Below, piece after piece: positions 1 to 64,000 of a stretch of DNA of 64,000 bases. Source of the DNA: Escherichia phage JSE. The position numbers were made by a program, and so were the translations under genes. Location: sequence record EU863408. The stretch is one strand, 5' to 3'. Within the stretch, counting starts at the first letter, position 1, and each line of letters starts with the position of its first letter. A model generated the notes under the pieces. That model did not search any database and was not told the DNA's origin. It worked only from the letters and a program-made list of their open reading frames with translations.

Positions 1-774
1 GTCTTCTTGAAGGTCTTTAATCTTCTGGCGATCTTGCATTATTTCGTCCATCTTGTCAAGTGCTGCGATGAAATCATCGAAACGTTCAAAGGTTTTACCT
101 TCATTTGCTTCGCCAAATTTAACCATTGTCAGGCCGTAACGACTACTAAACAGACGTTTCAACTGTCCAACGATTTTAGAATCAGTGGTTATAACTTCCA
201 ATTCTTCTACTTCACGAAAGAATTTTCTATCAGAATCAATAAACCAGCTAGTTCCCTTATGGTCGCTATCTTCTGTTGCGCTCATTAGAGTATGGTCTTT
301 ACCATCAATTTCAATTACATCAATTTGCCCACATGGACTAACATTTTTAACAGTAAAAGGTCTATAATTTATTGCTCGTGCAATAACATAATTAAGGTTA
401 GATACGTTTTCAGCATAATGGCAGAAGTCTGTCATAGCATTCGCATCTTTCCAAGTATAAGTTTTACCAACTTCCCATTTCTGGGGAACTTCTTCAACTT
501 CACGAAAGAATTTTCTATCAAATGGACTAAAGAAATATGTTGCAGTCCAAATGTCTTTTCCTGTAGCAGTTTTCGCCGTATGATAAACACCGTCTAGCTC
601 TATTGCATCAATCCAACCGTTACCCTCGATCTCGATGATGGTAAATGGCTTGTCACCAATAGCTGCACTAATATCGCTGTTAAGTGGAGAAAGAACACCT
701 TCTCCGTTAGTAATAAACTCAGTTTTAGCGTTTTCGTCTTTCCAGGTGTAAGTTTTACCAATTTCCCATTTCAT
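1..774 (-). CDS. Paralog family A protein, 3' end runs off window start; contains two copies of the KWE(V/I)GKTYTWKD module
   Basis: Minus-strand ATG at 774 with AAGGGGA RBS; translation MKWEIGKTYTWKD..., second PQKWEVGKTYTWKDAN repeat near 440-480; no stop before position 1. Confidence 0.55.
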   Translation of the reverse strand, partial: MKWEIGKTYTWKDENAKTEFITNGEGVLSPLNSDISAAIGDKPFTIIEIEGNGWIDAIELDGVYHTAKTATGKDIWTATYFFSPFDRKFFREVEEVPQKWEVGKTYTWKDANAMTDFCHYAENVSNLNYVIARAINYRPFTVKNVSPCGQIDVIEIDGKDHTLMSATEDSDHKGTSWFIDSDRKFFREVEELEVITTDSKIVGQLKRLFSSRYGLTMVKFGEANEGKTFERFDDFIAALDKMDEIMQDRQKIKDLQED

Positions 775-786
775 AATATATTCCCC

Positions 787-1251
787 TTAACCGATTTTAT
801 CAAGTTCGTTTAATGCTTTCTCTGCTTCCTGTATAGCTTGCACCCTTTCCGGCATTTTGTCAAGAAAATCTTTCAACTCTTCAAAACTGGAGATATGACG
901 CAAGGCGTTAGCACCGATAGCCGCATGTGATTTGCATTCAAAGCGGATTTTATAATTATCCATCGCCAATTTGAGAAGATCAATTAATTTAGATTCTTCT
1001 GGAATAATAATTTCTTCAAATCTGCTACGGTCATGATCCAGAAACCAACAAGATAGACCTACATCGGTTGAACTCATATAAGTTCCATCATGAAGATAAA
1101 CAGACCGCACGTATCCTTTTTTCGCATCAACCGACGCAACTTTAAACGGTAATCTCAGATATTTCAAATAATCAACATCATACCATTTAAAAAATTGGTT
1201 TGCATCTTTTACATCTTTCCACGCATAGGTCTTACCAACTTCCCATTTCAT
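787..1251 (-). CDS. Paralog family A protein (N-terminal MKWEVGKTY, PFKV...DGTY beta module, C-terminal helical region)
   Basis: ORF track 787..1266; start moved to ATG 1251 which follows the stop of the upstream gene; shares motifs with 1..774, 1256..1783 and 6382..9020 genes. Confidence 0.55.
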   Translation of the reverse strand: MKWEVGKTYAWKDVKDANQFFKWYDVDYLKYLRLPFKVASVDAKKGYVRSVYLHDGTYMSSTDVGLSCWFLDHDRSRFEEIIIPEESKLIDLLKLAMDNYKIRFECKSHAAIGANALRHISSFEELKDFLDKMPERVQAIQEAEKALNELDKIG

Positions 1252-1255
1252 AATA

Positions 1256-1783
1256 TCATCTCTCATTTTTGATACGTGATTCTAATTGGATCATACGGTC
1301 GCGCGTTTGCTTGTATTCGCGGATAGCACCGATCCGGCTAGGCATACCATCAAGCACGCTCTTAATACCTTCTAGGGTAGTAATTTTGGCAATGCTATTA
1401 TGTAACCCCATCTTATCGATCAACTGAATGTCGTAGGCTTCCATAAGCAGACCCAGGCGTTCTAAAGTTAGGTCTTCTTCTTTTTCTTCCGATTCTGGAA
1501 TCTTAGGTTCAATAGTAACTTCGGTAAAGAAACGACGCTCACCCGACCAAAACCACACACCGGAACAGCCAATAGGGGATTCTTTTAACGTCATAGAGTC
1601 GAAATTACTACCAATAATAGTAATTTCTCTAACATCACCATCATCGTCAAGGTCTTCTACCCTAAACGGGCGACCAGCCAACAAGTCCACAATACATCTG
1701 TTAATAGACGACGAAAATTTAGTCAGTTCGGCTTTCGACGCTTCGCATTCAATCTTGTAAGTTTTACCAACTTCCCATTCCAT
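1256..1783 (-). CDS. Paralog family A protein (MEWEVGKTY N-terminus)
   Basis: ORF track 1256..1792 begins at GTG; ATG at 1783 preceded by GAGGTGA RBS. Confidence 0.55.
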   Translation of the reverse strand: MEWEVGKTYKIECEASKAELTKFSSSINRCIVDLLAGRPFRVEDLDDDGDVREITIIGSNFDSMTLKESPIGCSGVWFWSGERRFFTEVTIEPKIPESEEKEEDLTLERLGLLMEAYDIQLIDKMGLHNSIAKITTLEGIKSVLDGMPSRIGAIREYKQTRDRMIQLESRIKNER

Positions 1784-1793
1784 AATAATCACC

Positions 1794-2297
1794 TCAAATA
1801 ATTTTCACTGGAATACTATTAACAATCTTGTATTGTACTTGATTGTCAGACCCCCGCCACGGCTTCTTCGTTGGCATATCTTTAATATAACGCCCATCGA
1901 TGAACATGTCAACTGATTCTACAATTTTTCTTTGCTCATCATTCAATTGGTCAAGGGTATAACCGGACCATAGCCAAATATCTTTATTTGGCATCCATGA
2001 TTTTACTTCATCGATGATCCGCTGTACACCCTTTAAATTGCGTTTATACAACGGATCACCACCTAAGAATGTTAGCCCCTGAATAAAATCAGGTCTAAGC
2101 AGATCCAGAATCAATCCCATTGTATCATCGGTGAATGGTTCCCCGTTCTTAGGATTGAGTAGGCTAGCATTAAAGCAACCATCACATGCGTGTGAACATC
2201 CGGTAACGTAAAGGGAGACTCTCACTCCCTCACCGTTAACCATATCACAATCTTTAATATCGGCATAGCGTAGTTTGCCGTATGTATCAGAACTCAT
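1794..2297 (-). CDS. nrdG: Anaerobic ribonucleotide reductase activating protein NrdG (radical SAM-type activase)
   Basis: GCSHACDGCFN cysteine cluster and GGDPL motif as in T4 NrdG; ~167 aa; directly downstream of nrdD as in T4. Confidence 0.85.
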   Translation of the reverse strand: MSSDTYGKLRYADIKDCDMVNGEGVRVSLYVTGCSHACDGCFNASLLNPKNGEPFTDDTMGLILDLLRPDFIQGLTFLGGDPLYKRNLKGVQRIIDEVKSWMPNKDIWLWSGYTLDQLNDEQRKIVESVDMFIDGRYIKDMPTKKPWRGSDNQVQYKIVNSIPVKII

Positions 2298-2439
2298 ATT
2301 CAATTACCCCGAACTCGTTTACAATCTGCGCTTTATAGTAACCACCGCGAGATGCTAATAGATAAGCTGGGCTTAGGTATTCGTATTCACGGATTTCTAC
2401 TTGTGCGTTTTCAGTTTCCCAAATCAGTAAAGTCCACAT
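2287..2439 (-). CDS. Small hypothetical protein (~50 aa)
   Basis: ATG at 2439 preceded by CAGGAGAATCAAAT leader and promoter cassette; longer ORF-track start runs through the promoter. Confidence 0.4.
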   Translation of the reverse strand: MWTLLIWETENAQVEIREYEYLSPAYLLASRGGYYKAQIVNEFGVIEYEF

Positions 2440-2481
2440 ATTTGATTCTCCTGTAAAGTTGTATCTCGTCTTGATGAATAT

Positions 2482-2510
2482 AGTATAGGGGATCTCGCGA
2501 TCCCCGTCAA
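2482..2510 (-). promoter_or_regulatory. Sigma70-like early promoter cassette (TTGACG-17-TATACT) with palindromic GC-rich spacer GGGGATCGCGAGATCCC
   Basis: Read on minus strand; followed by conserved leader and GGAGAATCAAAT-ATG. Confidence 0.6.
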
Positions 2511-2514
2511 GCAT

Positions 2515-3063
2515 TTATTTAAATTTTTCGAGAGATTTCAACCACAGGCGGCCTGGTAGGTACTCTCCGGCAAACATGAAATTGTCATCTGGATAAGAAC
2601 GCAGCATATTCAAAATAAACTTCCGGCACTCTTCGTAATCTTTACGTTTAAGATAAATCACATTCTCGCCAGTACCGATCACACCTTTTCTGTATCCATG
2701 CTCTTTACGCACAGACCATTGTACAGTATCTTTTTTAACCCGAATCACAACAGGTTCCCAATACCCAGCGCATCCGGCTACACCACACGAACAGGTGAGG
2801 AAGTATTGACCTTTTGCTTTGTTTTCCTCCCACCCGATATTAACCGGATGCCATTCGTGAAACAAGGCTAAAGCATCGTGTGTCTCTTCGATCTGTTTAT
2901 TGTCAATTCTTACCGTAACCATCCATACAGGGATCTTATTTGTTGGTTCATCATCATAACATGAATCATCATCAATATGTTCTAATGTCATGTCAACATT
3001 AATTGATTTTGCGTGTTCCATGTGTCGTTGTGCTTTACGCTTACGATTCAATAATTTAGACAT
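2515..3063 (-). CDS. Hypothetical protein (183 aa, cysteine-containing CSCGVAGCAGYWEP segment)
   Basis: ORF with GAGGTG RBS before ATG at 3063; no recognisable family. Confidence 0.5.
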   Translation of the reverse strand: MSKLLNRKRKAQRHMEHAKSINVDMTLEHIDDDSCYDDEPTNKIPVWMVTVRIDNKQIEETHDALALFHEWHPVNIGWEENKAKGQYFLTCSCGVAGCAGYWEPVVIRVKKDTVQWSVRKEHGYRKGVIGTGENVIYLKRKDYEECRKFILNMLRSYPDDNFMFAGEYLPGRLWLKSLEKFK

Positions 3064-3075
3064 ATTCACCTCACA

Positions 3076-3612
3076 TTATAAACGAAATTGTACGCCATCA
3101 AAATGAGAACTTGCATTACAGCTATTATAGATAATAAATCCTGTATCTGGCGCTTGTACTACAAATTGACTTGCATTAACAGCGGCAACAGTAAAAATAC
3201 GATCCGTGAGACTATGTTTAATTTCTGTCCCAACTTCCAATGGGATGTACTCTTCCTCTTCGACCCCAACACCAAAACAGCCTTCTTCATGGTACGCCTG
3301 AATCTTTTTATCACAATTACACAGTTTAGCAAAATCAAGCGTATACAATTCACGAGAGTTGTCGGTATAAACCAACACAGATTGATTATGATAGCGAATC
3401 ACATACAGGTTATTATCTTCGTCAACGACACAAAAACTACGGATTTGTGTGCCTTCGCCTTTACTCCAGCAGATATTAACAACCGTTCCCATAATAAAGA
3501 AACTTTCTTTTGTACCAAAGCTAGCCAGTGTGCTAGCGTGCATTTTAACAACTACACCATCACCAATTTCTAACTTGCGAATTTTAATTTCTTTATTCAA
3601 TATACAAAACAT
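3076..3612 (-). CDS. Hypothetical protein (178 aa)
   Basis: ATG at 3612 downstream of TTGACA-16-TATAAT promoter and AGAGAGGA RBS. Confidence 0.5.
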   Translation of the reverse strand: MFCILNKEIKIRKLEIGDGVVVKMHASTLASFGTKESFFIMGTVVNICWSKGEGTQIRSFCVVDEDNNLYVIRYHNQSVLVYTDNSRELYTLDFAKLCNCDKKIQAYHEEGCFGVGVEEEEYIPLEVGTEIKHSLTDRIFTVAAVNASQFVVQAPDTGFIIYNSCNASSHFDGVQFRL

Positions 3613-3643
3613 AATGTTGTCCTCTCTTGTTTTCGATGTGAGC

Positions 3644-3671
3644 ATTATACACGAGCTAATCCGGTTGTCAA
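3644..3671 (-). promoter_or_regulatory. Sigma70-like early promoter TTGACA-16-TATAAT
   Basis: Minus-strand read of 3644..3671; directly downstream of terminator hairpin. Confidence 0.6.
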
Positions 3672-3682
3672 CACCCCAAAAC

Positions 3683-3710
3683 GAAAAAGCCGACCCTTTC
3701 GGATCGACTA
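3683..3710 (-). terminator. Rho-independent terminator after nrdD (CGAUCC-GAAA-GGGUCG stem-loop followed by U run)
   Basis: GNRA-loop hairpin with G-U wobble followed by GCUUUUUCGUUUU on minus strand. Confidence 0.6.
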
Positions 3711-3714
3711 AAAA

Positions 3715-4707
3715 TTACATGTGCTTAACGCGGTTTACCATCTCGGAGTGTTTCCCGTGGTTAAATGGACGCAGATCAACAGATCCAAGATATCCACTAA
3801 CGCGACGGATAACATTCATCTTTTCCAGATTGTCATTTCCGCAATCAGGGCAAACAAAACCAGACTCGGTCGCTCTCATTTCCTTATTAGATCCGCATAC
3901 ATGACATACATCAGAAGGAGTATTAACACCGAAGTAGTGCAATTTATCCATTGCATAGTCTACTACAGTTTCAAGACCTTTCAGGTTGTTTTTCATGTCT
4001 GGGAACTCAACATAAGAGATCATGCCACCGGACGCCAGCCAGTGATAATCTTTCTCAAAGTCGATTTTCTCAAATGGTGTGACTTTCCGGTCTACGTCAA
4101 GGTGGAATGAGTTGGTGTACCAGTCTTTATCGGTAGCACCCTTAACAATACCAAATTGCTCTCTGTCCAGTCGATTAAATCGATAGCAAAGGCTCTCGGC
4201 TGGCGTACCGTAAAGACTAAACCCAAGTCCGGTTTCGTCCTTCCATTTTTCAGTATAATGACGCAAGATCTTAAGAATATGTTTACCGTATCGCTGCGCA
4301 TCTTCCGAATCAAACGGATGAACACCAAACAGGACGCTCAATACCTCATGTAAACCAATATATCCAAGAGAGATACTAGCGCGACCATCTTTCAGCACTT
4401 CCAAAATTTCATCGTTTTGATGAATACGGAAAAATGCACCTTCTGTATACAGTACAGGAGCAACATTGGCTTTAGCCCCTTTTAAAGCGTCTACGCGACT
4501 CATAAGCGCATCAAAGCAAATAGGCATACGATTAGCTAGCTCTTGTTCGAATAGCTCAATTCTGCGCATTACAGACGCTTTACCAGCACGACGCGCGGCA
4601 ATAAGAGCAATACGCGGAAGATTCAGAGTCACAACACCCAAGTTATTACGTCCGTCTAATACTTCCTCGCCTTTCTCGTTATGCCACACACCCAGGAAAC
4701 TTCTACA
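3715..4707 (-). CDS. nrdD: Anaerobic ribonucleoside-triphosphate reductase NrdD, exon 2 (C-terminal half)
   Basis: Begins CRSFLGVW...; C-terminal RRVSGYLGS glycyl-radical motif and CHVCG...CPDCG zinc site; ORF-track ATG at 4708-4710 reinterpreted as intron 3' end. Confidence 0.8.
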   Translation of the reverse strand, partial: CRSFLGVWHNEKGEEVLDGRNNLGVVTLNLPRIALIAARRAGKASVMRRIELFEQELANRMPICFDALMSRVDALKGAKANVAPVLYTEGAFFRIHQNDEILEVLKDGRASISLGYIGLHEVLSVLFGVHPFDSEDAQRYGKHILKILRHYTEKWKDETGLGFSLYGTPAESLCYRFNRLDREQFGIVKGATDKDWYTNSFHLDVDRKVTPFEKIDFEKDYHWLASGGMISYVEFPDMKNNLKGLETVVDYAMDKLHYFGVNTPSDVCHVCGSNKEMRATESGFVCPDCGNDNLEKMNVIRRVSGYLGSVDLRPFNHGKHSEMVNRVKHM

Positions 4708-5467
4708 CATTATTTGTTCAGGGTAGGTCGCTAATCTACCCCCGCCTTTCGGCTGCTACATGTCGCCATGCAGATCAGACTATATCTTCTATCTTTCGAT
4801 AGTCTACCATTTCGGATCGCTTGATCCTACGCCGCTACATTCATCACGGCTAGTCGTTAGGCATTTCATAGCGGAACTCATATTCATAAGTATTGGTTTT
4901 TCTACCATCAAGAATTGCAGATACATTTTTACGATGCAAGCCCAATGTTTCAGAAAGACTTCTCACGCTTTTAAATGTCTGCTCTTGTCCGGTTTCTTTA
5001 TGGATCGCAGTAACCTTATATGAACGACGTTTGAACTTATAGCACCCGTTTTCGTAACCTTCTTTCGTGTTTTCGCTGTTAGTCCCCCACTCAAGGTTAG
5101 ATGCATCGTTTATAGTTTTATCGTCGTTTTTATGTTTCACATATCGATAGCCGTTAGGATTCGGAATCCAACATTCAGCCACAATAACATGAACACGCAA
5201 ACATAAAGGTTTCTTGTCTCTCCTTACCCTTACTAATGTATATCCGGTATTGTTTTCTATCCAGGTACTCAACTGTTTACCTTTAGGAGAAAACACCCGT
5301 CCATCTTTCGATACCATATATTCGGTATCACGAATTTTTCTAAGTTCCATAATATATCCTCTTATACACATTGGCGTAAAGAGAATATGACCGCTATGTT
5401 TAGCACGGGATTGTCTTCTAGAGAGTTCCCCCGTTTAGGCAGATTTTAGATGAGCTGTTTAAAGTTT
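4708..5467 (-). mobile_element. Group I self-splicing intron (T4 td/nrdD-like core) in nrdD carrying an HNH endonuclease ORF
   Basis: 760 nt between NrdD halves; 5' segment AAUCUGCCUAAACGGGGGAACUCUCUAGAAGACAAUCCCGUGCUAAA and 3' segment with AGAUAUAGUCUG resemble T4 group I intron core; exon 1 ends in U, intron ends in G. Confidence 0.75.
4850..5350 (-). CDS. Intron-encoded HNH homing endonuclease (166 aa)
   Basis: HVIVAECWIPNPNGYRYVKHKNDDKTINDASNLEWGT HNH motif; ATG 5350 with AAGAGGA RBS; located inside intron. Confidence 0.8.
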   Translation of the reverse strand: MELRKIRDTEYMVSKDGRVFSPKGKQLSTWIENNTGYTLVRVRRDKKPLCLRVHVIVAECWIPNPNGYRYVKHKNDDKTINDASNLEWGTNSENTKEGYENGCYKFKRRSYKVTAIHKETGQEQTFKSVRSLSETLGLHRKNVSAILDGRKTNTYEYEFRYEMPND

Positions 5468-6337
5468 ACCCATCGGGCTAACCGGAACACTAGATCCAGT
5501 GATGCTACGGTTATTCTTCGCAGAGATATAATCAGGGTAAAGACGCTTACTAGAACATTCCAATGCAAGTTGCTTAATGTCGTAGTTCGGATCTTCCGGT
5601 TTAAGGTTTAATCCTTCTTCTAAGAACATCACCAGCTTAGGAAACACCGGAGTTATACCGTCTTTACCTAAACCTTTAGTTCGAACTTTCAGGATCGCTT
5701 TCTGAATCAGTTTTTCTTCCCAGCTAGTACCCATACCAAAGGTTAAAGTCACAAAAGGTGTTTGACCGTTGGTAGAGAACAAAGTGTTGATCTCATATTC
5801 CAACGCCTGATATCCGTCTAACGTTTCTTTTTCTGTTTTCTCTTGTGCATAGAGAGTATCAGCTTTGATTCCGTAGGTTTCGGCATCAGCAAGGTGTTTA
5901 TGATATGTTTTCTTAACATACGGCGCTAACACCTGGTCGATGTTTGCAATTGTGGTCCCGCCATATTGATGACTTGCCACCTGTGCGATAATTTGAGCGG
6001 TTACAGCACATGCAACACCGATCGATTTAGGACTTTCGATTTGTGCGCTACCCAATTTAAAACCATTCTCTAACATGTCTTTGAGATTAACAAGACAGCA
6101 GTTAGTAAACGGCATAGCTGGTGCATAATCCATATCATGATAATGAATATCACCGTCTACATGCGCTTTATAGATGTGCTCAGGTAACACGGTTTTAGCA
6201 ATATGTTTAGACACAGCGCCAGCAATCAGATCTCGACGTGTCGGGAATGTTCGCGCGTCTTTGTTCGCGTTCTCTTTGCTTACTTCGTTTTCTTTACCCG
6301 TTGCGATCTCTGTAATGTCTTTGATTAGTTTTTCCAT
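5468..6337 (-). CDS. nrdD: Anaerobic ribonucleoside-triphosphate reductase NrdD, exon 1 (N-terminal 290 aa)
   Basis: ATG 6337 with AGGTGA RBS; ends ...VPVSPMG; ORF-track stop 5459-5461 lies inside the intron. Confidence 0.8.
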
Positions 6338-6348
6338 TGTATCACCTA

Positions 6349-6371
6349 TGAAAAAGCGGGATTTCTCCCGC
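6349..6371 (-). terminator. Terminator-like hairpin (GCGGGA-GAAA-UCCCGC + UUUUUC) 12 nt upstream of the nrdD start codon
   Basis: Perfect 6 bp GC stem, U run overlaps nrdD RBS region. Confidence 0.5.
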
Positions 6372-6381
6372 TCGTTGATAG

Positions 6382-6876
6382 TTATTTTACCAGTTCTGCT
6401 AATTCTTTTTCTTTAGCTTCTAGTTCAGCTTTAAGCTGTTTAATCTCTTGTCGCTTCTTATTAGCGGCTTCCTGCTTACTATTTCGGATAACCTGATCTA
6501 GATACAACTCCCAATCCTGAATATTTTTGATAATGTATCCGTCAACATTAATTGGTCGGAGATTCAGTACAGCTTCCAGTTTAGTTGCAAAAACTTTAAT
6601 TGCTGGGGTGAAGTATTCATATTCGTTATCTTCAAACCAATAACCTAGACTTGCATTCTCAATACGAAGATGAAGTTTAAGATCAAGGTCTTTATCATCG
6701 GTATATAGGTCTTTTACACACCCCATAGAATTAACAACAACTTTAAAACGAATTTTATCTACACCACCAAAAACATCTTCAAGAATATCAGCAATTGAGC
6801 TATTAGCGCAAGATTGGTCGCTGAATGCGTCAAGGTTTTCTTTAGTTACAGTATACCAAACATCTTGTACCCACAT
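6382..6876 (-). CDS. Paralog family A protein (164 aa) with C-terminal coiled-coil
   Basis: ATG 6876 after promoter cassette; IRFKVVVNSMGCV and RPINVDGYIIKN modules. Confidence 0.5.
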   Translation of the reverse strand: MWVQDVWYTVTKENLDAFSDQSCANSSIADILEDVFGGVDKIRFKVVVNSMGCVKDLYTDDKDLDLKLHLRIENASLGYWFEDNEYEYFTPAIKVFATKLEAVLNLRPINVDGYIIKNIQDWELYLDQVIRNSKQEAANKKRQEIKQLKAELEAKEKELAELVK

Positions 6877-6906
6877 AATATAATCCTCTCGTTGTTAAGT
6901 GGGAGT

Positions 6907-6934
6907 ATTATAGCATACTCCCTTCGCATGTCAA
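6907..6934 (-). promoter_or_regulatory. Early promoter cassette TTGACA-16-TATAAT; -10 sits in loop of GGGAGTA/TACTCCC palindrome
   Basis: Minus-strand read; leader ...GAGAGGATTATATT-ATG. Confidence 0.6.
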
Positions 6935-8109
6935 GCACTAACTTTTTTCTTTACTGCTTTCACCTTCTGGCGAATTACTCGAATCTCTTCGATCTCTTTT
7001 TCAGTCTCTTTAACAATTTCTTTGCGATTCTGAATATCTGTATCGAGATTATCATCAAGTTTAGGCAGCATGTCAATCAAGAACTTTTTAAAGTCTTTCA
7101 GGTTTCGGATAACAGCACCTTCACCCATTACCGCCACACCAACACCATCCGGCAGATCACCAAACAGTTTAACCAGTTCAGACAGATGATCATGGTCTTC
7201 TAATGCTTCCTCCGGTTCAGATGGCAGTTCAACAAAGTTATAACGTTCATCATTGCTGATCAAGTGATACCAGCAAAGCCCGAAAGATTTCGGTGTATAT
7301 TCTACACCATCAATTTCAACCGCGTCAACACTTCCATAATCATCTACTTTAGTTACCTTAAATCCTTGTCCCAGCTTTTGAACAATTTCAACAACATGAC
7401 TTGATACAGTTTCAGCGGTAAACCAATATGGCAAATTATGCTGATTTGGCTTGTAGCGTTCACCTACTTTAAATCTCTGACCATCCGCTTGCATAGCATG
7501 AAATTGTTGTTTCGTGATTTCCGCGAAGTATTCAAATTCGCCACCATCAAACACACAAGCCCATTGATCACAAAAACGATCTGCCTTAACAGTTTCACCT
7601 TTCGCGGTGATCATGGTAGCTGATCCGTGCAATTCTTCTTCAACTAAAAAGCCATATTCGACAAAATCAACAAGTTTCATAGCTTCTTTGTGATCTGGAT
7701 CATGCTCTCCCCAGAATCGCTTAAATTCTTGCAAACCTTCTGGTGTAAACGAATAACATTTACCTTTTTCAAAGTAAGTCGGCATTGCATCCTCTTTCTT
7801 GTTCATCGCTTCGTATGCCTCTTTTGAGATGCGTTTAAAGTATTTACGCTCATCGTGCATAATCATAGTAGCCCAATAATAAACGATATCCTCAGCGGAA
7901 TAAACTACATCTCCAGCTTCAATAGTAATAACATGACCGTTGTCATCTTTTTCTAATACTTTAAAGCCCTTTTCGACGATTTCAGCAACCCGAATATGAC
8001 CACGGCGCGAAGCATCGGTCAGAATAATTGAATAGCGAGAAAAGTCTAGAAACTCATCTTTACCACCTTCACGGAATGCATAGTAATGACCTTCAAAGAA
8101 TTTAGCCAT
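6931..8109 (-). CDS. Paralog family A protein (392 aa) with duplicated GFKV...ERKYFKRI module
   Basis: ATG 8109; motifs EKGFKVLEKDDNGHV...ERKYFKRISK and GQGFKVTKVDDYGSV. Confidence 0.55.
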   Translation of the reverse strand: MAKFFEGHYYAFREGGKDEFLDFSRYSIILTDASRRGHIRVAEIVEKGFKVLEKDDNGHVITIEAGDVVYSAEDIVYYWATMIMHDERKYFKRISKEAYEAMNKKEDAMPTYFEKGKCYSFTPEGLQEFKRFWGEHDPDHKEAMKLVDFVEYGFLVEEELHGSATMITAKGETVKADRFCDQWACVFDGGEFEYFAEITKQQFHAMQADGQRFKVGERYKPNQHNLPYWFTAETVSSHVVEIVQKLGQGFKVTKVDDYGSVDAVEIDGVEYTPKSFGLCWYHLISNDERYNFVELPSEPEEALEDHDHLSELVKLFGDLPDGVGVAVMGEGAVIRNLKDFKKFLIDMLPKLDDNLDTDIQNRKEIVKETEKEIEEIRVIRQKVKAVKKKVSA

Positions 8110-8140
8110 AATATAATCCTCTCGTTGTTTAAATGGGAGT

Positions 8141-8169
8141 ATCTTACTACTCCCGTTTCATCATGTCAA
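8141..8169 (-). promoter_or_regulatory. Early promoter cassette TTGACA-17-TAAGAT within GGGAGTA/TACTCCC palindrome
   Basis: Minus-strand read. Confidence 0.6.
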
Positions 8170-8172
8170 GCG

Positions 8173-8733
8173 TTAAATGACTTTTTGGATCTCTTTCAGT
8201 TCAGCTACTTTATCGGCGCTGAATTTAGCGTAGGTATCATGTCGAATAATTTCACTTTCAAGAAAGGTTTCCAGCCGAGATCTATTTTCAATAAGGAACT
8301 CTTTCAGGTCTTCCGCGTTCTTGATAAAGATTTTATTGTCAGTAATGTCATCTTCAATCGCAAAGGAGATAGAGCGAACTTTACCAAACAAGTTAATCAG
8401 ATCTTCCAGCGATTCTTCTTTCTTAACTGGTTTCATTTCTTCAAACTGCTTTTTAGTGATGCGTTTAAAGTATTTGCGCTCGCTTGCATCAATCATGATT
8501 GACGCACCCTCATAATCATGAGTTTCTACCAAATACACTTTACCCATAACATTAACCGTAAGAACTTTAAAGCCCCTGTGAAGCACACCATACAGGAACT
8601 TGTTATGTTGTGGATAGCGTTTAACAAATTCCTCTGCGGACTCAGCATTACGGAAAGTGTAATAACGACCTCGTTCAAAAACAGCATCATTTGAAGACTT
8701 AGCTGGATACAATTTATACGTTTTCTGTACCAT
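8173..8733 (-). CDS. Paralog family A protein (186 aa)
   Basis: ATG 8733 with GAGGATT RBS; HRGFKVLTVNVMGKV...ERKYFKRITK module. Confidence 0.55.
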   Translation of the reverse strand: MVQKTYKLYPAKSSNDAVFERGRYYTFRNAESAEEFVKRYPQHNKFLYGVLHRGFKVLTVNVMGKVYLVETHDYEGASIMIDASERKYFKRITKKQFEEMKPVKKEESLEDLINLFGKVRSISFAIEDDITDNKIFIKNAEDLKEFLIENRSRLETFLESEIIRHDTYAKFSADKVAELKEIQKVI

Positions 8734-8747
8734 AATATAATCCTCTA

Positions 8748-9020
8748 TCATTTCACTAATTGAACAGCACGAAACAGAATGCGGTCACACGGAAGAAGCA
8801 TAAATTCCCAACGCGGATCAAAGTCTTTAGCGGTATATGTTTTCCCATCAACCGAGATTTCACTTACATAACCAATAGGTGACACTTTAAGAACAGTAAA
8901 CCCATTCTTGATGACTTCGTAGGTATCTTTCAATCCTTCGTAGTCATCCTCTAGGAAGTCTTTACGTGCTTGCTCAGATTTAAAAACATAGGCCACACCG
9001 GATTTAAACATCTTACGCAT
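8748..9020 (-). CDS. Paralog family A protein, short (90 aa, single beta module)
   Basis: ATG 9020 after GGAGAATCAAC leader; KNGFTVLKVSPIGYVSEISVDGKTY module; ORF-track start 9080 is a TTG inside the -35 box. Confidence 0.5.
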   Translation of the reverse strand: MRKMFKSGVAYVFKSEQARKDFLEDDYEGLKDTYEVIKNGFTVLKVSPIGYVSEISVDGKTYTAKDFDPRWEFMLLPCDRILFRAVQLVK

Positions 9021-9051
9021 TGTTGATTCTCCTTCTTGATTAGATGGGAGT

Positions 9052-9080
9052 ATTTTACTACTCCCATTTCTTATTGTCAA
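9052..9080 (-). promoter_or_regulatory. Early promoter cassette TTGACA-17-TAAAAT within GGGAGTA/TACTCCC palindrome
   Basis: Minus-strand read. Confidence 0.6.
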
Positions 9081-9083
9081 CTA

Positions 9084-9557
9084 CTATCTTAATCTTTGTA
9101 TAAATTGTTTCTTATACTTCTTCGTGATCTCTTCTCTTGTATCAGCGTCACAGTAATCGAAACCTTCTGCGTCCATAATAGCAACCATCTCCGCGCGTGT
9201 CAAGCGTGAAAATCGTTTTACTTTATCAACAGCATATTGAGGATGTAAATGATTGTTGGTGTAGTCTCCTTTGATGTAATTAACATAGTTTGTAGCCCAA
9301 ACAACGAAATCAGCACCTAAAGCACCAACACCAAACCGTTTAAAGTCTCCGGTCAACGATCCTTCTAGGCGGTTGCAACACGAATGAAGCAATCCCCTTA
9401 CACGGCCTTGCCCTTTCCCATCTAGATCGTGGTCGTGGTCAAGATGGTTTTTGCTCATATCCTCAAAAAGTGGCAATTGACAAAGGGGGCAAATACCCCC
9501 CTGTTTTTCGAATAGTTCTTGTTTGTACTCTTTAGCACTCTTAGCAGTCAGTAACAT
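9084..9557 (-). CDS. 49: Endonuclease VII (Holliday junction resolvase, 157 aa)
   Basis: HLDHDHDLDGKGQGRVRGLLHSCCN and C-terminal ...FSRLTRAEM match T4 gp49 as recalled; length identical to T4 endo VII; GGAGGGTGA RBS. Confidence 0.9.
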   Translation of the reverse strand: MLLTAKSAKEYKQELFEKQGGICPLCQLPLFEDMSKNHLDHDHDLDGKGQGRVRGLLHSCCNRLEGSLTGDFKRFGVGALGADFVVWATNYVNYIKGDYTNNHLHPQYAVDKVKRFSRLTRAEMVAIMDAEGFDYCDADTREEITKKYKKQFIQRLR

Positions 9558-9581
9558 AAATTCACCCTCCAAAGAAGGTAT

Positions 9582-9863
9582 TTAACCATGAATCTTGTTT
9601 TTGACTACAAAGGATCGGAACTCATCAAAGCCACCAATATAATCACCATCATAGAAAATCTGCGGCATGGTGGCAATAACTTCTACCCCTGCGCGATCCT
9701 GAATGTCGGCAATGATAGAATCAATCTTTACAGGGCGACCGTTTTCGTCCACACCATCATTGACAGGAATATAGATGTAAGGGATCTTACGCGATTCACA
9801 AAGGCGCTTTGCATTCTGGCAATACTTACAGTTGTAACCTTCAAAACCAAAAATTTCTACCAT
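9582..9863 (-). CDS. nrdC: Glutaredoxin/thioredoxin NrdC
   Basis: CKYCQNAKRL active site (T4 has CVYCDNAKRL) and MPQIFYDGDYIGGFDE; 93 aa; GAGGTA RBS. Confidence 0.85.
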   Translation of the reverse strand: MVEIFGFEGYNCKYCQNAKRLCESRKIPYIYIPVNDGVDENGRPVKIDSIIADIQDRAGVEVIATMPQIFYDGDYIGGFDEFRSFVVKNKIHG

Positions 9864-9871
9864 GTTGTACC

Positions 9872-10684
9872 TCAATCTACGTTAGTTACATAAACTTCTT
9901 GTGTATCAGAAGACTTACCACCTGAACGATCTAGGCAATAGGTCTTATTCAACAGGACGCAGTTTAAATCATTCCGCTTGATAAAGTCAAGGAGATGATC
10001 ATTTACCTTTCCCTTATGATGTGTGACATTACTGATACCAAACCGAAAACCACGCTCCATAATAGATTCTACCCACTGATAGAATTTAATCTCTTCCTCG
10101 TCACTCCAGAACTTATTGTATTCCGCAGAAGTGATAAGGTACGGCGGGTCCAAATAAACGAAATCACCTGGCAAGATCTCGATCTCGTCATAGCGACCAG
10201 ACGTAAAACTGATTCGACCGTCTTTGTTTTCTTCCTTAAAATTCAGGACACGCTCTACCGCGTTTTCGTTAAAAGTCCGGCGACCAAAATTAGCATTAAA
10301 TTCTCCCTTCCTGTTATGGCGGTTAATGTTGCTAAAACTGTGCTGAATCAGAACAAACAGAGATAGCGGATCTGGATTCTCATTATACTTCTTACGGAAT
10401 GCCATGTAAGCGTCTTTATCTTCGCGAGACAAACCATTCTCGGCAATAATCCGCTTGATCGTAGAAACCGGGTCAGGACACTCGTCAATCGCTTTGTACG
10501 CGTCAATTAAGCGGTGATCATAGTCATTAGCCAGCACATCCCCTTCGACGTACAGAGACACGCTCAAGCCGCCACAAAAGGCATCAACAAAGCGGTTATA
10601 GTGCTTAGGGAAATACTTACTAACACCAGGCAATAACTTTTCCTTATTGCCAGTATAGGGAATTAAACCTAATGCTTTCTTCAT
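9872..10684 (-). CDS. dam: DNA adenine methyltransferase Dam (alpha-class, DPPY)
   Basis: NRFVDAFCGGLSVSL motif I and DFVYLDPPYLIT motif IV, YNKFWSDEEE, matching T4 Dam as recalled; start at MKKALG with GAGGAAGGG RBS. Confidence 0.9.
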   Translation of the reverse strand: MKKALGLIPYTGNKEKLLPGVSKYFPKHYNRFVDAFCGGLSVSLYVEGDVLANDYDHRLIDAYKAIDECPDPVSTIKRIIAENGLSREDKDAYMAFRKKYNENPDPLSLFVLIQHSFSNINRHNRKGEFNANFGRRTFNENAVERVLNFKEENKDGRISFTSGRYDEIEILPGDFVYLDPPYLITSAEYNKFWSDEEEIKFYQWVESIMERGFRFGISNVTHHKGKVNDHLLDFIKRNDLNCVLLNKTYCLDRSGGKSSDTQEVYVTNVD

Positions 10685-11115
10685 TATCCCTTCCTCAAAT
10701 AAGTTCTCTCGATCTCTACCAGTTCGAAAAATTCTTGCCAATCACACGGAAAATTGCAGTTTCCGAAATGATCCTCTTTGTAAAGTTCTTTACCGGATGG
10801 CAGCTTAATATCTGTTACGCTGTAGTATCCGCAACAATCGCAATCACCATCTGTATATTCTGTTTTAGTCGGAATATCCATCATTGCCAGATACAAAGGT
10901 ACATCGTCTTGCTCAAAGTTCATGTAACCTTCATGGTCGAATGAAACAAAGTTATCATCACCACCGAAAGGGATATAATGGTCATAATCGGTTACAGGGT
11001 GACCGTGTAATTCCCATTCTACAATTTTAACATTACCACTAAACTTTATACCCATAATTTCAACAAGAAAATGAGTATCGTCAATGTAAATCTTACTAGG
11101 GGTTGGATAAACCAT
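10684..11115 (-). CDS. Hypothetical protein (143 aa, acidic, CDCCGYY cluster)
   Basis: ORF with GAGGATT RBS; TAATG overlap with dam start. Confidence 0.5.
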   Translation of the reverse strand: MVYPTPSKIYIDDTHFLVEIMGIKFSGNVKIVEWELHGHPVTDYDHYIPFGGDDNFVSFDHEGYMNFEQDDVPLYLAMMDIPTKTEYTDGDCDCCGYYSVTDIKLPSGKELYKEDHFGNCNFPCDWQEFFELVEIERTYLRKG

Positions 11116-11125
11116 TATATAATCC

Positions 11126-11419
11126 TCATATCTCAGAGAATAGAATCTCTGTTAGCTTCACTGACTGCTCTCTGAATGTTAGCGTATACTCGAAAGGAAA
11201 GTCAATACCCAACTTCAAAAGAGAATAGCCTACCGCCTCTTTATGCTTATCGGTTAGGGCGATCCTAACCAATTCCCGTTGAATCTCTTTAGGCGGTGAA
11301 TGGATAGTAACACGGGTATCATGCAATGTCCAGTCACCATTACGAATCAAGATTAACGGTTTATCGTCATTGAAGATCACCGACCCCTTTCCGGTCGGTG
11401 AGTGTTTTATACTAATCAT
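11126..11419 (-). CDS. Hypothetical protein (~97 aa)
   Basis: ORF; ATG 11419. Confidence 0.4.
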   Translation of the reverse strand: MISIKHSPTGKGSVIFNDDKPLILIRNGDWTLHDTRVTIHSPPKEIQRELVRIALTDKHKEAVGYSLLKLGIDFPFEYTLTFREQSVKLTEILFSEI

Positions 11420-11633
11420 CAAATTCTAAGAAATATTCTGGAACGATATAACCGTTAAAGTCATTACACTTATAAAAATGTGGTGCATTTAATGCTGGAT
11501 GAGCATTAGTAAAGAGTTTACCCTCTAGAAACAGAATGTAATTAATAGGTCTAATACCTACAGAATCAGGGTCTAAACCTTTTTCTTTCAGTTCAGCCAG
11601 CGTTAAAACTCGTCCAGATCGTAACTTAGCCAT
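11412..11633 (-). CDS. Hypothetical protein (73 aa)
   Basis: ORF in operon-like array. Confidence 0.4.
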   Translation of the reverse strand: MAKLRSGRVLTLAELKEKGLDPDSVGIRPINYILFLEGKLFTNAHPALNAPHFYKCNDFNGYIVPEYFLEFDD

Positions 11634-11919
11634 GATTTACCCCCAATTCATCAAGATTATGTCGCAGCATTTCAGAGTATTTTTCTACTTCCTTAATCTT
11701 AGTGTGGATCTCCACGATCTCATCTTCACTATCAGAAAGTTTAATGGCAATAGCGGTACTTCCTTGACCCGTCTTGATCGCTTCTTTCAGTTCAACCAAC
11801 ATGTCCGCGTGTTTCAATAGCAATTCTTCACGTCGAACATAAGCGACGGTCAAAGCCTCATCAGCGATTTCTAAAGCATTTTCAGCAACACCAACAACCA
11901 TTTTACGAGTAGACAGCAT
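11626..11919 (-). CDS. Hypothetical protein (97 aa, helical)
   Basis: ORF in operon-like array. Confidence 0.4.
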   Translation of the reverse strand: MLSTRKMVVGVAENALEIADEALTVAYVRREELLLKHADMLVELKEAIKTGQGSTAIAIKLSDSEDEIVEIHTKIKEVEKYSEMLRHNLDELGVNHG

Positions 11920-11933
11920 AAATTCACCTCACA

Positions 11934-12242
11934 TTATTTCACGTTAACGCCGTCATCAATCCAGCCGACGCTATTTGGTTTAACAGTTTTACCATAGGAT
12001 GCATACTTAATCAAGCATGGTTTAACATCATTATCAAATCTTCCTAAACGTACTCCCAAATCAGGAATATCCATGTATGCGGCTTTATATCCCCATGTAC
12101 CGTATTCAGAATCAATCTCAACCGGACGGCCTTTAAAAGCATACACTACACCGTGACGGTCAACGATAACATAGCGATAGCCAGCCGGAAGATACACAGT
12201 TTCGCCGTAAACTTTAACTGGAGTAGCAGAAGAGATAAACAT
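11934..12242 (-). CDS. Hypothetical protein (~102 aa)
   Basis: ATG 12242 with GAGGATTATATT leader downstream of promoter cassette. Confidence 0.45.
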   Translation of the reverse strand: MFISSATPVKVYGETVYLPAGYRYVIVDRHGVVYAFKGRPVEIDSEYGTWGYKAAYMDIPDLGVRLGRFDNDVKPCLIKYASYGKTVKPNSVGWIDDGVNVK

Positions 12243-12277
12243 AATATAATCCTCACATCGTTCATTTGATGCGGTCA

Positions 12278-12305
12278 TTATATGATAACCGCATTTTCAT
12301 GTCAA
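12278..12305 (-). promoter_or_regulatory. Early promoter cassette TTGACA-16-TATAAT inside GCGGT/ACCGC palindrome, AT-rich UP-like region upstream
   Basis: Minus-strand read. Confidence 0.6.
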
Positions 12306-12312
12306 CAGTTTT

Positions 12313-12622
12313 TTAAAAATCTTCTTCCGGTTTATATCGACCGTCATCGACTGGTTTTGGACTGAATCCTTTATGCGTGCGCGGCTTCGCTTCCGGTTTA
12401 CCAGCAATCATCAAACCAAAACATTTCAGCCCCTTATAACACATAACATTATCAACCACGGTCCACGTTATAGGCCATACGATTGCAGCAATACAAAATG
12501 CTCCTGTATCGACCTCTTTGGTGTCCTTGTCGAATCTGGCGTACAAGCAGAATACTAGATACGAGATCATTGCACCAGTAGTCCAGATATAAAGCACATT
12601 AACAATATCTTGTGTTGTCACA
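12313..12622 (-). CDS. Small membrane protein (~100 aa), probable GTG start
   Basis: AAGGAGGA RBS 6 nt before GTG at 12622; hydrophobic segments; ORF-track start 12735 overlaps upstream gene. Confidence 0.4.
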
Positions 12623-12631
12623 TTATCCTCC

Positions 12632-12910
12632 TTACATGTCTTGCAGTGCATAAAAGCATTTTTCTTCATAGTCATAGAAAATGTCAAAGTATGCTTTTTC
12701 CACATACTCGCCATTAATCCAAGCGGCAGTAACAATCAGAGTGGTCCAGTTAGATCCGCTCTCAACGGTAAAGGTTTTAATACCCAGCTTCGCTGCCAAG
12801 TCGAACGCAAACCGGACGCAACCACGGCAGGAAGTGATATTGGAAGTTTTGATTTTAAAGCCACCGCGAGTTTTAGAAATTTCTACTTTAGCGAAAGACA
12901 GGTTGCTCAT
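12632..12910 (-). CDS. Hypothetical protein (92 aa)
   Basis: ATG 12910 after promoter cassette and conserved leader. Confidence 0.45.
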   Translation of the reverse strand: MSNLSFAKVEISKTRGGFKIKTSNITSCRGCVRFAFDLAAKLGIKTFTVESGSNWTTLIVTAAWINGEYVEKAYFDIFYDYEEKCFYALQDM

Positions 12911-12952
12911 TTTGATTCTCCTTAAGAAAGTGTGTTTCGTTTTGATGTGTGT

Positions 12953-12981
12953 AGTATAGGGGATACGTGATCCCCTGTCAA
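12953..12981 (-). promoter_or_regulatory. Early promoter cassette TTGACA-17-TATACT with palindromic spacer GGGGATCACGTATCCCC
   Basis: Minus-strand read; leader ACACACATCAAAACGAAACACAC...GGAGAATCAAA-ATG. Confidence 0.6.
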
Positions 12982-12989
12982 CAAATTTT

Positions 12990-13319
12990 TTATGATTTTA
13001 GTGAATTAACCACTACATCAAAATGATGGACAGAGCACACCTTATTAAACACATACTCATCGTGTTTAGGAATAGCGCCTAACCGCTTTATTTCGCTCGC
13101 TGACACGATAAACCGTTTATCCGGTGCATTTACCTTACATGCTTCAACAACGCACGGGAAACGCGTTTCAGAGAGTTCTGGATAGTTTTCTGAATCCATC
13201 AGGACAATGAATACCCTGTTACATTGATTGTAGAATCCTGTTTTTGATTTCATCAAGTTTTCTTCTCTGTACAATTCGTGCAATCTTCCTTTCATGATTT
13301 CGTTGGTTCTTGTCTTCAC
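12990..13319 (-). CDS. Hypothetical protein (<=109 aa)
   Basis: ORF; 5' end overlaps upstream ORF so true start is probably internal. Confidence 0.35.
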   Translation of the reverse strand: MKTRTNEIMKGRLHELYREENLMKSKTGFYNQCNRVFIVLMDSENYPELSETRFPCVVEACKVNAPDKRFIVSASEIKRLGAIPKHDEYVFNKVCSVHHFDVVVNSLKS

Positions 13320-13560
13320 AGTTTACCCATTCAACAAGATCTTTACCCAACTCGAAAGCCCATTCTCGGTCTTGCTTTACGTTTTGTAGGTATGGACTTT
13401 CTGACACTCTACGAAGTGATGTTGTCGTAACAAGAATGATCCCAGGAATGGTCGGATGTTCCTTTCCATATACAATAGGACGCGAGTCACTATCAATACC
13501 TTGTAAGAAGGTGTATCCTGAATCACTTAGAATCATATACTTTTTCATTTCACACATCAC
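13219..13560 (-). CDS. Hypothetical protein (113 aa)
   Basis: ORF. Confidence 0.4.
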   Translation of the reverse strand: MMCEMKKYMILSDSGYTFLQGIDSDSRPIVYGKEHPTIPGIILVTTTSLRRVSESPYLQNVKQDREWAFELGKDLVEWVNCEDKNQRNHERKIARIVQRRKLDEIKNRILQSM

Positions 13561-13814
13561 AGTTTCCTCAACCAGTTATTAAAGCGAGCAAACCATGACG
13601 CTTTTCGTGCTTCTTTTACTTTATGTGCACGAAAACCACTGAAACACCATTCATAATCATCACCGAAACATGATTCAACAGGAACACCCGCATTTCGTAG
13701 TTCTCTGGTCTTTATCATAAATCCTTGACATAAGGGTCGACCTTCAACAATGATAGGAAGTTTAACTTTTTCCATGAAAGTATACCCAGCACGGTCAATA
13801 ATTTCAATTTTCAT
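13557..13814 (-). CDS. Hypothetical protein (85 aa)
   Basis: ORF, 4-nt overlap with neighbours. Confidence 0.4.
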   Translation of the reverse strand: MKIEIIDRAGYTFMEKVKLPIIVEGRPLCQGFMIKTRELRNAGVPVESCFGDDYEWCFSGFRAHKVKEARKASWFARFNNWLRKL

Positions 13815-14059
13815 TTTACATTATCTCCATAGATCTTTCCAGCAATATCAATTTCACCAGCGCGAACATCTAGGATAAGATGCGGTAGGTGTATGCAGTT
13901 TTCCCACCCCACTCGCTTCATTTCTGAAACCGTGACGTAAGCCCATCCGTTCGCTGTAATAAAGTCTACTTCAACCTTGAGAGGAAAGCAAGACTTTTCT
14001 ATGTCTTCAAATCCGATAATGTGTTTTGTCGTTGAATATGGAATATATCCGGTGATCAT
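13811..14059 (-). CDS. Hypothetical protein (82 aa)
   Basis: ORF, 4-nt overlap with neighbours. Confidence 0.4.
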   Translation of the reverse strand: MITGYIPYSTTKHIIGFEDIEKSCFPLKVEVDFITANGWAYVTVSEMKRVGWENCIHLPHLILDVRAGEIDIAGKIYGDNVK

Positions 14060-14517
14060 TTTGTGATCTCCTTATACTCAACACACCATAAGCAGGTAGC
14101 CCATGATAAACGCTCATAACGCTGGCAGAAATCGGACCATAGATATTGTGCACCGTTCGGCATAGTTGAAATATGCGTTTTCTCTCCAACTTTCACGAAA
14201 GAAGTATTCGATTTTGTGATCTCGACCGGAGTATATCCGAAAGCGGGTTCCAACTCAACATCTGAACTAAATGCCAATTTAACAGAATTTGTTTTTCTGA
14301 CCGCTGTCCGGTTTCCTTCTGGGTACAGCACAGCAGGTTTAGCGCCTAAGCGGATAAACTCAGTATTTTTAATGAACAGAATATCATGATAACCGTCATA
14401 TTCCGACACTTCCATAGTAACAGGAAAATCGACATGTGCTAAACCTGGTAGATCTCGCATATCATGAAAGGTCGCCATCAACTTTTTCATTCTATATTCC
14501 TCACTCTTCTGTTTCAT
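14056..14517 (-). CDS. Hypothetical protein (153 aa)
   Basis: ORF. Confidence 0.4.
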   Translation of the reverse strand: MKQKSEEYRMKKLMATFHDMRDLPGLAHVDFPVTMEVSEYDGYHDILFIKNTEFIRLGAKPAVLYPEGNRTAVRKTNSVKLAFSSDVELEPAFGYTPVEITKSNTSFVKVGEKTHISTMPNGAQYLWSDFCQRYERLSWATCLWCVEYKEITK

Positions 14518-14737
14518 TTCTTTTATATGGTACTATAACAGGATTAATACAGCAAGCACCAATTACGTTATGAGCACCACAAGTTAAACATTTATAGTCA
14601 TGGAACTTATTAAGGAATCGACCAAACTCATAACCGACTAGCGCCGCGTGTACTTGAGTCTCGATCTCATCCATATCAGCCAATGTTTTAACCTTCATAG
14701 TATAATCCTCAAATGGTAGTTTTGCGAAGATGGTCAT
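14501..14737 (-). CDS. Hypothetical small Cys-containing protein (78 aa)
   Basis: ORF; CLTCGAHNVIGACC segment. Confidence 0.4.
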   Translation of the reverse strand: MTIFAKLPFEDYTMKVKTLADMDEIETQVHAALVGYEFGRFLNKFHDYKCLTCGAHNVIGACCINPVIVPYKRNETEE

Positions 14738-14999
14738 TACATGCTTTTAATGCATCAGTCGCGGTGTCATAGCGAGTATTATCATAGCACCAGTAACCAT
14801 CTGTCAACTGATAAATCAATCCGTCCTTTTTAGCTTCGATGAAAGACAATTCTTTGAAAGTTTCTACTTTCTTTGCTGATACTCCACGGTCACGGCGTTT
14901 ATAGAGTTTAGCTAAAATGCGTTCAGCTTGTTCCTCTTTATTGCCAGACAGATCCCAGATGATGTTTCTTATATGCTTGATTAATTGTTCAGTGGTCAT
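14709..14999 (-). CDS. Hypothetical protein (96 aa)
   Basis: ATG 14999 after promoter and GGAGAATCAAAG leader. Confidence 0.45.
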   Translation of the reverse strand: MTTEQLIKHIRNIIWDLSGNKEEQAERILAKLYKRRDRGVSAKKVETFKELSFIEAKKDGLIYQLTDGYWCYDNTRYDTATDALKACNDHLRKTTI

Positions 15000-15028
15000 C
15001 TTTGATTCTCCTTAGTTGGTATGCGTGC

Positions 15029-15056
15029 ATTATAGCATTGTGATTATCTTTGTCAA
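15029..15056 (-). promoter_or_regulatory. Early promoter TTGACA-16-TATAAT
   Basis: Minus-strand read. Confidence 0.6.
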
Positions 15057-15061
15057 CACCC

Positions 15062-15092
15062 AAAAACAAAAAAGGCTATCCCGAAGGATAGC
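15062..15092 (-). terminator. Rho-independent terminator after the Gly-rich gene (GGCUAUCC-UUCG-GGAUAGCC + U run)
   Basis: 8 bp perfect stem, UUCG-type loop, UUUUUUGUUUUU tail. Confidence 0.7.
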
Positions 15093-15100
15093 CCATAAAA

Positions 15101-15877
15101 TTACACGCGAGCACCGTAGATCGTGCCTACTTTATCCCAGCGTGGAGCATTACCAGTAACGGCTTTACCAGCAGCACCACCGTTATATTCTGTACCGTTC
15201 CCCTGAGTATTACATCTTCCTCCAGCAGCACCAACGTTACCGCCCGCACCGCCTGTATATGCACTAAGAGACCCCTCACCAACAGATCCTTTACCAGGAG
15301 CGGAAATAGTACCAGCAGTTGCACCGGAACTCATATGAGAGGAAGACCCACCAGCACCGAATGGGCGACCACCGCCACCACCAAATACTAGTCGACCCCT
15401 GTTACCGCCGCCACCGCCGCCACCGCCGCCAGCGATAGCACCGTTATTTGTAATTCGTAGACGTGTACCGATAGCGTTATTGATTGCGTTTCCACCAGCA
15501 GCGCCAGCAGCGTTACTACCACCATTACCCCCACGTCCGTAGACAGTCACACCGGAGTTAATGATCAATGTTACATATTCGTTTGTTAACGAGCTAGGGA
15601 AGTCAAGACAAGGAACGCCAGTAGATTGGGAAACAATATCACCAGTGATAGTAATTACTACAGGAGTAGATCCTTGTGCTTTCATCCAGTTAATAAGAGT
15701 GTCTTTATTGTAAGAGTTACTAGCACCAATGCTATAATGAATCTCTTTAGAGCGTCCGACCATTGCCGACATATACGCCGGACGACCTAAGCGTACAGCT
15801 TCCATTGCGGCACTCATCCACCGTTGACCAGTCTCGGACACAGCAGATGATCCTACCCATCCAGAAGATATTGCCAT
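15101..15877 (-). CDS. Glycine-rich low-complexity protein (258 aa) of unknown function
   Basis: GAGGAAA RBS; N-terminal ~115 aa ordinary, then poly-Gly tracts (GGGGGGGGGN, GGGGGRPFGAGG); flanked by terminators. Confidence 0.5.
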   Translation of the reverse strand: MAISSGWVGSSAVSETGQRWMSAAMEAVRLGRPAYMSAMVGRSKEIHYSIGASNSYNKDTLINWMKAQGSTPVVITITGDIVSQSTGVPCLDFPSSLTNEYVTLIINSGVTVYGRGGNGGSNAAGAAGGNAINNAIGTRLRITNNGAIAGGGGGGGGGNRGRLVFGGGGGRPFGAGGSSSHMSSGATAGTISAPGKGSVGEGSLSAYTGGAGGNVGAAGGRCNTQGNGTEYNGGAAGKAVTGNAPRWDKVGTIYGARV

Positions 15878-15896
15878 AAAATTTCCTCACAAGAAA

Positions 15897-15913
15897 AGCC
15901 CCATTTAAGGGGC
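15897..15913 (-). terminator. Terminator hairpin GCCCC-UUAAAU-GGGGC followed by UUUUCUUG
   Basis: Seen on minus strand between 15932 gene and Gly-rich gene. Confidence 0.5.
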
Positions 15914-15931
15914 ATTGATTGATAATATTAC

Positions 15932-16153
15932 TTAGATGATCTCTGCTTCACCATCCAAGAAGAAAGACCATGTTTTGTTAGGATAGCGAAGCGCCCATGA
16001 TTCGGCAGTTTTAACACCAGTTTCGAACAATTGACGGCTGGTCACTTTAGCCATACCATCTTCGATGGCAACGTTTTCAATAATCATCGGGTACTTAGCG
16101 CCACGCATGAAACCGAAGCCAGCGGAAGATTTGATAATTTTAACAGTTGCCAT
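15932..16153 (-). CDS. Hypothetical protein (73 aa)
   Basis: ATG 16153 after conserved leader AGGAGAATCAAAA. Confidence 0.45.
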   Translation of the reverse strand: MATVKIIKSSAGFGFMRGAKYPMIIENVAIEDGMAKVTSRQLFETGVKTAESWALRYPNKTWSFFLDGEAEII

Positions 16154-16192
16154 TTTTGATTCTCCTAGAAAGTGTCGTGTTTCGATGGGTGT

Positions 16193-16221
16193 ATTATGCA
16201 ATAACACCGGATCGCTGTCAA
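16193..16221 (-). promoter_or_regulatory. Early promoter cassette TTGACA-17-CATAAT, -10 inside GGTGT/ACACC palindrome
   Basis: Minus-strand read. Confidence 0.6.
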
Positions 16222-16240
16222 CACTTTCTAAGAAAAATTT

Positions 16241-16525
16241 TTAAACTAATCGAATATAGCCCAGAATTTCAGCACCTTTAGCCAGTCCTAAAACTTCCCA
16301 TTCAAGGTCGCCGTAGTCATAATTTGCAACCATCAACTGACCATTTTTCATGCAGCAATCATGAGAGAAAATTTGCCCCGCATAAACTACGATAGTAATA
16401 AACTTTCCTGATTCTGGCGGTGTGGAAGACAAAGCGACCATATGACCATTCAGCTTAGTAACCAGTGATGGAACAATAAAATTCGGGCTTACCTTAATAC
16501 CGTTAAATTCGTTTGTGTCTTTCAT
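16241..16525 (-). CDS. Hypothetical protein (94 aa)
   Basis: ORF. Confidence 0.4.
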   Translation of the reverse strand: MKDTNEFNGIKVSPNFIVPSLVTKLNGHMVALSSTPPESGKFITIVVYAGQIFSHDCCMKNGQLMVANYDYGDLEWEVLGLAKGAEILGYIRLV

Positions 16526-16872
16526 GCCAGACCTCGCAAAACACTAATAGCATAATCATGCTGGTTATTCATAATATCAATTGCATTGTGATAACGAGCT
16601 AAACCATCAAGGATAAATTCTTGTTTATCCTGTTTCAGTTTGGTATCACGCGCAGCCATAAGAGCATCAAGAACAGGTCCAAAGTGATTATCTAATTCAT
16701 CTTCGGTTGCAATGTTTCCTATTGCCTCGTCTATCCGTGATTCTAATGCTTGCTTTTCGTTGATCACTTGCTGGGTATATTCCAACACATCAAGAATATC
16801 GCGGGTAACGTCGCCATGATAAGGTATTCCCGCATGAAGATGATCAATTAGTCGTTGAATGTCAATGTTCAT
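16522..16872 (-). CDS. Hypothetical protein (116 aa)
   Basis: ORF with 4-nt overlaps. Confidence 0.4.
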   Translation of the reverse strand: MNIDIQRLIDHLHAGIPYHGDVTRDILDVLEYTQQVINEKQALESRIDEAIGNIATEDELDNHFGPVLDALMAARDTKLKQDKQEFILDGLARYHNAIDIMNNQHDYAISVLRGLA

Positions 16873-17207
16873 TTGTAACCCTCCTCTGAAAGCACATCCC
16901 AGATCGTTGAGTCAAGGTGCATTAAATTCCACATAATAGAGTCATAACTACCGAAGCCAGAAGTAAAAATTACATCACACTGGCGATATGTCTTATGAAA
17001 ATCGGTGGCTGTCTCTGCATCAATAGGCATATCGTCACCTGAAAGCACCAGACATTTAAGAATCATAACTCTGTTAGCCGTTGGCGCTTGCTTAGTCTTT
17101 TCAGCATATTTTTCGATGATCCGTTTTGCCTTTTCTTCTTTGATACGTCCAGACCAAATCCGGTTTCGGTATTGATTCATAATAATTTCAATCACATCAT
17201 TTTGCAT
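16869..17207 (-). CDS. Hypothetical protein (112 aa)
   Basis: ORF. Confidence 0.4.
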   Translation of the reverse strand: MQNDVIEIIMNQYRNRIWSGRIKEEKAKRIIEKYAEKTKQAPTANRVMILKCLVLSGDDMPIDAETATDFHKTYRQCDVIFTSGFGSYDSIMWNLMHLDSTIWDVLSEEGYK

Positions 17208-17406
17208 TCTTCACGGTCTCCATAATGGTTTTGTAAGCCAGTTTAAGATGATCACCGAAAAACTTTGCGGTGTTACCCTTCGGATCGCGGAGCATGGTTT
17301 CTACGATCTCATCGGCAGTAACAATTTCTCCTTTCTTTGCTGCATGTTCTACCATATACTTCAAAGTTTCTTCGGAAGCAAGTGCTGCGGCTACTGGATT
17401 AATCAT
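17197..17406 (-). CDS. Hypothetical protein (69 aa)
   Basis: ATG 17406 after promoter and GGAGAATCAAAA leader. Confidence 0.45.
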   Translation of the reverse strand: MINPVAAALASEETLKYMVEHAAKKGEIVTADEIVETMLRDPKGNTAKFFGDHLKLAYKTIMETVKNAK

Positions 17407-17437
17407 TTTTGATTCTCCTTTGTTGTCGATGTGTGCA

Positions 17438-17465
17438 TTATGCTATACCCTATTCCGGTTGTCAA
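17438..17465 (-). promoter_or_regulatory. Early promoter TTGACA-16-CATAAT
   Basis: Minus-strand read. Confidence 0.6.
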
Positions 17466-17470
17466 CACCT

Positions 17471-17500
17471 AAAAACGAAAAAGCCACCCTTTCGGATGGC
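17471..17500 (-). terminator. Rho-independent terminator (GCCAUCC-GAAA-GGGUGGC + U run)
   Basis: GNRA loop, G-U wobble, UUUUUCGUUUUU tail on minus strand. Confidence 0.65.
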
Positions 17501-17735
17501 TTTTTGATTATATTTTATTCACGTCCATTTGTATAGTAGTGTTTGAATCGACCTTTGCTAAACTAGTTAAACATAGTAACCAATTCACCATCCCTTTCCA
17601 ATGATAACCCTTCCTCGTCTTAGACGGGTCTTCCGATTCGGTAGTAATTGAACACGCGAAAGTATGAGGAAGCCAAATAGTTGTGTTAATGCTAGTATTC
17701 TTTTACTTCTGGTATGCATCCCACGGTGACTAACA

Positions 17736-18134
17736 TTAAGCCAGTCGAGTGAGTTTATAAATTGTTTTAAAGCATAGAGCTTTGATATCGTCTAAAACGC
17801 TCTGTAACGAGCTATCAACATCATTATAAATCTCACTAGCCATTTGCGTTAACTCTTGCAAATAGGCAATTTCGCTAATCTCCTTGCGGACGACCAACTT
17901 TGGCTGATAACGACCAGTGATCCCAATATTGGTTTCAGTGAAATTATCAACCAATTCTTGCATTTCAAGATAGAACTCTTCTAGAGCCTTATGTTTTGCA
18001 TAAGATCCAGGACCAGTTACCCCAAAATGCGCAGAATGCATATAAGTAACACTCATCAGACATTCACCGATAAAGCGGTCAACTTTATTAGCCTTTCCCT
18101 CTTCGGACGTCTTTAGAAAATCACTGAATTTCAT
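17736..18134 (-). CDS. Hypothetical protein (132 aa)
   Basis: ORF; followed by ~230 nt ORF-free structured region before terminator. Confidence 0.45.
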   Translation of the reverse strand: MKFSDFLKTSEEGKANKVDRFIGECLMSVTYMHSAHFGVTGPGSYAKHKALEEFYLEMQELVDNFTETNIGITGRYQPKLVVRKEISEIAYLQELTQMASEIYNDVDSSLQSVLDDIKALCFKTIYKLTRLA

Positions 18135-18423
18135 GTTCTAGATTCTCCATATTATGCAACAGAACAAATTGTTGTGCGGCATATCCCCCCATAATAAAAC
18201 ACTGCCTAGAATCCATACATTTACTACGAGCATACATCTTCATAATATGGGCATGAAATTTCTGGCTGGTTTCAATGGAAGGAGATATTTTGTTTACATA
18301 TACTATCATTGCGCCGTCGAAATAATCAGTAAAGTCACCAGTTGGATCATATTGATCAGCACCGACACTTCCGACCGCAGTCAAGCATATTGCCGCTGTT
18401 AGAGTTTTACGAATAAATGACAT
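18121..18423 (-). CDS. Secreted/periplasmic protein (100 aa, signal peptide)
   Basis: N-terminal hydrophobic signal-like segment; preceded by late-promoter-bearing hairpin. Confidence 0.45.
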   Translation of the reverse strand: MSFIRKTLTAAICLTAVGSVGADQYDPTGDFTDYFDGAMIVYVNKISPSIETSQKFHAHIMKMYARSKCMDSRQCFIMGGYAAQQFVLLHNMENLEHEIQ

Positions 18424-18432
18424 AAGTCATTC

Positions 18433-18472
18433 CCCCAGATTGAAAATATTCAGTTATATTTATAATCTGGGG
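18433..18472 (-). promoter_or_regulatory. Hairpin (9 bp stem CCCCAGAUU/AAUCUGGGG) whose loop contains T4 late promoter consensus TATAAATA
   Basis: Minus-strand TATAAATA at 18457..18464, ~35 nt upstream of ATG 18423. Confidence 0.5.
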
Positions 18473-18491
18473 CTTTATTTATGATTAACTC

Positions 18492-19088
18492 TTATTTGGT
18501 AGTACCGTCAATAAAATGTTTACGACACACAGAAACATATTTATCCTCTGCACCAACTTCTATTTGAGCACCATCGCGAATAACATTACCCTCTTTATCT
18601 ACACGAAGGACCATTGTTGCTTTCTTGCCACAATGACAAATACCCTTCATTTCGACCAGTTTATCAGCAAATGCCATTAATGCCGCAGATCCTTCAAATA
18701 GATTGCCCTGAAAGTCAGTGCGAAGGCCATAGCACAGTACAGGGATATTAGCATCATCAACAAGCGCACACAAGCCTAAAACATGCTCTTTAGTCATAAA
18801 TTGGGCTTCATCTACAAATACAGCATCAGGACGCCAGCGATCCGGTCTACGCTTACCTAACGATTCACGATAAACCAAATCGAAAAGATCATCCGATTTA
18901 GTGAAGGTGATCGCTGGGGCACTTAGGCCAATTCGGGAAACGACTTCACTTTCTGAATCTCGATTATCAATCGCTGGCTTAAGAATTAATACTCGCATAT
19001 CACGTTCTGTATAGTTATAAGCACTTTGTAACAGAGAAGTTGATTTGCCAGCGTTCATAGATGCATAGTAGAAATATAATTGCGCCAT
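18492..19088 (-). CDS. tk: Thymidine kinase
   Basis: P-loop MNAGKST, C-terminal CHCGKKA...CRKHF zinc motif; 198 aa as in T4 Tk. Confidence 0.9.
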   Translation of the reverse strand: MAQLYFYYASMNAGKSTSLLQSAYNYTERDMRVLILKPAIDNRDSESEVVSRIGLSAPAITFTKSDDLFDLVYRESLGKRRPDRWRPDAVFVDEAQFMTKEHVLGLCALVDDANIPVLCYGLRTDFQGNLFEGSAALMAFADKLVEMKGICHCGKKATMVLRVDKEGNVIRDGAQIEVGAEDKYVSVCRKHFIDGTTK

Positions 19089-19381
19089 TAATTAATCTCC
19101 AAAAATCCAACAAGACCTAAACCGATATAAGTCCAGATACCAATAAAAAAGATGTTAATGCTCATGGCAAGGATAAACCCTTTCAGCGTTTTGGGATACC
19201 CGACCCAATATTCCCGACCATCTTCTAACCGGATCAGTTTATTGCCTTGAGAGTCCATATCAACTACAACATGTTTATTTCGAGATTGCAATAGATATTG
19301 TTTTACAATCTCTACACCCGCCATAATAACAATAACGAAAATAAAAGTCCACACAACAAGATTAATGATAGTCTCAAGCAT
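19088..19381 (-). CDS. Small membrane protein (97 aa)
   Basis: Two predicted TM segments; TAATG overlap with tk. Confidence 0.45.
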   Translation of the reverse strand: MLETIINLVVWTFIFVIVIMAGVEIVKQYLLQSRNKHVVVDMDSQGNKLIRLEDGREYWVGYPKTLKGFILAMSINIFFIGIWTYIGLGLVGFLEIN

Positions 19382-19616
19382 TTTCTATCACCTCCACCCA
19401 ATCAGGTGTTTCCTGAAAGACTCCTTCTCCTTCATGATGGTCGCAACCTTTATTGCTACAATACATCCACCAATCCCACATTCCCCACGGTAAACGCTGC
19501 ATATCGTCGTTACAGCAAGTGAAGATAATAGGCCAACCACATCTAACACATCGGCAGTTTTCTTTCATGTGAGCGGTATTCGGCTTCTTCATAGATGACT
19601 CCAATATAATCGACAT
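19374..19616 (-). CDS. Small Cys-rich (zinc-binding-like) protein (80 aa)
   Basis: CRCVRCGW...CCNDD...CSNKGCDHH. Confidence 0.4.
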   Translation of the reverse strand: MSIILESSMKKPNTAHMKENCRCVRCGWPIIFTCCNDDMQRLPWGMWDWWMYCSNKGCDHHEGEGVFQETPDWVEVIENA

Positions 19617-19819
19617 TTACATTTAGGGCAATGCGGTTCTTTAATATAATACCCGTCTGTCTTTGGAACACTAACAGGAGCGGTTTTTATATTGTATTCA
19701 GTGAAACAACGAAAACAAGTTACGTTTTCTACAGACTGACGTTTCACCCAATCACCGGAATATAGATCATTTTTATTTGTCATATTCAACCACCACAATG
19801 TTAATGTCTGGAGTAGCAA
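19589..19819 (-). CDS. Small zinc-ribbon-like protein (76 aa)
   Basis: CFRCF...CPKCKC. Confidence 0.4.
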   Translation of the reverse strand: MLLQTLTLWWLNMTNKNDLYSGDWVKRQSVENVTCFRCFTEYNIKTAPVSVPKTDGYYIKEPHCPKCKCRLYWSHL

Positions 19820-20228
19820 TATTAATGATCTCTTCTACACATTCCCACTCAAGGCCACCGATACCGCAACCGATTTTAGGAATATAGAAAGGCTGTATAG
19901 CACCTTCAAAAACATCATTGATAGTCTCAAATCCTTTCAGGATAGCACCATATTCAGCATTTGGACCCGGTCGGAATTGGGTATATAGATTCACCCCGCA
20001 CCAGTTATAACCATTAACTTGATGCGTCCAGACACTAAACCCACCCAGCTTTTCTACCTTACCGCGAGAAGTTTGCTTGTCAATCTCTAACGCTTGCGGG
20101 AACTCTTTCGCGATCTTTGCAGCAATACCAGCACCCATAGTATGAAAACAATTACAACCATGAATTAAATGACCGTTTCCTTGTTTAAACAGGGCGATGA
20201 GATCGCCCTTTACAGTATCAATAATCAT
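19773..20228 (-). CDS. Macro-domain protein (ADP-ribose binding/processing fold, 151 aa)
   Basis: GDLIAL...GHLIHGCNC...MGAGIAAKI and PKIGCGIGGL resemble macro-domain motifs; GAGAGG RBS. Confidence 0.65.
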   Translation of the reverse strand: MIIDTVKGDLIALFKQGNGHLIHGCNCFHTMGAGIAAKIAKEFPQALEIDKQTSRGKVEKLGGFSVWTHQVNGYNWCGVNLYTQFRPGPNAEYGAILKGFETINDVFEGAIQPFYIPKIGCGIGGLEWECVEEIINIATPDINIVVVEYDK

Positions 20229-20243
20229 AATATAAACCTCTCA

Positions 20244-20603
20244 TTAGTCACGGGAAGACAACCCAGCCATAAAACGGCTTAACAGTGTGTCGCGATAAGC
20301 AAAGCATAATTGCTTATCAGGGGCAGTATCACAAAGGTTGCGTTTTGTTTTAGCAAAGCTGGCAATACTCAGATCCCACGCTCGATTTTTTCGTTTTTCG
20401 TCTCGACCTTGTTTGTATGCTTCGTCGAGTTCAAGTGCGATAAAATCACTACACATGTTATCATCATCACAGAAAGTTTTAATGATCTTTTTGTTGATCT
20501 CAAATCCTTTGTATTCGAACTTTGGATAAGGGCGCTCATTACTAGCAAGCGCACCAGCCGAGAACATCATAGCAATCATAGCAATTATTGTCAACTTTTT
20601 CAT
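20244..20603 (-). CDS. Periplasmic protein with signal peptide (119 aa)
   Basis: MKKLTIIAMIAMMFSAGALA signal-like N-terminus. Confidence 0.45.
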   Translation of the reverse strand: MKKLTIIAMIAMMFSAGALASNERPYPKFEYKGFEINKKIIKTFCDDDNMCSDFIALELDEAYKQGRDEKRKNRAWDLSIASFAKTKRNLCDTAPDKQLCFAYRDTLLSRFMAGLSSRD

Positions 20604-20610
20604 ATATTCC

Positions 20611-21201
20611 TCAATAGCGTTTAGTCTTAAGAATGCCTTTACTCTTTAGATGGTTAGCCTTTTTTAGTACATCATCAGCATAACCTAACCCGGCTTTATA
20701 GTTCCATCCAGCATTGTAAGAAGCTAGCGCGAGTCGGATATTACCGTTTCGAACATCCAGCCAGTATGCTAACTCATCCATCGCGTAGAATGCAGAAACC
20801 TCGCGATTCATGATAAAGTTGATAGTCTGGCGATCACTCATTTTAACACCGCGCTTTGCATTTTTCGCTTTCACCGTTTTAAGGTAATTTTGAAATAATC
20901 CATAAGCATGATGATTTTTCTTTGGTGCTAAGTTTGCACCCGCGCTTGATTCTTGCCATGCGATACCCGCCAGGATGTGACCTAAACCCTTTCCGTTATA
21001 GCGAATATTCGGATGGTCCTTTTTCAACTTACCGCTTTTCTCGAATTGCTCGCCGTATTGATAGGCGAAATGTAAATTATCTAGTTGGTGTGCTGTAAAG
21101 TTGTCTATCGGCGCTTTTTTGATCGGTGCGCTAGTCGATGCGTGTGTAGCACCAACGGCTAGTGACAGACTCAATACTATCGCTTTTAGAACTTTTAACA
21201 T
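20611..21201 (-). CDS. Secreted lytic transglycosylase (SLT domain) with signal peptide
   Basis: Signal peptide; GIAWQESS...YGLFQ...ASYNAG motifs typical of SLT family. Confidence 0.7.
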   Translation of the reverse strand: MLKVLKAIVLSLSLAVGATHASTSAPIKKAPIDNFTAHQLDNLHFAYQYGEQFEKSGKLKKDHPNIRYNGKGLGHILAGIAWQESSAGANLAPKKNHHAYGLFQNYLKTVKAKNAKRGVKMSDRQTINFIMNREVSAFYAMDELAYWLDVRNGNIRLALASYNAGWNYKAGLGYADDVLKKANHLKSKGILKTKRY

Positions 21202-21287
21202 TAATTTCTCCTGTTTGGCTTAACTTTCTGATTCCATAATATAGCCCTATCACCAGAAAGTCAAGCATTATTTTTAACCAATTTCCA

Positions 21288-21710
21288 TTATTGGTCTACC
21301 TTCAAAACAACCGCCGACATTTTACCCGCCAGTCGTTTTGGATTCTCTATAATCATTCGGCAGCATAGACCGTGATATGGCTTACCCTCTTCGATTAGAT
21401 CTACTGTCATCCCGATCCACATGTTACCGTCAGTAATTTCTAATCGATTCGGTCGGTCTTCCATTTTCAGGAAGTCGAAGATCTCCGGCAAACGAGTTTC
21501 TATCTTATTGAATAGTTCCATTGTCTTATGTTCATCGATATGACGATCGGTTAGACGGTCGATCATATGCGGACTAAAGCGAATGAAAATATACTCACCG
21601 TAACCATCATTCAAGCACTTTTCTTTGATCTGCGCATTGGTTTTGCGCATTTCGGTTTCGAAGAATCTACGCAGCTTACTACGGCGAACATGTACGTTAA
21701 TTGTTTCCAT
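21288..21710 (-). CDS. regB: Endoribonuclease RegB
   Basis: INVHVRRSKLRRFFETE, RLEITDGNMWIGMTV and CRMIIENPKRLAGK match T4 RegB as recalled; ATG 21710 with AAAGGATAA RBS. Confidence 0.8.
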   Translation of the reverse strand: METINVHVRRSKLRRFFETEMRKTNAQIKEKCLNDGYGEYIFIRFSPHMIDRLTDRHIDEHKTMELFNKIETRLPEIFDFLKMEDRPNRLEITDGNMWIGMTVDLIEEGKPYHGLCCRMIIENPKRLAGKMSAVVLKVDQ

Positions 21711-21714
21711 TTTA

Positions 21715-22050
21715 TTATCCTTTCTTAAACAAATTGCGAATCCAGTATACAAACGGGATTTCTTTAAACTTGAATTTCTCTATAGTTAATTCTTTAGTAG
21801 CAAGATGAATACCATAAGCATCATGTGTAACTATATGCCATTTTCTATAGCCCAAATGTGAACAACCGTCTGGATCTAGGTTAATAAGAGTTTCTCGCTC
21901 ACTAGGATTATTTTTCCACAATTTTGTAATAGGATCGCACATAATTCGACCTAGCGTACCATGAATAATCTCACAACGGTAAAGTTTTCCAGCAGTGAGA
22001 TAGGCGCACCCGTCATAGTCGGTATAAACAAACACTTCTTTAACACTCAT
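21715..22050 (-). CDS. Paralog family B protein (DGCSHL motif, 111 aa)
   Basis: ATG 22050 after promoter cassette; DPDGCSHLGYRKWHI. Confidence 0.45.
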   Translation of the reverse strand: MSVKEVFVYTDYDGCAYLTAGKLYRCEIIHGTLGRIMCDPITKLWKNNPSERETLINLDPDGCSHLGYRKWHIVTHDAYGIHLATKELTIEKFKFKEIPFVYWIRNLFKKG

Positions 22051-22081
22051 TTTAATACTCCTTTGTTGTTTCGATGGGGGT

Positions 22082-22110
22082 ATATTACTACCCCCGATCA
22101 TGTGTGTCAA
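22082..22110 (-). promoter_or_regulatory. Early promoter cassette TTGACA-17-TAATAT inside GGGGGTA/TACCCCC palindrome
   Basis: Minus-strand read. Confidence 0.6.
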
Positions 22111-22372
22111 CTACTTTTTCAAGATTTTTTTTGATTGCATTCCAAAGACCTTTATTTCCAGGTTGTTTTGGTTCTTCGATCAGTGTCCATGTTCGACCGT
22201 CTAAGTGTGCACAATTTTTAAGGCAAATAAAAATCTGGTGTCCCTTATCAGCACGGATATAACCACTATTCGCAAATCTTTCATGTGGTGTATATTCATA
22301 CAGTGTATTAGGTGTAATATACTTGCGGTTACTATAAGGTGTCATCACATACATCATGGTACTAACTCCCAA
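22088..22372 (-). CDS. Paralog family B protein (94 aa)
   Basis: NCAHLDGRTWTL motif. Confidence 0.4.
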   Translation of the reverse strand: MGVSTMMYVMTPYSNRKYITPNTLYEYTPHERFANSGYIRADKGHQIFICLKNCAHLDGRTWTLIEEPKQPGNKGLWNAIKKNLEKVVDTHDRG

Positions 22373-22548
22373 CGATCACCGCGAAGATGAGAACATCCAC
22401 CATCAAGAAGTATCGTAATACGATAACCTATATCATCTTTGATGTAACCGATTGTCGGTGGATTTTCGTCGTCTCGTGCCGGGGTAAAATCATACATCTT
22501 TCCGGGCGTAATATCTTGTCCTTTATTGCTATTGGTATAAACTTGCAT
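22354..22548 (-). CDS. Paralog family B protein (64 aa)
   Basis: DGGCSHLRGDRWEL motif. Confidence 0.4.
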   Translation of the reverse strand: MQVYTNSNKGQDITPGKMYDFTPARDDENPPTIGYIKDDIGYRITILLDGGCSHLRGDRWELVP

Positions 22549-22569
22549 TTTCTTAATCTCCTATATTAA

Positions 22570-23268
22570 CTAACCACGGGTATAGTGTTCCAGAACAACG
22601 GTCAGATGAATATATTCTAATAGATCTTTCCAAAAGTCAACATCTGGTTCTTCCGGCATACCGTTTTTCTTTGCCTCTTCACGCGCGAGTTTAACACGCT
22701 CGTAGAGATCTTTCAATTCTTCCCGCACATTATCAAAGGTTCTTTCTCCTAACTTACACGCTAAAATAGAAGAACGTCGCGCGAGCGGGAATTGTAGATC
22801 ACCTGTCTGATAGATTTCAAGTAGCTGATAACCAACACGCAGAGCATGAGAAAGATCTTTCCAGTTACTGAAATACTTTTCAGATTTGGCTACCTGCTTT
22901 TTGAGATAGCCAGACAAACCCCACATACCAACATGATAGAATTTATCTCGATGTGTTCGGATGTATTCCCATTCTCTGGAGGATTCAACCAACATGTTAC
23001 TAGGCGCGTGCACCATATCAATAGCGCCGATATCGCCTTTACATGCCAGATTGATAAACCGTTTTAGACTGAACATATTAACGTCAATATCGTCTTTGGT
23101 GTTCTTGATCCCTTGACCGCTAGTGCTTTGATCATAGTGTTCTTTCATCGATCCTAAGATAATTTCTTTCGCAGTCGGAACAAAGATACCACGATAATCT
23201 TTATCGGAATTTTCAGTATCAAGGCCGTATAAGTGAGATCCGAAGACCATTTTAACCATTGTATGCAT
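22570..23268 (-). CDS. Pol-beta superfamily nucleotidyltransferase (232 aa) with C-terminal helical domain
   Basis: FGSHLYGLDTENSDKD matches GS-x10-DxD nucleotidyltransferase signature, third acidic DDIDV; GAGGGT RBS. Confidence 0.6.
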   Translation of the reverse strand: MHTMVKMVFGSHLYGLDTENSDKDYRGIFVPTAKEIILGSMKEHYDQSTSGQGIKNTKDDIDVNMFSLKRFINLACKGDIGAIDMVHAPSNMLVESSREWEYIRTHRDKFYHVGMWGLSGYLKKQVAKSEKYFSNWKDLSHALRVGYQLLEIYQTGDLQFPLARRSSILACKLGERTFDNVREELKDLYERVKLAREEAKKNGMPEEPDVDFWKDLLEYIHLTVVLEHYTRG

Positions 23269-23281
23269 AATTAAACCCTCA

Positions 23282-23812
23282 TTAGTATTTTACGTTACGT
23301 CGAACGCCTTTTCGAATCTGACAAATAGCAGACGGTGAAACATTATATTTTCTTGCAAGTTCTACACCCTTCATATGGGGAGAAGATAAAATCTCTTCCA
23401 CTTGGTCGTCGGTAAGTTTTGCGTTTCCGTGGTTCTCTCCCCAATTTTTGTTTAATCCTTCTTCCTTCGCATGAACAAGATTTCGGGTATCTGTCGTCCA
23501 TTCAAGATTATAAAGGTCATAGTTTTGTTTGTTTCCATCCTTATGATTAACTACACGGTAGTTATTTGGATTCGGAATAAACGCAACCGCCATAGCTTTA
23601 TGCATGTTCACGGTTTTTCTAAATCCATCCGGCTTATAACATACTGTAAATTTAGAATAACCAGTTTTACCATAAACACTAATATAATTTCCGGTCTCCG
23701 TATTTCTAACCCTACCATGAGAGCTAATCTCAAATTGAGTGTAGGGCAACAGCGCATCAATCACTTTCCATTCTTCGACAGGATGGTCATCACAATATCT
23801 TTTAATCATCAT
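23282..23812 (-). CDS. Free-standing HNH homing endonuclease with C-terminal HTH
   Basis: FIPNPNNYRVVNHKDGNKQNYDLYNLEWTT HNH motif; C-terminal LTDDQVEEIL...ARKYNVSPSAICQIRKG helix-turn-helix. Confidence 0.8.
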   Translation of the reverse strand: MMIKRYCDDHPVEEWKVIDALLPYTQFEISSHGRVRNTETGNYISVYGKTGYSKFTVCYKPDGFRKTVNMHKAMAVAFIPNPNNYRVVNHKDGNKQNYDLYNLEWTTDTRNLVHAKEEGLNKNWGENHGNAKLTDDQVEEILSSPHMKGVELARKYNVSPSAICQIRKGVRRNVKY

Positions 23813-23830
23813 ATCACCTCATAAAAATAA

Positions 23831-23852
23831 AGCCAACCCTTTCGGATTGGCT
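23831..23852 (-). terminator. Terminator after grcA (AGCCAAUCC-GAAA-GGGUUGGCU + U-rich tail)
   Basis: GNRA hairpin with wobble, followed by UUAUUUUUAU. Confidence 0.6.
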
Positions 23853-23859
23853 TAAAAAT

Positions 23860-24276
23860 TTACATTGCTTCCGTAAAGGTGCGCGAAATAACGTCACGTT
23901 GTTGGTCTGGAGTCAGACTATTGAATCTTACGGCATATCCGCTAACGCGAATGGTTAGTTGCGGATACTTATCAGGATTAGCAACCGCATCGAGAAGAAG
24001 ATCGCGACTCATAACATTGATATTAGCGTGCTGACCACCTTCGACAACCGGAGCACCATTATCTACAATCACCGGACGGAAGCTAGTTGTGTGCAGTGCC
24101 AGAGAATCGACGTCTTCTGCGGTGATCACATGGTCTTCTGCGAAAGTTTTACTAACAATTACTTTAGCGCCGATCAGTGCTTTCGGTTCGGATACCAGAA
24201 TCATAGGCGCGAAGTGTCCACCAATAATAGTACCTTTATGCTCACCTTTCATGATTTGAATTGCTTTAAATTCCAT
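23860..24276 (-). CDS. grcA: Autonomous glycyl radical cofactor GrcA (YfiD-like)
   Basis: C-terminal GGQHANINV...[36 protein letters not shown] nearly matches E. coli GrcA as recalled (RVSGYAV glycyl-radical loop); AAGAGGTGA RBS. Confidence 0.9.
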
Positions 24277-24411
24277 AATTCACCTCTTATAGATCAGGAC
24301 GTTCGTCATTAATTTTACCAACCAAAACACCATAGAGTTTATCAGGTTGGACTTTACGATTCTTTTTAATTGTAGCACGGAATCGACGAGCTACGCTATC
24401 TTTATTTTTCA

Positions 24412-24897
24412 TTAGTTGATACCTAAGCCAATGAAAATAGGTTGGTCTTCTACATTACCCATCCCAACACTAAGTCGATTCAATTCTAAAAACTGCAATA
24501 CGCTGTCAGTAAATCCGCGCATGGTAGTATCTAGGATAAAAATTGTTTTGTCAAGACTACGACCTCGCCATGTGATCGGATTCAGGAAAGTTCGGATAGA
24601 TGTACAATCTACATCTGAAATATTTACATTTTCACCGCGACCGCGATCTCGGATCGTTTTGGCATGTTCCCGCGTCGTTGAAACGATAAAGACACTATAG
24701 CCTTTTCGCGTATAATGGTCATATAACTTGATTGTAGCGTCTGTATGCCCTGTCTGACGGCCTAAATTGATTGAGACGATGGAATCTAGGTCATCAGCAA
24801 AATTGCGTCGCTTACGGCGTTCTATGATGCCATTTACGGCAGATACACACGCAGCATAAATCAAATCTTTACTTTCTAATTTTACATCAATATTCAT
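24412..24897 (-). CDS. Hypothetical protein (161 aa), possible degenerate P-loop (GRQTGHT)
   Basis: ORF with GGAGAC RBS; weak P-loop-like and hhhhD motifs only. Confidence 0.4.
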   Translation of the reverse strand: MNIDVKLESKDLIYAACVSAVNGIIERRKRRNFADDLDSIVSINLGRQTGHTDATIKLYDHYTRKGYSVFIVSTTREHAKTIRDRGRGENVNISDVDCTSIRTFLNPITWRGRSLDKTIFILDTTMRGFTDSVLQFLELNRLSVGMGNVEDQPIFIGLGIN

Positions 24898-24959
24898 GGT
24901 AAAGTCTCCAGTGAACGGGGAGAGATCCTTAGATTGTCTCCCCGTTGATGGTTAATATT

Positions 24960-25535
24960 TTATTTTGGATCTGGGAAATTCAATAGAGCATATTCTCCAT
25001 AAAATTTCCTAGCTGCATTATCATAAGCGATTGCAGCTTCGATTTCTGTGTCATATTGTCCAAGAACATGTCTTTGTAGGTTGACCATTATACTAGCTCT
25101 CCATTTCTTACGCAAATCCTTCCTGTTACACTTACTAACACCCTTATACACACTAGAAAACTTTTTAGACTTCTTCTTTCTATTATGTTGATTTTGCGCG
25201 TCGGTTGCCTCCCTAAGATTTGGAGGATTGTTATTAGCAGGATTACCGTCAATATGATCAATTAATCTAACTTGCGTCCCATGTTCTAGAAACCAAACAA
25301 CCCTATGCACGAATAGATGAACTCTAGGAAGACCGTCATCTCTACTATGCCAAAATCTAAGATGACCATCTTTATTTGTTCTGACTTTAACTAAATCGCC
25401 GTGTTTATATCTACTCCCTAATGGTCGTCCTTTGATAGCTTTACTATCGACTCTATAATATAAGATACCCTCTATATGAGCATATCTAAGTTTTATCTCG
25501 TTTTGTAGGGATTCATCCCAATATTTAAAAGCCAT
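24960..25535 (-). CDS. HNH endonuclease fused to AP2 DNA-binding domain
   Basis: HRVVWFLEHG...IDHIDGNPANNNPPNLREAT HNH motif and C-terminal YKGVSK...WRASI...YDNAARKFYGEYA AP2-like segment. Confidence 0.75.
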   Translation of the reverse strand: MAFKYWDESLQNEIKLRYAHIEGILYYRVDSKAIKGRPLGSRYKHGDLVKVRTNKDGHLRFWHSRDDGLPRVHLFVHRVVWFLEHGTQVRLIDHIDGNPANNNPPNLREATDAQNQHNRKKKSKKFSSVYKGVSKCNRKDLRKKWRASIMVNLQRHVLGQYDTEIEAAIAYDNAARKFYGEYALLNFPDPK

Positions 25536-25580
25536 TTTATAATCCTCACAAAGCCAGCGATTAAGCTGGCTTTATTTTAG

Positions 25581-25970
25581 TTATACCGGGTCTGGATATA
25601 CCTTTTTATCGAGTTCCATATGCGGTCCGTCTTTAAAAGTAACCCAATCAACACCGCAGATAACAGGAACACCCAATTCTCGACCAGCTTGTTTAAATGC
25701 ATCAGCGATCATACGGTAGTATTTCATGTTCCATGTATCCTTATCTTTCGGATACGCTACAACGTCAACCGCGAAACCGTGAAGATGACGAGATTTCATA
25801 GTCTTAGATTTACCTTCCGCAACATATTTCTTTTGCGTTTCTAGACTACGTACACCTTCCGTAATACCAAAATCGACCGGAGTCAGTTCTAACGCACGAT
25901 GAACGACTTTTACCAGGTCTGGATGCACACCAACAAGCCGATCTTTGCTTCTTTGAGATAATTTAAACAT
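25581..25970 (-). CDS. Endolysin, L-alanyl-D-glutamate peptidase (peptidase M15, T5-endolysin type)
   Basis: SRHLHGFAVD and DGPHMEL zinc-site motifs and N-terminal HRALELTPVDFGITEG resemble phage T5 endolysin as recalled; GGGGGTGA RBS. Confidence 0.85.
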   Translation of the reverse strand: MFKLSQRSKDRLVGVHPDLVKVVHRALELTPVDFGITEGVRSLETQKKYVAEGKSKTMKSRHLHGFAVDVVAYPKDKDTWNMKYYRMIADAFKQAGRELGVPVICGVDWVTFKDGPHMELDKKVYPDPV

Positions 25971-25998
25971 TATTCACCCCCTTTGTGAGTGATAATAT

Positions 25999-26190
25999 TT
26001 AGATCCCGGCGATCCTGCATAGAGTTCTTGTATTAGCACCAATAAGGATAGCATTAACGACAACCATTCCCCAATCAACCCACTGATTATTATAAATGCT
26101 AAATCCGTTTGCTAGGCCAAATACAAGCATTCCGGTACACATACTCAGAGCAATAATCAACATCACGGTAAAACCAAATGCAAATCTCAT
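25999..26190 (-). CDS. Small membrane protein (63 aa)
   Basis: Hydrophobic ORF immediately upstream of endolysin. Confidence 0.4.
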   Translation of the reverse strand: MRFAFGFTVMLIIALSMCTGMLVFGLANGFSIYNNQWVDWGMVVVNAILIGANTRTLCRIAGI

Positions 26191-26191
26191 A

Positions 26192-26458
26192 TTATTTTCC
26201 TTTTCTCTGTTTACGTTTATAAAAGTAATACATTACCTCATCGCGTCCGGTGATCCAACATGCTAGGGCGGTAAACAGGTTTACAATTCCCAACACACCT
26301 ACTGACGCGGCGCTGTCAACAGACATAGGAACAGTAAAGGCCATAGCTAACATAGCAACGCCACAAATGACATTAAGCACCATTATAATAAGACCGAAGA
26401 AAACCATTGTCAATCCTCCGACACAAGAAAACCAACAATCACGCCAGTGATAAGACAT
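26192..26458 (-). CDS. Small membrane protein (<=88 aa)
   Basis: Hydrophobic ORF; start probably internal. Confidence 0.35.
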   Translation of the reverse strand: MSYHWRDCWFSCVGGLTMVFFGLIIMVLNVICGVAMLAMAFTVPMSVDSAASVGVLGIVNLFTALACWITGRDEVMYYFYKRKQRKGK

Positions 26459-26601
26459 GATGCGCCGCTAATCAGACAACCCGCACCAAGTGATTCCCAC
26501 CAGATCAGAGAAGCGACAATAACACAGAATCCCCATACTACCGCAATCACAACATAGGCAAGGGTCGCCCAAAACATATATTTGTTCATAATAAATCCCA
26601 T
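26410..26601 (-). CDS. Small membrane protein (63 aa)
   Basis: Two TM-like segments. Confidence 0.4.
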   Translation of the reverse strand: MGFIMNKYMFWATLAYVVIAVVWGFCVIVASLIWWESLGAGCLISGASCLITGVIVGFLVSED

Positions 26602-26774
26602 TCACCAAACAAATAAGAAAAAAGCCATATCAACAGAAACGAGGCAATTGATCCGGCAAGCAAAATGATATTAGAGAATCCGCCGTCTATCCAGGCGACA
26701 AAACAGAATACGCCAGTATAGAAGCATAAACCAATTACAAAGCATACTATAAGCAACCATAGATAAAACGCCAT
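26586..26774 (-). CDS. Small membrane protein (62 aa)
   Basis: GGAGGG RBS; two TM-like segments. Confidence 0.4.
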   Translation of the reverse strand: MAFYLWLLIVCFVIGLCFYTGVFCFVAWIDGGFSNIILLAGSIASFLLIWLFSYLFGEWDLL

Positions 26775-26835
26775 AGAAAGCCCTCCATCGAGATAAATTA
26801 GTGCGGGTAGTACATTACCCTACCCGCATTGTTAA

Positions 26836-26994
26836 TCATCGCAGAGCGTGTTCTAGAACGATTCCACACCAACCGCTAACCACACCCAAACACACAGCAA
26901 CAAGCAGATTCATTCGGTCTTTTGGAATCATCGCAAACAGAACAACACCCACACAGAAAGCCATTACCATTGAAGTTAACATTTGTTCAACCAT
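26836..26994 (-). CDS. Small membrane protein (52 aa), not in ORF track
   Basis: ATG 26994 with AAAGGTG RBS (TGATAATG overlap with upstream stop); translation MVEQMLTSMVMAFCVGVVLFAMIPKDRMNLLVAVCLGVVSGWCGIVLEHALR. Confidence 0.4.
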   Translation of the reverse strand: MVEQMLTSMVMAFCVGVVLFAMIPKDRMNLLVAVCLGVVSGWCGIVLEHALR

Positions 26995-26996
26995 TA

Positions 26997-27335
26997 TCAC
27001 ACCTTTAAAGTCATAGACGCATAAACATTAATGTCAGGCCAGTTAGGTTCGCAATTATACTCAACATCCCACAAATAAAGCGGTTTAGATGTATCAGCCA
27101 AGTTTTTAAAATCTTCTACCCACATTTCAAGGCTATATGATGGATAAACTAGGCTATCATATCCGCCGTAACGTTGGCCTACTGGTCGGTCAGTAAAAAC
27201 TACCTCAAGATCCGGTAATTCTTTTTCAAGGATAACCGCCAGCGCATAAATCAGACGGTCTTCCTTGTTACGCTGCCGAAGGACCGTTGTCAGTGGGTTT
27301 TTCTGGTTCACTAGCAAGCACCTCCACATTTTCAC
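26997..27335 (-). CDS. Hypothetical protein (<=112 aa)
   Basis: ORF; 5' end overlaps upstream gene. Confidence 0.35.
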   Translation of the reverse strand: MKMWRCLLVNQKNPLTTVLRQRNKEDRLIYALAVILEKELPDLEVVFTDRPVGQRYGGYDSLVYPSYSLEMWVEDFKNLADTSKPLYLWDVEYNCEPNWPDINVYASMTLKV

Positions 27336-27588
27336 AGAATGAAATTTTCACAGACACAATTTTACCATAAGTGAAGAATGAATATACATTATCGAGATAT
27401 TCAACGTCACCTACAATCACATCAAACTGCGGATCAGCAACCGCCGCAACATATTCTACCAGTTCATCAAGAGAATGCAACTTAATTTCATCAATTCGGC
27501 TGTATTTGGTTGCATCTTTGATTTTAAAACCACGTTCTTTCAGCTTATCAATTAGAATTTCACGCGGAGTTTCAAACAGTTTGCTCAT
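27268..27588 (-). CDS. Hypothetical acidic protein (106 aa)
   Basis: ATG 27588 with GAGGATTATATT leader. Confidence 0.45.
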   Translation of the reverse strand: MSKLFETPREILIDKLKERGFKIKDATKYSRIDEIKLHSLDELVEYVAAVADPQFDVIVGDVEYLDNVYSFFTYGKIVSVKISFCENVEVLASEPEKPTDNGPSAA

Positions 27589-27610
27589 AATATAATCCTC
27601 ACATAGTTAA

Positions 27611-27805
27611 TCAATGGTCAATAATCTTGCACATTATAACAGAAAGAACAAAGACCGCAACCCACATATAGATCCCAGCAATCAATGCAATTTCAATATC
27701 ACAATATCCAAGATATACAACAGGAATAAAAACAAACATACAGACCAGCGCAAAGAAACTAGCAAAGACGCTAGAAAATCCGATAGCAGTATTAGTAATA
27801 TTCAT
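27611..27805 (-). CDS. Small membrane protein (64 aa)
   Basis: Hydrophobic ORF. Confidence 0.4.
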   Translation of the reverse strand: MNITNTAIGFSSVFASFFALVCMFVFIPVVYLGYCDIEIALIAGIYMWVAVFVLSVIMCKIIDH

Positions 27806-27806
27806 A

Positions 27807-27989
27807 TTAACAATCCTCGCGGCTTAAGTCAACAGCAATTGCATACAGCATAATGAATATGCTAGCCGATCCGAGAATCAATGCACCCTCACATTTTGAA
27901 ACTCGCTCATCAAAATGTAACATTATCCATCCGAGGATGTTAAAGGCGCAGACCGCGCCTATGTTCGCTAACCAATTAATCTTTTTCAT
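27807..27989 (-). CDS. Small membrane protein (60 aa)
   Basis: Hydrophobic ORF. Confidence 0.4.
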   Translation of the reverse strand: MKKINWLANIGAVCAFNILGWIMLHFDERVSKCEGALILGSASIFIMLYAIAVDLSREDC

Positions 27990-27997
27990 AATATACC

Positions 27998-28324
27998 TTA
28001 GAAAGAAACAGTTTTCAAGAAATCCAGATTTTTAGTACCGAAAACAGAAAAGTAGTGTTTTCCTTTTTCGGTTTTAGAGAAAGCGATTGTCTTCTCTACA
28101 TGGTGACGGAAGCCAGACAGACGATCACCCAGGTCAAGGCGGCAAGCGTAAGTAGTGCCGTTTTCGAAAGTAACCTCGATTTGAGTTTTGTCATATTCGC
28201 TTTCATAGGCTTTTGCTGCCGCTTCCTGTGCTTTACGCTCGAAGTCTTCGAAGTGGAATACTTCGTTTGCGTTAGCGAATACAGAAGATTCAGAGAAGAT
28301 AACTTTAACAGATACTGGTTTCAT
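27998..28324 (-). CDS. Hypothetical protein (108 aa)
   Basis: ATG 28324 after promoter cassette and conserved leader. Confidence 0.45.
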   Translation of the reverse strand: MKPVSVKVIFSESSVFANANEVFHFEDFERKAQEAAAKAYESEYDKTQIEVTFENGTTYACRLDLGDRLSGFRHHVEKTIAFSKTEKGKHYFSVFGTKNLDFLKTVSF

Positions 28325-28367
28325 TTTGATACTCCTTAGTAGTTCGTGTTTCGTTTCGATGGGTGTA

Positions 28368-28395
28368 TTATGCTATACACCCTCTCTCGTGTCAA
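28368..28395 (-). promoter_or_regulatory. Early promoter cassette TTGACA-16-CATAAT inside GGGTGTAT/ATACACCC palindrome
   Basis: Minus-strand read; leader ACACCCATCGAAACGAAACAC. Confidence 0.6.
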
Positions 28396-28402
28396 CAACT
28401 TT

Positions 28403-28591
28403 TTAGTCTTTTTTCATAATTTCTAGAGCAGTTTCTACAGCACCTTTCCAACCTTCCCACATAATGGACATAGTAAGGAAGTTAAAGCACCCGCAGGAAT
28501 CAACCTTTTTAGAGATAAACCATTCTACAAACGCTTCGCTCATACCATGCTCTTTAGCGGATTCGCGTAATTGTTCAATTTGGTCTTCCAT
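28403..28591 (-). CDS. Hypothetical small protein (62 aa)
   Basis: ORF. Confidence 0.35.
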   Translation of the reverse strand: MEDQIEQLRESAKEHGMSEAFVEWFISKKVDSCGCFNFLTMSIMWEGWKGAVETALEIMKKD

Positions 28592-28613
28592 AGTATCACC
28601 TCAACACTTAACG

Positions 28614-28808
28614 TTATTCAAACTCAAACGGTCTATTCATCCTATTGTAAAAGTACATATAACAAGCATAGTTATGTTTTGGTTGTACCGTATCAGATAG
28701 ACACGCTTTTACAGCCTCGCGGTCCGATGGGTCTACACCCTCAGCTTTAAGTAATGCTAAAATCTGGTTATAGCGTACTCTTAGTTGTACTAATGGTTTA
28801 TCCCCCAT
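28614..28808 (-). CDS. Hypothetical small protein (64 aa)
   Basis: ORF. Confidence 0.35.
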   Translation of the reverse strand: MGDKPLVQLRVRYNQILALLKAEGVDPSDREAVKACLSDTVQPKHNYACYMYFYNRMNRPFEFE

Positions 28809-28817
28809 ATTACCCCC

Positions 28818-29039
28818 TTATAGTTGATCAGCGATGTAAGCGTGACAAGCGCGGAGTTTCATTAATGCACTACCTTTCACTTCGCCTACGATGTTCATAA
28901 CTTCTAAGCGGTCGGATGGATTCATCTTAGAGCACCAGATCTGGTTAGCCAATTCCAGTTTACTCATATTTGGTTCCATCTCAAACAGTTCACGCTCAAA
29001 GTCGATAATTTCTTTTGCTGCGTCTTTAAAGTTAATCAT
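28818..29039 (-). CDS. Hypothetical small protein (73 aa)
   Basis: ATG 29039 after promoter cassette. Confidence 0.4.
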   Translation of the reverse strand: MINFKDAAKEIIDFERELFEMEPNMSKLELANQIWCSKMNPSDRLEVMNIVGEVKGSALMKLRACHAYIADQL

Positions 29040-29068
29040 TTTGATTCTCCCGTTTCGTTGATGGTTGT

Positions 29069-29097
29069 ATTGTAGGGGAGTTATCCTCCCCTGTCAA
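29069..29097 (-). promoter_or_regulatory. Early promoter cassette TTGACA-17-TACAAT with palindromic spacer GGGGAGGATAACTCCCC
   Basis: Minus-strand read. Confidence 0.6.
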
Positions 29098-29105
29098 CAC
29101 TTTTA

Positions 29106-29291
29106 TCAGAAATATGCAATATAGTTTGCCAGTCCGACAGAGTCATCATTCGGCATTGCTTTTACTGCCAGTTCAAACCCTGCTTCAACTTTCTGTTTAG
29201 CGGATTCTTCGTTATAACCCCAGATTACCAGAATAGCTACTACGTTTTCTTTGCTTACTGCTTTCAGTGCTTTAGTGATGCGACGTGCCAT
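29106..29291 (-). CDS. Hypothetical small protein (61 aa)
   Basis: ATG 29291 after promoter cassette and conserved leader. Confidence 0.4.
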   Translation of the reverse strand: MARRITKALKAVSKENVVAILVIWGYNEESAKQKVEAGFELAVKAMPNDDSVGLANYIAYF

Positions 29292-29337
29292 AATTTGATT
29301 CTCCGTTTAAGAAAGTGTGTTTCGTTTCGATGGGTGT

Positions 29338-29366
29338 ATTATGCTATAGGCCGGATCTGGTGTCAA
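29338..29366 (-). promoter_or_regulatory. Early promoter cassette TTGACA-17-CATAAT with A/T-rich upstream region
   Basis: Minus-strand read; leader ACACCCATCGAAACGAAACACAC. Confidence 0.6.
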
Positions 29367-29395
29367 CAACTTTTTTTAAAAAAAATTTTTAGGCA

Positions 29396-29421
29396 ATAAA
29401 AAAGCCACTCCGAAGAGTGGC
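29396..29421 (-). terminator. Rho-independent terminator (GCCACUC-UUCG-GAGUGGC + UUUUUU)
   Basis: 7 bp perfect stem, UUCG loop, U6 tail on minus strand. Confidence 0.75.
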
Positions 29422-29570
29422 TTATAGGGAAGGTAGCGAATCTTCCTTGTCTCCAACCTGCTAGCGGCCTAGCAAGTGAATGCTTTAGCGTACCGGATCG
29501 CCCATACGCTGCAATAAATGCGGCTAGGTGACGTCCAAATCATTCTAACCGCGCTGTCTTTAGTTCACTA
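29422..29570 (-). ncRNA. Candidate structured non-coding RNA / long structured 3' UTR
   Basis: 149 nt with no ORF of >=60 aa between a stop codon and a strong terminator; at least four predicted hairpins (GCGGUUAG/CUAGCCGC, AGCGUA/UACGCU, UGCUAG/CUAGCA, GGAAG/CUUCC). Confidence 0.3.
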
Positions 29571-29789
29571 TTATTTATATCGCTTTCTCTCGCGACGTTT
29601 TTGATCTTCTTCCTTGATAGAGTTAAATGCATCAAAAAGACACATGACACTAATAATAAACATAACCGTATTTTCTACGATATCCCACGGCTTCGCATCA
29701 GTACAGATCCCCCAAACGGTAAGAAATGCAAATAGTGCAGAAGAGATCACAAGCATGATACTTGCTAAGATATAAAAAGTCATTTTCAT
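29571..29789 (-). CDS. Small membrane protein (72 aa)
   Basis: Hydrophobic ORF, basic C-terminus. Confidence 0.4.
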   Translation of the reverse strand: MKMTFYILASIMLVISSALFAFLTVWGICTDAKPWDIVENTVMFIISVMCLFDAFNSIKEEDQKRRERKRYK

Positions 29790-29980
29790 GGTTTTACCTC
29801 AATTCTTCGATATTCATCACACATCCACGCAGTAAGCAAGAATCCTAACACATAAGCAACAAAATACGTTAATGCTTCTTCTGGTTCTGTGCTGTGTATC
29901 ATCATTAAACCAGCTAGAACGGTCTTAACAATTACATTTAAAATAATTAGCCACGCAAATAATTTCATCGTTTGCCCCAT
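29786..29980 (-). CDS. Small membrane protein (64 aa)
   Basis: Hydrophobic ORF. Confidence 0.4.
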   Translation of the reverse strand: MGQTMKLFAWLIILNVIVKTVLAGLMMIHSTEPEEALTYFVAYVLGFLLTAWMCDEYRRIEVKP

Positions 29981-30204
29981 TTCGGTCGAGTCTTTTCAAA
30001 CTTATACATTCCGTAACAATCTCGAATCATCCACGTAACAAGAGCACCAGTCAACACAGACAATACACAGAAGAAGTAAAACGGTCCAGTTGCATTATCA
30101 ACATGAGCAAGCCATGTAAAGAAAACACATGCTAAGAATGTAAAGAACATCATAAAACACAAGAAAGCAAAATATTTTATGCTACTCATAGCGCCACCAT
30201 ACAA
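29965..30204 (-). CDS. Small membrane protein (79 aa)
   Basis: Hydrophobic ORF. Confidence 0.4.
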   Translation of the reverse strand: MYGGAMSSIKYFAFLCFMMFFTFLACVFFTWLAHVDNATGPFYFFCVLSVLTGALVTWMIRDCYGMYKFEKTRPKWGKR

Positions 30205-30292
30205 CAGATCATAAGAAAACCCAACGCAATAAGAATTGCATCAAATTTAGTGAACTCAGGTCCACCTATCAACATCATTCGTTCCTGTTCAT

Positions 30293-30490
30293 TCATAGAT
30301 CACAGAGCCATCTTACAGCACCACATAAAGCGATCAAAAGACTAGGTATAAACGAGATTACAACAAGTTTACAAAAATCATCTAAGGTAACACCGGAATA
30401 GCTACCTACTGTAACAACACCGATCATCAGACACAGAAAGAAAACAAATGCAATCAGAAACAAAGTATTGCTAAACAGTTTAGTGATCAT
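30293..30490 (-). CDS. Small membrane protein (65 aa)
   Basis: Hydrophobic ORF. Confidence 0.4.
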   Translation of the reverse strand: MITKLFSNTLFLIAFVFFLCLMIGVVTVGSYSGVTLDDFCKLVVISFIPSLLIALCGAVRWLCDL

Positions 30491-30684
30491 TAGACACCCC
30501 CACGACGATCAATTTCAAAAACTTTTTTACCATCAACGAAGCATGTCACAACTGCCTCGTTGACTTCCGCAAATTGTTGTGTCACCCACTTAAGGTCAGA
30601 GCGAAACAATGTTCTATTAATAACAAATGTTTTACCGCTCTTATCCTTACCCATAAATTTTGCTTTAACCATATCCAATTCCAT
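30490..30684 (-). CDS. Hypothetical small protein (64 aa)
   Basis: ORF. Confidence 0.35.
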   Translation of the reverse strand: MELDMVKAKFMGKDKSGKTFVINRTLFRSDLKWVTQQFAEVNEAVVTCFVDGKKVFEIDRRGGV

Positions 30685-30693
30685 ATTATCACC

Positions 30694-30852
30694 TTATTTG
30701 CTAATCGCTAAACCCAATCCGAAGAGAGCACCCGATGCTACAGTATACCCGAAAGTTTCAAATGCAGTAAAGATATCTAAGCCACCAGCTAACAGAGTTG
30801 CAGTAAACAGAGTACCAGCTACGAACATAAAAGTTTTACCGATAAATTTCAT
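30694..30852 (-). CDS. Small membrane protein (52 aa), not in ORF track
   Basis: ATG 30852 directly after promoter cassette and GGAGAATCAAA leader; translation MKFIGKTFMFVAGTLFTATLLAGGLDIFTAFETFGYTVASGALFGLGLAISK. Confidence 0.45.
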   Translation of the reverse strand: MKFIGKTFMFVAGTLFTATLLAGGLDIFTAFETFGYTVASGALFGLGLAISK

Positions 30853-30883
30853 TTTGATTCTCCTTTCGTTTGTTTGTGGGGGT

Positions 30884-30912
30884 ATCTTACTACCCCCGTT
30901 TCATGTTGTCAA
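30884..30912 (-). promoter_or_regulatory. Early promoter cassette TTGACA-17-TAAGAT inside GGGGGTA/TACCCCC palindrome
   Basis: Minus-strand read. Confidence 0.6.
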
Positions 30913-30918
30913 CTGTTT

Positions 30919-31293
30919 TTAAGAAAATTTTACTTCGTCTACAATGTCTTTCATGACATTGATTTCCATTCCGGTCAGAACACGTTGGAACATGTGCTGC
31001 ACATACGCTTTCAGGTATTCATTTGATGGCTTGCTATCGAAAGTCTTTTTAGTGTAGTAGTCATCACCGAAAGCTACTGTAATTACATTTTCGTCGTCGT
31101 TCCAAGCGATATAAGCAAATTTGCCGTTATCCCAGAAGCGAGCACTAATTGCTACTTTTGTTGAATCGAATCCTACTTCGCTGTGAGATTCAAGAACTAC
31201 TTGCGTACCAGTTTCTTTATGAATGTAGTAGCGGGATACTAAGTCAAAGTTACGGGTGTAGTGACATTCGAATTTATCTTTAAACATCATCAT
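30919..31293 (-). CDS. Hypothetical protein (~125 aa)
   Basis: ATG-ATG-ATG at 31293 after conserved leader; ORF-track start 31362 runs through promoter. Confidence 0.45.
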   Translation of the reverse strand: MMMFKDKFECHYTRNFDLVSRYYIHKETGTQVVLESHSEVGFDSTKVAISARFWDNGKFAYIAWNDDENVITVAFGDDYYTKKTFDSKPSNEYLKAYVQHMFQRVLTGMEINVMKDIVDEVKFS

Positions 31294-31330
31294 TTTGATT
31301 CTCCTAAGTGTGTTTCGTTTCGATATGTGC

Positions 31331-31360
31331 ATTATGCTATAGTCGTTTATGGTTGTCAAC
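31331..31360 (-). promoter_or_regulatory. Early promoter TTGACA-18-CATAAT
   Basis: Minus-strand read; leader GCACATATCGAAACGAAACACAC. Confidence 0.55.
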
Positions 31361-31365
31361 ACCTA

Positions 31366-31396
31366 AAAACAAAAAACCCCGAAAAATTTTCGGGGT
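31366..31396 (-). terminator. Rho-independent terminator after acb1 (CCCCGAAAA/UUUUCGGGG + U run)
   Basis: Palindromic GC-clamped hairpin followed by UUUUUUGUUUUU. Confidence 0.7.
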
Positions 31397-31402
31397 ATAA
31401 AA

Positions 31403-31867
31403 TTACAGTTTGGTCGTCCACTCCAGGTCTAGATCTTCGACATACTCATGAGATCGGACAATCTCTAAATCGAACTCTAGGTCAGTGCCAAATTTACGCG
31501 CACCAACATCATAAGAAAGCGTGATATGCGGTACATATTCAGGATAATCCCACGTCGCGCCTAAAGCAGTGCCGATATCGTGTCTGAATTGCATGTAGTC
31601 GCTTTCAAATGCCAACACAAGCGCATTAGTACCGGATTGAGTTTCAAACACTTTCAGATGGCATAGAGAGCCTAAAAACTTTTCACCCTCTTCTGGGATA
31701 AACGGAACATAGACACGAGAATATAAGATAGTGCTATGCAGTTTATCACGAGGAACGGCATTAGGCAGATCGTAGAACTCCTGCAATTTTTCAATGCGGT
31801 CTAGTGTATCCTCAGTGAATTTAACAGCCGCATATGTACCTTTAACGGATTCTCGAAACGGGGTCAT
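31403..31867 (-). CDS. acb1: 2H phosphoesterase, anti-CBASS protein Acb1 (T4 gene 57B position)
   Basis: Two H-x-T/S-x motifs (HSTIL, HITLS); 154 aa; immediately downstream of 57A as in T4. Confidence 0.75.
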   Translation of the reverse strand: MTPFRESVKGTYAAVKFTEDTLDRIEKLQEFYDLPNAVPRDKLHSTILYSRVYVPFIPEEGEKFLGSLCHLKVFETQSGTNALVLAFESDYMQFRHDIGTALGATWDYPEYVPHITLSYDVGARKFGTDLEFDLEIVRSHEYVEDLDLEWTTKL

Positions 31868-31869
31868 AA

Positions 31870-32130
31870 TCAAGCCTCCGTGATCAGTTCTACTTCCTCT
31901 TCTGCGTCTTCCGCTGCTTCGTCTTTAGGGAGAAGTGCTTTCACTTCTTCGACAATAGCATCAAGGGAAACAGTCCCGTTTTCGTCTGGCTGAATACCCA
32001 GAATGCGTACCAGTTCCATCAATACACGCTCACGATCTTTCAGTTGGCCTTCTAAGAATGCGGCCTTTTCTTGAGTGTCAAACAGACGTACTTTCAGGAC
32101 ATTAATCATTTGTTCATGCTGATTGGACAT
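31870..32130 (-). CDS. 57A: Tail fiber assembly chaperone gp57A
   Basis: 86 aa acidic coiled-coil protein at the T4 57A position; AGGAGA RBS. Confidence 0.65.
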   Translation of the reverse strand: MSNQHEQMINVLKVRLFDTQEKAAFLEGQLKDRERVLMELVRILGIQPDENGTVSLDAIVEEVKALLPKDEAAEDAEEEVELITEA

Positions 32131-32162
32131 ATTCACATCTCCTACTTGTTGATAACTTTTTA

Positions 32163-32819
32163 TTAAATGTTCGCGAGAATCGCGCTTTCAAATTCTTCTA
32201 ATGTACCATTATTTATGATAATGGTTTCACCGTCAATAGGCAAAATTCCTTTTTCGGTGGAGTGAGTCGATACAATACCAGTATCACGCTGAATATGCAA
32301 CACCTTAGCACCCATAGCACGCACGAGAGCAATTTCAATAGGCTGACGCACATCAACCACTACAAAATAACCTTCTTCATTTTTGCGCTTCATAAACTCA
32401 TTCACGAATAGATTACACCAATAAAGCGGATTGATCAAGTTAACCATTATATCAGTACCGAGAGTGGTTAACATGAGACGAATAGACCAGACGTTATTAT
32501 GTTTTTCGCCAATCTCATTAACGACCTTGTAAATCTCAGCCAGACGATCACAAGTAAAGGAACTACCGCCATACTTCGAATCTAGCATAAGCAGACACTG
32601 AATAAACCACTTATGCGCGGTATAGGTATCAATACCTAGATCGGCTTCTCTGTCACGCCCTAACCCGTCAAAGTCAAGATAAGTCAGACCTAAGTCTGGT
32701 TGACATTCGCACAATATTTCTTTGATCGGTGCTGCCAGTTGATAACTATGTCCATCAATGATTAACGCGGCAGTATCTTTTCCTACTCGCTTTTTACCAC
32801 AAAGTGCAATCAATTTCAT
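32163..32819 (-). CDS. 1: Deoxynucleoside monophosphate kinase gp1
   Basis: N-terminal P-loop LCGKKRVGKDT; syntenic with T4 gene 1. Confidence 0.8.
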   Translation of the reverse strand: MKLIALCGKKRVGKDTAALIIDGHSYQLAAPIKEILCECQPDLGLTYLDFDGLGRDREADLGIDTYTAHKWFIQCLLMLDSKYGGSSFTCDRLAEIYKVVNEIGEKHNNVWSIRLMLTTLGTDIMVNLINPLYWCNLFVNEFMKRKNEEGYFVVVDVRQPIEIALVRAMGAKVLHIQRDTGIVSTHSTEKGILPIDGETIIINNGTLEEFESAILANI

Positions 32820-32834
32820 TATATAAGCCTCTTA

Positions 32835-33425
32835 TTACTTTCTAAAAGCAGGGTGCATAGCTTTAATACCTTCCACCCTCTGACGATCCGCCGCCTGAAT
32901 TGCTGGGCGAGGAACGATCAGTTGACCATCACGTTCAATGCTCATTGTTTTAAAGGGAAGAATTGCAGTACACACCAGAGATTCATGCATATCATCGGTG
33001 TATGTTAACTCAAGTTCCCCCAATTGTGAACACCAACAACCATAAAAGTTAAAAGTGCACACAATGTTACGTCGTTCGTTGTCCATCATGTGAACTTGAA
33101 CGGCTTCCGGCATTGAATCCTTCCACGCAGTGGAGTTACCGTTATTGTAGTCTACTATAGAAAGCATCCATGTGTAAAGGTTTAGATAGCTTTCCAAATG
33201 CTCATCGACAATAAACCGGACTACCAACGGGTCAAACTCCACATGACTAGACGGATAATCAGCGACCGCCAAACCATATTGACCAGCAACTTGCTTAGTC
33301 GGTGGAATGGTTATAGCCGGAAGTGTAACACCTTGAGCATTTAAAGTAAAGCCTTTTGTTAGTTGTCCATCTGGAATATTGATCTGCCAGTTGCTGGGGT
33401 TAGCATAGTTAAAGAGATTAGACAT
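32835..33425 (-). CDS. 3: Tail completion/sheath stabiliser gp3
   Basis: 196 aa ORF at the T4 gene 3 position (between 1 and 2); GAGGAA RBS. Confidence 0.65.
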   Translation of the reverse strand: MSNLFNYANPSNWQINIPDGQLTKGFTLNAQGVTLPAITIPPTKQVAGQYGLAVADYPSSHVEFDPLVVRFIVDEHLESYLNLYTWMLSIVDYNNGNSTAWKDSMPEAVQVHMMDNERRNIVCTFNFYGCWCSQLGELELTYTDDMHESLVCTAILPFKTMSIERDGQLIVPRPAIQAADRQRVEGIKAMHPAFRK

Positions 33426-33615
33426 TACTGATTCCTCAAATGAAAATATTTATTAACAATTGTCGCTTTGCGACGTGCCGGAGGCACTGACTACTTTTTA
33501 ACCGAAACAAATTTTCTATTATTCTAAAGATCTTTCTTCGTTTTGGTTATGTTTTAACCAATAACTATATTTTTATACAGTAATAAATAAAACGGGTACT
33601 ATACGAGGACTTCTT

Positions 33616-33870
33616 ATGACAGAAGACATTTTGTTAAAACTCTATGATCGTCTGGATAACGAATTAGCAACATTGCGGGGTGAAGTTCTCTATTTGTCTA
33701 AATGCAATACAGATCTGCTTAAGCAGATTGCAGAAAGGGATGATCAAATAAAATCCCTTTCAGGTGCATTACGTGATCGCGACAAGGCATTAGAGATTTT
33801 ACAGCGTGTTACCAATAAGGAAGAATTAAAAGACTTCTTACATGGTTATGCTCATGCCATCGATCTATAA
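33616..33870 (+). CDS. Small coiled-coil protein (84 aa) encoded antisense to the surrounding operon
   Basis: GAGGAC RBS; heptad-rich sequence; convergent with 33901..35043 gene and sharing its terminator hairpin. Confidence 0.45.
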   Translation: MTEDILLKLYDRLDNELATLRGEVLYLSKCNTDLLKQIAERDDQIKSLSGALRDRDKALEILQRVTNKEELKDFLHGYAHAIDL

Positions 33871-33871
33871 T

Positions 33872-33894
33872 AAAAAAGCCCGTCATTGACGGGC
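33872..33894. terminator. Shared hairpin terminator between convergent genes (GCCCG...CGGGC), U6 tail on minus strand
   Basis: A6-GCCCGTCATTGACGGGC on plus; strong in minus orientation, weak in plus. Confidence 0.6.
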
Positions 33895-33900
33895 TTAATG

Positions 33901-35043
33901 TTAACTATTGATCATATCAATGACGTTTTGTAGCTCTGATATGGATAGCGTTTCTGTATATCCATCTGGCATATCTTCTTTACTAACATAGAAACCTTTA
34001 TACTTTTTCTTTATTGCACATTCCATAGAAAGAGCATCATCACCGTTATCGTATTTTTTATAAAATGTCAACTCATGACGAAATATAGATTTTGAAGATT
34101 GGTTTTGTATTCTTTTTATTAATCTGTTGTTGGTTATACCAAATTTTATAGCAACCGCAACATCTTCTTTGTATAAAGTTTGTACATAAATGTATGCAGG
34201 TTTATTCCTCTTAAATCCATGATTGCTACACATAGGGCAACCGCTATTTTTTGATACGTAGTCTCCTAAGTTTGGCGTAAATTCATGTCCGCTACTACAA
34301 CGCATTACCAATTTTGTTTTTAGCATTCCTCTATACTCACCGCCAACAAAATCAACAAATGTATCACCTTTATCAATCGCCTTATCTGTTATTTCCTTTA
34401 CTACTTGCTCAGTTGACTTCTTGTTTTTACCTGAACATAGTTTACATCTAGATCCATTAACTAAAAACGAGTGACCGGATGCAGTATATTCATGTCCATT
34501 AGGGCATTTAACTAAGATATTTCTTTCATAAAAATCTTTATAATCAGACACATAGCCAATGACTTCGTGGTCTTTTTGGTTATTCCTCATCTCTGTTAGC
34601 AACTCTTCGCTATTCCAGCGTTTACCCTTAACGCAGAGACAACCATGACCTTGATAAAGATATATAAATTTCTTAGTAAAGTTTTTGTTGCAATCAGGAC
34701 AATGCATTAGTAATTCTGTCATTTGACCTGTATATCCTTTAGGAATATCGATCAATGTGTATTTTCCGCATATTGTCTTTAATGCATCATCTATTCTTTC
34801 TTTGGTCCAGCGTAAGCGACCAGTGCATTCATGACATTTTACACCCAGTCTAAGAGTATCTAAACTAAATATAGTTGACGTATGTCCTTTATCACATTTT
34901 AACTTAAATCTAGTATCCTTTGCGTTGGTGTATTCTCCGACTAGACCATACCATTCATAACAACATGGGATATGTTCTTTTACCTTCTCTAGATATACAC
35001 CGAACGGTCTAGGAACTGAATTGGGTTTTCTTTCTTTAGTCAT
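33901..35043 (-). CDS. Putative endonuclease: four tandem zinc-ribbon repeats plus C-terminal GIY-YIG-like (T5orf172-type) domain
   Basis: Repeated C-x2-C...G-H...C-x2-C units; C-terminal KPAYIYVQTLYKEDVAVAIKFGITNNRLIKRI; inserted between genes 2 and 3. Confidence 0.5.
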   Translation of the reverse strand: MTKERKPNSVPRPFGVYLEKVKEHIPCCYEWYGLVGEYTNAKDTRFKLKCDKGHTSTIFSLDTLRLGVKCHECTGRLRWTKERIDDALKTICGKYTLIDIPKGYTGQMTELLMHCPDCNKNFTKKFIYLYQGHGCLCVKGKRWNSEELLTEMRNNQKDHEVIGYVSDYKDFYERNILVKCPNGHEYTASGHSFLVNGSRCKLCSGKNKKSTEQVVKEITDKAIDKGDTFVDFVGGEYRGMLKTKLVMRCSSGHEFTPNLGDYVSKNSGCPMCSNHGFKRNKPAYIYVQTLYKEDVAVAIKFGITNNRLIKRIQNQSSKSIFRHELTFYKKYDNGDDALSMECAIKKKYKGFYVSKEDMPDGYTETLSISELQNVIDMINS

Positions 35044-35099
35044 ATTTTTATATCCTGTAAATTAAAGCGCCGTCACCAGCGGCGCTATTTTTATAATCA

Positions 35100-35922
35100 T
35101 TAAAACAATTTCCACACCTTACGAGCATCATATTTCTTGTCTTTGCTCATAAACTGGTAGGTCGGAAGATACACAACCGTGCTCCAATCTTTTGGTGCGA
35201 TCTCAATCAGTTTTGTTTGGATGTGTCCAGGCAAATATGCTTTGATCATGTGGTCTGCGCCTCTCATACCTTTAACATCACTCCATTTAATTTTTAAACG
35301 AGTTTTATTACTAAGAGTAGGTGTACTCGCGTATTGTCGCAACAACGCTTCTAAGAACTGCTGGCGAGCTTTAGGTGGCGCATAGTGCAAGTTCAAACCT
35401 AGCATAATCTCGTTTCCCGCTTTAGATGTACCAAATCCTAGACAGATAATCAAGGGGTATCGGTCAAAGAATGGCAAAGAATCCCGATATTTTGGGTTAT
35501 ACGCATAAGTATAGATCCGTCCCACTTGTGGTTTTACTACCTGATGACCTTTTACACCATCCTTGATGGTCTTCATAAACCACTCCTGTGATTTTTCTTT
35601 AGGACGACTCTTTGATACAGCACGCATAGACGCACGAAAATCATTAATCATCATCATTGCGCGTTGCTGCTTATTGAGACCCTTTGCACCTTTCCCTTTT
35701 AGTTTTTCAACTTCTATTGCTGTTTTAATTTCGCTGGCATAACGAGACATACTTTTAGTGAAAGTCGCATAGGCTATTCCCTTAGAATCTGCAAATGCTT
35801 TAGCTGTCATGCCTTTGGCTTTTGCTTTCGCAAATTCTACACCCAATTCGACCCACTGTTTAGACTTTCGTTTTTGGGGTAGACGGCTTTTCGTCTTCTG
35901 TGATTATTTCAAATACGCTCAT
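35100..35922 (-). CDS. 2: DNA end-protector protein gp2, with apparent +1 frame discontinuity near 35871..35879
   Basis: RBS-supported ATG at 35922 (AGAGGATAATATT) opens a 20-codon frame that ends at 35860; long basic ORF continues in +1 frame from 35903; corrected length ~273 aa equals T4 gp2. Confidence 0.6.
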
Positions 35923-35933
35923 AATATTATCCT

Positions 35934-36407
35934 CTATTTGTTAAGCCCTTTAAAGCCAAACACTTTCTTTAATGCATGTTCGGTGATGATCTTAAACTCC
36001 ATGTTATGCTTTTGGCATAATTTCACGGCAGCTAACCATTTTTCAGTATTTTTTGTGTATGTCCATACTTCATGCATATATCGTTGCTTTGTCTTCGCGG
36101 TCATTCTTTTTGGCTTTTCCGGTGGCCTTGTCTCTTTAGCTGGTTTAACTTCCCATAAATGCTCCTTGCCATCATCAAACTTAACGTAAAAATCCATAAA
36201 GTATCTGTGTCTTTTTCCGTCTGTTGATGACTCATAAGGAATTACTACGGTCTCAGATCCCCATTTTGCAACTCTAGGATTGCGGTCTAGCCACTGCATG
36301 ATCCATCTTTCCCAGCTTGAACGGTATGTGATCTTACGTATATCCCCTTTATACTTTTCCTTATTCTCAGGAACATACTTGCCCTTATAAGTGTTAGATC
36401 CTCCCAT
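35934..36407 (-). CDS. 4: Head completion protein gp4
   Basis: 157 aa ORF divergent from gene 53, as T4 gene 4 (150 aa); AAGGGTG RBS. Confidence 0.65.
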   Translation of the reverse strand: MGGSNTYKGKYVPENKEKYKGDIRKITYRSSWERWIMQWLDRNPRVAKWGSETVVIPYESSTDGKRHRYFMDFYVKFDDGKEHLWEVKPAKETRPPEKPKRMTAKTKQRYMHEVWTYTKNTEKWLAAVKLCQKHNMEFKIITEHALKKVFGFKGLNK

Positions 36408-36423
36408 TTTAGCACCCTTTATT

Positions 36424-36431
36424 ATAAATAC
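36424..36431 (+). promoter_or_regulatory. T4-type late promoter TATAAATA upstream of gene 53
   Basis: Exact TATAAATA 32 nt upstream of ATG 36463. Confidence 0.7.
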
Positions 36432-36462
36432 ATAATACTATTTATCAATTGAGGGTGATAAA

Positions 36463-37017
36463 ATGCTCTTTTCTTTCTTCCCTGCCATTGAATACAACGG
36501 CAAGATGATTACTGACATTGTGCGCAATTACCGCGCATATTTCAACGCAATAATTTCTGATTATAACATACAAACATATTACATTCAAGGTAGTCCACGA
36601 CCGGAACAAGTTGCATATGAAGTATACGGAAACCAACAACTTTACTGGATCTTGCTGATGCTTAATGACGTATACGATCCGTTCCATGACTGGATCACCG
36701 ATCAAGAGACAGCATATGAATCAGCCGAACAACGATATGCAAATGTCGGAGGAAATCAAGTATTATACCACGTTGATATTGACGGAAACAAGTATTGGAA
36801 TCTTACCGAATATCCGAAAGGATCAAGCAATTGGTATGATAAAGGGGATATTCATCACCGTCATTTGCAGTTTCATGGTGCATTGTCGGCAGTGGACACA
36901 CTGGAAGATGCGATCCTCCGTAATGAGGAACGACGCAAGATCAAGATCATAGATCCTACACAAATTAAACAATTTATTAACGCATTCATTCGAGAAATGG
37001 AAAAGGCTGATGTGTAA
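36463..37017 (+). CDS. 53: Baseplate wedge protein gp53
   Basis: 184 aa ORF directly upstream of gp5; synteny and size with T4 gp53. Confidence 0.7.
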   Translation: MLFSFFPAIEYNGKMITDIVRNYRAYFNAIISDYNIQTYYIQGSPRPEQVAYEVYGNQQLYWILLMLNDVYDPFHDWITDQETAYESAEQRYANVGGNQVLYHVDIDGNKYWNLTEYPKGSSNWYDKGDIHHRHLQFHGALSAVDTLEDAILRNEERRKIKIIDPTQIKQFINAFIREMEKADV

Positions 37018-37028
37018 GGTGATTAATT

Positions 37029-38828
37029 ATGCTAATGTTTAATAACTCCGTTAAATGGTTTACCGGAATTGTAGAAAACAGGGAAGACCCATTAATGCTG
37101 GGGCGTGTTCAGGTTAGGATTCATGGTATACATCCCTCGCTATCCGCGCACGGTGACATTCAAGGTCTTCCAACAGAAGATCTATTATGGATTACGCCAG
37201 TACAAGATATTACAAGCGCGGCGATCTCCGGTATAGGTCAAAGCCCTACTGGTATTGTTGAAGGTTCAATGGTATTTGGTTTGGCTTTAGATGAACGTTA
37301 TTTAAACTGCGTTATTCTGGGTACTATTGCCGGACAATATACAGAGAAACCACTCACTACAGAAGGTTTTTGCGACCCTTCTGGTGCATATCCTCGTTAT
37401 ATTGGTAATGATGTTAATATTCTTGCTCGTGGCGGTATTAACCCAGAAACCGGACAAACAACAAAACCTGATAGTGTCTATATTCGAGATGAAAACACTG
37501 GAGTTGCAGTAAATCCAGACGACGAGCCATTAGACCAAATTCCGGTTGATGATAATCCTGATTTTACAATAGAAAAAATGCTGAGGGGCGATGAGGGATA
37601 TCGCGAGAAATGGTATCTTGATTCAGAAGGATATCCGACAATAGGCATCGGGCATTTGATCATTTATAAGAAAACCAGTGATCTGGGTATTATCAATAAT
37701 GAACTTTCTAAGCTGGTAGGGCGTGAAGTTACAAACGGAAGACTTACCGCCGAAGAAGTTAGTAAAGTATTTGCTGACGATATAGAAAAGACTCGTCGTG
37801 ATATGCGCAAACATCCACGAATTGCACCTGTCTATAATAAATGTAATGCCTCTCGTCGTATGGCATTAGAAAATATGGCGTTTCAAATGGGTGTTGGTGG
37901 ATTGGGTAAATTTAAGAATAGTCTTGCTGCGATGTTAGCGGAAGAATGGAAACAAGCCTATGATGGATTACGTCAATCTGTATGGGCTAATCAAACTCCA
38001 GGACGGTCAAGCCGTGTTTCTAAAATTATTCTTACTGGTAACTTAGAATCATATGGCGTAATTGCTCCAAAGAAAGAGGAATCTGTTTCTGATGATCCGC
38101 GAGCACGTTTGAGAAATGCCCGTATTGCTGCCTATAAGACGCAGAGAGCAGAAGAAGACCCAGAAGCACCGTTTACCCCACAAGACACACGAATCATGTT
38201 TAAAGAGCCTAAGAGTTCGTATTCTGCGAGGTATCCTTATAACCATGTGTACGAGTCAGAGAGCGGTCATATTATCGAGATTGATGATACTCCTTCTCAT
38301 GAGCGTTATCACCGCAAACATCCTTCTGGTACATTTGAAGAAACCAGACCGGACGGAACGAGGGTAGAAAAGATTGAAGGTGATGATTATCTAATCGTTA
38401 AACAAGGCCGGAAAGTAAACGTTAAGGGTAATTTGCAAGTTGTTGTTGAAGGTGACGCGCAAGTTTATTATATGGGTAATGTGATGCAAACCGTTGATGG
38501 TAACGTCACTGAATTTATTCGTGGCAATGTTAATCAGACCGTTGAAGGTACGGCTAACATGCATGTTGTAGGTGATGTTACCGCTCAACTTGACGCTAAT
38601 TTAACGGCTAATGTCAAGGGTAATGCTGAATTAATGATCGAGGGTAACACTACCGAAACAATTAAAGGTAACTATGATTTAACCGTTGAGGGTAATTTTA
38701 ATATGACCGTCAATGGCACTAAATCAGATCAGGTTAATGGTGACTGGTCCCGTAATTGTGGTGCAAGCGTTAAAGATATTGCATCTGGTACAGTTCAAAT
38801 TGATGGTAGCCGTATTGATTTTGGGTGA
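37029..38828 (+). CDS. 5: Baseplate hub/tail lysozyme gp5 (cell-puncturing device)
   Basis: Internal T4-lysozyme-like GYPTIGIGHLI motif; C-terminal beta-helix with VxGxxxxx repeats; 599 aa. Confidence 0.95.
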   Translation: MLMFNNSVKWFTGIVENREDPLMLGRVQVRIHGIHPSLSAHGDIQGLPTEDLLWITPVQDITSAAISGIGQSPTGIVEGSMVFGLALDERYLNCVILGTIAGQYTEKPLTTEGFCDPSGAYPRYIGNDVNILARGGINPETGQTTKPDSVYIRDENTGVAVNPDDEPLDQIPVDDNPDFTIEKMLRGDEGYREKWYLDSEGYPTIGIGHLIIYKKTSDLGIINNELSKLVGREVTNGRLTAEEVSKVFADDIEKTRRDMRKHPRIAPVYNKCNASRRMALENMAFQMGVGGLGKFKNSLAAMLAEEWKQAYDGLRQSVWANQTPGRSSRVSKIILTGNLESYGVIAPKKEESVSDDPRARLRNARIAAYKTQRAEEDPEAPFTPQDTRIMFKEPKSSYSARYPYNHVYESESGHIIEIDDTPSHERYHRKHPSGTFEETRPDGTRVEKIEGDDYLIVKQGRKVNVKGNLQVVVEGDAQVYYMGNVMQTVDGNVTEFIRGNVNQTVEGTANMHVVGDVTAQLDANLTANVKGNAELMIEGNTTETIKGNYDLTVEGNFNMTVNGTKSDQVNGDWSRNCGASVKDIASGTVQIDGSRIDFG

Positions 38829-38836
38829 GGTAACTA

Positions 38837-39403
38837 ATGGTTGAAATTCTTCCGATGAATTCAAAATTGGAGGATATCAGCGAGCGAGAAATCTTTGAGG
38901 TGGTGTTCTCTTATAAAGCAACGCCACCGGATGCAAATACCACATACACAATTAAAGAGTTTAAGATCAGCGAGTATCGCCCTAATAAGGGCGTTACCGT
39001 TGAAGAAACTAAAATATCTGGTGAGTATCGGGATAGTTTTTCGCTTGGCGCGGATTCTCTTAAATATATAACGAAAGATAGAATTAAAAAATCTGCCGGA
39101 AGTTTTGATGATTTACCAGATCCAACTACCGCAGATCTATATTATTTTAACGCTCCTACACGTCTACAGGAGGTTTATACTTATAAAGTAACCCTAACCT
39201 ATATCCAATCTGTTTCAGAGTCTTCTGGTGGTTCTGGTGAAGGAAATAGTGGTGGTTCCAATAGCCGAGAGGGTGCTGGTGAAACTAATCCTCCTCCGGT
39301 AGTAACCGAACACACAATAGAGAAAGTTTATACTCAAACCGTTTTTGGAAATTGGGATGTGTGGGCGCAGCAACTAAGAGATTATGTACATAGGGGTGTT
39401 TAA
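38837..39403 (+). CDS. Hypothetical baseplate-associated protein (gene 5.1 position), Gly/Ser-rich linker
   Basis: 188 aa ORF between gp5 and the PAAR protein. Confidence 0.5.
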
Positions 39404-39696
39404 TGGCTGGATTATCCTACGATAAAGCTAAAACTACAGGGCACGGAAACTACCCACCTACGGTAATTAATGCAACTCAATCTAAGGTATTTGTTGAGGG
39501 TATCCCTGTATTAGTCGAAGGAGACCCAATTACACCACACACAAAAACAACAAAGCCTTATGATACACACGGGGGAACTACGGTCGCCAGTACCCCGAAA
39601 GTATTTGTTACCGGAAAGAAAGCAATTCAAATGGCAGATCGTATTAGCTGTGGCGATACCGTCGCTATGGCATCACCGAAGGTATTCATAAAATGA
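39403..39696 (+). CDS. 5.4: PAAR-repeat spike tip protein gp5.4
   Basis: 97 aa, same length as T4 gp5.4; located between gp5 and gp6. Confidence 0.75.
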
Positions 39697-41597
39697 CAAA
39701 GCAAAAGATTACACAAATTCCTGATATTTTTAATGCTGCTACATTCGATGAAATTAAAAGCGCATTAACAGACTGGATGAGAAACCAGGAAGAATTTAAA
39801 GATTTTGATTTTAATGGTGCTGGTATTAACGTATTGATGGACTTGCTCGCATATAACACTCTGTATATTCAGCAATTCGCTAACGCCGCGCTATATGAAT
39901 CTTTTATCAGAACGGCAATTAAGCGTAGTTCAGTTGTTCAAGCCGCGCAAGATTTAGGATATTTGCCAGCAAGTAAAACTAGTGCATCGACTACAATTAT
40001 GTTGCACGTAACACATCCTCGAAATCCGGCAAGTATTCGAATCCCACGAGGAACTAAATTTATTGCAAGTGTGGATCGCCAGACGTCTTATCCGTTTGTG
40101 ACTACAGAAGACGTTGTGAGCGTTTTAGGTTCAAATGGTTTATATACGCCTATGCTTAAAGTCGCACAAGGTCGTATTGTTCGTACAGAAATGTTATTTG
40201 ATCCGAAGAAACAAATTCTGATCCGCGATCCTGATATTGACCGCGCTCAGGTTAAATTGTGGGTAGACGGTGCTGAATGGAAAGACTGGACACGAGAAAG
40301 CATTGTTAACGCAACTGGTGCAAGCAATATTTTCTATATGCGTGAAACCGTAGACGGTCATACAGAAATCTTCTTTGGTGAAGGTGAATCAACTTTATCT
40401 GCTGCTGGCGGTGCACTGGAAGCAAATTATATTGGTGGACTTAAGCCGTCAACTGGTGCTAATATTGTTATCGAATATATCAGCACTAAAGGCGCGGAAG
40501 CTAACGGATCTGTCAATTTCACATACGCGGATACATTGGCATCTATCTCTATTGTTAAAATTATTGAGAATCCGACAAATGATCGTGATTATGTCGGTGC
40601 AGATGGTGGTGGTGATCCTGAATCAATCGAACGTATCCGTGAACTTGCTCCGGTAATGCGTGAATCTCAGCGTCGTTGTGTTACTGCTTCTGACTATGAG
40701 GCTTTTGTATCTAGCCGTTTTGGTAGTATTGTTCAGGCGGTACAATGTTTCACCGACCGAGAAAAACCGGGTTATGCTTTTGTTGCTGTTAAGCCTAAAT
40801 CTGGCTTGCGTTTGACAACTGTTCAAAAAGAAGATATGCGGGATTATCTGGCAAAATATAATCTTGCCCCTATCACGCCGAGCATCATTGACCCAAACTA
40901 TCTGTATATTAAACAGAATATTAAAGTTTCCTATTCAATCAATGACTTGTCAGAATCAGAGCAGTGGTTGCGCGGTGCGGTTATTGATCAGATTGATGCA
41001 TATTATACCGACGAAGTGGAAATTTTTAACCAGACCTTTAGTAAGTCTAAAATGCTTGCTCGTATTGACAAAGCTGATGTATCTGTGATAGGTTCTAGTG
41101 CAGAAATCGAGATGGTGCGAGAGATCGACAACTTCTATAAAGCACCTATGGCTGGAATCAAGTTTTTAAACCAGTATAAGAGCGGAATCAAGTCTAGTTC
41201 ATTCAACTTCGAAAAGGACGACAAGCAATATCCGATCCATTATGTAAGTACAGAAATGAACAAAGAATCCGGTTTAGCTAAATTGCTGGTTGGACCTTTC
41301 CCTGTTGGTTCTGCAATCGCTTTACCGCACTATTCCGGCACTGATTTTGATAAAGAGGTTATCGACGGTGCGGACCTATACTTTGAGGTTGGAGAGGTTC
41401 AGCATTATGACGACCTTATTTCATGGGATCTGGGTAAACTGAATATCAATAGCGATCGCTTTACTGGTTCATATATTGAGTTGACAGCTAAACCGATTGC
41501 TGATAACATCTTTACTAAAGACGGTTCTTTGATCGTGTTTGAAAACGATCTCCGTCCTCAGTACACAACTATTAGTCTGGAGGCAATTGCTCAATGA
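39693..41597 (+). CDS. 6: Baseplate wedge protein gp6
   Basis: 634 aa; synteny and size (T4 gp6 ~660 aa). Confidence 0.8.
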
Positions 41598-44500
41598 TTA
41601 AAGCGCCTAGTGTAACTAGCTTGACAATAGAAAAATTGTCTGCTAATCAGGCGTATATCACATGGGATGACGTAGGCGAAAACTTCTTTTATTTTGTGGA
41701 GTTAGCCGAAACCAGAACACGAGACGGGGAGATCATCCCCGTCGATGAGTTAAGCTGGGTAAACCTGGGATATACTGCCGAACAAAACTGGTTTGAGGAT
41801 AAAAACCTTTTTCCAGAATATTATTACAAATTTCGTGTAGCAGTAGCCGCAGAAGGATTTGAACAAAGTAAATGGATTGAAACCGAAGAGTTTCAGACAT
41901 TTAAAACAAACGCATATAATTTTTCTATGATGCGAGAGTTCAACCTTGCAAACGAGTTTGTTAAGCAAAAGTTTACATATGATAATCGTGATTATATTAA
42001 ATTCAATACTGATTTAATTCAAGCATCATTGATGAAGGAAGATTTTGTCTTTAGTCCTGAATATGCAAACATGACAAATATCTCAAACTACATTGTAGTT
42101 GATGAGAACTTTCATGAAATACAGGATCACATAGAAAAAGTTTGTATTGATATAAACCGCACTATGTTAGCGGAAATGAACGGTGTTTTGTACCTTTTCG
42201 AACGGTTCCAGCCGATTGTGAAAGTGTCAAATGATAAAGGTCAATCATGGAAAGCATACAAGGCTTTTAATGACCGTGTAGGCAATCCGGTTTCCCGTAC
42301 ATGCGTTTATCAGTCTAAAACCACTACTTACGTTTTAGGATATGACCGAATCTTTTACGGACGACAAGCTAGAGATACTCGATGGAGCGCGGACGATGTT
42401 CGATTTAGTGATGATACGATCACTTTTGCAAAGGTTGGTGACGAGAACGATTTAGGCTTTGACGTTGAGGTCTTTGGTGTATTTTCCAGATTGACAGGTG
42501 ACACCACAAAATACGCCGAAGCTATGGCGTGCAGTGACGATTATTTGTGGGTTGGTGCTAAAGATGTTATTCGCCGGATTCGTCTTAAGAATACTCCTGT
42601 TGATACCGTACAGGGTTCGCCTACGTTTGGAGAAAAAATATTCGATCCTGATGTTATCCGAGTAACAGGAAATGATAAAGCTGTCATTCAGAAAATGGAT
42701 GTGATCGACGGTAAATTGCTTGTATTTGTTACGGGTGAAGTTAAACAGCGTTATCAAGATCCAACTAAACCAGAAAACGTTGTTCCGTCAGATGATGCGG
42801 GTGTATACTTAATAGGGAGTGATGGTCTGTCTTTTCAGAGAGTATTTGGCAACACTCCGCAGGAAAGGGAATATATTCAGCATGGGTTCAGTAATATGTC
42901 AACCAATGGTGATGAGGTGTTCATAAGCCATTATAATCATCACTTTGAAAGCATTTTACCTGATCCAGAAACTGCCGCGAAATATGAATTAGGCGAAGCT
43001 GTGAAATATTCTCAGGAGCCAACTTATCTAACTGATAAGAAAATACATCAAACTACTTTCAGAGCAAGTTATGATGATTTGCGTATTTGGGAGTTGGGAC
43101 CGCAAGCGTATTATAATGAGGCTGATTATACATGGATGCGTCGAAACGGTGTCCGTGTGTGGATCACAAATGATAATCGCCCGTTGGTTGTTTATCCAGA
43201 GGTTATCTATACTCAAGAAGTTGATACATCTGGCATTCTTGACCAAAATAGGGTCAACCGAGAAGTTTATGATAAAGGGACCGTGACCTGTTATCTTAAC
43301 AATGTTAAATTTGAAGGATTCAAACAATATGCATCCGGTGTAATGTTCCATAAAAACACGGGAGAGATCATAGGATTCTATCAATTTAATTATCGTGTTC
43401 GTGACCAAGTTGGTGTATATTGGAAACCTACAAATGTCGCATTTGTTGCTGAATTGCAAAATCAGGTTCGGGAGGTTCCCTGGGTTCCTGTTCATTATGA
43501 CAGAGAGCAAGATCCAGATTTGCGGCCTTTACTGAATAAGATGACGCCTGATAGCTTTTTACTTGAGAACGAAAATTTCAGAAAATTCTCTGAATATTAT
43601 CTGCAATTCTTAAGTGATGGTTCAGGAACATATTATAATAAACTAAAAAATCTGATTAAAAACAAATATCCACGCGAGCAAGATGCATATGAGTATCTTT
43701 GGTCAGAGATGAACAAACGAAACATCTATGCAGATAAAAACAAGCGAGATGCGGTCGTAAGATTCTTTGAATCCCGCAAATCAGATTTTTATTCCACTAA
43801 GGGCGTGGAGGCTTCTTACAAGTTCTTGTTTAAGTTACTTTATAATGAAGATGTGGAAATTGAGGTTGAATCACAAGCCGGACTAGAGTATGATATTGTT
43901 GTTAGTTCAACGAACATTGACGAGGATATCGTAGGACGCACGATCTATACTCCAACCGGACGGGCTAACGTGACTTATCTTGAAAGGGAATATGAAGGTG
44001 GACGTCTACGCTGGCGAGTAACCATTCATAACCTGATCGGGCGGTTTGAAGAAGGTCAAGTGATCAAATCAGAGAAAACAGCGTTTGAGGGGATGATCCT
44101 TGTTGGTGTACGTGGTAAAGAGTTGTTGAGTAGTTCAATCGACTATATCAACCGCTCACGAAGCCAATACACCATGAAGATTAAAAGTGCATTGCCAGTT
44201 TCGCGCTATGCAAATGATGTAATGCGATTCGTTCATCCTGTCGGCTTTGGTTTCATAGGTGTTACTCTTCTTACAATGTTTATTAATAGCGGGTTAAGTA
44301 TGAGACACGTAGAAACTATAATTCAATCTCTGAAAAATTATAAGTTTGACAGCGGATTGCCTAGCGTGTATCCTGATCGTGTTGCTGATCTTGATGTTGA
44401 TGGAAATATTAAGATTGACCCACTAACAGGGAAACCATTATACTTAACGTCACCGACAATTGGCGAAGAGTTCCCTGTTCCTCCTGAATATGATCAGGAG

Positions 44501-44680
44501 AACAGCGAATTGTTCCACGGACTTAAAGCAAGCGAACGAAGATTTGCAATGAGTCCACTGTTTGACCAGTCGGCGGTAACATTCTCTATGTTCCGTGAAC
44601 TTGTAGATAAACGGTTGAAGGATAATATAGGGAATCCACGCGATCCGAAGAATCCGACACAGAGGAAAATTAATGGCTAA
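41594..44680 (+). CDS. 7: Baseplate wedge initiator gp7
   Basis: 1028 aa; synteny and size (T4 gp7 ~1030 aa). Confidence 0.85.
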   Translation: MIKAPSVTSLTIEKLSANQAYITWDDVGENFFYFVELAETRTRDGEIIPVDELSWVNLGYTAEQNWFEDKNLFPEYYYKFRVAVAAEGFEQSKWIETEEFQTFKTNAYNFSMMREFNLANEFVKQKFTYDNRDYIKFNTDLIQASLMKEDFVFSPEYANMTNISNYIVVDENFHEIQDHIEKVCIDINRTMLAEMNGVLYLFERFQPIVKVSNDKGQSWKAYKAFNDRVGNPVSRTCVYQSKTTTYVLGYDRIFYGRQARDTRWSADDVRFSDDTITFAKVGDENDLGFDVEVFGVFSRLTGDTTKYAEAMACSDDYLWVGAKDVIRRIRLKNTPVDTVQGSPTFGEKIFDPDVIRVTGNDKAVIQKMDVIDGKLLVFVTGEVKQRYQDPTKPENVVPSDDAGVYLIGSDGLSFQRVFGNTPQEREYIQHGFSNMSTNGDEVFISHYNHHFESILPDPETAAKYELGEAVKYSQEPTYLTDKKIHQTTFRASYDDLRIWELGPQAYYNEADYTWMRRNGVRVWITNDNRPLVVYPEVIYTQEVDTSGILDQNRVNREVYDKGTVTCYLNNVKFEGFKQYASGVMFHKNTGEIIGFYQFNYRVRDQVGVYWKPTNVAFVAELQNQVREVPWVPVHYDREQDPDLRPLLNKMTPDSFLLENENFRKFSEYYLQFLSDGSGTYYNKLKNLIKNKYPREQDAYEYLWSEMNKRNIYADKNKRDAVVRFFESRKSDFYSTKGVEASYKFLFKLLYNEDVEIEVESQAGLEYDIVVSSTNIDEDIVGRTIYTPTGRANVTYLEREYEGGRLRWRVTIHNLIGRFEEGQVIKSEKTAFEGMILVGVRGKELLSSSIDYINRSRSQYTMKIKSALPVSRYANDVMRFVHPVGFGFIGVTLLTMFINSGLSMRHVETIIQSLKNYKFDSGLPSVYPDRVADLDVDGNIKIDPLTGKPLYLTSPTIGEEFPVPPEYDQENSELFHGLKASERRFAMSPLFDQSAVTFSMFRELVDKRLKDNIGNPRDPKNPTQRKING

Positions 44681-45668
44681 TGAAAATAGTGTGATCTATC
44701 GCTCAATCATTACTAGCAAATTCAGAACAGAAAAACTTCTGAACTTCTATAATTCTGTAGGCGATGGAGCAAATCAAATTACAATTTATGGAACGTTTGG
44801 ACGTTCGGAGCCGTGGTCAGAAAACGAAAAAGAGGTGGGCTTTGCCCCACCTTATCCGACCGATTCAACGGCTGGTGTTGTTGACATGTGGACCCATATG
44901 ATGGGGGCGGTTAAGATTAACAAATCACTTCTTGATGCGGTTATCCCTCGTAAAGATTGGGGTGATACCGGACAGGATAACCCGCGCACATTCTTTATCA
45001 ATGACATTGTTGTTGTCAACTCAGCACCATATAACCGAACTGATGTTGGTAGCGGCTGGATGGTGTATCGCGTAACCGATGTTCCTGAACGCGGTTACTG
45101 CTCGATTTCAAGCATTGACGCTAAAGTAGAGTGTTTGAAGTTGGGCGGAAAGTGGACCCCCACTCATGAATCAATTGCGCCACCTGTAGGAAAGGGCGAT
45201 TCTATTGATATGGGTGATGGGTATCGTTGGGAATATCTGTACACAATTCCACCTGATGCGGCGATCAACCGTTGCACCAATGAACATATTGTTGTACCGT
45301 TCCCCGATGAACTGCGACAAGATCCGGCGCGTTGGGGCTATGACAATGTGATCACATGGTATAATGACTATAATCTTCTTTATCGGCTGAAAGTAGTAAC
45401 TTTGCGTTTTCAGGCTTATATGGACTCTGCGCAATTCCCAACTACCGCGTTAGTGGGTAATACTGGTTTCCGTCAGTTAAGCATTATCCTTAACCCATTG
45501 GAAAAGAAAGCACGCCCTAGCGATCCAGACGTTAAAGCGGTCAAAGATAAGTACCGACCGCAAGACTTAGAGCCACACTCAGGCGAAATGATCTACATGG
45601 AAAACCGACAACCTATCGTTCGGTCATTAGATCAAACAGAACTTGTTTCTGTATTGTTTGAGTTCTAA
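44673..45668 (+). CDS. 8: Baseplate wedge protein gp8
   Basis: 331 aa; synteny and size (T4 gp8 334 aa). Confidence 0.85.
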   Translation: MANENSVIYRSIITSKFRTEKLLNFYNSVGDGANQITIYGTFGRSEPWSENEKEVGFAPPYPTDSTAGVVDMWTHMMGAVKINKSLLDAVIPRKDWGDTGQDNPRTFFINDIVVVNSAPYNRTDVGSGWMVYRVTDVPERGYCSISSIDAKVECLKLGGKWTPTHESIAPPVGKGDSIDMGDGYRWEYLYTIPPDAAINRCTNEHIVVPFPDELRQDPARWGYDNVITWYNDYNLLYRLKVVTLRFQAYMDSAQFPTTALVGNTGFRQLSIILNPLEKKARPSDPDVKAVKDKYRPQDLEPHSGEMIYMENRQPIVRSLDQTELVSVLFEF

Positions 45669-45683
45669 GTGTATGATTTTAAA

Positions 45684-45715
45684 AGCCAATTCGAGAGAGT
45701 TGGCTTTTTCCATTT
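45684..45715 (+). terminator. Rho-independent terminator after gene 8 (9 bp stem, GAGA loop, U run)
   Basis: AGCCAAUUC-GAGA-GAGUUGGCU followed by UUUUUCCAUUUUU. Confidence 0.7.
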
Positions 45716-45721
45716 TTGGTG

Positions 45722-45749
45722 TTGACAATCTTATTTGGTAAGGTATAAT
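45722..45749 (+). promoter_or_regulatory. Sigma70-like early promoter TTGACA-16-TATAAT on plus strand inside the late baseplate cluster
   Basis: Consensus hexamers; followed by ACGGAGGATAAATT-ATG. Confidence 0.7.
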
Positions 45750-45778
45750 ACACACATCTAAACAACGGAGGATAAATT

Positions 45779-46036
45779 ATGGCACGTCGTAAATTTACAG
45801 ATAATTGTGAAGCAATTCAGGTATCCCCTTGCGGTTGGGATGTGATCGCGAACGGTGAAAAGATCGGCGAGATCATCGATCATACTCATTCATCACTAGC
45901 CGATTACACCGATGAACTATGGGAGGGTATCAACTTCATGAATGACACTAAACGATTCAAGACTATCGACGAAGCTATCTATTTTGTGTATAATCCAACT
46001 TTCGGTATGTGGGGAACTAGAAAATGGCACGCGTAA
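45779..46036 (+). CDS. Hypothetical protein (85 aa), first gene of inserted early cassette
   Basis: GGAGGA RBS; no recognisable family. Confidence 0.5.
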   Translation: MARRKFTDNCEAIQVSPCGWDVIANGEKIGEIIDHTHSSLADYTDELWEGINFMNDTKRFKTIDEAIYFVYNPTFGMWGTRKWHA

Positions 46037-46356
46037 ATATTAAATTGCATTACACAATGAATAAAGCTAAGTTCCCAATGCAAAAGCATTACTATGGTCT
46101 ACGTGCACAAGATCCTAAACTCTATGGTACTCATTGGTTTTGTAAACATGATAACCAATGGCACACATACGAAGAAATGCATGAGATGATGAAACAGGGT
46201 ATTGAATTTAGTTATTCTAATTATGACCATCGTATAACTTGCATTCGAAAATTGAAACGATGGATTCGTAAGAATCCGCAATTTAAAAACTTTGTGTTCT
46301 TTATGTCTCATGTTTATTTGGGACATAGCGTTACCGTCACAGCAAAGGTTAAATAA
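46024..46356 (+). CDS. Hypothetical protein (110 aa, His/Trp/Tyr-rich)
   Basis: ORF overlapping neighbours by a few nt. Confidence 0.45.
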   Translation: MARVNIKLHYTMNKAKFPMQKHYYGLRAQDPKLYGTHWFCKHDNQWHTYEEMHEMMKQGIEFSYSNYDHRITCIRKLKRWIRKNPQFKNFVFFMSHVYLGHSVTVTAKVK

Positions 46357-47195
46357 TGGCACGACTTTCTAAACAAGAACAAAAATTACACGATCGGGTG
46401 ATGGAGTTGATTAATTCAGATCGCCCATTGACATATGAAGAAAAAGAATTTTGCTATAATAACTATCATGGCGATGGTCTAGGCGGTTCAGGTGCATTCT
46501 TTACCCCAGAAGGGCTTGCATGGGATTTTACCATCGATGCACATTGCACAGGAAAAGTATTAGATCTTTGTGCTGGGATCGGTCGCTTATCTTTTTGTAT
46601 GTTACATCGTTGTAAGCCAGAAAAGATCGTATGCGTCGAACTCAATCCAGAATTTGCGCGGATTGGCAAGAGACTATTACCGGAGGCAGAATGGATCACC
46701 AGCGATGTATTCGAATTTGAGTCAAACGAAAAATTCGATGTGGTGATCAGCAATCCACCTTTCGGGAAAATCAATACAACCGACACAAAGGATGTATTTG
46801 AGTACACTGGCGGCGAATTTGAATTTAAGGTTATGACATTAGGCCAGAAGTTTGCCGATGTAGGTTATTTTATTGTTCCTACTGGTTCCGCTGGTTTTGC
46901 TTATTCCGGCAGACCTTATTATGACGGGAGCATGAAGTCTAATAAATATCTAAAATGGAGCAAACAAACTGGTTTGGTGACTTACGCCGGATGTGGGATC
47001 GATACATCAATCTATCGCGATGAATGGCATAGTACCAACGTTTTAACAGAAGTGGTTGAGGTTCGGTATTACGAGAAAGAAGCTGTAGAAGCGCCTAAAT
47101 CACGTCCTAACGAACAAATAGAAGAAAGTAAGGAGATTACCTTACCGAAACAGGAAAGCGAGTCTGGGACGCTCTCAGATTTGTTTGACATTTAA
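46356..47195 (+). CDS. Orphan DNA methyltransferase, gamma-class (probable N6-adenine), 279 aa
   Basis: AFFTPEG (motif X), VLDLCAGIGRLSF (motif I), DVVISNPPFGK (motif IV) in gamma order X-I-IV. Confidence 0.75.
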   Translation: MARLSKQEQKLHDRVMELINSDRPLTYEEKEFCYNNYHGDGLGGSGAFFTPEGLAWDFTIDAHCTGKVLDLCAGIGRLSFCMLHRCKPEKIVCVELNPEFARIGKRLLPEAEWITSDVFEFESNEKFDVVISNPPFGKINTTDTKDVFEYTGGEFEFKVMTLGQKFADVGYFIVPTGSAGFAYSGRPYYDGSMKSNKYLKWSKQTGLVTYAGCGIDTSIYRDEWHSTNVLTEVVEVRYYEKEAVEAPKSRPNEQIEESKEITLPKQESESGTLSDLFDI

Positions 47196-47200
47196 TTATA

Positions 47201-47226
47201 AGCCGTCCTTGTGGGCGGCTTTTTTG
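47201..47226 (+). terminator. Rho-independent terminator after methyltransferase cassette
   Basis: GCCGUCC-UUGU-GGGCGGC + UUUUUUG. Confidence 0.75.
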
Positions 47227-47235
47227 TATGTATTT

Positions 47236-47243
47236 TATAAATA
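47236..47243 (+). promoter_or_regulatory. T4-type late promoter TATAAATA upstream of gene 9
   Basis: Exact TATAAATA 28 nt upstream of ATG 47271. Confidence 0.7.
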
Positions 47244-47270
47244 ATACATCATAACATGAGGAATTAAACA

Positions 47271-48125
47271 ATGGCACAAGTTCCAAAGAAAAGAATAGAC
47301 ACAGGTACTGTCGGCAATCCCAGCACCGGGGACATCCTCTATGACGGCGGTAATAAAATTAACGATAACTTTGATTCAATATATGACGCATTTGCTGATC
47401 AACGGTTTAAAGACGTAGACCACGGCGTAGGAAGAATGGTTATTCATGCAACCGGATACTATCAGAAACATCCACGTCAAAGCTACTCTGGTTCCGCTGT
47501 TGAGATTGGGAGTCTACACGATATCGATACAACTCAAGGCGCACTTATTGCTATTCTACCTAAAGCAAAGGTCGGTGAGGGTGTTGTATTCATAAATAGT
47601 AACGGTAGCCTTTCAACGACTACACCGCTCAATATTCGAACTCAAGCAGGTGATTCTATTAGCGGGTATTCCGGTGATGCTACAATAACACAACCATTTT
47701 CAAAAGTCACTGTTTGGTGTACTGCCGTTGAAGGTAGTCGCGTAACATGGCGATTGGGTATCGAAAGTATGTTTACCGATACAACAACGCCATTAGATAA
47801 AACAGTTAACGTAACTGGAGTAGCAACAAACGTTGCTATTGCCGCAAAAACAGAATACGTTTCCATCAAATTATTAACTACCGCTAGCAATACATCCGGT
47901 TCAAAAATGCGTTCAAGTGAAACGCTACTGATGATTGATTCTAAAGCCGGAAAAGTTTATGCGACGGAATATGCAGTTTTGCAGAAGACAGAAGACGAAT
48001 TATACACGGTTCGTTATTTCATCGGTTCCGGCGATAAAGTATATGCAGAGTATAAGGCTACTGGCGAAAATATTCGTTTAGCAGTTAAAGCCGTAGACAC
48101 TATTAAAATCGGGGTTGCTACATGA
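47271..48125 (+). CDS. 9: Baseplate wedge/long tail fiber socket protein gp9
   Basis: 284 aa; synteny and size (T4 gp9 288 aa). Confidence 0.8.
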   Translation: MAQVPKKRIDTGTVGNPSTGDILYDGGNKINDNFDSIYDAFADQRFKDVDHGVGRMVIHATGYYQKHPRQSYSGSAVEIGSLHDIDTTQGALIAILPKAKVGEGVVFINSNGSLSTTTPLNIRTQAGDSISGYSGDATITQPFSKVTVWCTAVEGSRVTWRLGIESMFTDTTTPLDKTVNVTGVATNVAIAAKTEYVSIKLLTTASNTSGSKMRSSETLLMIDSKAGKVYATEYAVLQKTEDELYTVRYFIGSGDKVYAEYKATGENIRLAVKAVDTIKIGVAT

Positions 48126-49924
48126 AACAATTAATTAATATCGGTAACGTTGTTGATGACGGTACAGGTGATTATCTAAGAAAAGGCGGTCAAAAGATTA
48201 ATGACAACTTTTCTGAACTTTATACTAAGCTGGGGGATGGTGATATCCCTCATGCATCCGGCGCGTGGAAAACTCACACACAACCAGTATTAAAACCAAA
48301 TTTTGGTGATGCATGGGCGATTAATACAACGAACAACGCTGTTTCTGTTGAATTGCCTAAAGGTGGAGTTGGTGATTATAACAAGACAATTAAACTTCGT
48401 GATGTTTGGCGCTCGTGGGCGTCTCATAACGTAACACTTAAGCCAGCACAAGGTGATACCATTAAGGGATCTCCAATCGACCGTGAGTTGTATAAAGATT
48501 TTATGGATGTTGAACTGGTTTATTGTGCGCCTGGACGCTGGGAATATATCGAAAACAAGCGAGTTGACACGATCACCACGTCTGACCTAAGCACAGTAGC
48601 TAAGGAAGTTTATATTGCCACAGAAGGGCAAACAGATTTCCCTAATGTATTTGGTTCTAACACATATAACACTCGAAATGTTGAAGTATATTATCGAGGA
48701 AACCTTTTATATTATGGCAAGTCTTTTAGTAATGACTCTAACTACGGTTCAATTGGTGAGGATGGATCACTTGTTGAACTTGATGGCAAAAGCATAAAAC
48801 TTCGTTTTCCTTGTTCGGCTGGGGATACCGTTCAAATTATTACATATATGGACGGAATTGCATCATTCCGATCTAGTTATATCACACACACAATTAGAGT
48901 GTATGATACCGGAATGACAGCACTAGAAACTATTCCTGGTGAAGTGTGGGTAGGTGATTTATCGACGAAAAAAGAATTTACCAATGCTGATTTGGGAGTT
49001 AGTAAACGTGATATAATTAACCCAAATTCATTTGAGTTATTAATAAATGGTACTCAAATGATTAAAGCTGGTGATGCTGATCTTCCTTCGTTTGTTTGTG
49101 AAGGTGCTGACGGAGAAACCGAAGAGAGTTGCGCACTTGCTGGCGGTCAGTGGGTACAGTCTGGAGAAGATTATTCACTGGTATTTGATGAGAATAGCAT
49201 TGTAACAGGGATTAAATTAGCTAAAGCGTTGGACAATAGAGATACTATAACAATTCGTTGGTTTAATAACGATATCGGAACTCTATTAGAATGGGATGGT
49301 GTCGGCGGAATTAAAGAAAAAGCAGACAAGATTTATCTCAATAACGAAGACGAAGTTAATTTAACAAAACAAATTGAATATACCGACTTCCAGAATCCTA
49401 GCCAGAAAAACACTCGTCCGGCGGAAGAGTATTCAGGTCGAATTATGGATATATATGCACTGTTTGATATTTTCCATCCGATCGGCACGATATACGAAAA
49501 CGCACATAACCCAGCTAACCCAGCGACATATATGGGTATTGGTATCTGGGTTCGGTATGCGGAAGGAGAATTTCTTGCTGGTTGGTCTTCCGATGCCAGC
49601 GACCAGAATTTTGCATTAAACAATAACGATCTTGATATTCATGGACAACCTACACACACCGCTGGTGGTACTGGTGGTGAAGTTGCCTATCAAATCAAGA
49701 AAGATATGATTCCTGAATTACAATCCAGCGATCGTGTTTTGGTGAAAGACGATACAGGGTCAATTATCATTGGTGGTTGTCAAGTTGACCCTGATGCGGC
49801 AGGTCCAGCGTTTACGAAATATAGAGAGGATATCGTAAAAGTTAATTCTGGAAATGCTGATCCATCAATGATGGGTATTCTTCCTCCATATCGCACCGTT
49901 CATCGCTGGTTAAGGGTAGGTTAA
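48122..49924 (+). CDS. 10: Baseplate wedge protein gp10
   Basis: 600 aa; synteny and size (T4 gp10 602 aa). Confidence 0.85.
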   Translation: MKQLINIGNVVDDGTGDYLRKGGQKINDNFSELYTKLGDGDIPHASGAWKTHTQPVLKPNFGDAWAINTTNNAVSVELPKGGVGDYNKTIKLRDVWRSWASHNVTLKPAQGDTIKGSPIDRELYKDFMDVELVYCAPGRWEYIENKRVDTITTSDLSTVAKEVYIATEGQTDFPNVFGSNTYNTRNVEVYYRGNLLYYGKSFSNDSNYGSIGEDGSLVELDGKSIKLRFPCSAGDTVQIITYMDGIASFRSSYITHTIRVYDTGMTALETIPGEVWVGDLSTKKEFTNADLGVSKRDIINPNSFELLINGTQMIKAGDADLPSFVCEGADGETEESCALAGGQWVQSGEDYSLVFDENSIVTGIKLAKALDNRDTITIRWFNNDIGTLLEWDGVGGIKEKADKIYLNNEDEVNLTKQIEYTDFQNPSQKNTRPAEEYSGRIMDIYALFDIFHPIGTIYENAHNPANPATYMGIGIWVRYAEGEFLAGWSSDASDQNFALNNNDLDIHGQPTHTAGGTGGEVAYQIKKDMIPELQSSDRVLVKDDTGSIIIGGCQVDPDAAGPAFTKYREDIVKVNSGNADPSMMGILPPYRTVHRWLRVG

Positions 49925-49925
49925 T

Positions 49926-50570
49926 ATGATTTCTAAAACACGTTCTAAAGCAAGCGTATTTTCTAGCGACGCAGCATTCATTTCATACGATCCGGGGTCT
50001 AAAGACCCCATTATTGGTGACATTCGCCCAATTGGTGGATTAAACGTAGACCAATCTCGCAAAGGTTCTTTTATTAACAACGTACAATCAGCCATTGATG
50101 ATTTGTATAGCATTTCTATGCTTAATGTCGGTGATGTATTGGTAACTACAAATTCAACTCCACCGGAAGCGGCGGGACAAATAGAAACTCTTTCTTTCAC
50201 TGGAACGGTAACAAATAAACACGATCCAGCCGCGAAAAAAGTTGTGATTGAAGTTTTGGGTTATCCATTTGTTGTTAATGTTGGAACATCGAATGTTGCA
50301 TTATGCGAAATGGTCACAACAAAATTTACTGAATTGAAAGACAAAAGCATCCTGTTCTCTAAAGTTCAGAGGAAAGGCACTGGCAACGATCAAATAGAGA
50401 TTCAGTATATTGATTCAAACGCACACGAAGCAACGGTCGTAGAAAAATATGGTATTAGCGTTCGTGGGGAAATAAATTCCCCTGCTCGTTATGGTTATGG
50501 TGCATGGTCCAGATTGGGAACGGAAGAAAAATTTGATTCAACACTATTTTATTTTAAGCGTATTGCGTAA
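49926..50570 (+). CDS. 11: Baseplate wedge/short tail fiber attachment protein gp11
   Basis: 214 aa; synteny and size (T4 gp11 219 aa). Confidence 0.8.
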   Translation: MISKTRSKASVFSSDAAFISYDPGSKDPIIGDIRPIGGLNVDQSRKGSFINNVQSAIDDLYSISMLNVGDVLVTTNSTPPEAAGQIETLSFTGTVTNKHDPAAKKVVIEVLGYPFVVNVGTSNVALCEMVTTKFTELKDKSILFSKVQRKGTGNDQIEIQYIDSNAHEATVVEKYGISVRGEINSPARYGYGAWSRLGTEEKFDSTLFYFKRIA

Positions 50571-50581
50571 GGTGTAAAATT

Positions 50582-51985
50582 ATGAATAACACTATTAATC
50601 ACGTAAAAGACGATGCACAGTATGTTAAGTTTGACCCTACCGGAAATTGGCCTAGCAATATAAAAAACGTACAAGCGGCATTAGCCGCTATTCAGGGATT
50701 TGCTATTGCAGGTCTTCCAACGGCAACCGAAGAAACAGCGGGTATTGCTGAAATTGCTACTCAACAAGAAGTAGATGATGGGTTGGATGGAACTAAAATT
50801 GTTACCCCCAAAACATTGGCTGTTAAGCTGTCAAGACCGGACGCAACAAAACTTGTCAAAGGGATCACTCGCTATGCTAATAACGATGAAGCTATGGGCG
50901 ATACTCCAAATATTGCAATTGGTCCTGATACATTAACCCATGTATTCGAGAATAAGAAAGCAACGGAAACCGTACAGGGTACAATTAAAATCTGTTCTAT
51001 GGATGCGGCAAAAATCGGTAGTGATGACACTATGGCGGTCACGCCTAAAAAGATGCACGCTGCTATTGCTCAGATTGTTCCTGGGTTGATTCCAGAACAA
51101 AACACGGCGACCGAGTCCCGTGAGGGTTTAGTTCGACTGGCGACAAGCCAACAAACGCTTGCTGGTACTATCAGAGAAGGATTTGCCGTTAGCCCATATG
51201 CATTTTCCAACGCAAGAGCCAATGAAAATCAGGCGGGTACTGTTAAAATTGCGTCATCCCAACAAATGATTGACGGTAATGACAACACAGTAGTAGTATC
51301 AGCACAAAAATTTGCGAACACTAAAGCAACCACTGGACAATTCGGTGTTGTTAAGCTAACAGATAACCCAGGATCAGGCGAGGCAAACACAGCACTGTCG
51401 GCAAACGCTCGTGTATTGCCTCTAAGTGGTGGTGTCGTTACTGGTGATGTGTATCGTCATAGTGGAGGCGACGGAAACCAGTTTATCATTAAAAATGAAC
51501 TGGATGGTCTTTGTATGCCTATTGGTGGCATCATTCTTACAGCATTTAACAGTTTCGACCACGCACAATTCAAAATCTGCAACGGTCAATGGTTAAATAA
51601 ACACCAATATCCAGTATTATTTTCACGAATCGGTTTCACTTACGGCGGAGATGGCGGAGACAACTTTGCTCTACCCGATATGCGAGGGCTTGTTGCTAGA
51701 GGATGCGACCACGGTCGAGGACTAGACCCAGGTCGTGGATTTGGTACTTATCAAGACGACACCATGCAACATATGACAGGTAACTTCCCTGTAGCCAACC
51801 GTTGGCGAGGTTGGACTGGTGGTGTATTTGCCATCACAGGCGGTCAATGGAGCACGAACTATAAAAACGGTGGTGGTGATGATTGGGGTAGTATTGTTAA
51901 CTTTGACAGCGCAAGACAGGTTAGAACGTCTGGCGAAACTCGCGTTAAAAGCCTTGCATTAAACTACATGATAAGGGTACAATAA
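50582..51985 (+). CDS. 12: Short tail fiber protein gp12
   Basis: 467 aa; N-terminal alanine-rich repeats, C-terminal His-containing head region; synteny. Confidence 0.8.
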   Translation: MNNTINHVKDDAQYVKFDPTGNWPSNIKNVQAALAAIQGFAIAGLPTATEETAGIAEIATQQEVDDGLDGTKIVTPKTLAVKLSRPDATKLVKGITRYANNDEAMGDTPNIAIGPDTLTHVFENKKATETVQGTIKICSMDAAKIGSDDTMAVTPKKMHAAIAQIVPGLIPEQNTATESREGLVRLATSQQTLAGTIREGFAVSPYAFSNARANENQAGTVKIASSQQMIDGNDNTVVVSAQKFANTKATTGQFGVVKLTDNPGSGEANTALSANARVLPLSGGVVTGDVYRHSGGDGNQFIIKNELDGLCMPIGGIILTAFNSFDHAQFKICNGQWLNKHQYPVLFSRIGFTYGGDGGDNFALPDMRGLVARGCDHGRGLDPGRGFGTYQDDTMQHMTGNFPVANRWRGWTGGVFAITGGQWSTNYKNGGGDDWGSIVNFDSARQVRTSGETRVKSLALNYMIRVQ

Positions 51986-53754
51986 TGATCGAACAGTTAA
52001 ACATTCGAAAGATCCCTAACGTCGATGGTGTCCCTGGAGAGGGACAGCATTCTATTAGCTGGATTAAAAATGGTGAATGTCTAAGCGCAGCAACCACAGA
52101 AACAGGACACGAGGGGACGCTTAACCGCGCCCCTTATGCGATTCAAGAAAATATTGTTCGTCTGGATGAAAATTCTAAGACAACGGTAACAAAAGTTAAC
52201 GAAGTTGTTACAGCAGTTAATGATATTAAAACTACTTTAGGCGCGGTTGCTGATGGTAGTATTATTGATATTGTCAATCAAACTATTGCAAAGGTTGATT
52301 CTGTAGAAGAAAATTTAGGAGAAACTTCAAGGATATTACAAACCACAGTAGATGAACTGGCAGAGACAGGAAAGAAAATTGGTGTTCGTCCGGCAGCAGA
52401 TCCGAGTACACGAACAATATATGATGATATTTCTTTCATCAAACAAGAATTGGGCGCTTTCCCTAACTTCAATATCAACGGTTCTCCAGATCCGGGTAGT
52501 TCCGGTTCCGGTATCAAATATCGAGTTATCCAGAATACGGAAGCATTAAACAACCACGGTCAGCGAATCCGCCAACTAGAAAACGACTGGCAAGATTCTG
52601 ACGTTGGAGAGCTAACAAAACAAGTTAACAAAATGCGAAGCGAGCTAGGCGATACATCACTAGCAACACAGGACAATGTTTATCTTCGTCTTCGCACAAA
52701 TACTCGCAATATCGCTAGTATATCAAACGAAGTTCAGGAAGTAAAGAAAGCGATTCTATTTGAATCAATTCCTGATATCGGGACTAAAGTAACTAAGCTA
52801 CAATCTGATTATACACAGCTTAATGATGAAGTCAACGGCGTTGACGCTGGTATCCGTCCTCGTTTAACTCTTCTGGAAAATAATATTGGCAATCCTCAAG
52901 CCGCTGGAAGTATTGATTATCGATTGACTAATCAAGAACGGGAATTTGTAGATCTTAAATCTGTTGTCGGTGTTAGTGGTGCTGATGGTCTACGTGGTGA
53001 GGTTGCACGAATCTCTAACACAGTTGGTACTGATAGTGAGCGTCATACTATCGCAGGTCGTCTAAAAATTGTCGAAAACACACAGGGACGACTAGAAGCT
53101 AGCGTACAGGATATCGAGCAAATGATCGGCGATCGAGATTCCGGTCTAACCGCCGGGGTTATTAAGCTGTCAAGCGACATGTACGGCAATCCAGAAGGAA
53201 GCACGCAGCTTGAACAAGATGGGATCGTGAAAACTGTTAAGGAATTGAGCACATCAAATGCAAGCAAGGTAACAGACGTTCCTGATGATGGTTTCCATTA
53301 TCTACGTAAGCACGGGGAATGGGTTCAGGTCGCATGGGCGGCTGGTGCATTTAAAAACACCGCTCAGATTGATATTACTCTCGACGGACAAGATCAATAC
53401 AAAGGAATCCCGCTAAACGATATGACCGAAGAAGTTCCTGCGCGTGGAATGGTTAAGAGCGAATCTCTTGTTACGGTTAACGACAAAGGCTTATTCCGTT
53501 GTGATTTCCGTTGTTCTGTAAATGCGGCACATAACGCTACTTTCGTAGTCGGTATTGCTAAAAATGGTCTGATTGTACATGAGGTACGAAATGGTCATTA
53601 TGGACCTGATGATTTAATTAGCTATTCTACCAGTGCTTTCCTAAATATTGAAAAGGGCGACCGGATCGATATTCGCATTAAGGGCGTATCCGAAGAAGCA
53701 TTAGCGCAACAGCTACAAATTAAAGAGTTCCTCTTTGGAATTTCTCCGGTATAA
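51985..53754 (+). CDS. wac: Fibritin (whisker) Wac with internal foldon-like motif and extra C-terminal domain
   Basis: Long coiled-coil; DDGFHYLRKHGEWVQV (53284..53331) resembles T4 foldon DGQAYVRKDGEWVLL; ~140 aa follow the foldon. Confidence 0.75.
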   Translation: MIEQLNIRKIPNVDGVPGEGQHSISWIKNGECLSAATTETGHEGTLNRAPYAIQENIVRLDENSKTTVTKVNEVVTAVNDIKTTLGAVADGSIIDIVNQTIAKVDSVEENLGETSRILQTTVDELAETGKKIGVRPAADPSTRTIYDDISFIKQELGAFPNFNINGSPDPGSSGSGIKYRVIQNTEALNNHGQRIRQLENDWQDSDVGELTKQVNKMRSELGDTSLATQDNVYLRLRTNTRNIASISNEVQEVKKAILFESIPDIGTKVTKLQSDYTQLNDEVNGVDAGIRPRLTLLENNIGNPQAAGSIDYRLTNQEREFVDLKSVVGVSGADGLRGEVARISNTVGTDSERHTIAGRLKIVENTQGRLEASVQDIEQMIGDRDSGLTAGVIKLSSDMYGNPEGSTQLEQDGIVKTVKELSTSNASKVTDVPDDGFHYLRKHGEWVQVAWAAGAFKNTAQIDITLDGQDQYKGIPLNDMTEEVPARGMVKSESLVTVNDKGLFRCDFRCSVNAAHNATFVVGIAKNGLIVHEVRNGHYGPDDLISYSTSAFLNIEKGDRIDIRIKGVSEEALAQQLQIKEFLFGISPV

Positions 53755-53762
53755 GAAATTAA

Positions 53763-53785
53763 AGGGGCGTTAAGCCCCTTTTTCG
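53763..53785 (+). terminator. Terminator after wac (AGGGGC-GUUAA-GCCCCU + UUUUU)
   Basis: Perfect 6 bp stem and U run. Confidence 0.7.
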
Positions 53786-53800
53786 TTTATAGGTGATATT

Positions 53801-54733
53801 ATGTCAGGATATGTAACCAATAACCCAAGAGAATTAAAAGACGCTATTCTGCGTCGTTTAGGCGCACCAGTAATTAACGTAGAAGTAACAGAAGACCAGA
53901 TTTACGATTGTATTCAGAGAGCATTAGAACTCTATGGGGAATATCATTTCGATGGTGTGAATAAAGGATATAAAGTATTTCGTGTTAGTGCAGAGCAAGC
54001 GCAACACGGGGTATTTGATTTAAGCGATTCTGGAGTATTCGCAGTAACTAAAATAATTCGAACAAACGTAGGTAGCGCGGCTACGATGGATGGTACTGCC
54101 GTTTATCCGTGGTTTACTGACTTTCTGTTGGGTTTAGCGGGTGTAAATGGCGGTTTAGGATCTGGCTGTAGTAAATTTTATGGACCAAATGCAATGGGCG
54201 GTGATCTAGGATATTTCGAACAGCTTATGAGCTATCGAGCCACTATGCAAAATATGCTTAATCCGCTGCCAGATTATTGGTATAATAGCGCAAACGGACA
54301 ACTTAAGATAACAGGAAACTTCCGAGAAGGTGATCTCATTGTTGTTGAATTATATGTTAAAAGTTATGTTGATGTACCTGATATGATCGGCGCGGTTGCT
54401 GGTTATGCTCATGCGGGAGGATGTTCTACCGCTGGCGGGATTAGCGCCGTTTATGATAACCCAACTGCTGGTTTAAGCGGGATTGTTGCTGGCATGGGAC
54501 CGATCCGTGATAACAAGCAGGGCGCATATAATAACCGTTGGGTTAAAGACTGCGCGACTGCGTTTACTCGTGAGCTATGGGGGCAGATCTTAGCTAAACA
54601 TCAAGGGTTGCAATTACCAGGTGGTGTCACTGTTGATGGTGTCAGAATCATCGAAGAAGCACGCGCGGATATTGAGAAATTGCGACAAGAACTACTTGAC
54701 TTAGATCCTCCGTTCGGCATCCTCATGATTTGA
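53801..54733 (+). CDS. 13: Neck protein gp13
   Basis: 310 aa; synteny and size (T4 gp13 309 aa). Confidence 0.8.
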
Positions 54734-54769
54734 TTTATTGGGGGAGTATTCCCCCATTTGGAGTAACAT

Positions 54770-55510
54770 ATGTTTAACAACACTCTTTTTGCTCGCCTTG
54801 AATCGCAAAAGGATTATGAGAATACACGACAAACCGAGATTCTCAATCCTTACGTAAATTTCAACCGTCATACAAACACCCAGACGTTAGCCGACGTTAT
54901 GGTCGCCGAAGCTATTCAGATGCGAGGTGTAGAATTATATTACATCCCTCGTGAATTTGTCAAACCAGATATGATCTTTGGTGAGGATGTTCAAAGCAAA
55001 TTTACTAAAGCATGGAAATTTGCTGCGTATATAAACTCTTTCGACGGGTATGAAGGTGCAGGAAACTTTTTTCAATCTATGGGTTATACGGCAAACGACG
55101 AATTAACGTTTACGGTGAATCCTAACCTATTCAAGCATCAAGTAGATGATCAAGAGCCAAAATCAGGTGACTTGATTTATATTCCAATGAGTAATGATCT
55201 CTTTGAAATTAATTACGTCGAGCCATATCAGCCGTTTTTTCAGGCTGGCAAAAATGCCATGCGTAAAATTATTGCAGAGAAATTTGTGTATAGCGGTGAG
55301 GAATTGCGACCAGAATTACAACGCAATGAGGGAATTAATGTTGATGAGTTTGCGGATCTGGATCTTGCACCGATCACTAATCTGGACGGGTTAACAGATA
55401 TCAACTTAGATCAGTACAAAGAAGATAAGCAATTCAGAAGCGAAGGACAAGATTTTATTGATCCGTTTGATCCTATTAATGGCAAGGGTTCACCTTTCTC
55501 CGATTTTTGA
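54770..55510 (+). CDS. 14: Neck protein gp14
   Basis: 246 aa; synteny and size. Confidence 0.8.
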
Positions 55511-55550
55511 TAAATACTTGTATTGATATAATATAAGGATCTAATGACTT

Positions 55551-56306
55551 ATGAAAAACTATTATCTATACGAAATAAAGAACAATATAAATGGTAAGAT
55601 ATATGTTGGCATTCGTGGGTATGATGGTGACATAAGTCAAGATCCTTATATGGGTAGTGGATTGACTCTTAAGAGGTCTATTAAAAAGAACGGGATAGAA
55701 AACTTCACAAAAACAATTCTCAAAACGTTTGACTCATGGAAAGAGGCAAGGAAAGCAGAAAGAGAAATAGTTACAGAGGAATTTGTAAAAAGAGAAGATA
55801 CCTATAATGTTTCGGTTGGTGGACAAGGTGGAAATACTCACGCTGGGATGAGCGAAGAACGAAGAAAACTTGCAAGCGAAAGACACGCAGAAGCAAACCG
55901 AAATAGAGTATGGAAGCAAGAATCTAGAGATAAGGTTAGCGCAAGATTCAAAGGTCATAAGCTATCACAGAAGCAGATAGACGCGCTAAAGAAGGCAAAC
56001 ACAGGAAGAAAGTTCACAGAAGAACACAAGTTCAAAATAGGTAAAACGTGGCGAGGAAAGAAACGACCAGATATAGGAGAGAAGGTTGCGGCAAAATTAA
56101 CAGGGAGAAAACTACCCCCAGAACATGTGGCAGCAATAACGCAAAATACACCGAGAGGAAAACAACACTTTAGGGCAAAAAGATTCTTCATCGACGATAT
56201 GGAATTTTATATTTTGAGTGATGCAGCTAAAATGTTTGGTATAAGTTATAAAACGGTTAAAGCTAGACTTCTCTCAGATAAGTTTCCTACATGGAGATAT
56301 GAATAA
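55551..56306 (+). CDS. Free-standing GIY-YIG homing endonuclease (Seg-like) inserted between genes 14 and 15
   Basis: N-terminal YYLYEIKNNINGKIYVGIRG GIY-YIG motif; basic repeat region; C-terminal HTH; stop overlaps gene 15 start (TAAATG). Confidence 0.85.
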   Translation: MKNYYLYEIKNNINGKIYVGIRGYDGDISQDPYMGSGLTLKRSIKKNGIENFTKTILKTFDSWKEARKAEREIVTEEFVKREDTYNVSVGGQGGNTHAGMSEERRKLASERHAEANRNRVWKQESRDKVSARFKGHKLSQKQIDALKKANTGRKFTEEHKFKIGKTWRGKKRPDIGEKVAAKLTGRKLPPEHVAAITQNTPRGKQHFRAKRFFIDDMEFYILSDAAKMFGISYKTVKARLLSDKFPTWRYE

Positions 56307-57140
56307 ATGTTTTCACATTTTTACAATTCGTCAATTAGAAGGTATATTGTATTGCTGGGTAATTTATTCTCCGGCGTACAAATTAAAAGGGTGCGTAGTG
56401 ACGGTGAGCGTTTTATTAAAGTTCCTATCACCTACGCAAAGAAAGAAAAATTCATGATGAGTCTGGACAAATATAACAATATCTTAAGCGAGGAAGACGT
56501 CGCAAAGGTAGAAACTATTTTACCTCGTATGTGTCTTTCTTTGATTGATATGACATACGCCCAGAACTTTAAAACCAATATTGCAAATAAGACAGTACCA
56601 AAATATACGGCTGATGGAATCAGGAGCGTAACACAATATAATCCTGTACCATATAAGTTTACTTTCGAGTTAGGGATTTATACGCGTAACGAAGATGATA
56701 TGTTTCAGATAATTGAACAGATTCTTCCTTACTTCCAGCCTCATTTTAACTGTAAGATTAAAGAACTACACGGTAATGATGTATGGATTGATCGAGATAT
56801 TCAGGTCACAATTAGTTCTATTACTCCAGATGAACAGGTAGGCGAAGATAAGTTTTCTCGTCGTCGTCTTGAGTGGACCATTATGTTTGAGTTCATCGGG
56901 TTTATCTATCCTCCAGCCACCGACGTTAAGGGGGAAATCAGAACGATTTATCTTGATTTTCATGCTAATTCTCGTGAATTAAATCCTAGCGGTAATTTTG
57001 AATCAGTGGATCATGAAGTTGTTAAACGTGATGTTGAGCAAGAAGAATGGGACGGAACTATCAAAGAATCATATTCTAGTGATATTCCAATACCAGTTGC
57101 ACCGACTCCACCGGGTCCACGTATTGTAAGAGAATTTTAA
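56307..57140 (+). CDS. 15: Tail sheath stabiliser/completion protein gp15
   Basis: 277 aa; synteny and size (T4 gp15 272 aa). Confidence 0.8.
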   Translation: MFSHFYNSSIRRYIVLLGNLFSGVQIKRVRSDGERFIKVPITYAKKEKFMMSLDKYNNILSEEDVAKVETILPRMCLSLIDMTYAQNFKTNIANKTVPKYTADGIRSVTQYNPVPYKFTFELGIYTRNEDDMFQIIEQILPYFQPHFNCKIKELHGNDVWIDRDIQVTISSITPDEQVGEDKFSRRRLEWTIMFEFIGFIYPPATDVKGEIRTIYLDFHANSRELNPSGNFESVDHEVVKRDVEQEEWDGTIKESYSSDIPIPVAPTPPGPRIVREF

Positions 57141-57153
57141 GAGGTAATTTATT

Positions 57154-59474
<2,321 letters not shown>

Positions 59475-59505
59475 CGATAATGCATAAAAAGATGAGGAAA
59501 TTCTA

Positions 59506-61509
59506 ATGACTCTATTATCACCGGGTTTCGAAACGAAAGAAACTACTCTCTCCACTACCATTGTGCAATCTGCGACTGGTCGCGCGGCGCTGGTAGGTAA
59601 ATTTCAATGGGGTCCAGCTTTCCAGATTGTTCAAGTAACTAATGAAGTTGAATTAGTTAATAAATTTGGTCAGCCGGATAATAACACCGCAGACTATTTC
59701 ATGAGCGGGGCTAACTTCCTCCAGTATGGCAATGACCTGCGTGTTGTTCGTGTACTCAATAAAGAAAAAGCAAAAAACGCAACTGCCCTAGCTGGTAACG
59801 TAGAGTTTGAAATCACAAACGAAGGTTCAAACTATGAAGTAGGCGATACCATCAAGATTAAACATAACCGTCAAGATATTGAAACGGCAGGTAAAGTAAC
59901 TAAAGTTGATGGTGATGGTAAAGTTAAGGGCGTATTTATCCCAACTGGTAAAATTATCGCTCACGCTAAAGCAATCGGTGTATATCCAGAACTTGATGGC
60001 GGTTGGACGGCAGAGTTCACTTCTTCGTCAGGTAACGGTAGTGCGGCGCTGTCAGTAACTAAAATTGTTACCGATTCCGGTCTTCTCTTAACGGATCTGG
60101 AAACTTCCCGAGCCAATATCACCAATCAAGATTTTTTGACTAAGCTCAAAAAGTATGATATGCCAGCGGTAAGTGCAATCTATGCTGGTGAGATCGGCAA
60201 CTCTCTGGAAGTTGAAATTCTGGCACGTAGCTCGTTCAGTGGCGCGGTAGCACCTGAATTAACTATGTATCCGTTCGGCGGAACTCGTGCCGCAGCACGC
60301 AACCTAATTCCATATGCACCGCAGAATGATAATCAATATGCGTTTATTGTTCGTCGAGATGGTGTTGTGGTAGAATCCTATGTACTGTCTACTCTGAAAG
60401 GGGATAAAGACGTATACGGCAATTCTATCTACATGGACGACTTCTTTGCTCGTGGTTCTAGCCAGTACATCTATGCAACCGCTCAAGGGTGGGTAGATGG
60501 TTTCAGTGGTATTATCTCTCTTGCTGGTGGTGTGTCTGCTAACGAAGCCAGTACGGGCGACCGTGGAAATGATCCGTTCATTGGTGCGATGATGCAAGGT
60601 TGGGATCTGTTTGCTGAACGAGAATCTATTCACGTAAACCTGTTGATTGCTGGTGCATGTGCTGGCGAAGGCGATGCGTTCTCTACCGTACAGAAACATG
60701 CTGTTTCCATCGGTGATGAGCGTCAGGATTGCTTAGTAATGGTTTCTCCGCCGCGTAGCACTGTTGTTAATATTCCGGTCACTACCGCAATCGATAATCT
60801 GATCGCATGGCGAGAAGGAAATAGCAATTATTCAGACAACAACATGAACATTAATACCACTTACGCGGTTATTGATGGTAACTACAAATATCAGTATGAC
60901 AAATACAACGACGTAAACCGTTGGGTTCCGTTGGCTGCTGATATTGCTGGTTTGTGCGCTCGTACTGATGCTGTATCCCAGCCGTGGATGAGTCCGGCAG
61001 GTTATAACCGTGGTCAGATCATGAACGTGGTTAAACTGGCTATTGAGCCTCGCAAGGCACACCGTGATCGTCTGTATCAGGCTGCAATTAACCCGGTGAT
61101 CGGTGCTGGTGGTGAAGGGTTTATCCTGATGGGTGATAAAACCGCTACGACTGTTCCTAGCCCGTTTGACCGCATTAACGTTCGTCGTCTGTTTAACATG
61201 CTGAAAAAGAATATCGGCGATTCAAGCAAATACAAACTGTTTGAAAACAACGATAACTTTACTCGCGCTTCCTTCCGTATGGAGGTTTCGCAATATCTCA
61301 GCACGATTCGCTCTCTTGGTGGCATTTATGACTTCCGAGTACAATGCGACACCACGAACAACACGCCGGATGTAATTGATCGTAACGAATTTGTTGCTAG
61401 TATGTTCATCAAACCAGCAAAATCGATCAACTATATCATGCTCAATTTCACTGCTGTTGCAACTGGTGCTGATTTTGACGAAATTATCGGTCCAGCTAAC
61501 CAGGCATAA
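59506..61509 (+). CDS. 18: Tail sheath protein gp18
   Basis: 667 aa; synteny and size (T4 gp18 659 aa). Confidence 0.9.
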   Translation: MTLLSPGFETKETTLSTTIVQSATGRAALVGKFQWGPAFQIVQVTNEVELVNKFGQPDNNTADYFMSGANFLQYGNDLRVVRVLNKEKAKNATALAGNVEFEITNEGSNYEVGDTIKIKHNRQDIETAGKVTKVDGDGKVKGVFIPTGKIIAHAKAIGVYPELDGGWTAEFTSSSGNGSAALSVTKIVTDSGLLLTDLETSRANITNQDFLTKLKKYDMPAVSAIYAGEIGNSLEVEILARSSFSGAVAPELTMYPFGGTRAAARNLIPYAPQNDNQYAFIVRRDGVVVESYVLSTLKGDKDVYGNSIYMDDFFARGSSQYIYATAQGWVDGFSGIISLAGGVSANEASTGDRGNDPFIGAMMQGWDLFAERESIHVNLLIAGACAGEGDAFSTVQKHAVSIGDERQDCLVMVSPPRSTVVNIPVTTAIDNLIAWREGNSNYSDNNMNINTTYAVIDGNYKYQYDKYNDVNRWVPLAADIAGLCARTDAVSQPWMSPAGYNRGQIMNVVKLAIEPRKAHRDRLYQAAINPVIGAGGEGFILMGDKTATTVPSPFDRINVRRLFNMLKKNIGDSSKYKLFENNDNFTRASFRMEVSQYLSTIRSLGGIYDFRVQCDTTNNTPDVIDRNEFVASMFIKPAKSINYIMLNFTAVATGADFDEIIGPANQA

Positions 61510-61582
61510 TCAGTAAATTAGCATAGATTAAAAGTTAAATCAAGCGGGGATTTTCTCCCCGCTCTATTAAGGAATATCAATT

Positions 61583-62077
61583 ATGGCACTCGATTTGAAT
61601 GATATTACACGCGGTTTCGAGTCTGGCGATTTTGCTCGTCCTAACCTGTTTGAAGTTGAGATCCCGTATCTGGGGCAAAACTTTAAGCTGATGTGTAAGG
61701 CTGCGACTGTCCCGGCTGCTACCGTAGAAAAAATTGCTGTAGGCTATCAAAACCGTAAAATTAACATCGCTGGCGACCGTGTATACGACGACTGGACCAT
61801 CACTGTATTCAACGATGACGCACACAAGATCCGTGATGCTATCGTTGCATGGAGCGATCAGACACATGGCACAGGTTCGGCGATCACTGGTGCAACTCCT
61901 GCACAATATAAGAAACAAGCTATTGTTCGTCAACTTAACCGTAACACCGAATCAACTAGCGAAAAAACATTGTACGGTATTTTCCCGACCAACGTTGGTG
62001 AAGTAACCCTCGATTGGGAACAAAACAACGAAGTTGAAACGTTTGAAGTTACTTTTGCTATCGATTGGGTAGAATAA
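61583..62077 (+). CDS. 19: Tail tube protein gp19
   Basis: 164 aa; synteny and size (T4 gp19 163 aa). Confidence 0.9.
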   Translation: MALDLNDITRGFESGDFARPNLFEVEIPYLGQNFKLMCKAATVPAATVEKIAVGYQNRKINIAGDRVYDDWTITVFNDDAHKIRDAIVAWSDQTHGTGSAITGATPAQYKKQAIVRQLNRNTESTSEKTLYGIFPTNVGEVTLDWEQNNEVETFEVTFAIDWVE

Positions 62078-62135
62078 ATATATTATCATGCGGGGAGAAG
62101 TTCCCCGCTTAATTTCTCCCAATTCGAGGTGAATA

Positions 62136-63701
62136 ATGTTTAGTAGATTAAAAATGCTTGCGCGTTGGGCTGATTTTGACAACGACAAATACGAAGAACA
62201 AATTAAAGATAAAGCAGAGTCTATCGCCGCACCTAAAAACAATGATGGTGCTACGGAAGTAGAAATTAATGATAATTCACCTGCTAGCGCGTGGAACTCT
62301 ATTACCCAGCAATTTTACAGCACCGACCAGAAAATCAGCACAACTAAGCAATTAGTTAACACATATCGCGGTTTGATGAATAACCATGAAGTCGAAAACG
62401 CTGTACAAAATATCGTTAACGATGCGATTGTATTTGAAGAAGGTCATGAAGTTGTTTCATTAAATCTTGAGGCGACTGGCTTTAGTGAATCTGTAAAAGA
62501 GCGCATTCATGAAGAATTTAAAGATCTTTTAAACACTATCCAGTTTGATAAGCGTGGTCAGGATATGTTCCGTCGCTGGTATGTCGATTCGCGTATTTTC
62601 TTCCATAAAATCATCGGCAAAAATCCAAAAGATGGTATCGTAGAATTACGCCAGCTTGACCCACGAAATCTTGAATACGTTCGAGAGATCATTACAGAAG
62701 ACACACCGGAAGGTAAAATTTATAAAGCAACGAAAGAATATTTCATTTACACTGTAGGCAATAGCTCTTATTGCGCAGGTGGTCAAGTATTCTCTCCTAA
62801 TAGTCGCGTTAAAATCCCGCGTAGTGCTATTACATACGCTCACAGCGGCTTGATGGATTGCGATGATAAATATATCATTGGTTATTTGCATCGGGCTGTT
62901 AAGCCAGCAAACCAGCTTAAATTGTTGGAAGACGCAATGGTCGTTTATCGTATCACGCGTGCACCGGAACGCCGAGTGTTCTTTATTGATACCGGAAACA
63001 TGAACAACCGCAAGGCTGCACAGCACATGAACTCAGTGGCACAGTCTTTTAAAAACCGCGTTGTTTATGATGCATCGACTGGTAAACTTAAAAACCAGCA
63101 AGCAAATCTATCAATGACAGAGGACTACTGGTTACAGCGTCGAGATGGTAAAGCAATCACCGACGTTACTACTTTACCGGGTGCATCCGGTATGAGTGAT
63201 ATCGATGATATTCGCTACTTTAACCGTAAATTGTATGAAGCGTTGCGTGTGCCATTGTCACGTAGCAATCTCTCCGATGCTAATATGGTGATCGGTGGTG
63301 ATGGTTCAGAAATTACTCGCGATGAGTTGGAATTTTCGAAATTCATTAGAACTCTGCAATCACAGTTTTCGGAAGTATTGCGCGATCCTCTGAAATATAA
63401 TCTGATTCTCAAAAATGTAATTACGGAAGACGATTGGGATCGTGAAATAAATAATATCAAGGTGGTTTTCCATCGGGACTCTTACTATACAGAAGTTAAA
63501 GACGCGGAAATTTTAGAACGTCGAATCGGTCTAATCGAACGTATTACACCTTACATTGGTAAATATTTCTCTAACCAGACAGTGATGCGTGACATTCTGA
63601 AATATACCGATGACCAGATGGACACCGAGAAGAAACAGATCGAAGAAGAAGCGAACGATCCGCGCTTTAAACAAACTCCCGATGAAATAGAGGATTTTTA
63701 A
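62136..63701 (+). CDS. 20: Portal vertex protein gp20
   Basis: 521 aa; synteny and size (T4 gp20 524 aa); AATAAATA late-promoter-like box at 62073..62080. Confidence 0.9.
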   Translation: MFSRLKMLARWADFDNDKYEEQIKDKAESIAAPKNNDGATEVEINDNSPASAWNSITQQFYSTDQKISTTKQLVNTYRGLMNNHEVENAVQNIVNDAIVFEEGHEVVSLNLEATGFSESVKERIHEEFKDLLNTIQFDKRGQDMFRRWYVDSRIFFHKIIGKNPKDGIVELRQLDPRNLEYVREIITEDTPEGKIYKATKEYFIYTVGNSSYCAGGQVFSPNSRVKIPRSAITYAHSGLMDCDDKYIIGYLHRAVKPANQLKLLEDAMVVYRITRAPERRVFFIDTGNMNNRKAAQHMNSVAQSFKNRVVYDASTGKLKNQQANLSMTEDYWLQRRDGKAITDVTTLPGASGMSDIDDIRYFNRKLYEALRVPLSRSNLSDANMVIGGDGSEITRDELEFSKFIRTLQSQFSEVLRDPLKYNLILKNVITEDDWDREINNIKVVFHRDSYYTEVKDAEILERRIGLIERITPYIGKYFSNQTVMRDILKYTDDQMDTEKKQIEEEANDPRFKQTPDEIEDF

Positions 63702-63944
63702 ATGAAACAATTTATCGAAGCAATTAAAACTCGCGATCTAACGCTGATCGAAAAAGAATTTGATAAGATCATGGAGGCTAAAAAAGCCCAGATCATCGAA
63801 TCCCAGCGTGTCGAAATCGCATCCAGTATCATGATCGAAGGTGAAGAAGAAAAAGACCGCGATGATGAAGAAGATATGGAAGATGAAGATGAGGACGACG
63901 AAGATCGCAAAGACGATAAAAAAGACAAAGAAGACGACGAATAA
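63702..63944 (+). CDS. 67: Prohead core protein gp67
   Basis: 80 aa with highly acidic C-terminus, same size as T4 gp67; directly follows gp20. Confidence 0.75.
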   Translation: MKQFIEAIKTRDLTLIEKEFDKIMEAKKAQIIESQRVEIASSIMIEGEEEKDRDDEEDMEDEDEDDEDRKDDKKDKEDDE

Positions 63945-63956
63945 TAGGAAGCCAAC

Positions 63957-64000
63957 ATGATTAAAGATTTTACTCCTAAAGCTGACTTAGAAACTTTTCT
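63957..64000 (+). CDS. 68: Prohead core protein gp68, 5' fragment (runs off window end)
   Basis: ATG 63957 with AGGAAG RBS, MIKDFTPKADLETF...; position after gene 67. Confidence 0.55.
   Translation, partial: MIKDFTPKADLETF

Follow-up and report, generated by a model that had tools for sequence, protein, structure and literature searches.

A probable pyruvate formate-lyase spare part of old phage lineage in Escherichia phage JSE, with a 3' module that appears linked to a homing-endonuclease gene

The closest described relatives of the gene analysed here are Y06I, the product of vs.6 of phage T4, and YfiD (GrcA) of E. coli. Both receive a radical from the activase of pyruvate formate-lyase (PFL) and restore oxygen-cleaved PFL in vitro (Wagner et al. 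2001, PMID 11444864, as summarised in PMC8683613; the result is also cited in PMC13450708 and PMC12338860), and the account in PMC8683613 gives radical installation and PFL rescue for these two proteins only. In YfiD, residues 61-127 adopt the fold of PFL residues 693-759, and residues 1-60, which are disordered, contribute to the binding of cleaved PFL and to installation of the radical, but not to catalysis. In an early comparison of six T4-like genomes, the vs.6 of each was already seen to contain the Gly_radical domain (PMC1524935), and RefSeq names the T4 protein (NP_049730) "autonomous glycyl radical cofactor GrcA". For phage grcA/vs.6, the literature was also searched for phenotypes in vivo, and no relevant account came up. 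The second system that bears on this locus is intronless homing, in which a free-standing endonuclease cleaves at a site distant from its insertion site and the flank is co-converted, as established for T4-type phages (PMC2988022).

The window, by which we mean the whole stretch of 64,000 nucleotides of Escherichia phage JSE (EU863408) that was analysed, belongs by megablast to Krischvirus, the RB49/Phi1-like T4-type coliphages, with Whisky and vB_EcoM_011D4 as its closest records (98.8%). The initial annotation had placed a stand-alone GrcA-like glycyl-radical protein at 23860..24276, and we confirm it: the minus strand carries there an open reading frame of 138 codons plus stop, starting with ATG, which contains a Gly_radical domain and whose translation includes the quoted peptides exactly, GGQHANINV among them. 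The gene order around it reads tk.4, vs, vs.1, regB, ..., nrdC.11, an HNH open reading frame, our gene, a 41-aa open reading frame, vs.8 and an M15 peptidase gene, and agrees with that of Phi1 and kaaroe, the endonuclease gene aside. Phi1 is annotated with vs.8, ORF100 and vs.6 in that order, its vs.6 being the counterpart of the window gene, and in T4 the genes vs.8 and vs.7 have vs.6 immediately downstream. The match to PHROG 1209 is full-length (E 3e-48, residues 3-138 on profile positions 1-121 of 121), and the identity to T4 Vs.6, 52%, includes two N-terminal motifs, KA.QI..G.HKGTI and IVSKTF.ED, that bacterial GrcA proteins do not have. Judged by position and sequence, the window gene is the syntenic ortholog of T4 vs.6 (Y06I) and encodes a predicted stand-alone glycyl-radical protein of the GrcA/YfiD kind (TIGR04365, IPR011140).

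The expression signals of its own that had been reported for the gene are present. A Shine-Dalgarno sequence, AAGAGGTG, can be read at 24281..24288 (minus strand), 4 nt before the ATG, sharing bases with the stop codon of the 41-aa open reading frame upstream. This frame (24287..24412, minus) is situated between vs.6 and vs.8 (24412..24897, minus), the two upstream genes matching PHROG 1488 / 13848. The three genes are tightly packed with no terminator in between, and vs.6 probably shares a transcript with vs.8 and the 41-aa frame, a co-transcription that we infer from this arrangement. Downstream of the vs.6 stop codon, on the same strand, lies an intrinsic terminator hairpin (23830..23853), AAGCCAAUCC-GAAA-GGGUUGGCUU followed by UAUUUUUAU, that is, a 10-bp stem, a GAAA loop and a U-rich tail, with a dG of -17.2 kcal/mol and a z of -4.0. 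Sister phages likewise have an annotated terminator at this position. No Rfam family matched anywhere in the window at gathering thresholds.

Genes of this type are common. By tblastn, homologs were found in 1,578 phage records, many of them already annotated as GrcA or "pyruvate formate-lyase", and they come from phages of the T4-like, T5-like and jumbo kinds whose hosts include Escherichia, Salmonella, Klebsiella and Aeromonas. A GrcA-like gene in Krischvirus is thus already known: it is widespread, annotated in sister genomes and ordinary for the phage group. With some 1,600 sequenced phages carrying a vs.6-type gene, and with the T4-type protein known and biochemically characterised since 2001, the finding as the initial annotation stated it is of little consequence.

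Profile and database searches agree on what the protein resembles and where. In a search of 5.8 billion proteins the nearest were all of the phage type, 131-138 aa long, and bacterial GrcAs came in at only about 60% identity, covering about 70% of the query. Pfam Gly_radical matches residues 78-119 with 56.5 bits (cutoff 22.2), and among solved structures E. coli YfiD/GrcA (6owr, E 6e-29) comes first, with PflB (E 9e-26) next. The NCBI equivalog model for GrcA (TIGR04365) gives the window protein 127.4 bits, below its cutoff of 170, and matches only residues 37-138; E. coli GrcA scores 234. Since the validated T4 protein also falls below the cutoff (151.1 bits, and the kaaroe ortholog 133.8), the low score is weak evidence, which reflects the phage-type N-terminal half and is no argument against a GrcA-like function.

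The protein has two parts. Codons 1-77 (24046..24276, minus strand) form, by alignment, a phage-type N-terminal half (KAIQI..G.HKGTI ... IVSKTFAED), and codons 78-138 (23863..24045, minus) a glycyl radical domain (PF01228) with a beta strand, the RVSG113YAV loop and, at the C-terminus, a helix, corresponding to PflB 700-760 and GrcA 67-127. The RVSGYAV glycyl-radical loop that had been noted is therefore there, and its predicted radical-bearing glycine is Gly113, encoded at 23938..23940 (minus strand; plus-strand tcc, minus-strand GGA) between Ser112 (AGC) and Tyr114 (TAT), in a column where glycine is invariant in all three family alignments. Moreover, each of the 22 columns invariant across 119 family members (22/22) is present in the window protein, namely H83, N85, N87, L94, A97, P101, Y104, L107, T108, R110, S112, G113, Y114, R117, L121, T122, Q125, D128 and R132-T135.

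To describe the protein as "almost identical" to E. coli GrcA, as had been done, is right about a strong likeness and a core of 23 identical residues around G113, but overstated: alignment gives 47 of 61 residues (77%) in the C-terminal domain and 58% over the 104 residues that align overall, residues 1-36 finding no alignment at all. The C-terminal 61 residues are nearly as similar to PflB (46/61, 75%, over PflB 700-760) and to TdcE (45/61), and several positions are PflB-like rather than GrcA-like (NVM, LLDA, NP and the terminal M). The term "host-like" does not hold for the whole protein, only these 61 residues resembling host proteins and the N-terminal half being of the Vs.6 type. An AlphaFold model built with the family alignment as input (mean pLDDT 77.9; 80-92 over residues 91-138) has the C-terminal strand-loop-strand-helix layout of glycyl radical domains. 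In Foldseek the NMR structure of YfiD is the top PDB match (TM 0.76 on the target), and the domains of glycyl radical enzymes fit the model with an rmsd of 0.7-0.9 A across some 42 residues. For the N-terminal half the model shows short strands (pLDDT 57-84), and the fold search returned no match there, every significant match falling within the C-terminal domain.

Set beside the described systems, the window protein is closest to T4 Vs.6, with which it shares the slot downstream of vs.8, the N-terminal motifs, the C-terminal RVSGYAV domain, the small stand-alone format and membership of PHROG 1209. It differs in length (138 aa against 120 aa in T4), owing to N-terminal insertions, with 52% identity overall, and in that the T4 protein has been tested biochemically whereas the function of the Krischvirus protein is a predicted one. 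The insertion relative to T4 Vs.6 amounts in the alignments to about 18 residues of the N-terminal half. Compared with E. coli GrcA/YfiD (P68066; 6owr), it is likewise a stand-alone glycyl radical domain with a predicted fold that fits the NMR structure; however, the two proteins have little in common in the N-terminal half, the window protein lacks the bacterial motif GIQIT...SFWLLD, and while grcA is a stress-induced chromosomal gene, the window gene is phage-encoded and sits in an early or middle cluster. Unlike PflB and TdcE, the 138-aa Vs.6 has neither the 10-stranded barrel nor the catalytic cysteines and could act only in trans on a damaged enzyme. Against reading it as a part for PFL one can place three observations: an identity to T4 Vs.6 of only 52%, the longer N-terminal half (by about 18 residues) and the TIGR04365 score below the cutoff.

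For the Krischvirus protein we infer a mechanism by orthology with Y06I. Probably co-transcribed with vs.8, translated from its own ribosome-binding site and ending at the intrinsic terminator, vs.6 would yield a protein whose C-terminal 61 residues are predicted to reproduce the glycyl radical domain of host PflB, with its beta strand, RVSG113YAV loop and terminal helix. When oxygen cleaves the activated host PflB at Gly734, Vs.6 would dock on the cleaved enzyme, and host PflA, the radical SAM activase, would place a radical on Gly113. This radical would feed Cys419 of PflB, and pyruvate could again be converted into acetyl-CoA plus formate. On the model of YfiD residues 1-60, the phage-specific N-terminal half may serve in binding and activation and not in catalysis. 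As to why a phage should bring its own copy, we propose that host shut-off by T4-type phages leaves the cell unable to induce grcA, because host expression is blocked, and that the phage copy would keep fermentative energy and acetyl-CoA available during micro-oxic infection. The gene had been called an auxiliary metabolic gene for low oxygen, probably captured from the host. A role of this kind under micro-oxic conditions is reasonable, given that the T4 ortholog restores oxygen-cleaved PFL; the capture is another matter, as set out below.

The 3' part of vs.6 has a history different from that of its surroundings. Identity between the window and sister Krischviruses was followed along bins of 50 nt. 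The flanks (22550..23268 and 24050..24900) are 96-100% identical in nucleotide sequence to kaaroe and Phi1, the nrdC.11 side being 97-100% identical, whereas 23800..24050 reaches only 70-81%. The divergent, apparently recombinant patch can be placed at 23813..24030 (minus strand) and comprises the terminator, intergenic DNA and the last 170-190 nt or so of vs.6. In vs.6 itself, the nucleotide identity to kaaroe is 99.6% for codons 1-77 (dS 0.019) and only 73% for codons 78-138 (dS 1.58), where dN/dS nevertheless stays at about 0.10, a sign that the domain is conserved. The break in identity, from 99.6% to 73%, is sharp. It falls at about nt 247 of the gene (about 24030 in the window), coincides in the window phage with the start of the conserved domain (EGGQH), and the divergence runs from there up to the point where the endonuclease gene is inserted. 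Among sister alleles, that of P0013 has unusual residues at otherwise conserved positions (RISGYAT and NAGHH).

Abutting this patch is a free-standing homing-endonuclease gene of the HNH/NUMOD4 type (176 aa, 23282..23812, minus strand; Pfam HNH_3 and NUMOD4; PHROG 59, E 1e-36), a 531-nt insertion between vs.6 and nrdC.11. T4 MobD, whose gene adjoins nrdC.11 in T4, was considered as its identity and rejected for want of any similarity. The gene is present in three of the 57 phage records that match the region, namely Whisky and 011D4 (99%) and, in diverged form, phiS, and absent from kaaroe, Phi1, RB49, KFS-EC, G2248 and most other Krischviruses. Among the phage records listed by megablast, those whose match begins only at about 23807 of the window do not have it, and the RB49-type records that were checked residue by residue (kaaroe and Phi1) are among this endonuclease-less set. 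All seven endonuclease-bearing relatives examined (Whisky, 011D4, phiS, L091, L092, L093 and L094) carry vs.6 alleles that are not of the RB49 type. In phiS a related endonuclease is accompanied by its own 3' allele of vs.6, in the metagenomic contig L091 a related endonuclease by yet another, and in contigs L092, L093 and L094 an unrelated NUMOD4/HNH open reading frame of 197/198 aa occupies the same junction with its own type of allele. The one-sided pattern of divergence recurs in L091, L092 and phiS. These alleles suggest co-conversion associated with homing. Like the free-standing seg and mob endonucleases of T4-type phages, the window gene is an intergenic HNH/NUMOD frame that is present or absent among near-identical genomes, and like the products of intronless homing the divergent tract is one-sided and extends into the adjacent conserved gene. 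It differs in that the allele of the immune type also exists without an endonuclease gene, and in that the enzyme itself is so far a predicted one, seen at the level of sequence.

For the origin of the 3' module we also looked to bacteria. The last 61 codons are 69% identical in nucleotide sequence to grcA and pflB of E. coli K-12 and 66% to tdcE, with a third-position identity of about 0.4 against the E. coli genes and saturated synonymous sites. The 5,426 complete E. coli genomes all match vs.6 at just 60-80% and only over its 3' 44%, the match to the C-terminal module, in pflB, amounting to only 70%. We took the 80 best protein matches from bacterial contigs in which each species is represented by a single genome. 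At the protein level the highest of them reach 80-81% identity (Yersinia, Neisseria, Haemophilus, Pasteurella), and none of these 80 loci exceeded 70% nucleotide identity to the window allele. In a sensitive blastn search of the phage collection, no phage other than those with the window allele came above 83%. No DNA donor of the module was thus found in the E. coli genomes, the K-12 grcA, pflB and tdcE genes, the 80 best bacterial loci or the phage collection. T4 offers a different picture: in its vs.6 the last 180 nt or so agree with E. coli K-12 grcA at 97%, with the same codon at 57 of 59 conserved residues, and the junction is sharp, at the EGGQH codons, where GC3 jumps from 0.19 to 0.41. 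The window module is 68-69% identical to both T4 vs.6 and grcA. Read from these sequences, the conversion of the module from host to phage is an event of T4 and not a recent one in the window phage.

Other functions and another origin can be proposed for vs.6. It had been suggested that the protein might service the phage's own anaerobic ribonucleotide reductase, that is, serve as a spare glycyl-radical domain for NrdD with NrdG as activase. The phage does carry both genes, as had been said, and both lie in the window: nrdG at 1794..2303 (minus strand; Fer4_12, E 2e-43, and Radical_SAM in Pfam; Phi1 has its nrdG in the corresponding region) and nrdD, the large subunit, at 3715..6337 (minus). 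NrdD is also cleaved by oxygen at its glycyl radical, and the phage NrdD loop reads RVSGY, as in Vs.6. But RVSGY is all that the C-terminal half of NrdD shares with Vs.6 (BLASTP E 0.96), while PflB is copied at 75% over the whole domain. In addition, that half of NrdD has a zinc-ribbon match (residues 268-292) before RVSGY (303-307) with no counterpart in Vs.6, T4 Y06I works with PFL and its activase (PFL-AE), and vs.6 lies about 17 kb from nrdDG with no co-transcription. Service to NrdD is thus very improbable, even though the early genome paper had speculated on a role in nucleotide metabolism (PMC1524935). A decoy function, in which Vs.6 would titrate away the PflA of the host or block its PFL and so stop fermentation, would account for the divergent N-terminal half and for the unusual residues of sister alleles such as that of P0013, but Y06I restores PFL activity in vitro and the window allele keeps every family-invariant residue, so that we consider this proposal scarcely credible. 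Recent capture of an enterobacterial grcA, which would make the window gene essentially a host gene, was part of the initial annotation. It draws on the 77% identity of the C-terminal domain to E. coli GrcA, on a GC content slightly raised over vs.6 (0.45-0.48 against about 0.39 in the flanks) and on T4, where transfer of a host module did occur. The nucleotide sequence speaks against it, with no more than 66-69% identity to grcA, pflB and tdcE, at most 70% to the 80 bacterial loci, and the same codon as E. coli at only 19 of the 47 conserved residues, as do the weak and partial matches in the 5,426 E. coli genomes, the phage-type N-terminal half and the synteny of vs.6 across T4-type phages. 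The proposed checks by identity and codon usage have therefore turned out against a recent capture, which we hold to be highly improbable; on this sequence evidence it is not supported, and vs.6 appears here as an old gene of the phage lineage. This corrects the origin given for the JSE gene.

How the present 3' module came to replace the RB49-type one is less settled, the alternative to homing being ordinary homeologous recombination with co-infecting phages or host glycyl-radical genes, with the conserved domain as anchor and the endonuclease as a coincidence. KFS-EC and FL15 have the window-type allele but no endonuclease gene, and G2248 and kvi, likewise lacking that gene, have chimeric alleles, which shows that the allele can exist and recombine independently. 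The break at the start of the conserved domain (EGGQH) also recalls the T4/grcA junction, where vs.6 has no adjoining endonuclease gene. On the other hand, all seven endonuclease-bearing loci are divergent, two unrelated HNH genes occupy one junction, each with its own set of alleles, and the tract is one-sided, running exactly from inside vs.6 to the endonuclease gene, which is the geometry of intronless homing. Recombination of the ordinary kind is, in our estimation, unlikely, if well short of negligible. The variably present endonuclease and the one-sided tract fit the homing geometry, so that the glycyl-radical coding sequence would be the homing target and the divergent tract a co-converted or cleavage-resistant allele, which most likely came in, or became fixed, along with the HNH gene. 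We put at roughly 0.75 the probability that vs.6 is a spare part for PFL, an old gene of the phage lineage, with a recombinant 3' module most likely tied to the adjacent HNH gene.

What this analysis adds, modestly, is a replacement of the glycyl-radical module that goes with an endonuclease gene. The functional module of vs.6 would then be a recombination hot spot linked to homing endonucleases, where the traffic of selfish elements reshapes an auxiliary metabolic gene. A broader and tentative proposal, possible but rather doubtful, is that the module serves, independently, as a homing target for at least two unrelated HNH families and that each replacement re-issues the spare part, from grcA in T4 and from deeply diverged donors here and in sister phages. 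Some versions of the module might be tuned to the PFL, TdcE or activases of other hosts, and the natural variants could serve to map the residues that are important for PFL rescue. Finally, the window nrdD carries an interruption of about 750 nt with an HNH open reading frame (4850..5371). Pfam NRDD is matched on both halves, which are 98-99% identical to the uninterrupted NrdD of Phi1, and the break is at ...SPMG|CRSF....

The 3' end of the T4 ortholog of vs.6, the gene for the GrcA-like glycyl-radical protein, was aligned with that of E. coli K-12 grcA. Over the last ~180 nt (7558..7740 of the T4 locus, L003, and 1067..1250 of the grcA locus, L004) the two genes share 97% nucleotide identity, and the same codon is used at 57 of the 59 conserved residues. 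The similarity has a sharp junction at the codons for EGGQH, where the conserved glycyl-radical domain starts, and none was found downstream of the stop codon when the two loci were compared there. GC3 within T4 vs.6 is 0.41 in the grcA-like 3' part vs 0.19 in the upstream part. T4 vs.6 looks, from its sequence, like a phage/host chimera produced by recent gene conversion.

The junction between vs.6 and nrdC.11, which in the window holds an HNH/NUMOD4 endonuclease gene (23282..23812, minus strand), is occupied in three Krischvirus-like metagenomic contigs by an unrelated NUMOD4/HNH ORF of 197/198 aa (L092, 3466..4059; L093, 2963..3556; L094, 2965..3561). The vs.6 alleles of these contigs each carry unusual loop residues, and in the sister allele P0013 EGGQH is even replaced by NAGHH. 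The endonuclease ORF of the window has its own ribosome-binding site (GAGGTG), and directly upstream of it, overlapping the stem of the vs.6 terminator, lies a sigma-70-like promoter match (23808..23836, minus strand; TTGGCT, 17-nt spacer, TATGAT, extended TG). This predicted promoter may drive expression of the endonuclease independently of read-through.

Beyond vs.8, between this gene and that of the M15 peptidase, a third endonuclease-like ORF can be found (24960..25535, minus strand), with HNH_3 and AP2 domains and assigned to PHROG 99. It is present in phages Whisky, phiS and G2248 and missing from Phi1, kaaroe and KFS-EC. Endonuclease genes are therefore variably present on both sides of the vs.8-vs.6 block, which in the window phage is bracketed by two of them.

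The nrdD gene (3715..6337, minus strand) is itself interrupted: an insert of ~750 nt splits it at the conserved cysteine loop, between the codons for ...SPMG and CRSF..., and the nrdD of Phi1 is uninterrupted. The insert contains an HNH/I-HmuI-like ORF (4850..5371) and, at 4756..4983, a match to the Rfam group I intron model (27.4 bits, E 1.3e-4) that falls below the gathering score of 50. The interruption is probably due either to a mobile group I intron that encodes its own endonuclease or to a genes-in-pieces arrangement. In the C-terminal half of NrdD (3715..4710, minus strand) the glycyl loop, at residues 303-307, reads RVSGYLG; NrdD of E. coli and T4 has RVCGY at the corresponding position.

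Follow-up and report, generated by a model that had tools for sequence, protein, structure and literature searches.

The window, by which we mean the whole 64,000-nucleotide stretch of DNA that was analysed, falls by nucleotide identity within the RB49 group of T4-like coliphages (genus Krischvirus). Over the 9 kb around its endolysin gene, the window shares 95-98% identity with 57 RB49-group coliphage records. The best relative is phage Whisky (97.5% over the 9 kb), in whose genome the window corresponds to approximately 30.8-93.7 kb. The endolysin gene is flanked on one side by a cassette carrying a putative homing endonuclease and on the other by a run of small membrane-protein ORFs. The features on which the following account depends are listed here, with the evidence for each in brackets.

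18121..18423, minus strand: rI, encoding a predicted antiholin, the T4-type sensor of lysis inhibition (Pfam PF24205 Antiholin, E=9.1e-23; annotated as rI in the relative 011D4).
20611..21201, minus strand: vs.1 ortholog, encoding a predicted secreted SLT (GH23) protein of 196 aa (Pfam, PHROG, comparison with T4, alignment and structural model).
24960..25535, minus strand: putative free-standing HNH-AP2 homing endonuclease gene, 191 aa (Pfam, PHROG, presence and absence among relatives, junctions).
25536..25580, minus strand: cassette spacer in which a G+C-rich hairpin (25550..25573), read by other annotators as a terminator, immediately precedes the HNH ribosome-binding site.
25581..25661, minus strand: foreign replacement segment, endolysin codons 104 to stop (identity comparisons, linkage with the HNH gene).
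25581..25970, minus strand: endolysin gene, encoding a predicted M15C zinc L-alanoyl-D-glutamate endopeptidase of 129 aa, ortholog of EndoRB49 (Pfam, PHROG, PDB, residue comparison).
25965..26000, minus strand: predicted RNA hairpin in which upstream sequence pairs with the Shine-Dalgarno sequence and AUG of the endolysin (folding).
25999..26190, 26192..26407, 26410..26589, 26586..26774 and 26836..26994, minus strand: five consecutive ORFs directly upstream of the endolysin gene, each with two predicted transmembrane segments (conserved).
37029..38828, plus strand: gene for gp5, the baseplate hub with tail lysozyme (tblastn with T4 e; gp5 annotation in relatives).

The endolysin ORF begins with an ATG preceded by GGGGGTGA. 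Its 129-aa product contains both motifs, SRHLHGFAVD (residues 60-69) and DGPHMEL (residues 114-120), from which the first-pass annotation had proposed a T5-like peptidase of family M15, and searches of Pfam, PHROG and PDB all keep the protein inside that family. The Pfam match is to PF13539 (Peptidase_M15_4; 33.9 bits against a cut-off of 25, E=4.8e-8) and the PHROG match is to family 465, "endolysin" (E=5.5e-63). Among solved structures the protein matches 23ri (E=2e-77), with which residues 1-103 are identical, 8q2g, described as a "peptidoglycan L-alanyl-D-glutamate endopeptidase" (3e-74), ChiX of Serratia (2e-32), and the T5 endolysin 2mxz (3e-20). These profile and structure-database matches are far beyond chance. 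In EndoRB49, H62, D69 and H117 are the zinc ligands, D114 is the catalytic residue, and W109 has been mutagenised (PMC10487532). All three ligands are present at the EndoRB49 positions in the 129-aa protein, H62 and D69 within SRHLHGFAVD and H117 within DGPHMEL, and D114 and the conserved W109 are kept as well, though they lie inside the replaced 3' segment. No signal peptide or transmembrane segment was found in the protein, and since its N-terminus is not hydrophobic, a soluble cytoplasmic enzyme is expected. On the grounds of family, catalytic residues and orthology, the ORF is assigned as a phage endolysin.

The closest characterised enzyme is EndoRB49 (8q2g; a closely related structure is 23ri), which has been cloned and purified as an L-alanoyl-D-glutamate peptidase (Mikoulinskaia et al. 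2018, J Gen Virol 99:402, as cited in PMC8140593). The two share the gene, its genomic position, the 129-aa length and the five residues named above. They differ in residues 104-129, which are ICGVDWVTFKDGPHMELDKKVYPDPV in the window against EWGGDWTSFKDGPHLQLPHSKYPDP (11 of the 26 final residues are identical to 23ri), and in the surroundings of the gene, since the RB49 reference genome has no homing endonuclease cassette at the endolysin site. [quoted passage not shown] The T5 enzyme (2mxz, 8p3a; M15C) is similar in fold family, in the layout of zinc ligands and catalytic aspartate, and in L-Ala-D-Glu specificity as shown for EndoRB49. However, it is distant in sequence (E=3e-20), is 137 aa long, and is activated by Ca2+ via a loop around W114, whereas the RB49 enzyme is described as an ortholog of the T5 enzyme that is free of this ion regulation (PMC10487532). 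Phage T5 itself differs in phage type and in the arrangement of its lysis genes.

Lysozyme e of T4 has a comparable role as a soluble, holin-dependent endolysin, and its gene has roughly the same neighbourhood, after the vs genes and before 57B. In contrast to the window's peptidase it is a glycosidase (a GH24 muramidase) of unrelated fold and chemistry. A tblastn search of the window with T4 e found no similarity to the 129-aa protein; the sole match (37569..38054, 42.6% identity) lies within gp5. A free-standing e-type lysozyme was likewise absent from the complete 165,615-bp Whisky genome, where the same query again found gp5 only. The proposed non-orthologous replacement of lysozyme e by an M15 peptidase is thus correct. 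It is also already in the literature: cloning, assays and mutagenesis of EndoRB49 have been published, as has its structure (PMC8140593, PMC10487532, PDB 8q2g and 23ri), and because the swap in RB49 and RB43 has been on record since 2018, finding it again in the window adds nothing.

The position of the endolysin gene between regB (21288..21752) and 57B (31406..31867) is as the first-pass annotation had it, and its description of this position as the T4 e locus holds in that broad sense. It does not extend to a gene-by-gene equivalence, as most T4 genes of the interval were not detected. The order in T4 is tk, tk.1-4, vs, vs.1, regB, vs.3-vs.8, denV, ipII, ipIII, e, nudE, e.2-e.8, tRNAs, segB, ipI and 57B, whereas the order in the window is tk, tk.4, vs, vs.1, regB, vs.6, a weak vs.8 homolog, the endolysin gene, small ORFs, 57B, 1, 3, 2, 4, 53 and 5. 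Among the T4 genes between regB and 57B, vs.6 alone matches the window in tblastn at E<=1e-3 (23860..24276, minus strand; a glycyl-radical cofactor homolog that has been kept), and vs.8 is weakly recognisable by pairwise comparison (25% identity, E=9e-6). The genes that flank e in T4 (denV, ipII, ipIII and nudE) were not detected in the window by tblastn, nor were e.2-e.8 and ipI. The T4 tRNA cluster sits between e and 57B, whereas ARAGORN found no tRNA genes in positions 1..64000. Gene 57A has no tblastn match in the window; the annotation of the relative 011D4 places it between 57B and 1. A homolog of nrdC.11, an RlaP/nucleotidyltransferase-like gene that is located elsewhere in T4, lies among the vs genes of the window (22570..23268, minus strand).

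The 3' end of the endolysin gene departs from that of the RB49-type allele. Its final 81 nucleotides are 60.5% identical to that allele, which relatives such as 011D4 and the RB49 reference carry without an HNH gene behind it; identity is 97.1% for codons 1-103 and 100% for the DNA past the insertion. At the protein level the segment brings the 14 changes relative to 23ri (e.g., E104I in addition to W105C and G107V) and keeps W109, D114 and H117. Directly beyond lies the spacer and then the 191-aa ORF, which matches Pfam HNH_3 (E=2.6e-10, above cut-off) and PHROG 99, HNH endonuclease (1.4e-43); its AP2 match (25.2 bits) is below the cut-off of 33.3. The last residues of this ORF, CCAGATCCAAAATAA, reveal the junction, for the PDPK-stop and everything downstream of it are the original tail of the RB49-type endolysin (..KYPDPK, stop). 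The cassette was therefore inserted within the final five codons of the endolysin gene, supplying a substitute end (..VYPDPV, stop). By these comparisons the window's endolysin allele is a chimera, the last 26 codons of which came with the HNH-AP2 cassette.

The distribution of the cassette among relatives points in the same direction. The HNH gene is present in 12 of the 57 Krischvirus records, the variant endolysin end is present in the same 12, and the other 45 have neither. The probability of so perfect an association arising by chance is 1/C(57,12)=1.4e-12, a figure that ignores shared ancestry. A metagenomic sister lineage without the HNH gene has a similar C-terminus (VCGVDW...ELDKKVYPDPR), with 86.4% nucleotide identity in the segment. 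In metagenomic contig L011 the endolysin gene follows the sister-lineage sequence up to nucleotide 171 and the window's sequence from nucleotide 192, after which comes a near-identical cassette. This is a co-conversion tract of approximately 200 nucleotides in a second genetic background.

Ordinary homologous recombination with the sister lineage, with the HNH gene as a passive or dead passenger, would also yield a divergent endolysin 3' end, and the natural occurrence of a similar C-terminus in a lineage without the HNH gene speaks for it. We regard this explanation as unlikely, since it has to contend with the perfect linkage of the HNH gene and the variant end (12 of 12 records with the gene, none of the 45 without), with the recurrence of the cassette and its conversion tract in the different background of L011, and with a divergence that starts abruptly beside the insertion between flanks that are 97-100% identical. 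In 11 of the 12 records, moreover, the HNH ORF is intact, with conservation of at least 99%.

The pattern of insertion instead carries the signature of a free-standing homing endonuclease, and we take it to resemble that of SegF, SegG and MobE of T4. As with these T-even enzymes and their "intronless homing", and with the HNH-AP2 class, a free-standing ORF (here HNH-AP2) lies between conserved genes and is polymorphic in presence and absence among near-identical genomes, the adjacent conserved gene has a sharply diverged flank, and the co-conversion tract is found in a second background. What sets the window apart is that the insertion falls within the final codons of the endolysin gene, and that the substitute 3' end supplied by the cassette encodes the active-site residues. 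The activity of the HNH protein is predicted from these features. A specific form of the proposal is that the HNH-AP2 gene encodes an active homing endonuclease that targets the RB49-type endolysin gene at its 3' end, where the active site is encoded. It would spread by intronless homing, carry a cleavage-resistant version of the last 26 codons, reuse the old tail (PDPK, stop) to finish its own ORF, and give rise to chimeric endolysins whose loop next to W109, D114 and H117 is altered (W105C, G107V). We rate this form slightly above an even proposition. Earlier papers note the HNH-AP2 class in RB49, RB43 and JSE (PMC1524935, PMC2993671), and a literature search found this class described only in general, with no description of a homing endonuclease beside an RB49-group endolysin gene. 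The chimeric allele linked to a homing endonuclease is the only new element at the locus, a new case of a known type of event.

Other endonuclease genes occur elsewhere in the window. A second free-standing gene of 176 aa (23282..23812, minus strand; NUMOD4 and a weak HNH_3 match) has the nrdC.11/RlaP-like gene on one side and vs.6 on the other; 011D4 and metagenomic contig L014 have it too, and contigs L012, L013 and L015 lack it. On the plus strand, an ORF of 251 aa (55551..56306) between the genes for gp14 and gp15 is 53% identical in its N-terminal part to T4 SegB, a homing endonuclease of the GIY-YIG type. In Whisky the genes for gp14 and gp15 are adjacent, 26 nucleotides apart.

The ORF at 20611..21201, described in the first-pass annotation as a signal-bearing SLT protein between regB and tk (18492..19088), lies more precisely between vs (20244..20603) and regB. 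This is the vs|vs.1|regB slot of T4, and the product is 52% identical to T4 Vs.1 (E=2e-55). It matches Pfam SLT PF01464 (26.1 bits against a cut-off of 21.3, E=6.6e-6). By inspection, the N-terminal sequence MLKVLKAIVLSLSLAVGATHA/STS is built like a Sec signal peptide, with n-, h- and c-regions; as this contains no cysteine, there is no lipobox, and the protein would be expected to be soluble in the periplasm. Across 22 aligned homologs, T4 Vs.1 and proteins of Aeromonas and Serratia phages among them, E84 (in WQESS), the motif Y100-G101-x-F103-Q104-N105, and the motif S161-Y162-N163-A164-G165 are invariant or at least 90% conserved. A sequence search of PDB returned nothing meaningful. An AlphaFold model, built from an alignment in which the T4 sequence was left out, has a pLDDT of 82.4, and each of its top 22 matches among PDB folds is to MltD, Slt, a goose-type lysozyme or GH23 chitinase, at weak scores (E>=0.01, TM 0.4-0.5; probability mostly 0.9-1.0). 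The SLT similarity of vs.1 products across T4-like phages was reported by Nolan et al. 2006 (PMC1524935), who suggested "some role in cell lysis". The vs.1 product is probably a periplasmic lytic transglycosylase conserved in T4-like phages. It is alike to T4 Vs.1 in identity, position, signal peptide and SLT motifs, with no difference of substance.

The first-pass annotation had regarded this protein as a second murein hydrolase candidate alongside the replaced lysis enzyme, with a speculative role in the periplasm. The SLT domain was confirmed, while the protein proved to be the ortholog of T4 vs.1 in its T4 slot and not a companion of the replacement; since T4 holds vs.1 together with e, the gene is unconnected with the endolysin swap. 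The conserved catalytic glutamate and the three SLT motifs, the signal peptide, the Pfam score above cut-off, and a model whose top 22 folds all belong to lytic transglycosylases, goose-type lysozymes or GH23 chitinase might suggest that the vs.1 product is the real or a co-essential periplasmic lysis enzyme, with the M15 peptidase as an accessory only. We consider this very improbable. The presence of vs.1 at the same place in T4 indicates that it coexists with either type of endolysin, and T4 genetics shows that T4 depends on e for lysis despite its vs.1. The fold matches of the model are weak, and EndoRB49 alone lyses cells in vitro (Mikoulinskaia 2018, as cited in PMC8140593). The vs.1 protein is in any case not specific to the window, and the same modest question stands for T4 itself. 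Scarcely credible at all is the idea that the M15 protein is not lytic but a ChiX-like secretion helper or a VanX/DD-peptidase-like wall remodeller, for which one may cite the Pfam description of PF13539 as a D-Ala-D-Ala carboxypeptidase family and the rank of ChiX, which supports chitinase secretion, as the next closest solved structure (E=2e-32), but against which stand residues 1-103, identical to a protein of the EndoRB49 group with its demonstrated lytic L-Ala-D-Glu peptidase activity, the lack of any other endolysin candidate found in the Whisky genome, and the identity of PHROG 465 as an endolysin family.

The M15 peptidase is thus best read as the lysis enzyme, and the genes that would time its release are of T4 type. 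The rI gene lies just upstream of tk in the window; an exact TATAAATA is located ahead of it (18457..18464, minus strand), as expected for a late-expressed lysis-inhibition gene. The holin gene t is found in Whisky at 156,592-157,248, in its T4 position after the tail-fibre genes, and encodes a protein 48.5% identical to T4 T. RB49 is listed in the T4 families of i-spanins and o-spanins (PMC6139136). From rI in the window, t in Whisky and the spanins of RB49, it is likely that a different enzyme is released by T4-style, holin-gated lysis, with the T4 holin/antiholin timing system kept; for t and the spanins this is an extension from relatives.

The small ORFs next to the endolysin gene were examined as candidate holin genes. 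Between 25999 and 27989 on the minus strand there are seven membrane ORFs of 52-71 aa, most with two predicted transmembrane segments, in a run interrupted by two soluble ORFs (26997..27588). The seven have no Pfam match, and a PHROG scan of the four nearest the endolysin gene returned only families of "unknown function". No significant similarity was detected among the small membrane ORFs, and none to known holins. The two nearest the endolysin gene, which were the two searched, are confined to the 57 Krischvirus records. One of these (26192..26407) combines two transmembrane segments with a strongly basic C-terminus (YKRKQRKGK), a layout like that of class II holins but also a common pattern. 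The suggestion that a holin might be found among these ORFs was rejected as unsupported, because the canonical holin gene t exists elsewhere, at its T4 position in Whisky.

Expression of the endolysin may be subject to control at its leader. A 70-nucleotide stretch of the leader folds at -16 kcal/mol (z=-2.9; none of 200 shuffled sequences was as stable), the predicted hairpin sequestering the ribosome-binding site and the start codon. The leader of T4 e folds alike, with two TATAAATA late promoters in its 5' arm, and this fold matches the known translational control of T4 e. Since relatives share this sequence unchanged, there is no covariation by which to judge the hairpin of the window. The upstream ORF ends within the 5' arm (stop codon 25999..26001), and translational coupling is therefore a possible alternative. 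No exact late promoter TATAAATA was found ahead of the endolysin gene, the five exact sites in the window being elsewhere. A candidate late promoter in the leader hairpin, TCTAAATA (26003..25996), was rejected; it matches at only seven of eight positions, and one-mismatch matches number 102 against 138 expected by chance.

Taken together, we are highly confident that the locus is best explained by an M15 endolysin in place of lysozyme e, gated by holin T, with vs.1 independent of the exchange and the endolysin allele a chimera. In the RB49 lineage, the peptidase takes the place of lysozyme e, the lysozyme fold surviving only in the tail lysozyme domain of gp5. Because it lacks an export signal, the endolysin would have to wait until the T4-type holin T has made the inner membrane permeable; its holin dependence is predicted on these grounds. 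Holin T, the canonical locus of which lies outside the window in close relatives, would be timed by the RI antiholin encoded in the window, and the T4-family spanins reported for RB49 would complete lysis. The HNH-AP2 cassette that inserted in the 3' end of the endolysin gene brought the last 26 codons with it.

An M15 peptidase in place of the T4 lysozyme illustrates that holin-gated lysis is independent of the chemistry of the endolysin. The chimeric allele, though of minor consequence, gives a clean instance from nature of an essential late gene whose catalytic end has been rewritten by a mobile endonuclease. This allele is carried by roughly one-fifth of Krischvirus isolates, some of them candidates for phage therapy, and since the replaced segment alters residues near W109, among them W105C and G107V, the properties established for EndoRB49 may not transfer exactly to the endolysins of these phages.

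Follow-up and report, generated by a model that had tools for sequence, protein, structure and literature searches.

What is encoded in the minus-strand segment 29422–29570 of Escherichia phage JSE, which lies, without annotation as an RNA gene, between the stop codon of a small gene (29571–29789) and a terminator? The window analysed here comprises 64 000 nt of this phage (sequence record EU863408), a Krischvirus, i.e. an RB49-like T4-type phage. An earlier note, made from the sequence alone, had described the segment as free of ORFs and had proposed either a stable small RNA or a structured 3′ UTR. When the interval from the stop codon to the terminator was scanned, the longest ORFs were indeed of only 24–36 aa and none was conserved. 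Our in silico tests fit a functional minus-strand RNA, in that there is no conserved ORF, there is purifying selection and the changes in stems are strand-specific. We therefore consider it probable that the segment is the gene for a structured non-coding RNA of about 170 nt, specific to Krischvirus and provided with its own predicted late promoter and terminator, and this RNA very probably represents a previously undescribed family of phage small RNAs. That it is a small RNA rather than a 3′ UTR we infer for a transcript that is itself predicted, and this reading is favoured by the presence of a late promoter motif, TATAAATA, at the 5′ edge of the segment. The predicted features of the locus, in the direction of transcription, are listed below.

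30884–30912, minus strand: early promoter of the operon that ends in the RNA
29572–29579, minus strand: TATAAATA, −10 box of a T4-type late promoter, which overlaps the end of the upstream gene (last codons and stop)
29397–29566, minus strand: predicted late transcript of about 170 nt, candidate small RNA (fold z = −4.42, conservation, single copy)
29520–29552, minus strand: hairpin 1, with an 8-bp outer stem (GCGGUUAG/CUAGCCGC), an internal loop, a 4-bp inner stem and a UUGGAC loop
29487–29510, minus strand: hairpin 2, with a 7-bp stem (AGCGUAU/GUACGCU) and a hypervariable apical part (29503–29494)
29452–29480, minus strand: hairpin 3, with an invariant 8-bp core, a GCCG loop and a 4-bp lower extension
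29428–29446, minus strand: hairpin 4, GGAAG/CUUCC with loop AUUCGCUAC, present in the centroid fold
29397–29423, minus strand: intrinsic terminator, with a UUCG loop on a 9-bp G+C-rich stem, followed by a U6 tract
29338–29366, minus strand: early sigma-70 promoter of the next transcription unit (TTGACA, 17-nt spacer, CATAAT)

The strong terminator that had been recognized at the 3′ end of the segment was borne out as a stem-loop at 29423–29402 followed by a U-tract to 29397; several GenBank records mark it as a terminator, and in FL15 its loop is CGAA with the stem unchanged. The promoter at 29338–29366 lies outside the RNA and marks its boundary. In RB49 and phi1, so-called PeSL cassettes consist of a terminator stem-loop and an early promoter (PMC2839356, PMC4122927), and the terminator at 29423–29402 together with the promoter at 29366–29338 forms such a cassette directly 3′ of the RNA. 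The succession of a stem-loop and a consensus early promoter, repeated in the genome, is confined to 29423–29338, whereas the RNA body of 150 nt is unique in the genome and lies outside the repeated cassette; since the body is single-copy, it is not itself a PeSL sequence. On the 5′ side, the operon served by the early promoter at 30912 carries genes for a 52-aa protein, for Dmd (PF17587) and for five small, mostly membrane, proteins, and it is tightly packed, with no terminator ahead of the RNA segment.

The TATAAATA box at 29579–29572 predicts a transcription start near G29566, about 6 nt downstream of the box, and there is no ORF behind it. The number of such boxes in the window is not above chance (5 observed against 6.5 expected at random). 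It is their placement, not their count, that is non-random, as randomly placed boxes would almost all fall within genes: the other four boxes in the window lie 25–35 nt upstream of the starts of rI, 53, 9 and 18, and in the RB49 genome 12 of 14 boxes lie 20–42 nt upstream of late-gene starts. The late transcription machinery is represented in the RB49 annotation by gene 55, gene 45 and a gp33-type ‘late promoter transcriptional regulator’. The box beside the RNA is kept in 17 of the 18 relatives that cover the site, although, as it overlaps conserved coding sequence (Tyr-Lys-stop), its conservation need not mean promoter function. A change of TATAAATA to TACAAATA is one that would leave the Tyr codon intact. 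In a metagenomic variant, L043, the box has been lost by a 14-nt deletion and the RNA is intact.

All four hairpins that had been proposed for the minus-strand RNA are present. The 147-nt segment alone folds with z = −2.78, two of 200 shuffled sequences folding equally well, and with the terminator included it reaches z = −4.1 to −4.4, with none of 200 shuffles as good; folding of the plus strand is poorer (z = −1.9). Variation within hairpin 1 amounts to a single stem change, U-A to U.G, in phage Brandy and a single loop change, C to U, in relative L012. The stem of hairpin 2 shows covariation (G-C to G.U to A-U), with A-U to G.U occurring twice and C-G to U.G once, and its tip varies by strain in both sequence and length (0, +1 or +2 nt). 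Hairpin 3, with its core UGCUAG-GCCG-CUAGCA at 29476–29457, is extendable to 29480–29452, and one change in kaaroe (C to A) disrupts a pair in the lower extension. A GGAG motif (29454–29451) occupies the single-stranded linker between hairpins 3 and 4. Hairpin 4, in which A-U has become G.U in L012, has a rival in alternative folds, namely a long-range helix between the 5′ end (29570–29562) and the hairpin-4 loop. This helix and the late promoter motif at the 5′ edge are features additional to those seen at the outset.

The segment was found in all 57 full-length Krischvirus records (95.6–100% identity) and, in the collections searched, only in Krischvirus-like sequences. Neighbouring genes in divergent relatives have dS values of 0.13–1.14, and the RNA in the same relatives has diverged by just 0.7–3.5%, a figure that leaves out the hypervariable tip of hairpin 2 with its 0/+1/+2-nt indels; in four independent comparisons the RNA has changed 4–50 times more slowly than the silent sites of every neighbour, the downstream gene included. 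In three divergent lineages, differences amount to 11–17% in the five upstream genes and to 17–21% in the adjacent gene. Variable columns make up about 7% of the stems and likewise about 7% of the loops and linkers, compared with 16–36% of the upstream genes. The boundary of conservation coincides with the stop codon and TATAAATA, not with the PeSL. The pattern of substitution, read from 19 sequences with few substitutions among them, is specific to one strand: all six one-sided stem changes are A to G or C to U on the minus-strand RNA, so that G.U pairs result on that strand and A.C on the other. Otherwise the stems contain one compensated pair (G-C to G.U to A-U) and one breaking change, in the weakest helix, while indels and multiple substitutions are limited to the apical loop of hairpin 2 and the terminator loop. 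In the folding and covariation analysis suggested in the earlier note, the fold is above chance, but true covariation is minimal: one pair is compensated, most pairs are invariant and the shuffling controls were not convincingly exceeded.

Searches for known families placed the RNA in none of them. ARAGORN detected no tRNA or tmRNA gene in the window, in agreement with the claim that no tRNA cloverleaf is evident, and no tRNA or tmRNA model of Rfam matched 29300–29650 even at E ≤ 10. By eye, GGUUAGAAU has a 9-nt likeness to the D loop of tRNA-Asp. The Rfam scan that had been recommended (Rfam 15) gave no match in the whole window at gathering thresholds, and at E ≤ 10 on 29300–29650 it returned terminator-driven sub-threshold matches only, the best of 26.5 bits against a threshold of 100. 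A covariance model of the RNA, R1, identified one copy in the window and one in the RB49 genome, with no paralogue in either the window or the whole RB49 genome; a candidate paralogue at 33657–33760 (12.8 bits, E = 0.34) lies within coding sequence and was rejected. The same model found no match at E ≤ 10 in T4 68000–76000 (L011), the region of the tRNAs, rnaC and rnaD. Beyond Krischvirus, distant-mode blastn searches of 50 697 phage records, 72 556 plasmids and 5426 E. coli genomes recovered terminator look-alikes only, and pattern scans of IMG/VR, a metagenome collection and 185 579 species genomes recovered only Krischvirus-like contigs. One contig, L044, considered as a 3′-end variant, was rejected as a chimeric contig end running into a bacterial gene. 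The upstream protein family comprises only six clusters, all at least 83% identical. The longest stretch of antisense complementarity in the RB49 genome was 12 nt, between the hairpin-4 loop and gene 23 mRNA, which is at chance level (about three expected). Inspection by eye for likeness to E. coli CRISPR repeats, for CsrA binding (four GGA motifs against roughly 2.6 expected) and for an antiterminator pairing with the terminator revealed nothing convincing.

The RNA is probably made in two forms. At early times it would form the untranslated 3′ end of the dmd operon mRNA, initiated at the promoter at 30912; at late times a discrete primary transcript would run from about 6 nt 3′ of TATAAATA (29579–29572) to the terminator at 29423–29397. 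It may fold into three or four hairpins, with a possible interaction between the 5′ end and the hairpin-4 loop. Nearly every nucleotide, paired or not, is constrained, the exception being the tip of hairpin 2, and because the constraint covers almost every nucleotide, the RNA is proposed to act as a folded molecule with a specific partner, most likely a protein. In an antisense regulator with a short seed, or in a passive hairpin that stabilizes mRNA, more variation would be expected beyond the seed or stems. The late transcript, the stability of the RNA and its action in trans are what we infer here from the sequence.

It is important that other explanations of the conserved segment are considered. 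In some GenBank records short hypothetical proteins are annotated over part of it, and a very small protein, for example from the 24-aa ORF at 29469–29543 or from one of the pipeline-called ORFs, could be envisaged. However, the position and strand of the annotated ORFs are inconsistent among records, no candidate ORF is preceded by a Shine–Dalgarno sequence, and every candidate frame is interrupted by natural 1- or 2-nt indels in otherwise near-identical strains: the 24-aa minus-strand ORF crosses the hairpin-2 tip, where the 0/+1/+2-nt indels lie, a TTG-initiated minus-strand ORF (29376–29456) crosses the terminator loop and the variable-length U-tract, and a plus-strand ORF (29518–29604) contains a 1-nt indel site. 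On account of these frame-breaking indels we reject coding of a small protein as extremely improbable. The constraint might instead act on DNA, for example at an origin or at a site of protein binding or recombination, or there might be no constraint at all, the segment and the downstream gene having been exchanged horizontally as one block in recent times. The mosaic genomes of Krischvirus have been shuffled at PeSL cassettes (PMC2839356), and the downstream DUF7421 gene is little diverged (dS 0.13–0.16) and itself shared horizontally with T1-like phages, so that part of the low divergence of the RNA could reflect a recently exchanged block. Yet the divergence of the RNA is below the synonymous divergence of that gene too, within the 4- to 50-fold range found for all neighbours, and the conserved block ends at the stop codon and TATAAATA instead of at the PeSL. 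Moreover, the six one-sided stem changes keep pairing in the minus-strand transcript only, and variable sites fall on predicted apical loops. Taken with these observations, a DNA element or an exchanged block is a quite improbable explanation.

A purely cis-acting structured 3′ UTR is, in our judgement, unlikely, though more probable than the other alternatives considered here. Here the hairpins would protect or process the early dmd operon mRNA, and TATAAATA would be a by-product of the Tyr-Lys-stop codons. Blocking of a 3′ exonuclease, or cleavage by RegB or RNase E positioned at the GGAG motif, would be examples of such an action. The segment does close an early operon whose genes are tightly packed and which has no earlier terminator, the GGAG lies in a single-stranded linker and RB49 encodes RegB (PMC3014915), and L043 has retained the RNA without TATAAATA. 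On the other hand, a stabilizing 3′ structure constrains pairing, not sequence, while in this RNA loops and linkers are as invariant as stems; the terminator hairpin alone would already shield the 3′ end; and TATAAATA is otherwise a near-perfect predictor of late promoters in RB49.

A more specific possibility concerns the type III antitoxin ToxI, which consists of 34–40-nt tandem repeats, each folding into an H-type pseudoknot (S1, S2, A-minor contacts and a U:U:G triple) with overhangs that bind ToxN (PMC8860590). The sequence GAUUCGCUACCUU (29442–29430), in the loop and 3′ arm of hairpin 4, is identical at 13 of 13 positions to the ToxI repeat core of E. coli plasmid NZ_CP122693 and at 12 of 13 to classic ToxI; it contains the conserved ToxI core GAUUYGCUACC, and ToxI arrays beside PF13958 ToxN genes in distant bacteria have the same 11-mer as their core. 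The RNA could then be an anti-defence decoy that mimics ToxI, its hairpin-4 core neutralizing ToxN and so filling the role of TifA in T-even phages, a reading that we hold to be a long shot. Equally doubtful is its elaboration, in which a stable decoy, encoded in the anti-toxin–antitoxin island of the phage and made both early and late, would form a circularly permuted ToxI-like pseudoknot from the GAUUCGCUACC hairpin-4 loop and the 5′ end and capture ToxN or another RNA-binding defence nuclease. Consistent with mimicry, the core is in a hairpin loop closed by G-C pairs, as in ToxI, and pairing of its UUCGC with GUGAA at the 5′ terminus of the RNA is possible; the locus is the dmd operon, and T-even phages carry the ToxN inhibitor gene tifA beside dmd (PMC9391042); no TifA is detectable in RB49 by tblastn; and phage phiTE, with its pseudo-ToxI, provides a precedent (PMC3475682). 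However, two covariance models built from ToxN-anchored ToxI units, R2 (the full unit) and R3 (its 5′ two-thirds), when run on the window with filters off, missed the site at E ≤ 10, and random sites scored higher. The likeness to classic ToxI is marginal (Smith–Waterman p ~0.02; k-mer p 0.03–0.06), these values being uncorrected for the motifs compared by eye. The motif occurs once in the segment, against 2 to 5.6 copies in the ToxI arrays compared, and tandem repeats, a 3′ half in cis, a U4–A13 pair and an A-rich motif for cleavage or overhangs are all lacking. No overhang motifs, no S2 3′ strand and no A19/A20-G21-U22 context were found in cis, and only a permuted arrangement, with the 5′ end pairing with the hairpin-4 loop, is possible; a ToxI pseudoknot core without single-stranded overhangs fails to bind ToxN (PMC8860590). 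Nor did tblastn with two ToxN proteins reveal an adjacent toxN gene, nothing in RB49 being better than E = 0.5, and about 110 equally invariant nucleotides, in hairpins 1–3, are left unaccounted for. The JSE RNA resembles ToxI and the phiTE pseudo-ToxI in being phage-encoded and non-coding, with a 13-nt core in a hairpin loop and an anti-toxin–antitoxin neighbourhood beside dmd, and differs from them in that it shows no tandem repetition, is without the 3′ half and overhangs of the unit and places the core inside a much larger invariant RNA. As the ToxI profiles miss the phage site, mimicry is retained only as a low-probability lead, and as no TifA homologue was found in RB49, replacement of TifA by the RNA remains speculation.

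If the segment is the gene for a small RNA, as we favour, comparison may be made with the T4 ‘species 1 and 2’ RNAs encoded by rnaC and rnaD, which are structured and non-coding, 119–139 nt in length and of unknown role (PMC3014915). These and the Krischvirus RNA are alike as small structured non-coding RNAs of T4-type phages, and their position is similar in T4 and RB49, some kilobases downstream of gene 57B on the early strand, which is loose synteny only. However, there is no homology of sequence or structure between them. The T4 RNAs belong to a tRNA cluster, rnaC having a tRNA-like T arm, whereas the Krischvirus RNA lacks a T arm, and tRNA genes are absent from RB49 and from the JSE window. 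The Krischvirus RNA also differs in having a late-promoter motif and its own terminator. The bacterial small RNAs CpxQ, SroC and DapZ derive from 3′ UTRs and share the terminator of the mRNA, and type I 3′-UTR small RNAs have a promoter inside the upstream coding sequence. Like them, the phage RNA is at the 3′ end of an operon and stops, with a U-tail, at the intrinsic terminator of that operon, and it may have a promoter within the upstream coding sequence. Unlike them, its predicted internal promoter is of the phage late (gp55) type, the whole RNA and not just a short seed is constrained in sequence, and there is no above-chance complementarity to targets in the phage genome.

No trans-acting small RNA of T4-type phages has been functionally characterized, and what T4 RNA C and RNA D do is still unknown (PMC3014915). 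The RNA described here is a clean, genus-wide candidate, with a predicted promoter, body and terminator and an unusually strong signature of selection, and it is located beside known anti-defence genes, those of Acb1 and Dmd. As RB49 and phi1 can be cultured on E. coli K-12, it is directly testable. If the RNA is expressed late and has a protein partner, it would represent a new class of regulator or counter-defence factor in the best-studied family of lytic phages, and an Rfam family would be justified.

The best-supported reading of the ORF-free minus-strand segment at 29422–29570 is that it would constitute a non-coding RNA gene. The 1.5 kb surrounding it is 94–98% identical to 57 complete genomes of Krischvirus, a T4-type coliphage genus (RB49, phi1, GEC-3S and others), and the window has the same orientation as the RB49 record (NC_005066). 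The segment is flanked by homologues of RB49p118 and RB49p117, between which the RB49 record has no annotated gene; in a few GenBank records, short ORFs from annotation pipelines or a ‘terminator’ feature lie over it, and an RNA is annotated in none. We found no paper describing the element and no Krischvirus transcriptome in the literature. The transcription unit is laid out as follows.

Features of the dmd operon and its 3' end, in order of transcription
30912–30884, minus strand: early promoter of the dmd operon, near-consensus motif
Minus strand, before Dmd: first gene of the operon, encoding a 52-aa protein
30490–30684, minus strand: Dmd, following the gene for the 52-aa protein
Minus strand, after Dmd: genes for five small, mostly membrane, proteins, the last at 29571–29789
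29579–29572, minus strand: TATAAATA box, the -10 element of T4-type late promoters, overlapping the Tyr-Lys-stop of the upstream gene
Minus strand, after the gene at 29571–29789 and before the terminator: ORF-free segment
29423–29402, minus strand, with U-tract to 29397: intrinsic terminator
29366–29338, minus strand: early promoter of the next transcription unit

The terminator and the promoter at 29366–29338 together form a PeSL-type cassette (terminator stem-loop plus early promoter), as known from RB49 and phi1 (PMC2839356). Near-consensus early promoters recur on the minus strand every few hundred bases (28367–28395, 29069–29097, 29338–29366, 30884–30912 and 31331–31359), with TTGACA, a 17-nt spacer and then CATAAT, TACAAT or TAAGAT, and the PeSL organization, with a terminator stem-loop preceding the promoter, is seen at 31359 as well as at 29366. 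Just upstream of the dmd operon, the 57B homologue (31403–31873, minus strand) carries Pfam PF23474 (Acb1, an anti-CBASS nuclease) and is annotated as ‘57B RNA ligase’ in RB49 and T4; the Acb1-domain gene and dmd together mark the neighbourhood as an anti-defence region. Downstream of the RNA lies a 61-aa DUF7421 gene (29106–29291, minus strand), copies of which occur at 71–78% nucleotide identity in about 110 T1-like siphophages of ~50 kb (SH6, tonn, tunus and others). Such a distribution points to horizontal sharing across unrelated phage families, the shared stretch excluding the RNA.

The earlier note had described the segment as ORF-free, highly structured and followed by a strong terminator, and this description held: the longest overlapping ORF is of no more than 36 aa, all four of the hairpins it quoted are present in both the minimum free energy (MFE) and the centroid folds, and the terminator is intrinsic. 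Small-protein coding was excluded, because natural 1- or 2-nt indels interrupt every short ORF in some strain. In agreement with the note, which saw no evident tRNA cloverleaf, ARAGORN gave no match, and an Rfam scan assigned the segment to no family, permissive thresholds yielding only terminator-driven sub-threshold matches. The 147-nt segment without its terminator folds with z = -2.78 (2 of 200 shuffles folded equally well), whereas adding the terminator brings z to -4.1 to -4.4, a stability that no shuffle equalled; the complementary strand gave z = -1.9. Both RNAalifold and the full-segment MFE fold proposed an additional 9-bp helix between the 5' end, UAGUGAACU (29570–29562), and AGAUUCGCUA, located in and beside the hairpin 4 loop, and this modelled helix could either be a rival to hairpin 4 or form a pseudoknot with it through the loop alone. 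Hairpin 1 contains GGUUAGAAU (29541–29549, minus strand), the same sequence as in the D-loop region of tRNA-Asp from E. coli, and ACGUCAC nearby resembles the anticodon loop of that tRNA; this likeness was backed by no tRNA model and is probably due to chance.

When 19 sequences were compared, variation was concentrated in the apical part of hairpin 2 (29503–29494), where the sequence differs and the length varies by 0, +1 or +2 nt, in the U-tract, which is of variable length, and in the terminator loop, where the UUCG of most strains is replaced by CGAA in FL15. A few unpaired sites varied elsewhere (RNA positions 13, 38, 59, 87 and 122). Six one-sided stem changes were present (one in hairpin 1, four in hairpin 2 and one in hairpin 4), and, read on the minus-strand RNA, all are A>G or C>U and leave a G.U pair; in a DNA cruciform or on the opposite strand the same six changes would produce A.C mismatches. 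The chance of six out of six is about 1/64, assuming random transitions at 1/2 each. One pair has taken the classic route G-C > G.U > A-U; in the 4-bp lower extension of hairpin 3, a pair is lost through a C>A change in phage kaaroe. Formal covariation was weak: 99.4% of cells are paired, yet nearly all pairs are invariant, and in shuffle controls 20 of 500 trials reached the observed covariation score and 238 of 500 matched the single pair with changes on both sides. Support for the structure therefore comes from energy, the placement of variation and strand-specific wobble changes rather than from abundant compensatory substitutions, and, to the extent that sequence analysis can show, the proposal of a small RNA or structured 3' UTR is upheld.

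The divergence of the RNA is low for its surroundings. Across three divergent lineages (the window group, contig L014 and contigs L012/L003), pairwise difference was 10–17% in five upstream genes and 12–21% in the adjacent gene, as against 1.4–3.5% in the RNA minus the hairpin 2 tip. By the Nei–Gojobori method, neighbour-gene dS relative to the window was 0.15–0.87 for L012, 0.14–0.64 for L014 and 0.24–1.14 for L003, with RNA differences of 0.035, 0.014 and 0.021, respectively; for SSG23, dS was 0.13–0.49 in six neighbouring genes on either side, falling to 0.04–0.06 in three genes farther downstream, and the RNA difference was 0.007. Silent sites nearby have thus evolved 4–50 times faster than the segment, whose rate is close to that of non-synonymous sites of well-conserved proteins. 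Variable columns made up ~7% of both the unpaired and the paired classes of the RNA, compared with 16–36% in upstream genes, and divergence begins to fall close to the upstream gene's stop codon rather than at the PeSL cassette. The downstream DUF7421 gene has a likewise low dS of 0.13–0.16, and block exchange may have made some contribution to the low divergence of the RNA, which is nevertheless 4–5 times below that of the DUF7421 silent sites. These comparisons argue that the RNA is under strong purifying selection.

The presence of TATAAATA at 29579–29572 is not in itself significant (5 boxes in the window, 6.5 expected). However, the other four precede the starts of rI, 53, 9 and 18 by 25–35 nt, and in the complete RB49 genome 12 of 14 boxes lie 20–42 nt upstream of gene starts (rI, 53, 9, 18, 22, 23, 24, uvsW, 51, 31, 34 and a tail-fibre gene). 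As only ~2% of genome positions qualify, random boxes would nearly all fall within genes, and TATAAATA in this genome therefore denotes a late promoter in nearly every case. Two boxes lack such a gene start: the box at the RNA, behind which there is no ORF but just the 150-nt structured segment and terminator, and a box just past the gene 23 terminator (RB49 NC_005066 94 996–95 003, plus strand; 44996–45003 in sequence L065). The latter is followed by ~365 nt with short ORFs only before RB49p162, a stretch that could be transcribed as a long late leader or as a second non-coding RNA made late. Some ‘hypothetical late promoters’ are annotated in the RB49 record, none of them at the box beside the RNA. 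With the usual box-to-start spacing of T4 late promoters, late transcription would start near G29566 and give an RNA of ~170 nt, for which the predicted fold has z = -4.42. The box is retained in 17 of 18 relatives covering the site. In the exception, metagenomic contig L043 (MAVA01000028.1, 3330–3365; approximately window 29568–29600), an A-run is longer by one A, and a deletion of 14 nt has removed TATAAATA together with the upstream gene's stop codon; that gene then ends at a TGA within the 5' end of the RNA. The RNA body is identical to that of the window.

A 180-nt query (blastn, distant mode) matched 57 Krischvirus records at 95.6–100% identity and, in other phages, merely 25–32-nt terminator look-alikes. 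The segment had no match in 72 556 plasmids and terminator-like matches only in 5426 E. coli genomes, and a two-block pattern had none among 185 579 species genomes. Divergent Krischvirus-like contigs (L003/L005, L012–L016, L043 and L057) were gained from IMG/VR and metagenome pattern scans and from upstream-protein contigs (six known clusters). R1, a covariance model of the RNA body, found the element once in the window and once in the complete RB49 genome, and gave no match over the T4 tRNA/rnaC/rnaD region. One further metagenome contig, L044 (OQVL01013596.1, 1–50), in which phage sequence gives way inside hairpin 4 to an apparent bacterial gene, judging by eye, is probably an assembly chimera and was left out of the analyses.

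Our working model is that the RNA would be made in two forms, early as the 3' end of the dmd operon transcript and late as a separate primary transcript. Because constraint spans nearly the entire molecule, loops and linkers included, with one apical loop the sole place free to vary in length, we infer that the folded RNA is recognized as a whole, most likely by a protein; such constraint is not expected of a short-seed antisense RNA or a passive stabilizer. The hairpin 4 loop GAUUCGCUACCU (29433–29444, minus strand) is a 12-nt perfect complement to the coding region of the mRNA for gene 23, the major capsid gene (RB49 93 910–93 921, plus strand); this is its longest complementarity to any RB49 transcript, and about three complementary 12-nt matches are expected by chance in the genome.

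The same hairpin also bears on whether the RNA might act as a decoy for a ToxN-type defence. ToxI is the RNA antitoxin of the ToxIN abortive-infection system, and the loop and 3' arm of hairpin 4, GAUUCGCUACCUU, are identical to its repeat at 12 of 13 positions. The classic repeat was confirmed: pECA1039 and dozens of small plasmids from enterobacteria carry it at 100% identity, and Escherichia accounts for 49 of the 75 records that matched. The conserved core of ToxI repeats is the 11-mer GATTCGCTACC both in an E. coli ETEC conjugative plasmid (NZ_CP122693, 46595–48074) and at ToxIN loci in genomes of Aeromonadales, Phenylobacterium and Anaeroplasmataceae; arrays with this C-variant core are widespread alongside the classic form, GATTTGCTACC, seen in pECA1039. 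When species genomes were scanned for the phage 11-mer in tandem, 11 loci emerged, of which at least five are ToxI-like arrays; the three that were checked each immediately precede a PF13958 ToxN gene. The repeat of the E. coli ETEC4065 plasmid NZ_CP122693, GGUGAUUCGCUACCUUUAAGUGCG, collected independently via ToxN homologues on plasmids, contains the exact phage 13-mer. The locus is suggestive too, as T-even phages carry the ToxN inhibitor gene tifA beside dmd in an ‘anti-TA island’ (PMC9391042, PMC10853763), and Dmd is encoded by RB49 whereas TifA was not detectable there. Against this, similarity to the classic repeat is marginal relative to shuffles (p ~0.02–0.06), the motif is present as one copy and not an array, and the 3' half and overhangs of the ToxI unit are absent in cis. 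With filters off, the site was absent from the window matches at E <= 10 to two covariance models (full unit and 5' two-thirds), both built from ToxN-anchored units only, and unrelated sites scored higher. Moreover, a ToxI pseudoknot core lacking the overhangs does not bind ToxN (PMC8860590). For these reasons we did not class the RNA as a ToxI relative, and we regard a decoy role as very improbable.

Returning to a non-coding RNA gene as the preferred reading, the element resembles the stable RNAs C and D of T4 in being a small structured phage RNA on the early strand downstream of 57B (PMC3014915), but is neither homologous to them nor tRNA-associated. Its architecture resembles that of bacterial 3'-UTR-derived small RNAs with an internal promoter, from which it differs in having a probable phage late promoter and in being constrained throughout; it adjoins the PeSL cassette and itself lies outside that repeated unit. 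On present evidence it does not represent a new kind of system. Judged by its sequence, it is very probably a new genus-restricted small RNA family with a probable late promoter. To our knowledge, no trans-acting small RNA has yet been characterized in this phage family, in which the element is a good, testable candidate.

Follow-up and report, generated by a model that had tools for sequence, protein, structure and literature searches.

A probable free-standing homing endonuclease gene of the T5orf172 branch, linked to a foreign gene 2 allele in a Krischvirus

Marker exclusion in crosses of T-even phages is caused by the Seg proteins of T4, free-standing GIY-YIG homing endonucleases from which unequal inheritance, accompanied by co-conversion of the markers alongside, is expected. 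These proteins have the GIY-YIG domain at the N terminus and bind DNA through a part other than a CapR-type zinc array. In the T5orf172 branch of the GIY-YIG superfamily, genes encoding repeated CapR, DUF723 or DUF4379 zinc domains are found at recombination boundaries and have been described as putative homing endonucleases; as of 2023, T5orf172 homing had no experimental verification, even in ICP1 (PMC10448857). Nuclease activity has been demonstrated for one T5orf172 protein, Odn, and requires a conserved glutamate (PMC8263062). Here, we analyze a free-standing 380-amino-acid (aa) gene beside gene 2 of a T4-type coliphage and propose, at a probability of roughly three in four, that it encodes a homing endonuclease of the T5orf172 branch that targets the 3′ end of gene 2. 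As such it would be an ordinary element of this previously described family.

The window, meaning the whole 64,000-nucleotide stretch of DNA that was analyzed, derives from a Krischvirus (an RB49-like T4-type coliphage) and is 99.6% identical to vB_EcoM_G37-3 (G37-3). A sequence-only reading had placed an 84-aa plus-strand gene (ORF130) and a 380-aa minus-strand gene between genes 3 and 2, and both open reading frames are present there (Table 1). That reading counted two extra genes, which is correct relative to T4; relative to its own genus, the 380-aa gene alone is extra. ORF130 is indeed the only plus-strand coding sequence over window positions 1..36407, as seen in the annotated twin genome G37-3.

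Table 1 Features of the gene 3 to gene 4 region, in window coordinates.
Feature	Position	Strand	Remarks
Gene 3	32835..33425	(-)	
Divergent control region	33447..33589		gene 3/ORF130 intergenic; resident, conserved in RB49
AATAAATA boxes	33447..33454 and 33582..33589	(-) and (+)	
Tandem hairpins GTCGCtttGCGAC, GTGCCggaGGCAC	33462..33487		two abutting, 5-bp stems
ORF130, 84 aa	33616..33870	(+)	resident Krischvirus-lineage gene
Shared hairpin terminator	33876..33896	both	resident; left junction of insert
380-aa gene, putative endonuclease	33901..35043	(-)	free-standing
T5orf172-like GIY-YIG-fold nuclease domain	33904..34218	(-)	residues 276-380
Four CapR/DUF4379-type zinc-ribbon modules	34219..35043	(-)	residues 1-275; DNA-binding type
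Mosaic cassette, ~1.68 kb	33904..35575		380-aa gene, 56-nt spacer carrying a hairpin, ~476 bp of the foreign gene 2 allele
Spacer stem-loop with T-rich tail	35066..35086	(-)	in the 56-nt spacer from gene 2 stop to start of 380-aa gene
Gene 2 (DNA end protector)	35100..35922	(-)	
Foreign 3′ ~476 bp of gene 2	35100..35575	(-)	divergent from RB49
Gene 4	35934..36407	(-)	

The N-terminal part of the 380-aa protein contains four Cys/His units (C50/H54/C70/C73, C115/C118/C135/C137, C180/H184/C200/C203 and C249/H253/C269/C272), in agreement with the four zinc-ribbon-like repeats noted from the sequence. This part matches the Pfam families CapR (PF21817; 46.6 bits, cutoff 24.2, over three stretches) and DUF4379 (33.9 bits, cutoff 24.5), and homologues retain the cysteines of modules 3 and 4 with little or no variation. 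The C-terminal domain adopts a GIY-YIG fold and contains the YIYV…KFGIT segment pointed out earlier (as the string AYIYVQTLYKEDVAVAIKFGITNN). It carries the strand-1 tyrosine, the strand-2 (K/Y)xG, the catalytic arginine and the catalytic glutamate of the motif, and Y286, K300-F301-G302, R311, E341 and E364 are invariant in 38–39 homologues. We infer, without superposition, that E364 (in GYTET) is the counterpart of I-TevI E75 and Odn E180.

In Pfam, the domain stays below the gathering score of T5orf172 (PF10544; 17.3 bits, E 0.0068, cutoff 20) and of MUG113; among 38 homologues, four match T5orf172, five MUG113 and one GIY-YIG at E ≤ 0.01. The nuclease domain is thus a divergent relative whose T5orf172-type membership rests on fold and motif. 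The protein is assigned to phrog_681, “endonuclease”, which together with the domain matches, fold and motif supports the original suggestion of an endonuclease-like mobile gene of the T5orf172/GIY-YIG type with zinc-ribbon repeats. A profile search of PDB sequences returned no meaningful match, NCBIfam and PADLOC no match, an exact-sequence look-up no identical record, and tblastn no paralogue within the 64-kb window. The gene is already present in GenBank as hypothetical in G37-3, AV108 and PTE-Eco09.

Comparison of the interval between genes 2 and 3 across related phages confirms that the 380-aa gene is inserted and patchy. It occurs at a fixed site, with exact junctions, in three of 62 matching phage records (three of 57–62 Krischvirus records), namely G37-3, AV108 and PTE-Eco09. 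In 11 records representing nine phages, a paralogue (28% identity, E 2e-27) occupies this slot instead; the slot is empty in about 41 records, including RB49, Makalu_002, MIZ6 and JK32. The gene is also found on one metagenomic contig, P0001, a 98% relative in which it has the same neighbours and which therefore does not reveal the donor context. Within the cassette the three carriers differ at ~0.25% of positions, versus roughly 1–3% in the flanks, and gene 3 of the window has one mismatch to the endonuclease-less MIZ6 versus about 13 to AV108 and PTE-Eco09, both carriers. Across their whole genomes the three carriers are close relatives (97–98%), so shared descent accounts for part of this distribution. 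Neighbouring slots hold other endonuclease genes; at least four slots are occupied, among them gene 3/ORF130, gene 2/gene 4 and gene 4/gene 53, and the endonuclease genes in the latter two adjoin a divergent patch of gene 4.

The inserted DNA extends well into gene 2. To the left of the insert, the window is 98–100% identical to RB49, and this identity continues through a TAA at 33901..33903 that serves as the gene 2 stop in RB49 and as the stop of the 380-aa gene in the window. To the right, positions 35100..35572 differ from RB49 at 142 sites (70.0% identity), whereas the next 363 nt differ at only four (98.9%). The break is sharp, with the last clustered mismatch at 35575, inside gene 2, and the reading frame of the foreign segment is intact; beyond it, gene 2 of this isolate has an apparent frameshift at position 35880, which may be a sequencing error. 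The foreign segment is 100% identical in G37-3 and 99–100% identical in AV108 and PTE-Eco09; these three carriers aside, none of 50,697 phage records contains another close match. The fullest match outside the carriers is ~71% identical over 98% of the segment, and 15 matches at 80–90% may be partial. The nearest allele type is that of JK32 (56–92% per 50-nt block, with the same KVWKLF* end), but JK32 is not the donor. This foreign 3′ segment, overlooked by the sequence-only reading, is the real companion of the 380-aa gene, and the two arrived together. The left flank is near-invariant across the genus, which makes co-conversion invisible there and the cut site unplaceable from sequence.

We then compared the gene 2 ends of 12 genomes covering four slot states (empty, Phi1-type, Cognac-type and G37-3-type), and found a distinct version for each state. 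Over the final 90 nt of gene 2, the three empty-site genomes examined share a single sequence and the four Cognac-type genomes share another, whereas Phi1 and the G37-3 type each have a sequence not seen in the others. The 150 nt before these are 97–100% identical among the empty, Cognac-type and Phi1 classes. Between Phi1 and Cognac, the endonucleases diverge in zinc modules 2–3 alone, and the gene 2 ends differ as well. At least three endonuclease alleles (G37-3-, Phi1- and Cognac-type) occupy the slot and, among the genomes compared, are each linked to their own recoded last ~85 nt of gene 2.

ORF130 and the 380-aa gene converge on one hairpin, as claimed. Its folding energies are -14.6 kcal/mol on one strand and -15.5 kcal/mol on the other (z = -5.4 and -5.6, respectively). 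It is followed by a T-run on the minus strand only, and serves ORF130 on one side and its right neighbour on the other, which is gene 2 in RB49 and the 380-aa gene in the window. The terminator-like spacer stem-loop (-13.1 kcal/mol) is an annotated terminator in G37-3 and is missing in RB49, whose gene 2 stop abuts the other hairpin; it came with the insert, and it probably keeps read-through into the 380-aa gene low. Compared by eye as possible duplicates, the two hairpins that flank the insert match at only about 17 of 31 positions. No sigma-70-like promoter was found on the minus strand in the interval from gene 2 to the 380-aa gene.

Upstream of ORF130, the paired hairpins and the AATAAATA boxes on both strands described from the sequence are present in the divergent control region. 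The tandem hairpins fold at -13.5 kcal/mol (z about -2.1 to -2.5). Five copies of AATAAATA occur in 64 kb, two of them in this region, each 21–26 nt upstream of a start codon. The intergenic DNA (33426..33615) has 3–5 mismatches to RB49, Phi1, Makalu_002 or MIZ6, and the sole mismatch within the tandem hairpins (33481) sits in a loop. The exact T4 late promoter, TATAAATA, does not occur in 33300..35200; the AATAAATA boxes resemble it and presumably act as late promoters, and ORF130 is probably expressed late.

These features suggest a mechanism. The four N-terminal zinc modules would read a long DNA site, and the C-terminal domain would cut near the bound site. When a carrier and an empty-slot relative infect the same cell, the enzyme would cut the empty-slot genome within or close to the final ~85 nt of gene 2, and repair of the break off the endonuclease-bearing genome would copy in the endonuclease gene together with flanking DNA, which would leave the mosaic cassette within an RB49-like backbone. 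The foreign gene 2 allele, with its 30% base difference and a C terminus that would still work, probably holds changes that confer immunity to its own endonuclease and so would spare the carrier self-cleavage. Expression would probably be low, by read-through of the gene 4/gene 2 late transcript across the spacer hairpin. ORF130 is unrelated, and the insert simply happens to have the ORF130 terminator as its left junction.

The sequence-only reading had also raised the idea of a two-gene selfish or defence module made up of the 380-aa nuclease gene and the 84-aa coiled-coil gene. Such a pair would be mobile as a unit and could be, for instance, akin to a toxin and antitoxin or a nuclease and inhibitor. 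The two genes are adjacent and convergent with one hairpin in common, and the 84-aa gene is alone on the plus strand in 36 kb, yet presence and absence data already refute a two-gene co-mobile unit, and we regard this explanation as extremely improbable. ORF130 is present in 57 phage records, all of Krischvirus-type coliphages or Shigella phages (51 at ≥99% aa identity), compared with three for the nuclease gene, and in about 41 it occurs without the nuclease gene, beside the empty slot (RB49, Makalu_002, MIZ6, JK32 and ~37 more). Because ORF130 stands in most records without the nuclease gene, the two do not co-occur or move jointly as such a module would. Metagenomic relatives with ORF130 homologues of 67–73% identity keep the same position and orientation between genes 3 and 2, and at 67% identity ORF130 still lies beside an empty slot. 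Its six variable nucleotide sites among nine genomes are all synonymous, and its DNA is of resident type (98–100% identical to RB49), the foreign block starting only past the hairpin. PADLOC has no match for either protein; for the ORF130 product, NCBIfam gives a sub-threshold match only (16 bits, cutoff 90), Pfam only weak, sub-threshold matches of coiled-coil type, and PHROG an assignment to phrog_17832 (unknown function). Far from being half of a module, ORF130 proved to be a conserved core gene in related phages: it is a lineage-specific resident that lies outside the mobile element.

Recombination is very active in T4-type phages, and the cassette, with a gene that is or once was an endonuclease gene, could instead be passive cargo, spread without nuclease drive by ordinary homologous recombination among co-infecting Krischviruses. 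Crossovers would then fall in two conserved stretches, the terminator and the 5′ portion of gene 2, comparable to the stem-loop shuffling seen between RB49 and phi1, whose differences have been ascribed to recombination at promoter/stem-loop cassettes (PMC2839356). A hairpin flanks the insert on each side, and JK32, whose slot lacks an endonuclease gene, shows a split of 98.2% versus 89% identity at the same left boundary, so ordinary recombination at the conserved terminator can yield such mosaics. Against this, the right breakpoint falls within gene 2 and not at the spacer hairpin, no sigma-70-like promoter accompanies the gene, the four slot states each have their own gene 2 end, at least four neighbouring slots hold endonuclease genes too, and the catalytic motif is intact; we consider passive spread unlikely. 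Less likely still is a domesticated protein that does not home and serves either as a nuclease against competing phages, satellites or host DNA, much as ICP1 Odn acts on PLE, or as a repressor like PLE CapR. Both outcomes are documented for the family (Odn, PMC8263062; CapR, PMC8096241), and cutting a competitor's gene 2 would amount to marker exclusion in favour of the carrier. However, CapR has no nuclease domain, whereas the 380-aa protein keeps the whole motif; a Pfam search found no RepA_N-type or other borrowed specificity domain in it; and its rarity in the genus, in a slot with paralogue turnover, is typical of selfish genes and not of useful genes that have become fixed. Nothing points to a CapR-like or an Odn-like role.

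Homing by the 380-aa gene product remains our preferred reading. The annotation can be corrected at three points: the 3′ two-thirds of gene 2 are foreign, the 380-aa gene is a putative homing endonuclease gene and ORF130 belongs to the conserved resident genes. Phages that grow readily on E. coli provide this locus in empty, occupied and alternatively occupied form, and about 85 nt are left as the probable target. More tentatively, the slot between ORF130 and gene 2 may be a natural, tractable arena for T5orf172 homing in which the linked alleles are pairs of enzyme and immune site. If they are true pairs, they would provide the first demonstration of T5orf172 homing and a first way into DNA recognition by CapR-type zinc modules, and endonuclease turnover would drive C-terminal diversification of gp2, the RecBCD-blocking protein.

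Among described systems, the PeSL promoter/stem-loop cassette of RB49 and phi1 (Arbiol et al. 2010) requires a strong sigma-70-like early promoter and a stem-loop directly upstream of the mobile ORF; the locus has the stem-loop, but the promoter is missing and the breakpoint is inside gene 2, and we rejected this assignment. Like SegF, SegG and SegE of T4, the 380-aa gene is a free-standing intergenic gene beside an essential gene and encodes a GIY-YIG fold, with Y…KFGxT in place of the GIY…YIG of the Seg proteins. It shares the zinc DNA-binding module with PLE CapR, a repressor without a nuclease domain (PMC8096241), and the T5orf172 nuclease domain and catalytic glutamate with ICP1 Odn, which is targeted to a satellite origin by its RepA_N domain (PMC8263062). 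Closest in position are Phi1 ORF130.1 and the allele of Cognac, ECD7, G2248 and Skers (RefSeq “endonuclease”, phrog_681), which fill the same slot, flanked by the ORF130 terminator and the stop of gene 2, on the same strand and with the same architecture and PHROG family. They differ in sequence (28% aa identity), in having three clear zinc modules rather than four, in overlapping the gene 2 end by 8 nt without a spacer hairpin, and in their linked divergent gene 2 tract of about 75–85 nt versus ~476 nt. The putative T5orf172 homing endonuclease genes of vibriophage ICP1 and other phages, such as ICP1 gp165 and gp174 (Barth, Dunham & Seed 2023, PMC10448857), likewise encode repeated N-terminal zinc modules and a C-terminal nuclease domain; such genes are likewise free-standing beside an essential gene at a boundary of conserved and divergent sequence, and have paralogues with shuffled DNA-binding modules. 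The 380-aa gene differs from them in residing in a T4-type coliphage, in its distant similarity and in a nuclease domain under the Pfam T5orf172 threshold, and it offers an empty site, two paralogous occupants and linked target-side alleles in cultivable E. coli phages.

Around the finding, 3.7 kb of sequence matches Escherichia phage vB_EcoM_G37-3 at 99.6% identity and RB49, Phi1, and ~55 other Krischvirus (RB49-like, T4-type) coliphages at 93–94%. Genes in the window run in the order 1, 3, ORF130 (+), 380-aa gene, 2, 4, 53 (+). Every feature described by a sequence-only reading is found there, namely both ORFs, four zinc units, a YIYV…IKFGIT segment, hairpins, and AATAAATA boxes. That reading called the 84-aa gene the sole plus-strand gene of a 36-kb minus-strand block, in agreement with the G37-3 annotation, where ORF130 is the only plus-strand CDS in window 1..36407.

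Features of the window and endonuclease genes of related phages (L numbers are loci from those phages, with coordinates within the locus)
Feature	Location	Strand	Remarks
AATAAATA box	33447..33454	-	divergent pair, flanking gene 3/ORF130 intergenic region
AATAAATA box	33582..33589	+	divergent pair, flanking gene 3/ORF130 intergenic region
Two abutting hairpins	33462..33487
ORF130	33616..33870	+	84 aa
Hairpin	33876..33896		-14.6 to -15.5 kcal/mol, z ~-5.5; proper T-run on minus-strand side only
380-aa ORF	33901..35043	-
Zinc unit 1	C50/H54/C70/C73		380-aa protein
Zinc unit 2	C115/C118/C135/C137		380-aa protein
Zinc unit 3	C180/H184/C200/C203		380-aa protein
Zinc unit 4	C249/H253/C269/C272		380-aa protein
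Hairpin in 56-nt spacer	35066..35086
Phi1 endonuclease	L005 1601..2632		same slot as in Cognac
Cognac endonuclease	L008 1601..2629		same slot as in Phi1
HNH gene, AV108	L002 1157..1690		between gene 3 and ORF130
340-aa gene, Makalu_002	L006 2549..3571	+	between genes 2 and 4
340-aa gene, Cognac	L008 3570..4592	+	between genes 2 and 4
231-aa seg-like gene, MIZ6	L007 2908..3603		between genes 4 and 53
231-aa seg-like gene, PTE-Eco09	L003 4107..4802		between genes 4 and 53

Compared with RB49, identity is unbroken through gene 3, ORF130, and the hairpin up to a TAA at 33901..33903, which is the stop codon of gene 2 in RB49 and of the endonuclease in the window. Beyond it lies ~1.2 kb of extra DNA, taken up by the endonuclease gene plus a spacer of 56 nt, and then a gene 2 3′ segment of ~476 bp, which differs from RB49 at 142 positions in 35100..35572 (70.0% identity). 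The last clustered mismatch falls at 35575, and the following 363 nt of gene 2 are 98.9% identical. The mosaic cassette thus spans ~33904..35575, roughly 1.68 kb. The frame is intact across the foreign segment, and the encoded gp2 C terminus is nearer the JK32 type (…KVWKLF-stop) than the RB49 type (…KVWKDA-stop). Among the phage collection records examined, this segment has no near match beyond the three carriers of the 380-aa gene (G37-3, AV108, and PTE-Eco09), the fullest other match being ~71% identical over 98% of its length. On a metagenomic contig, a gene for a 98%-identical protein is likewise surrounded by gene 3, ORF130, the hairpin, and the same gene 2 end. An additional A is present in the window at 35880, near codon 14 of gene 2, where it reads TCTACCCC versus TCT-CCCC in G37-3, RB49, and AV108. 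This puts gene 2 out of frame beyond codon 13, so that the longest intact ORF has 248 aa from a TTG versus 273; the cause is either an error in sequencing or assembly or genuine damage to the gene for the DNA end protector.

The 380-aa protein matches two Pfam families above threshold, the CapR homology domain (3.8e-12, three stretches) and the DUF4379 treble-clef zinc finger (3.7e-8), with T5orf172 slightly under threshold (17.3 vs 20 bits). Its PHROGs match is phrog_681, ‘endonuclease’ (2.5e-80). In an alignment of 38–39 homologs, zinc-module number varies in the N-terminal part, and Y286, K300-F-G-x-T-N305, R311, E341, K345, and G361-Y-T-E-T365 are invariant in the C-terminal ~105 residues; AlphaFold models residues 274–380 confidently (pLDDT 94.6). 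A 2023 survey (PMC10448857) reports the same architecture, repeats of CapR/DUF723/DUF4379 zinc domains included, in putative homing endonucleases of the T5orf172 type; as of that survey, homing was still without demonstration for any T5orf172 gene. For the CapR module, zinc-dependent DNA binding is proven (PMC8096241), as is nuclease activity for Odn, a T5orf172 protein (PMC8263062). By tblastn, relatives of the 380-aa protein occur in 558 phage records, with one to four matching places per Krischvirus genome, several labeled ‘endonuclease’. The 380-aa gene itself has already been sequenced in other phages, where it is labeled hypothetical.

An inserted endonuclease-like gene, as first proposed, is thus upheld by the zinc domains, phrog_681, and the extra DNA relative to RB49. 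Its supposed 84-aa partner is instead a resident. ORF130 occurs in 57 phage records, all Krischvirus-type (at least 99% aa identity in 51; tblastn), versus three with the 380-aa gene, and such presence/absence data exclude a two-gene module. Conservation in related phages is also the outcome that the sequence-only reading had itself named as refuting its view of this gene. In RB49, Makalu_002, MIZ6, JK32, and most other Krischviruses, ORF130 and its hairpin run straight into gene 2, with an empty slot (the interval between the ORF130 terminator and the gene 2 stop). Across nine genomes, ORF130 varies at six nucleotide positions, every change being synonymous. Metagenomic homologs at 67–73% identity retain a heptad-like pattern and lie between gene 3 and gene 2, with orientation unchanged and the slot empty. 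Given this distribution, synonymous-only variation, and kept position, ORF130 (phrog_17832, without assigned function) is a real, conserved, lineage-specific gene.

The T4 late-promoter consensus is TATAAATA, and AATAAATA is one base off; each occurs five times in 64 kb, the remaining three AATAAATA copies lying at 46941, 62073, and 63446 (+). The two copies round the gene 3/ORF130 intergenic region, both 21–26 nt upstream of a start codon, are placed like divergent late promoters. From this resemblance we infer probable late expression of ORF130, and in Krischvirus A may be acceptable as the first base of the box.

The slot holds a paralog, Phi1 ORF130.1, in 11 records from nine phages (28% identity, E 2e-27; also phrog_681), and among the genomes examined its content is linked to the end of gene 2. 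Over the final 90 nt of gene 2, the three empty-site genomes examined (RB49, Makalu_002, and MIZ6) share one sequence and four Cognac-type carriers (Cognac, ECD7, G2248, and Skers) another, with one further version unique to Phi1 and one to the G37-3 type. In the 150 nt before that, the empty, Cognac-type, and Phi1 classes are 97–100% identical. Between the Phi1 and Cognac endonucleases, the nuclease domain and zinc module 1 show no difference, and modules 2–3 (aa ~96–235) share ~60% identity, the mark of modules swapped within the DNA-binding array. Their gene 2 ends differ by 30%; the DNA-binding modules thus co-vary with adjacent sequence, here the last ~85 nt of gene 2.

The three carriers are close overall (97–98% identity) and unlike in other insertions, as in AV108 an HNH gene separates gene 3 from ORF130 and in PTE-Eco09 one lies between genes 4 and 53. 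Cassette mismatches among carriers are ~0.25%, versus ~1–3% in the flanks, and window gene 3 has one mismatch to the endonuclease-less MIZ6 and ~13 to AV108 or PTE-Eco09. Co-conversion would be invisible on the left side because that flank is almost invariant across the genus. A passive cassette spread by ordinary recombination, unlikely in our estimate, draws support from Shigella phage JK32, which is 98.2% identical to the window left of the ORF130 terminator and 89% identical from gene 2 onward (junction ~3620 in its locus, L012). JK32 has this boundary although its slot is empty of any endonuclease gene; the terminator is thus a recombination boundary in its own right, and ordinary recombination also happens at this conserved hairpin. 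Domestication, whether as a weapon like Odn or as a regulator like CapR, is unsupported, and we consider it highly improbable.

Slot occupancy, linkage to the gene 2 end, the carrier comparisons, and the neighboring slots favor homing-type behavior over a simple mosaic. For homing, the reading we prefer, family resemblance suggests that the zinc array would bind a long site and the GIY-YIG domain would cut. Slot-allele linkage places the candidate target within, or close to, the final ~85 nt of gene 2 of the empty type. Repair off the carrier genome would copy the endonuclease gene with a variable length of gene 2, consistent with the mosaic, and the recoded gene 2 end would shield the carrier. 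As the endonuclease gene is preceded by neither a sigma-70-like match nor an exact late-promoter one, expression may come from read-through of the late gene 4/gene 2 transcript across the spacer hairpin.

The interval bounded by genes 3 and 53 is a hotspot for endonuclease genes, with slots for them in at least four places. A divergent patch in gene 4 accompanies an endonuclease gene between genes 2 and 4 or 4 and 53 (identity to the window 81% in Makalu_002 and 91% in MIZ6; 36290..36402 in PTE-Eco09). Gene 4 itself, encoding the head completion protein (35934..36407), matches the Pfam Tn7_TnsA-like endonuclease N-terminal domain above threshold (E 4e-21), as do homologs in metagenomic loci, indicating a nuclease-like fold. 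In the early region, the window aligns with PTE-Eco09 only outside ~23281..23807, so the putative HNH endonuclease gene G37_3_00099 (23628..24221) is also variable among close relatives. Against AV108 and PTE-Eco09, 28600..29000 holds 87–88 mismatches in 400 nt (neighboring bins, 1–17) and is one more small mosaic block in a run of hypothetical early genes.

The main value of the element lies in a corrected annotation and in coliphages well suited to tests of T5orf172 homing. T4 Seg endonucleases cause marker exclusion, and the pattern in these genomes matches this behavior. It is also like that of ICP1 and other phages, in which ‘nuclease genes occupy boundaries of genetic exchange’ (PMC10448857).
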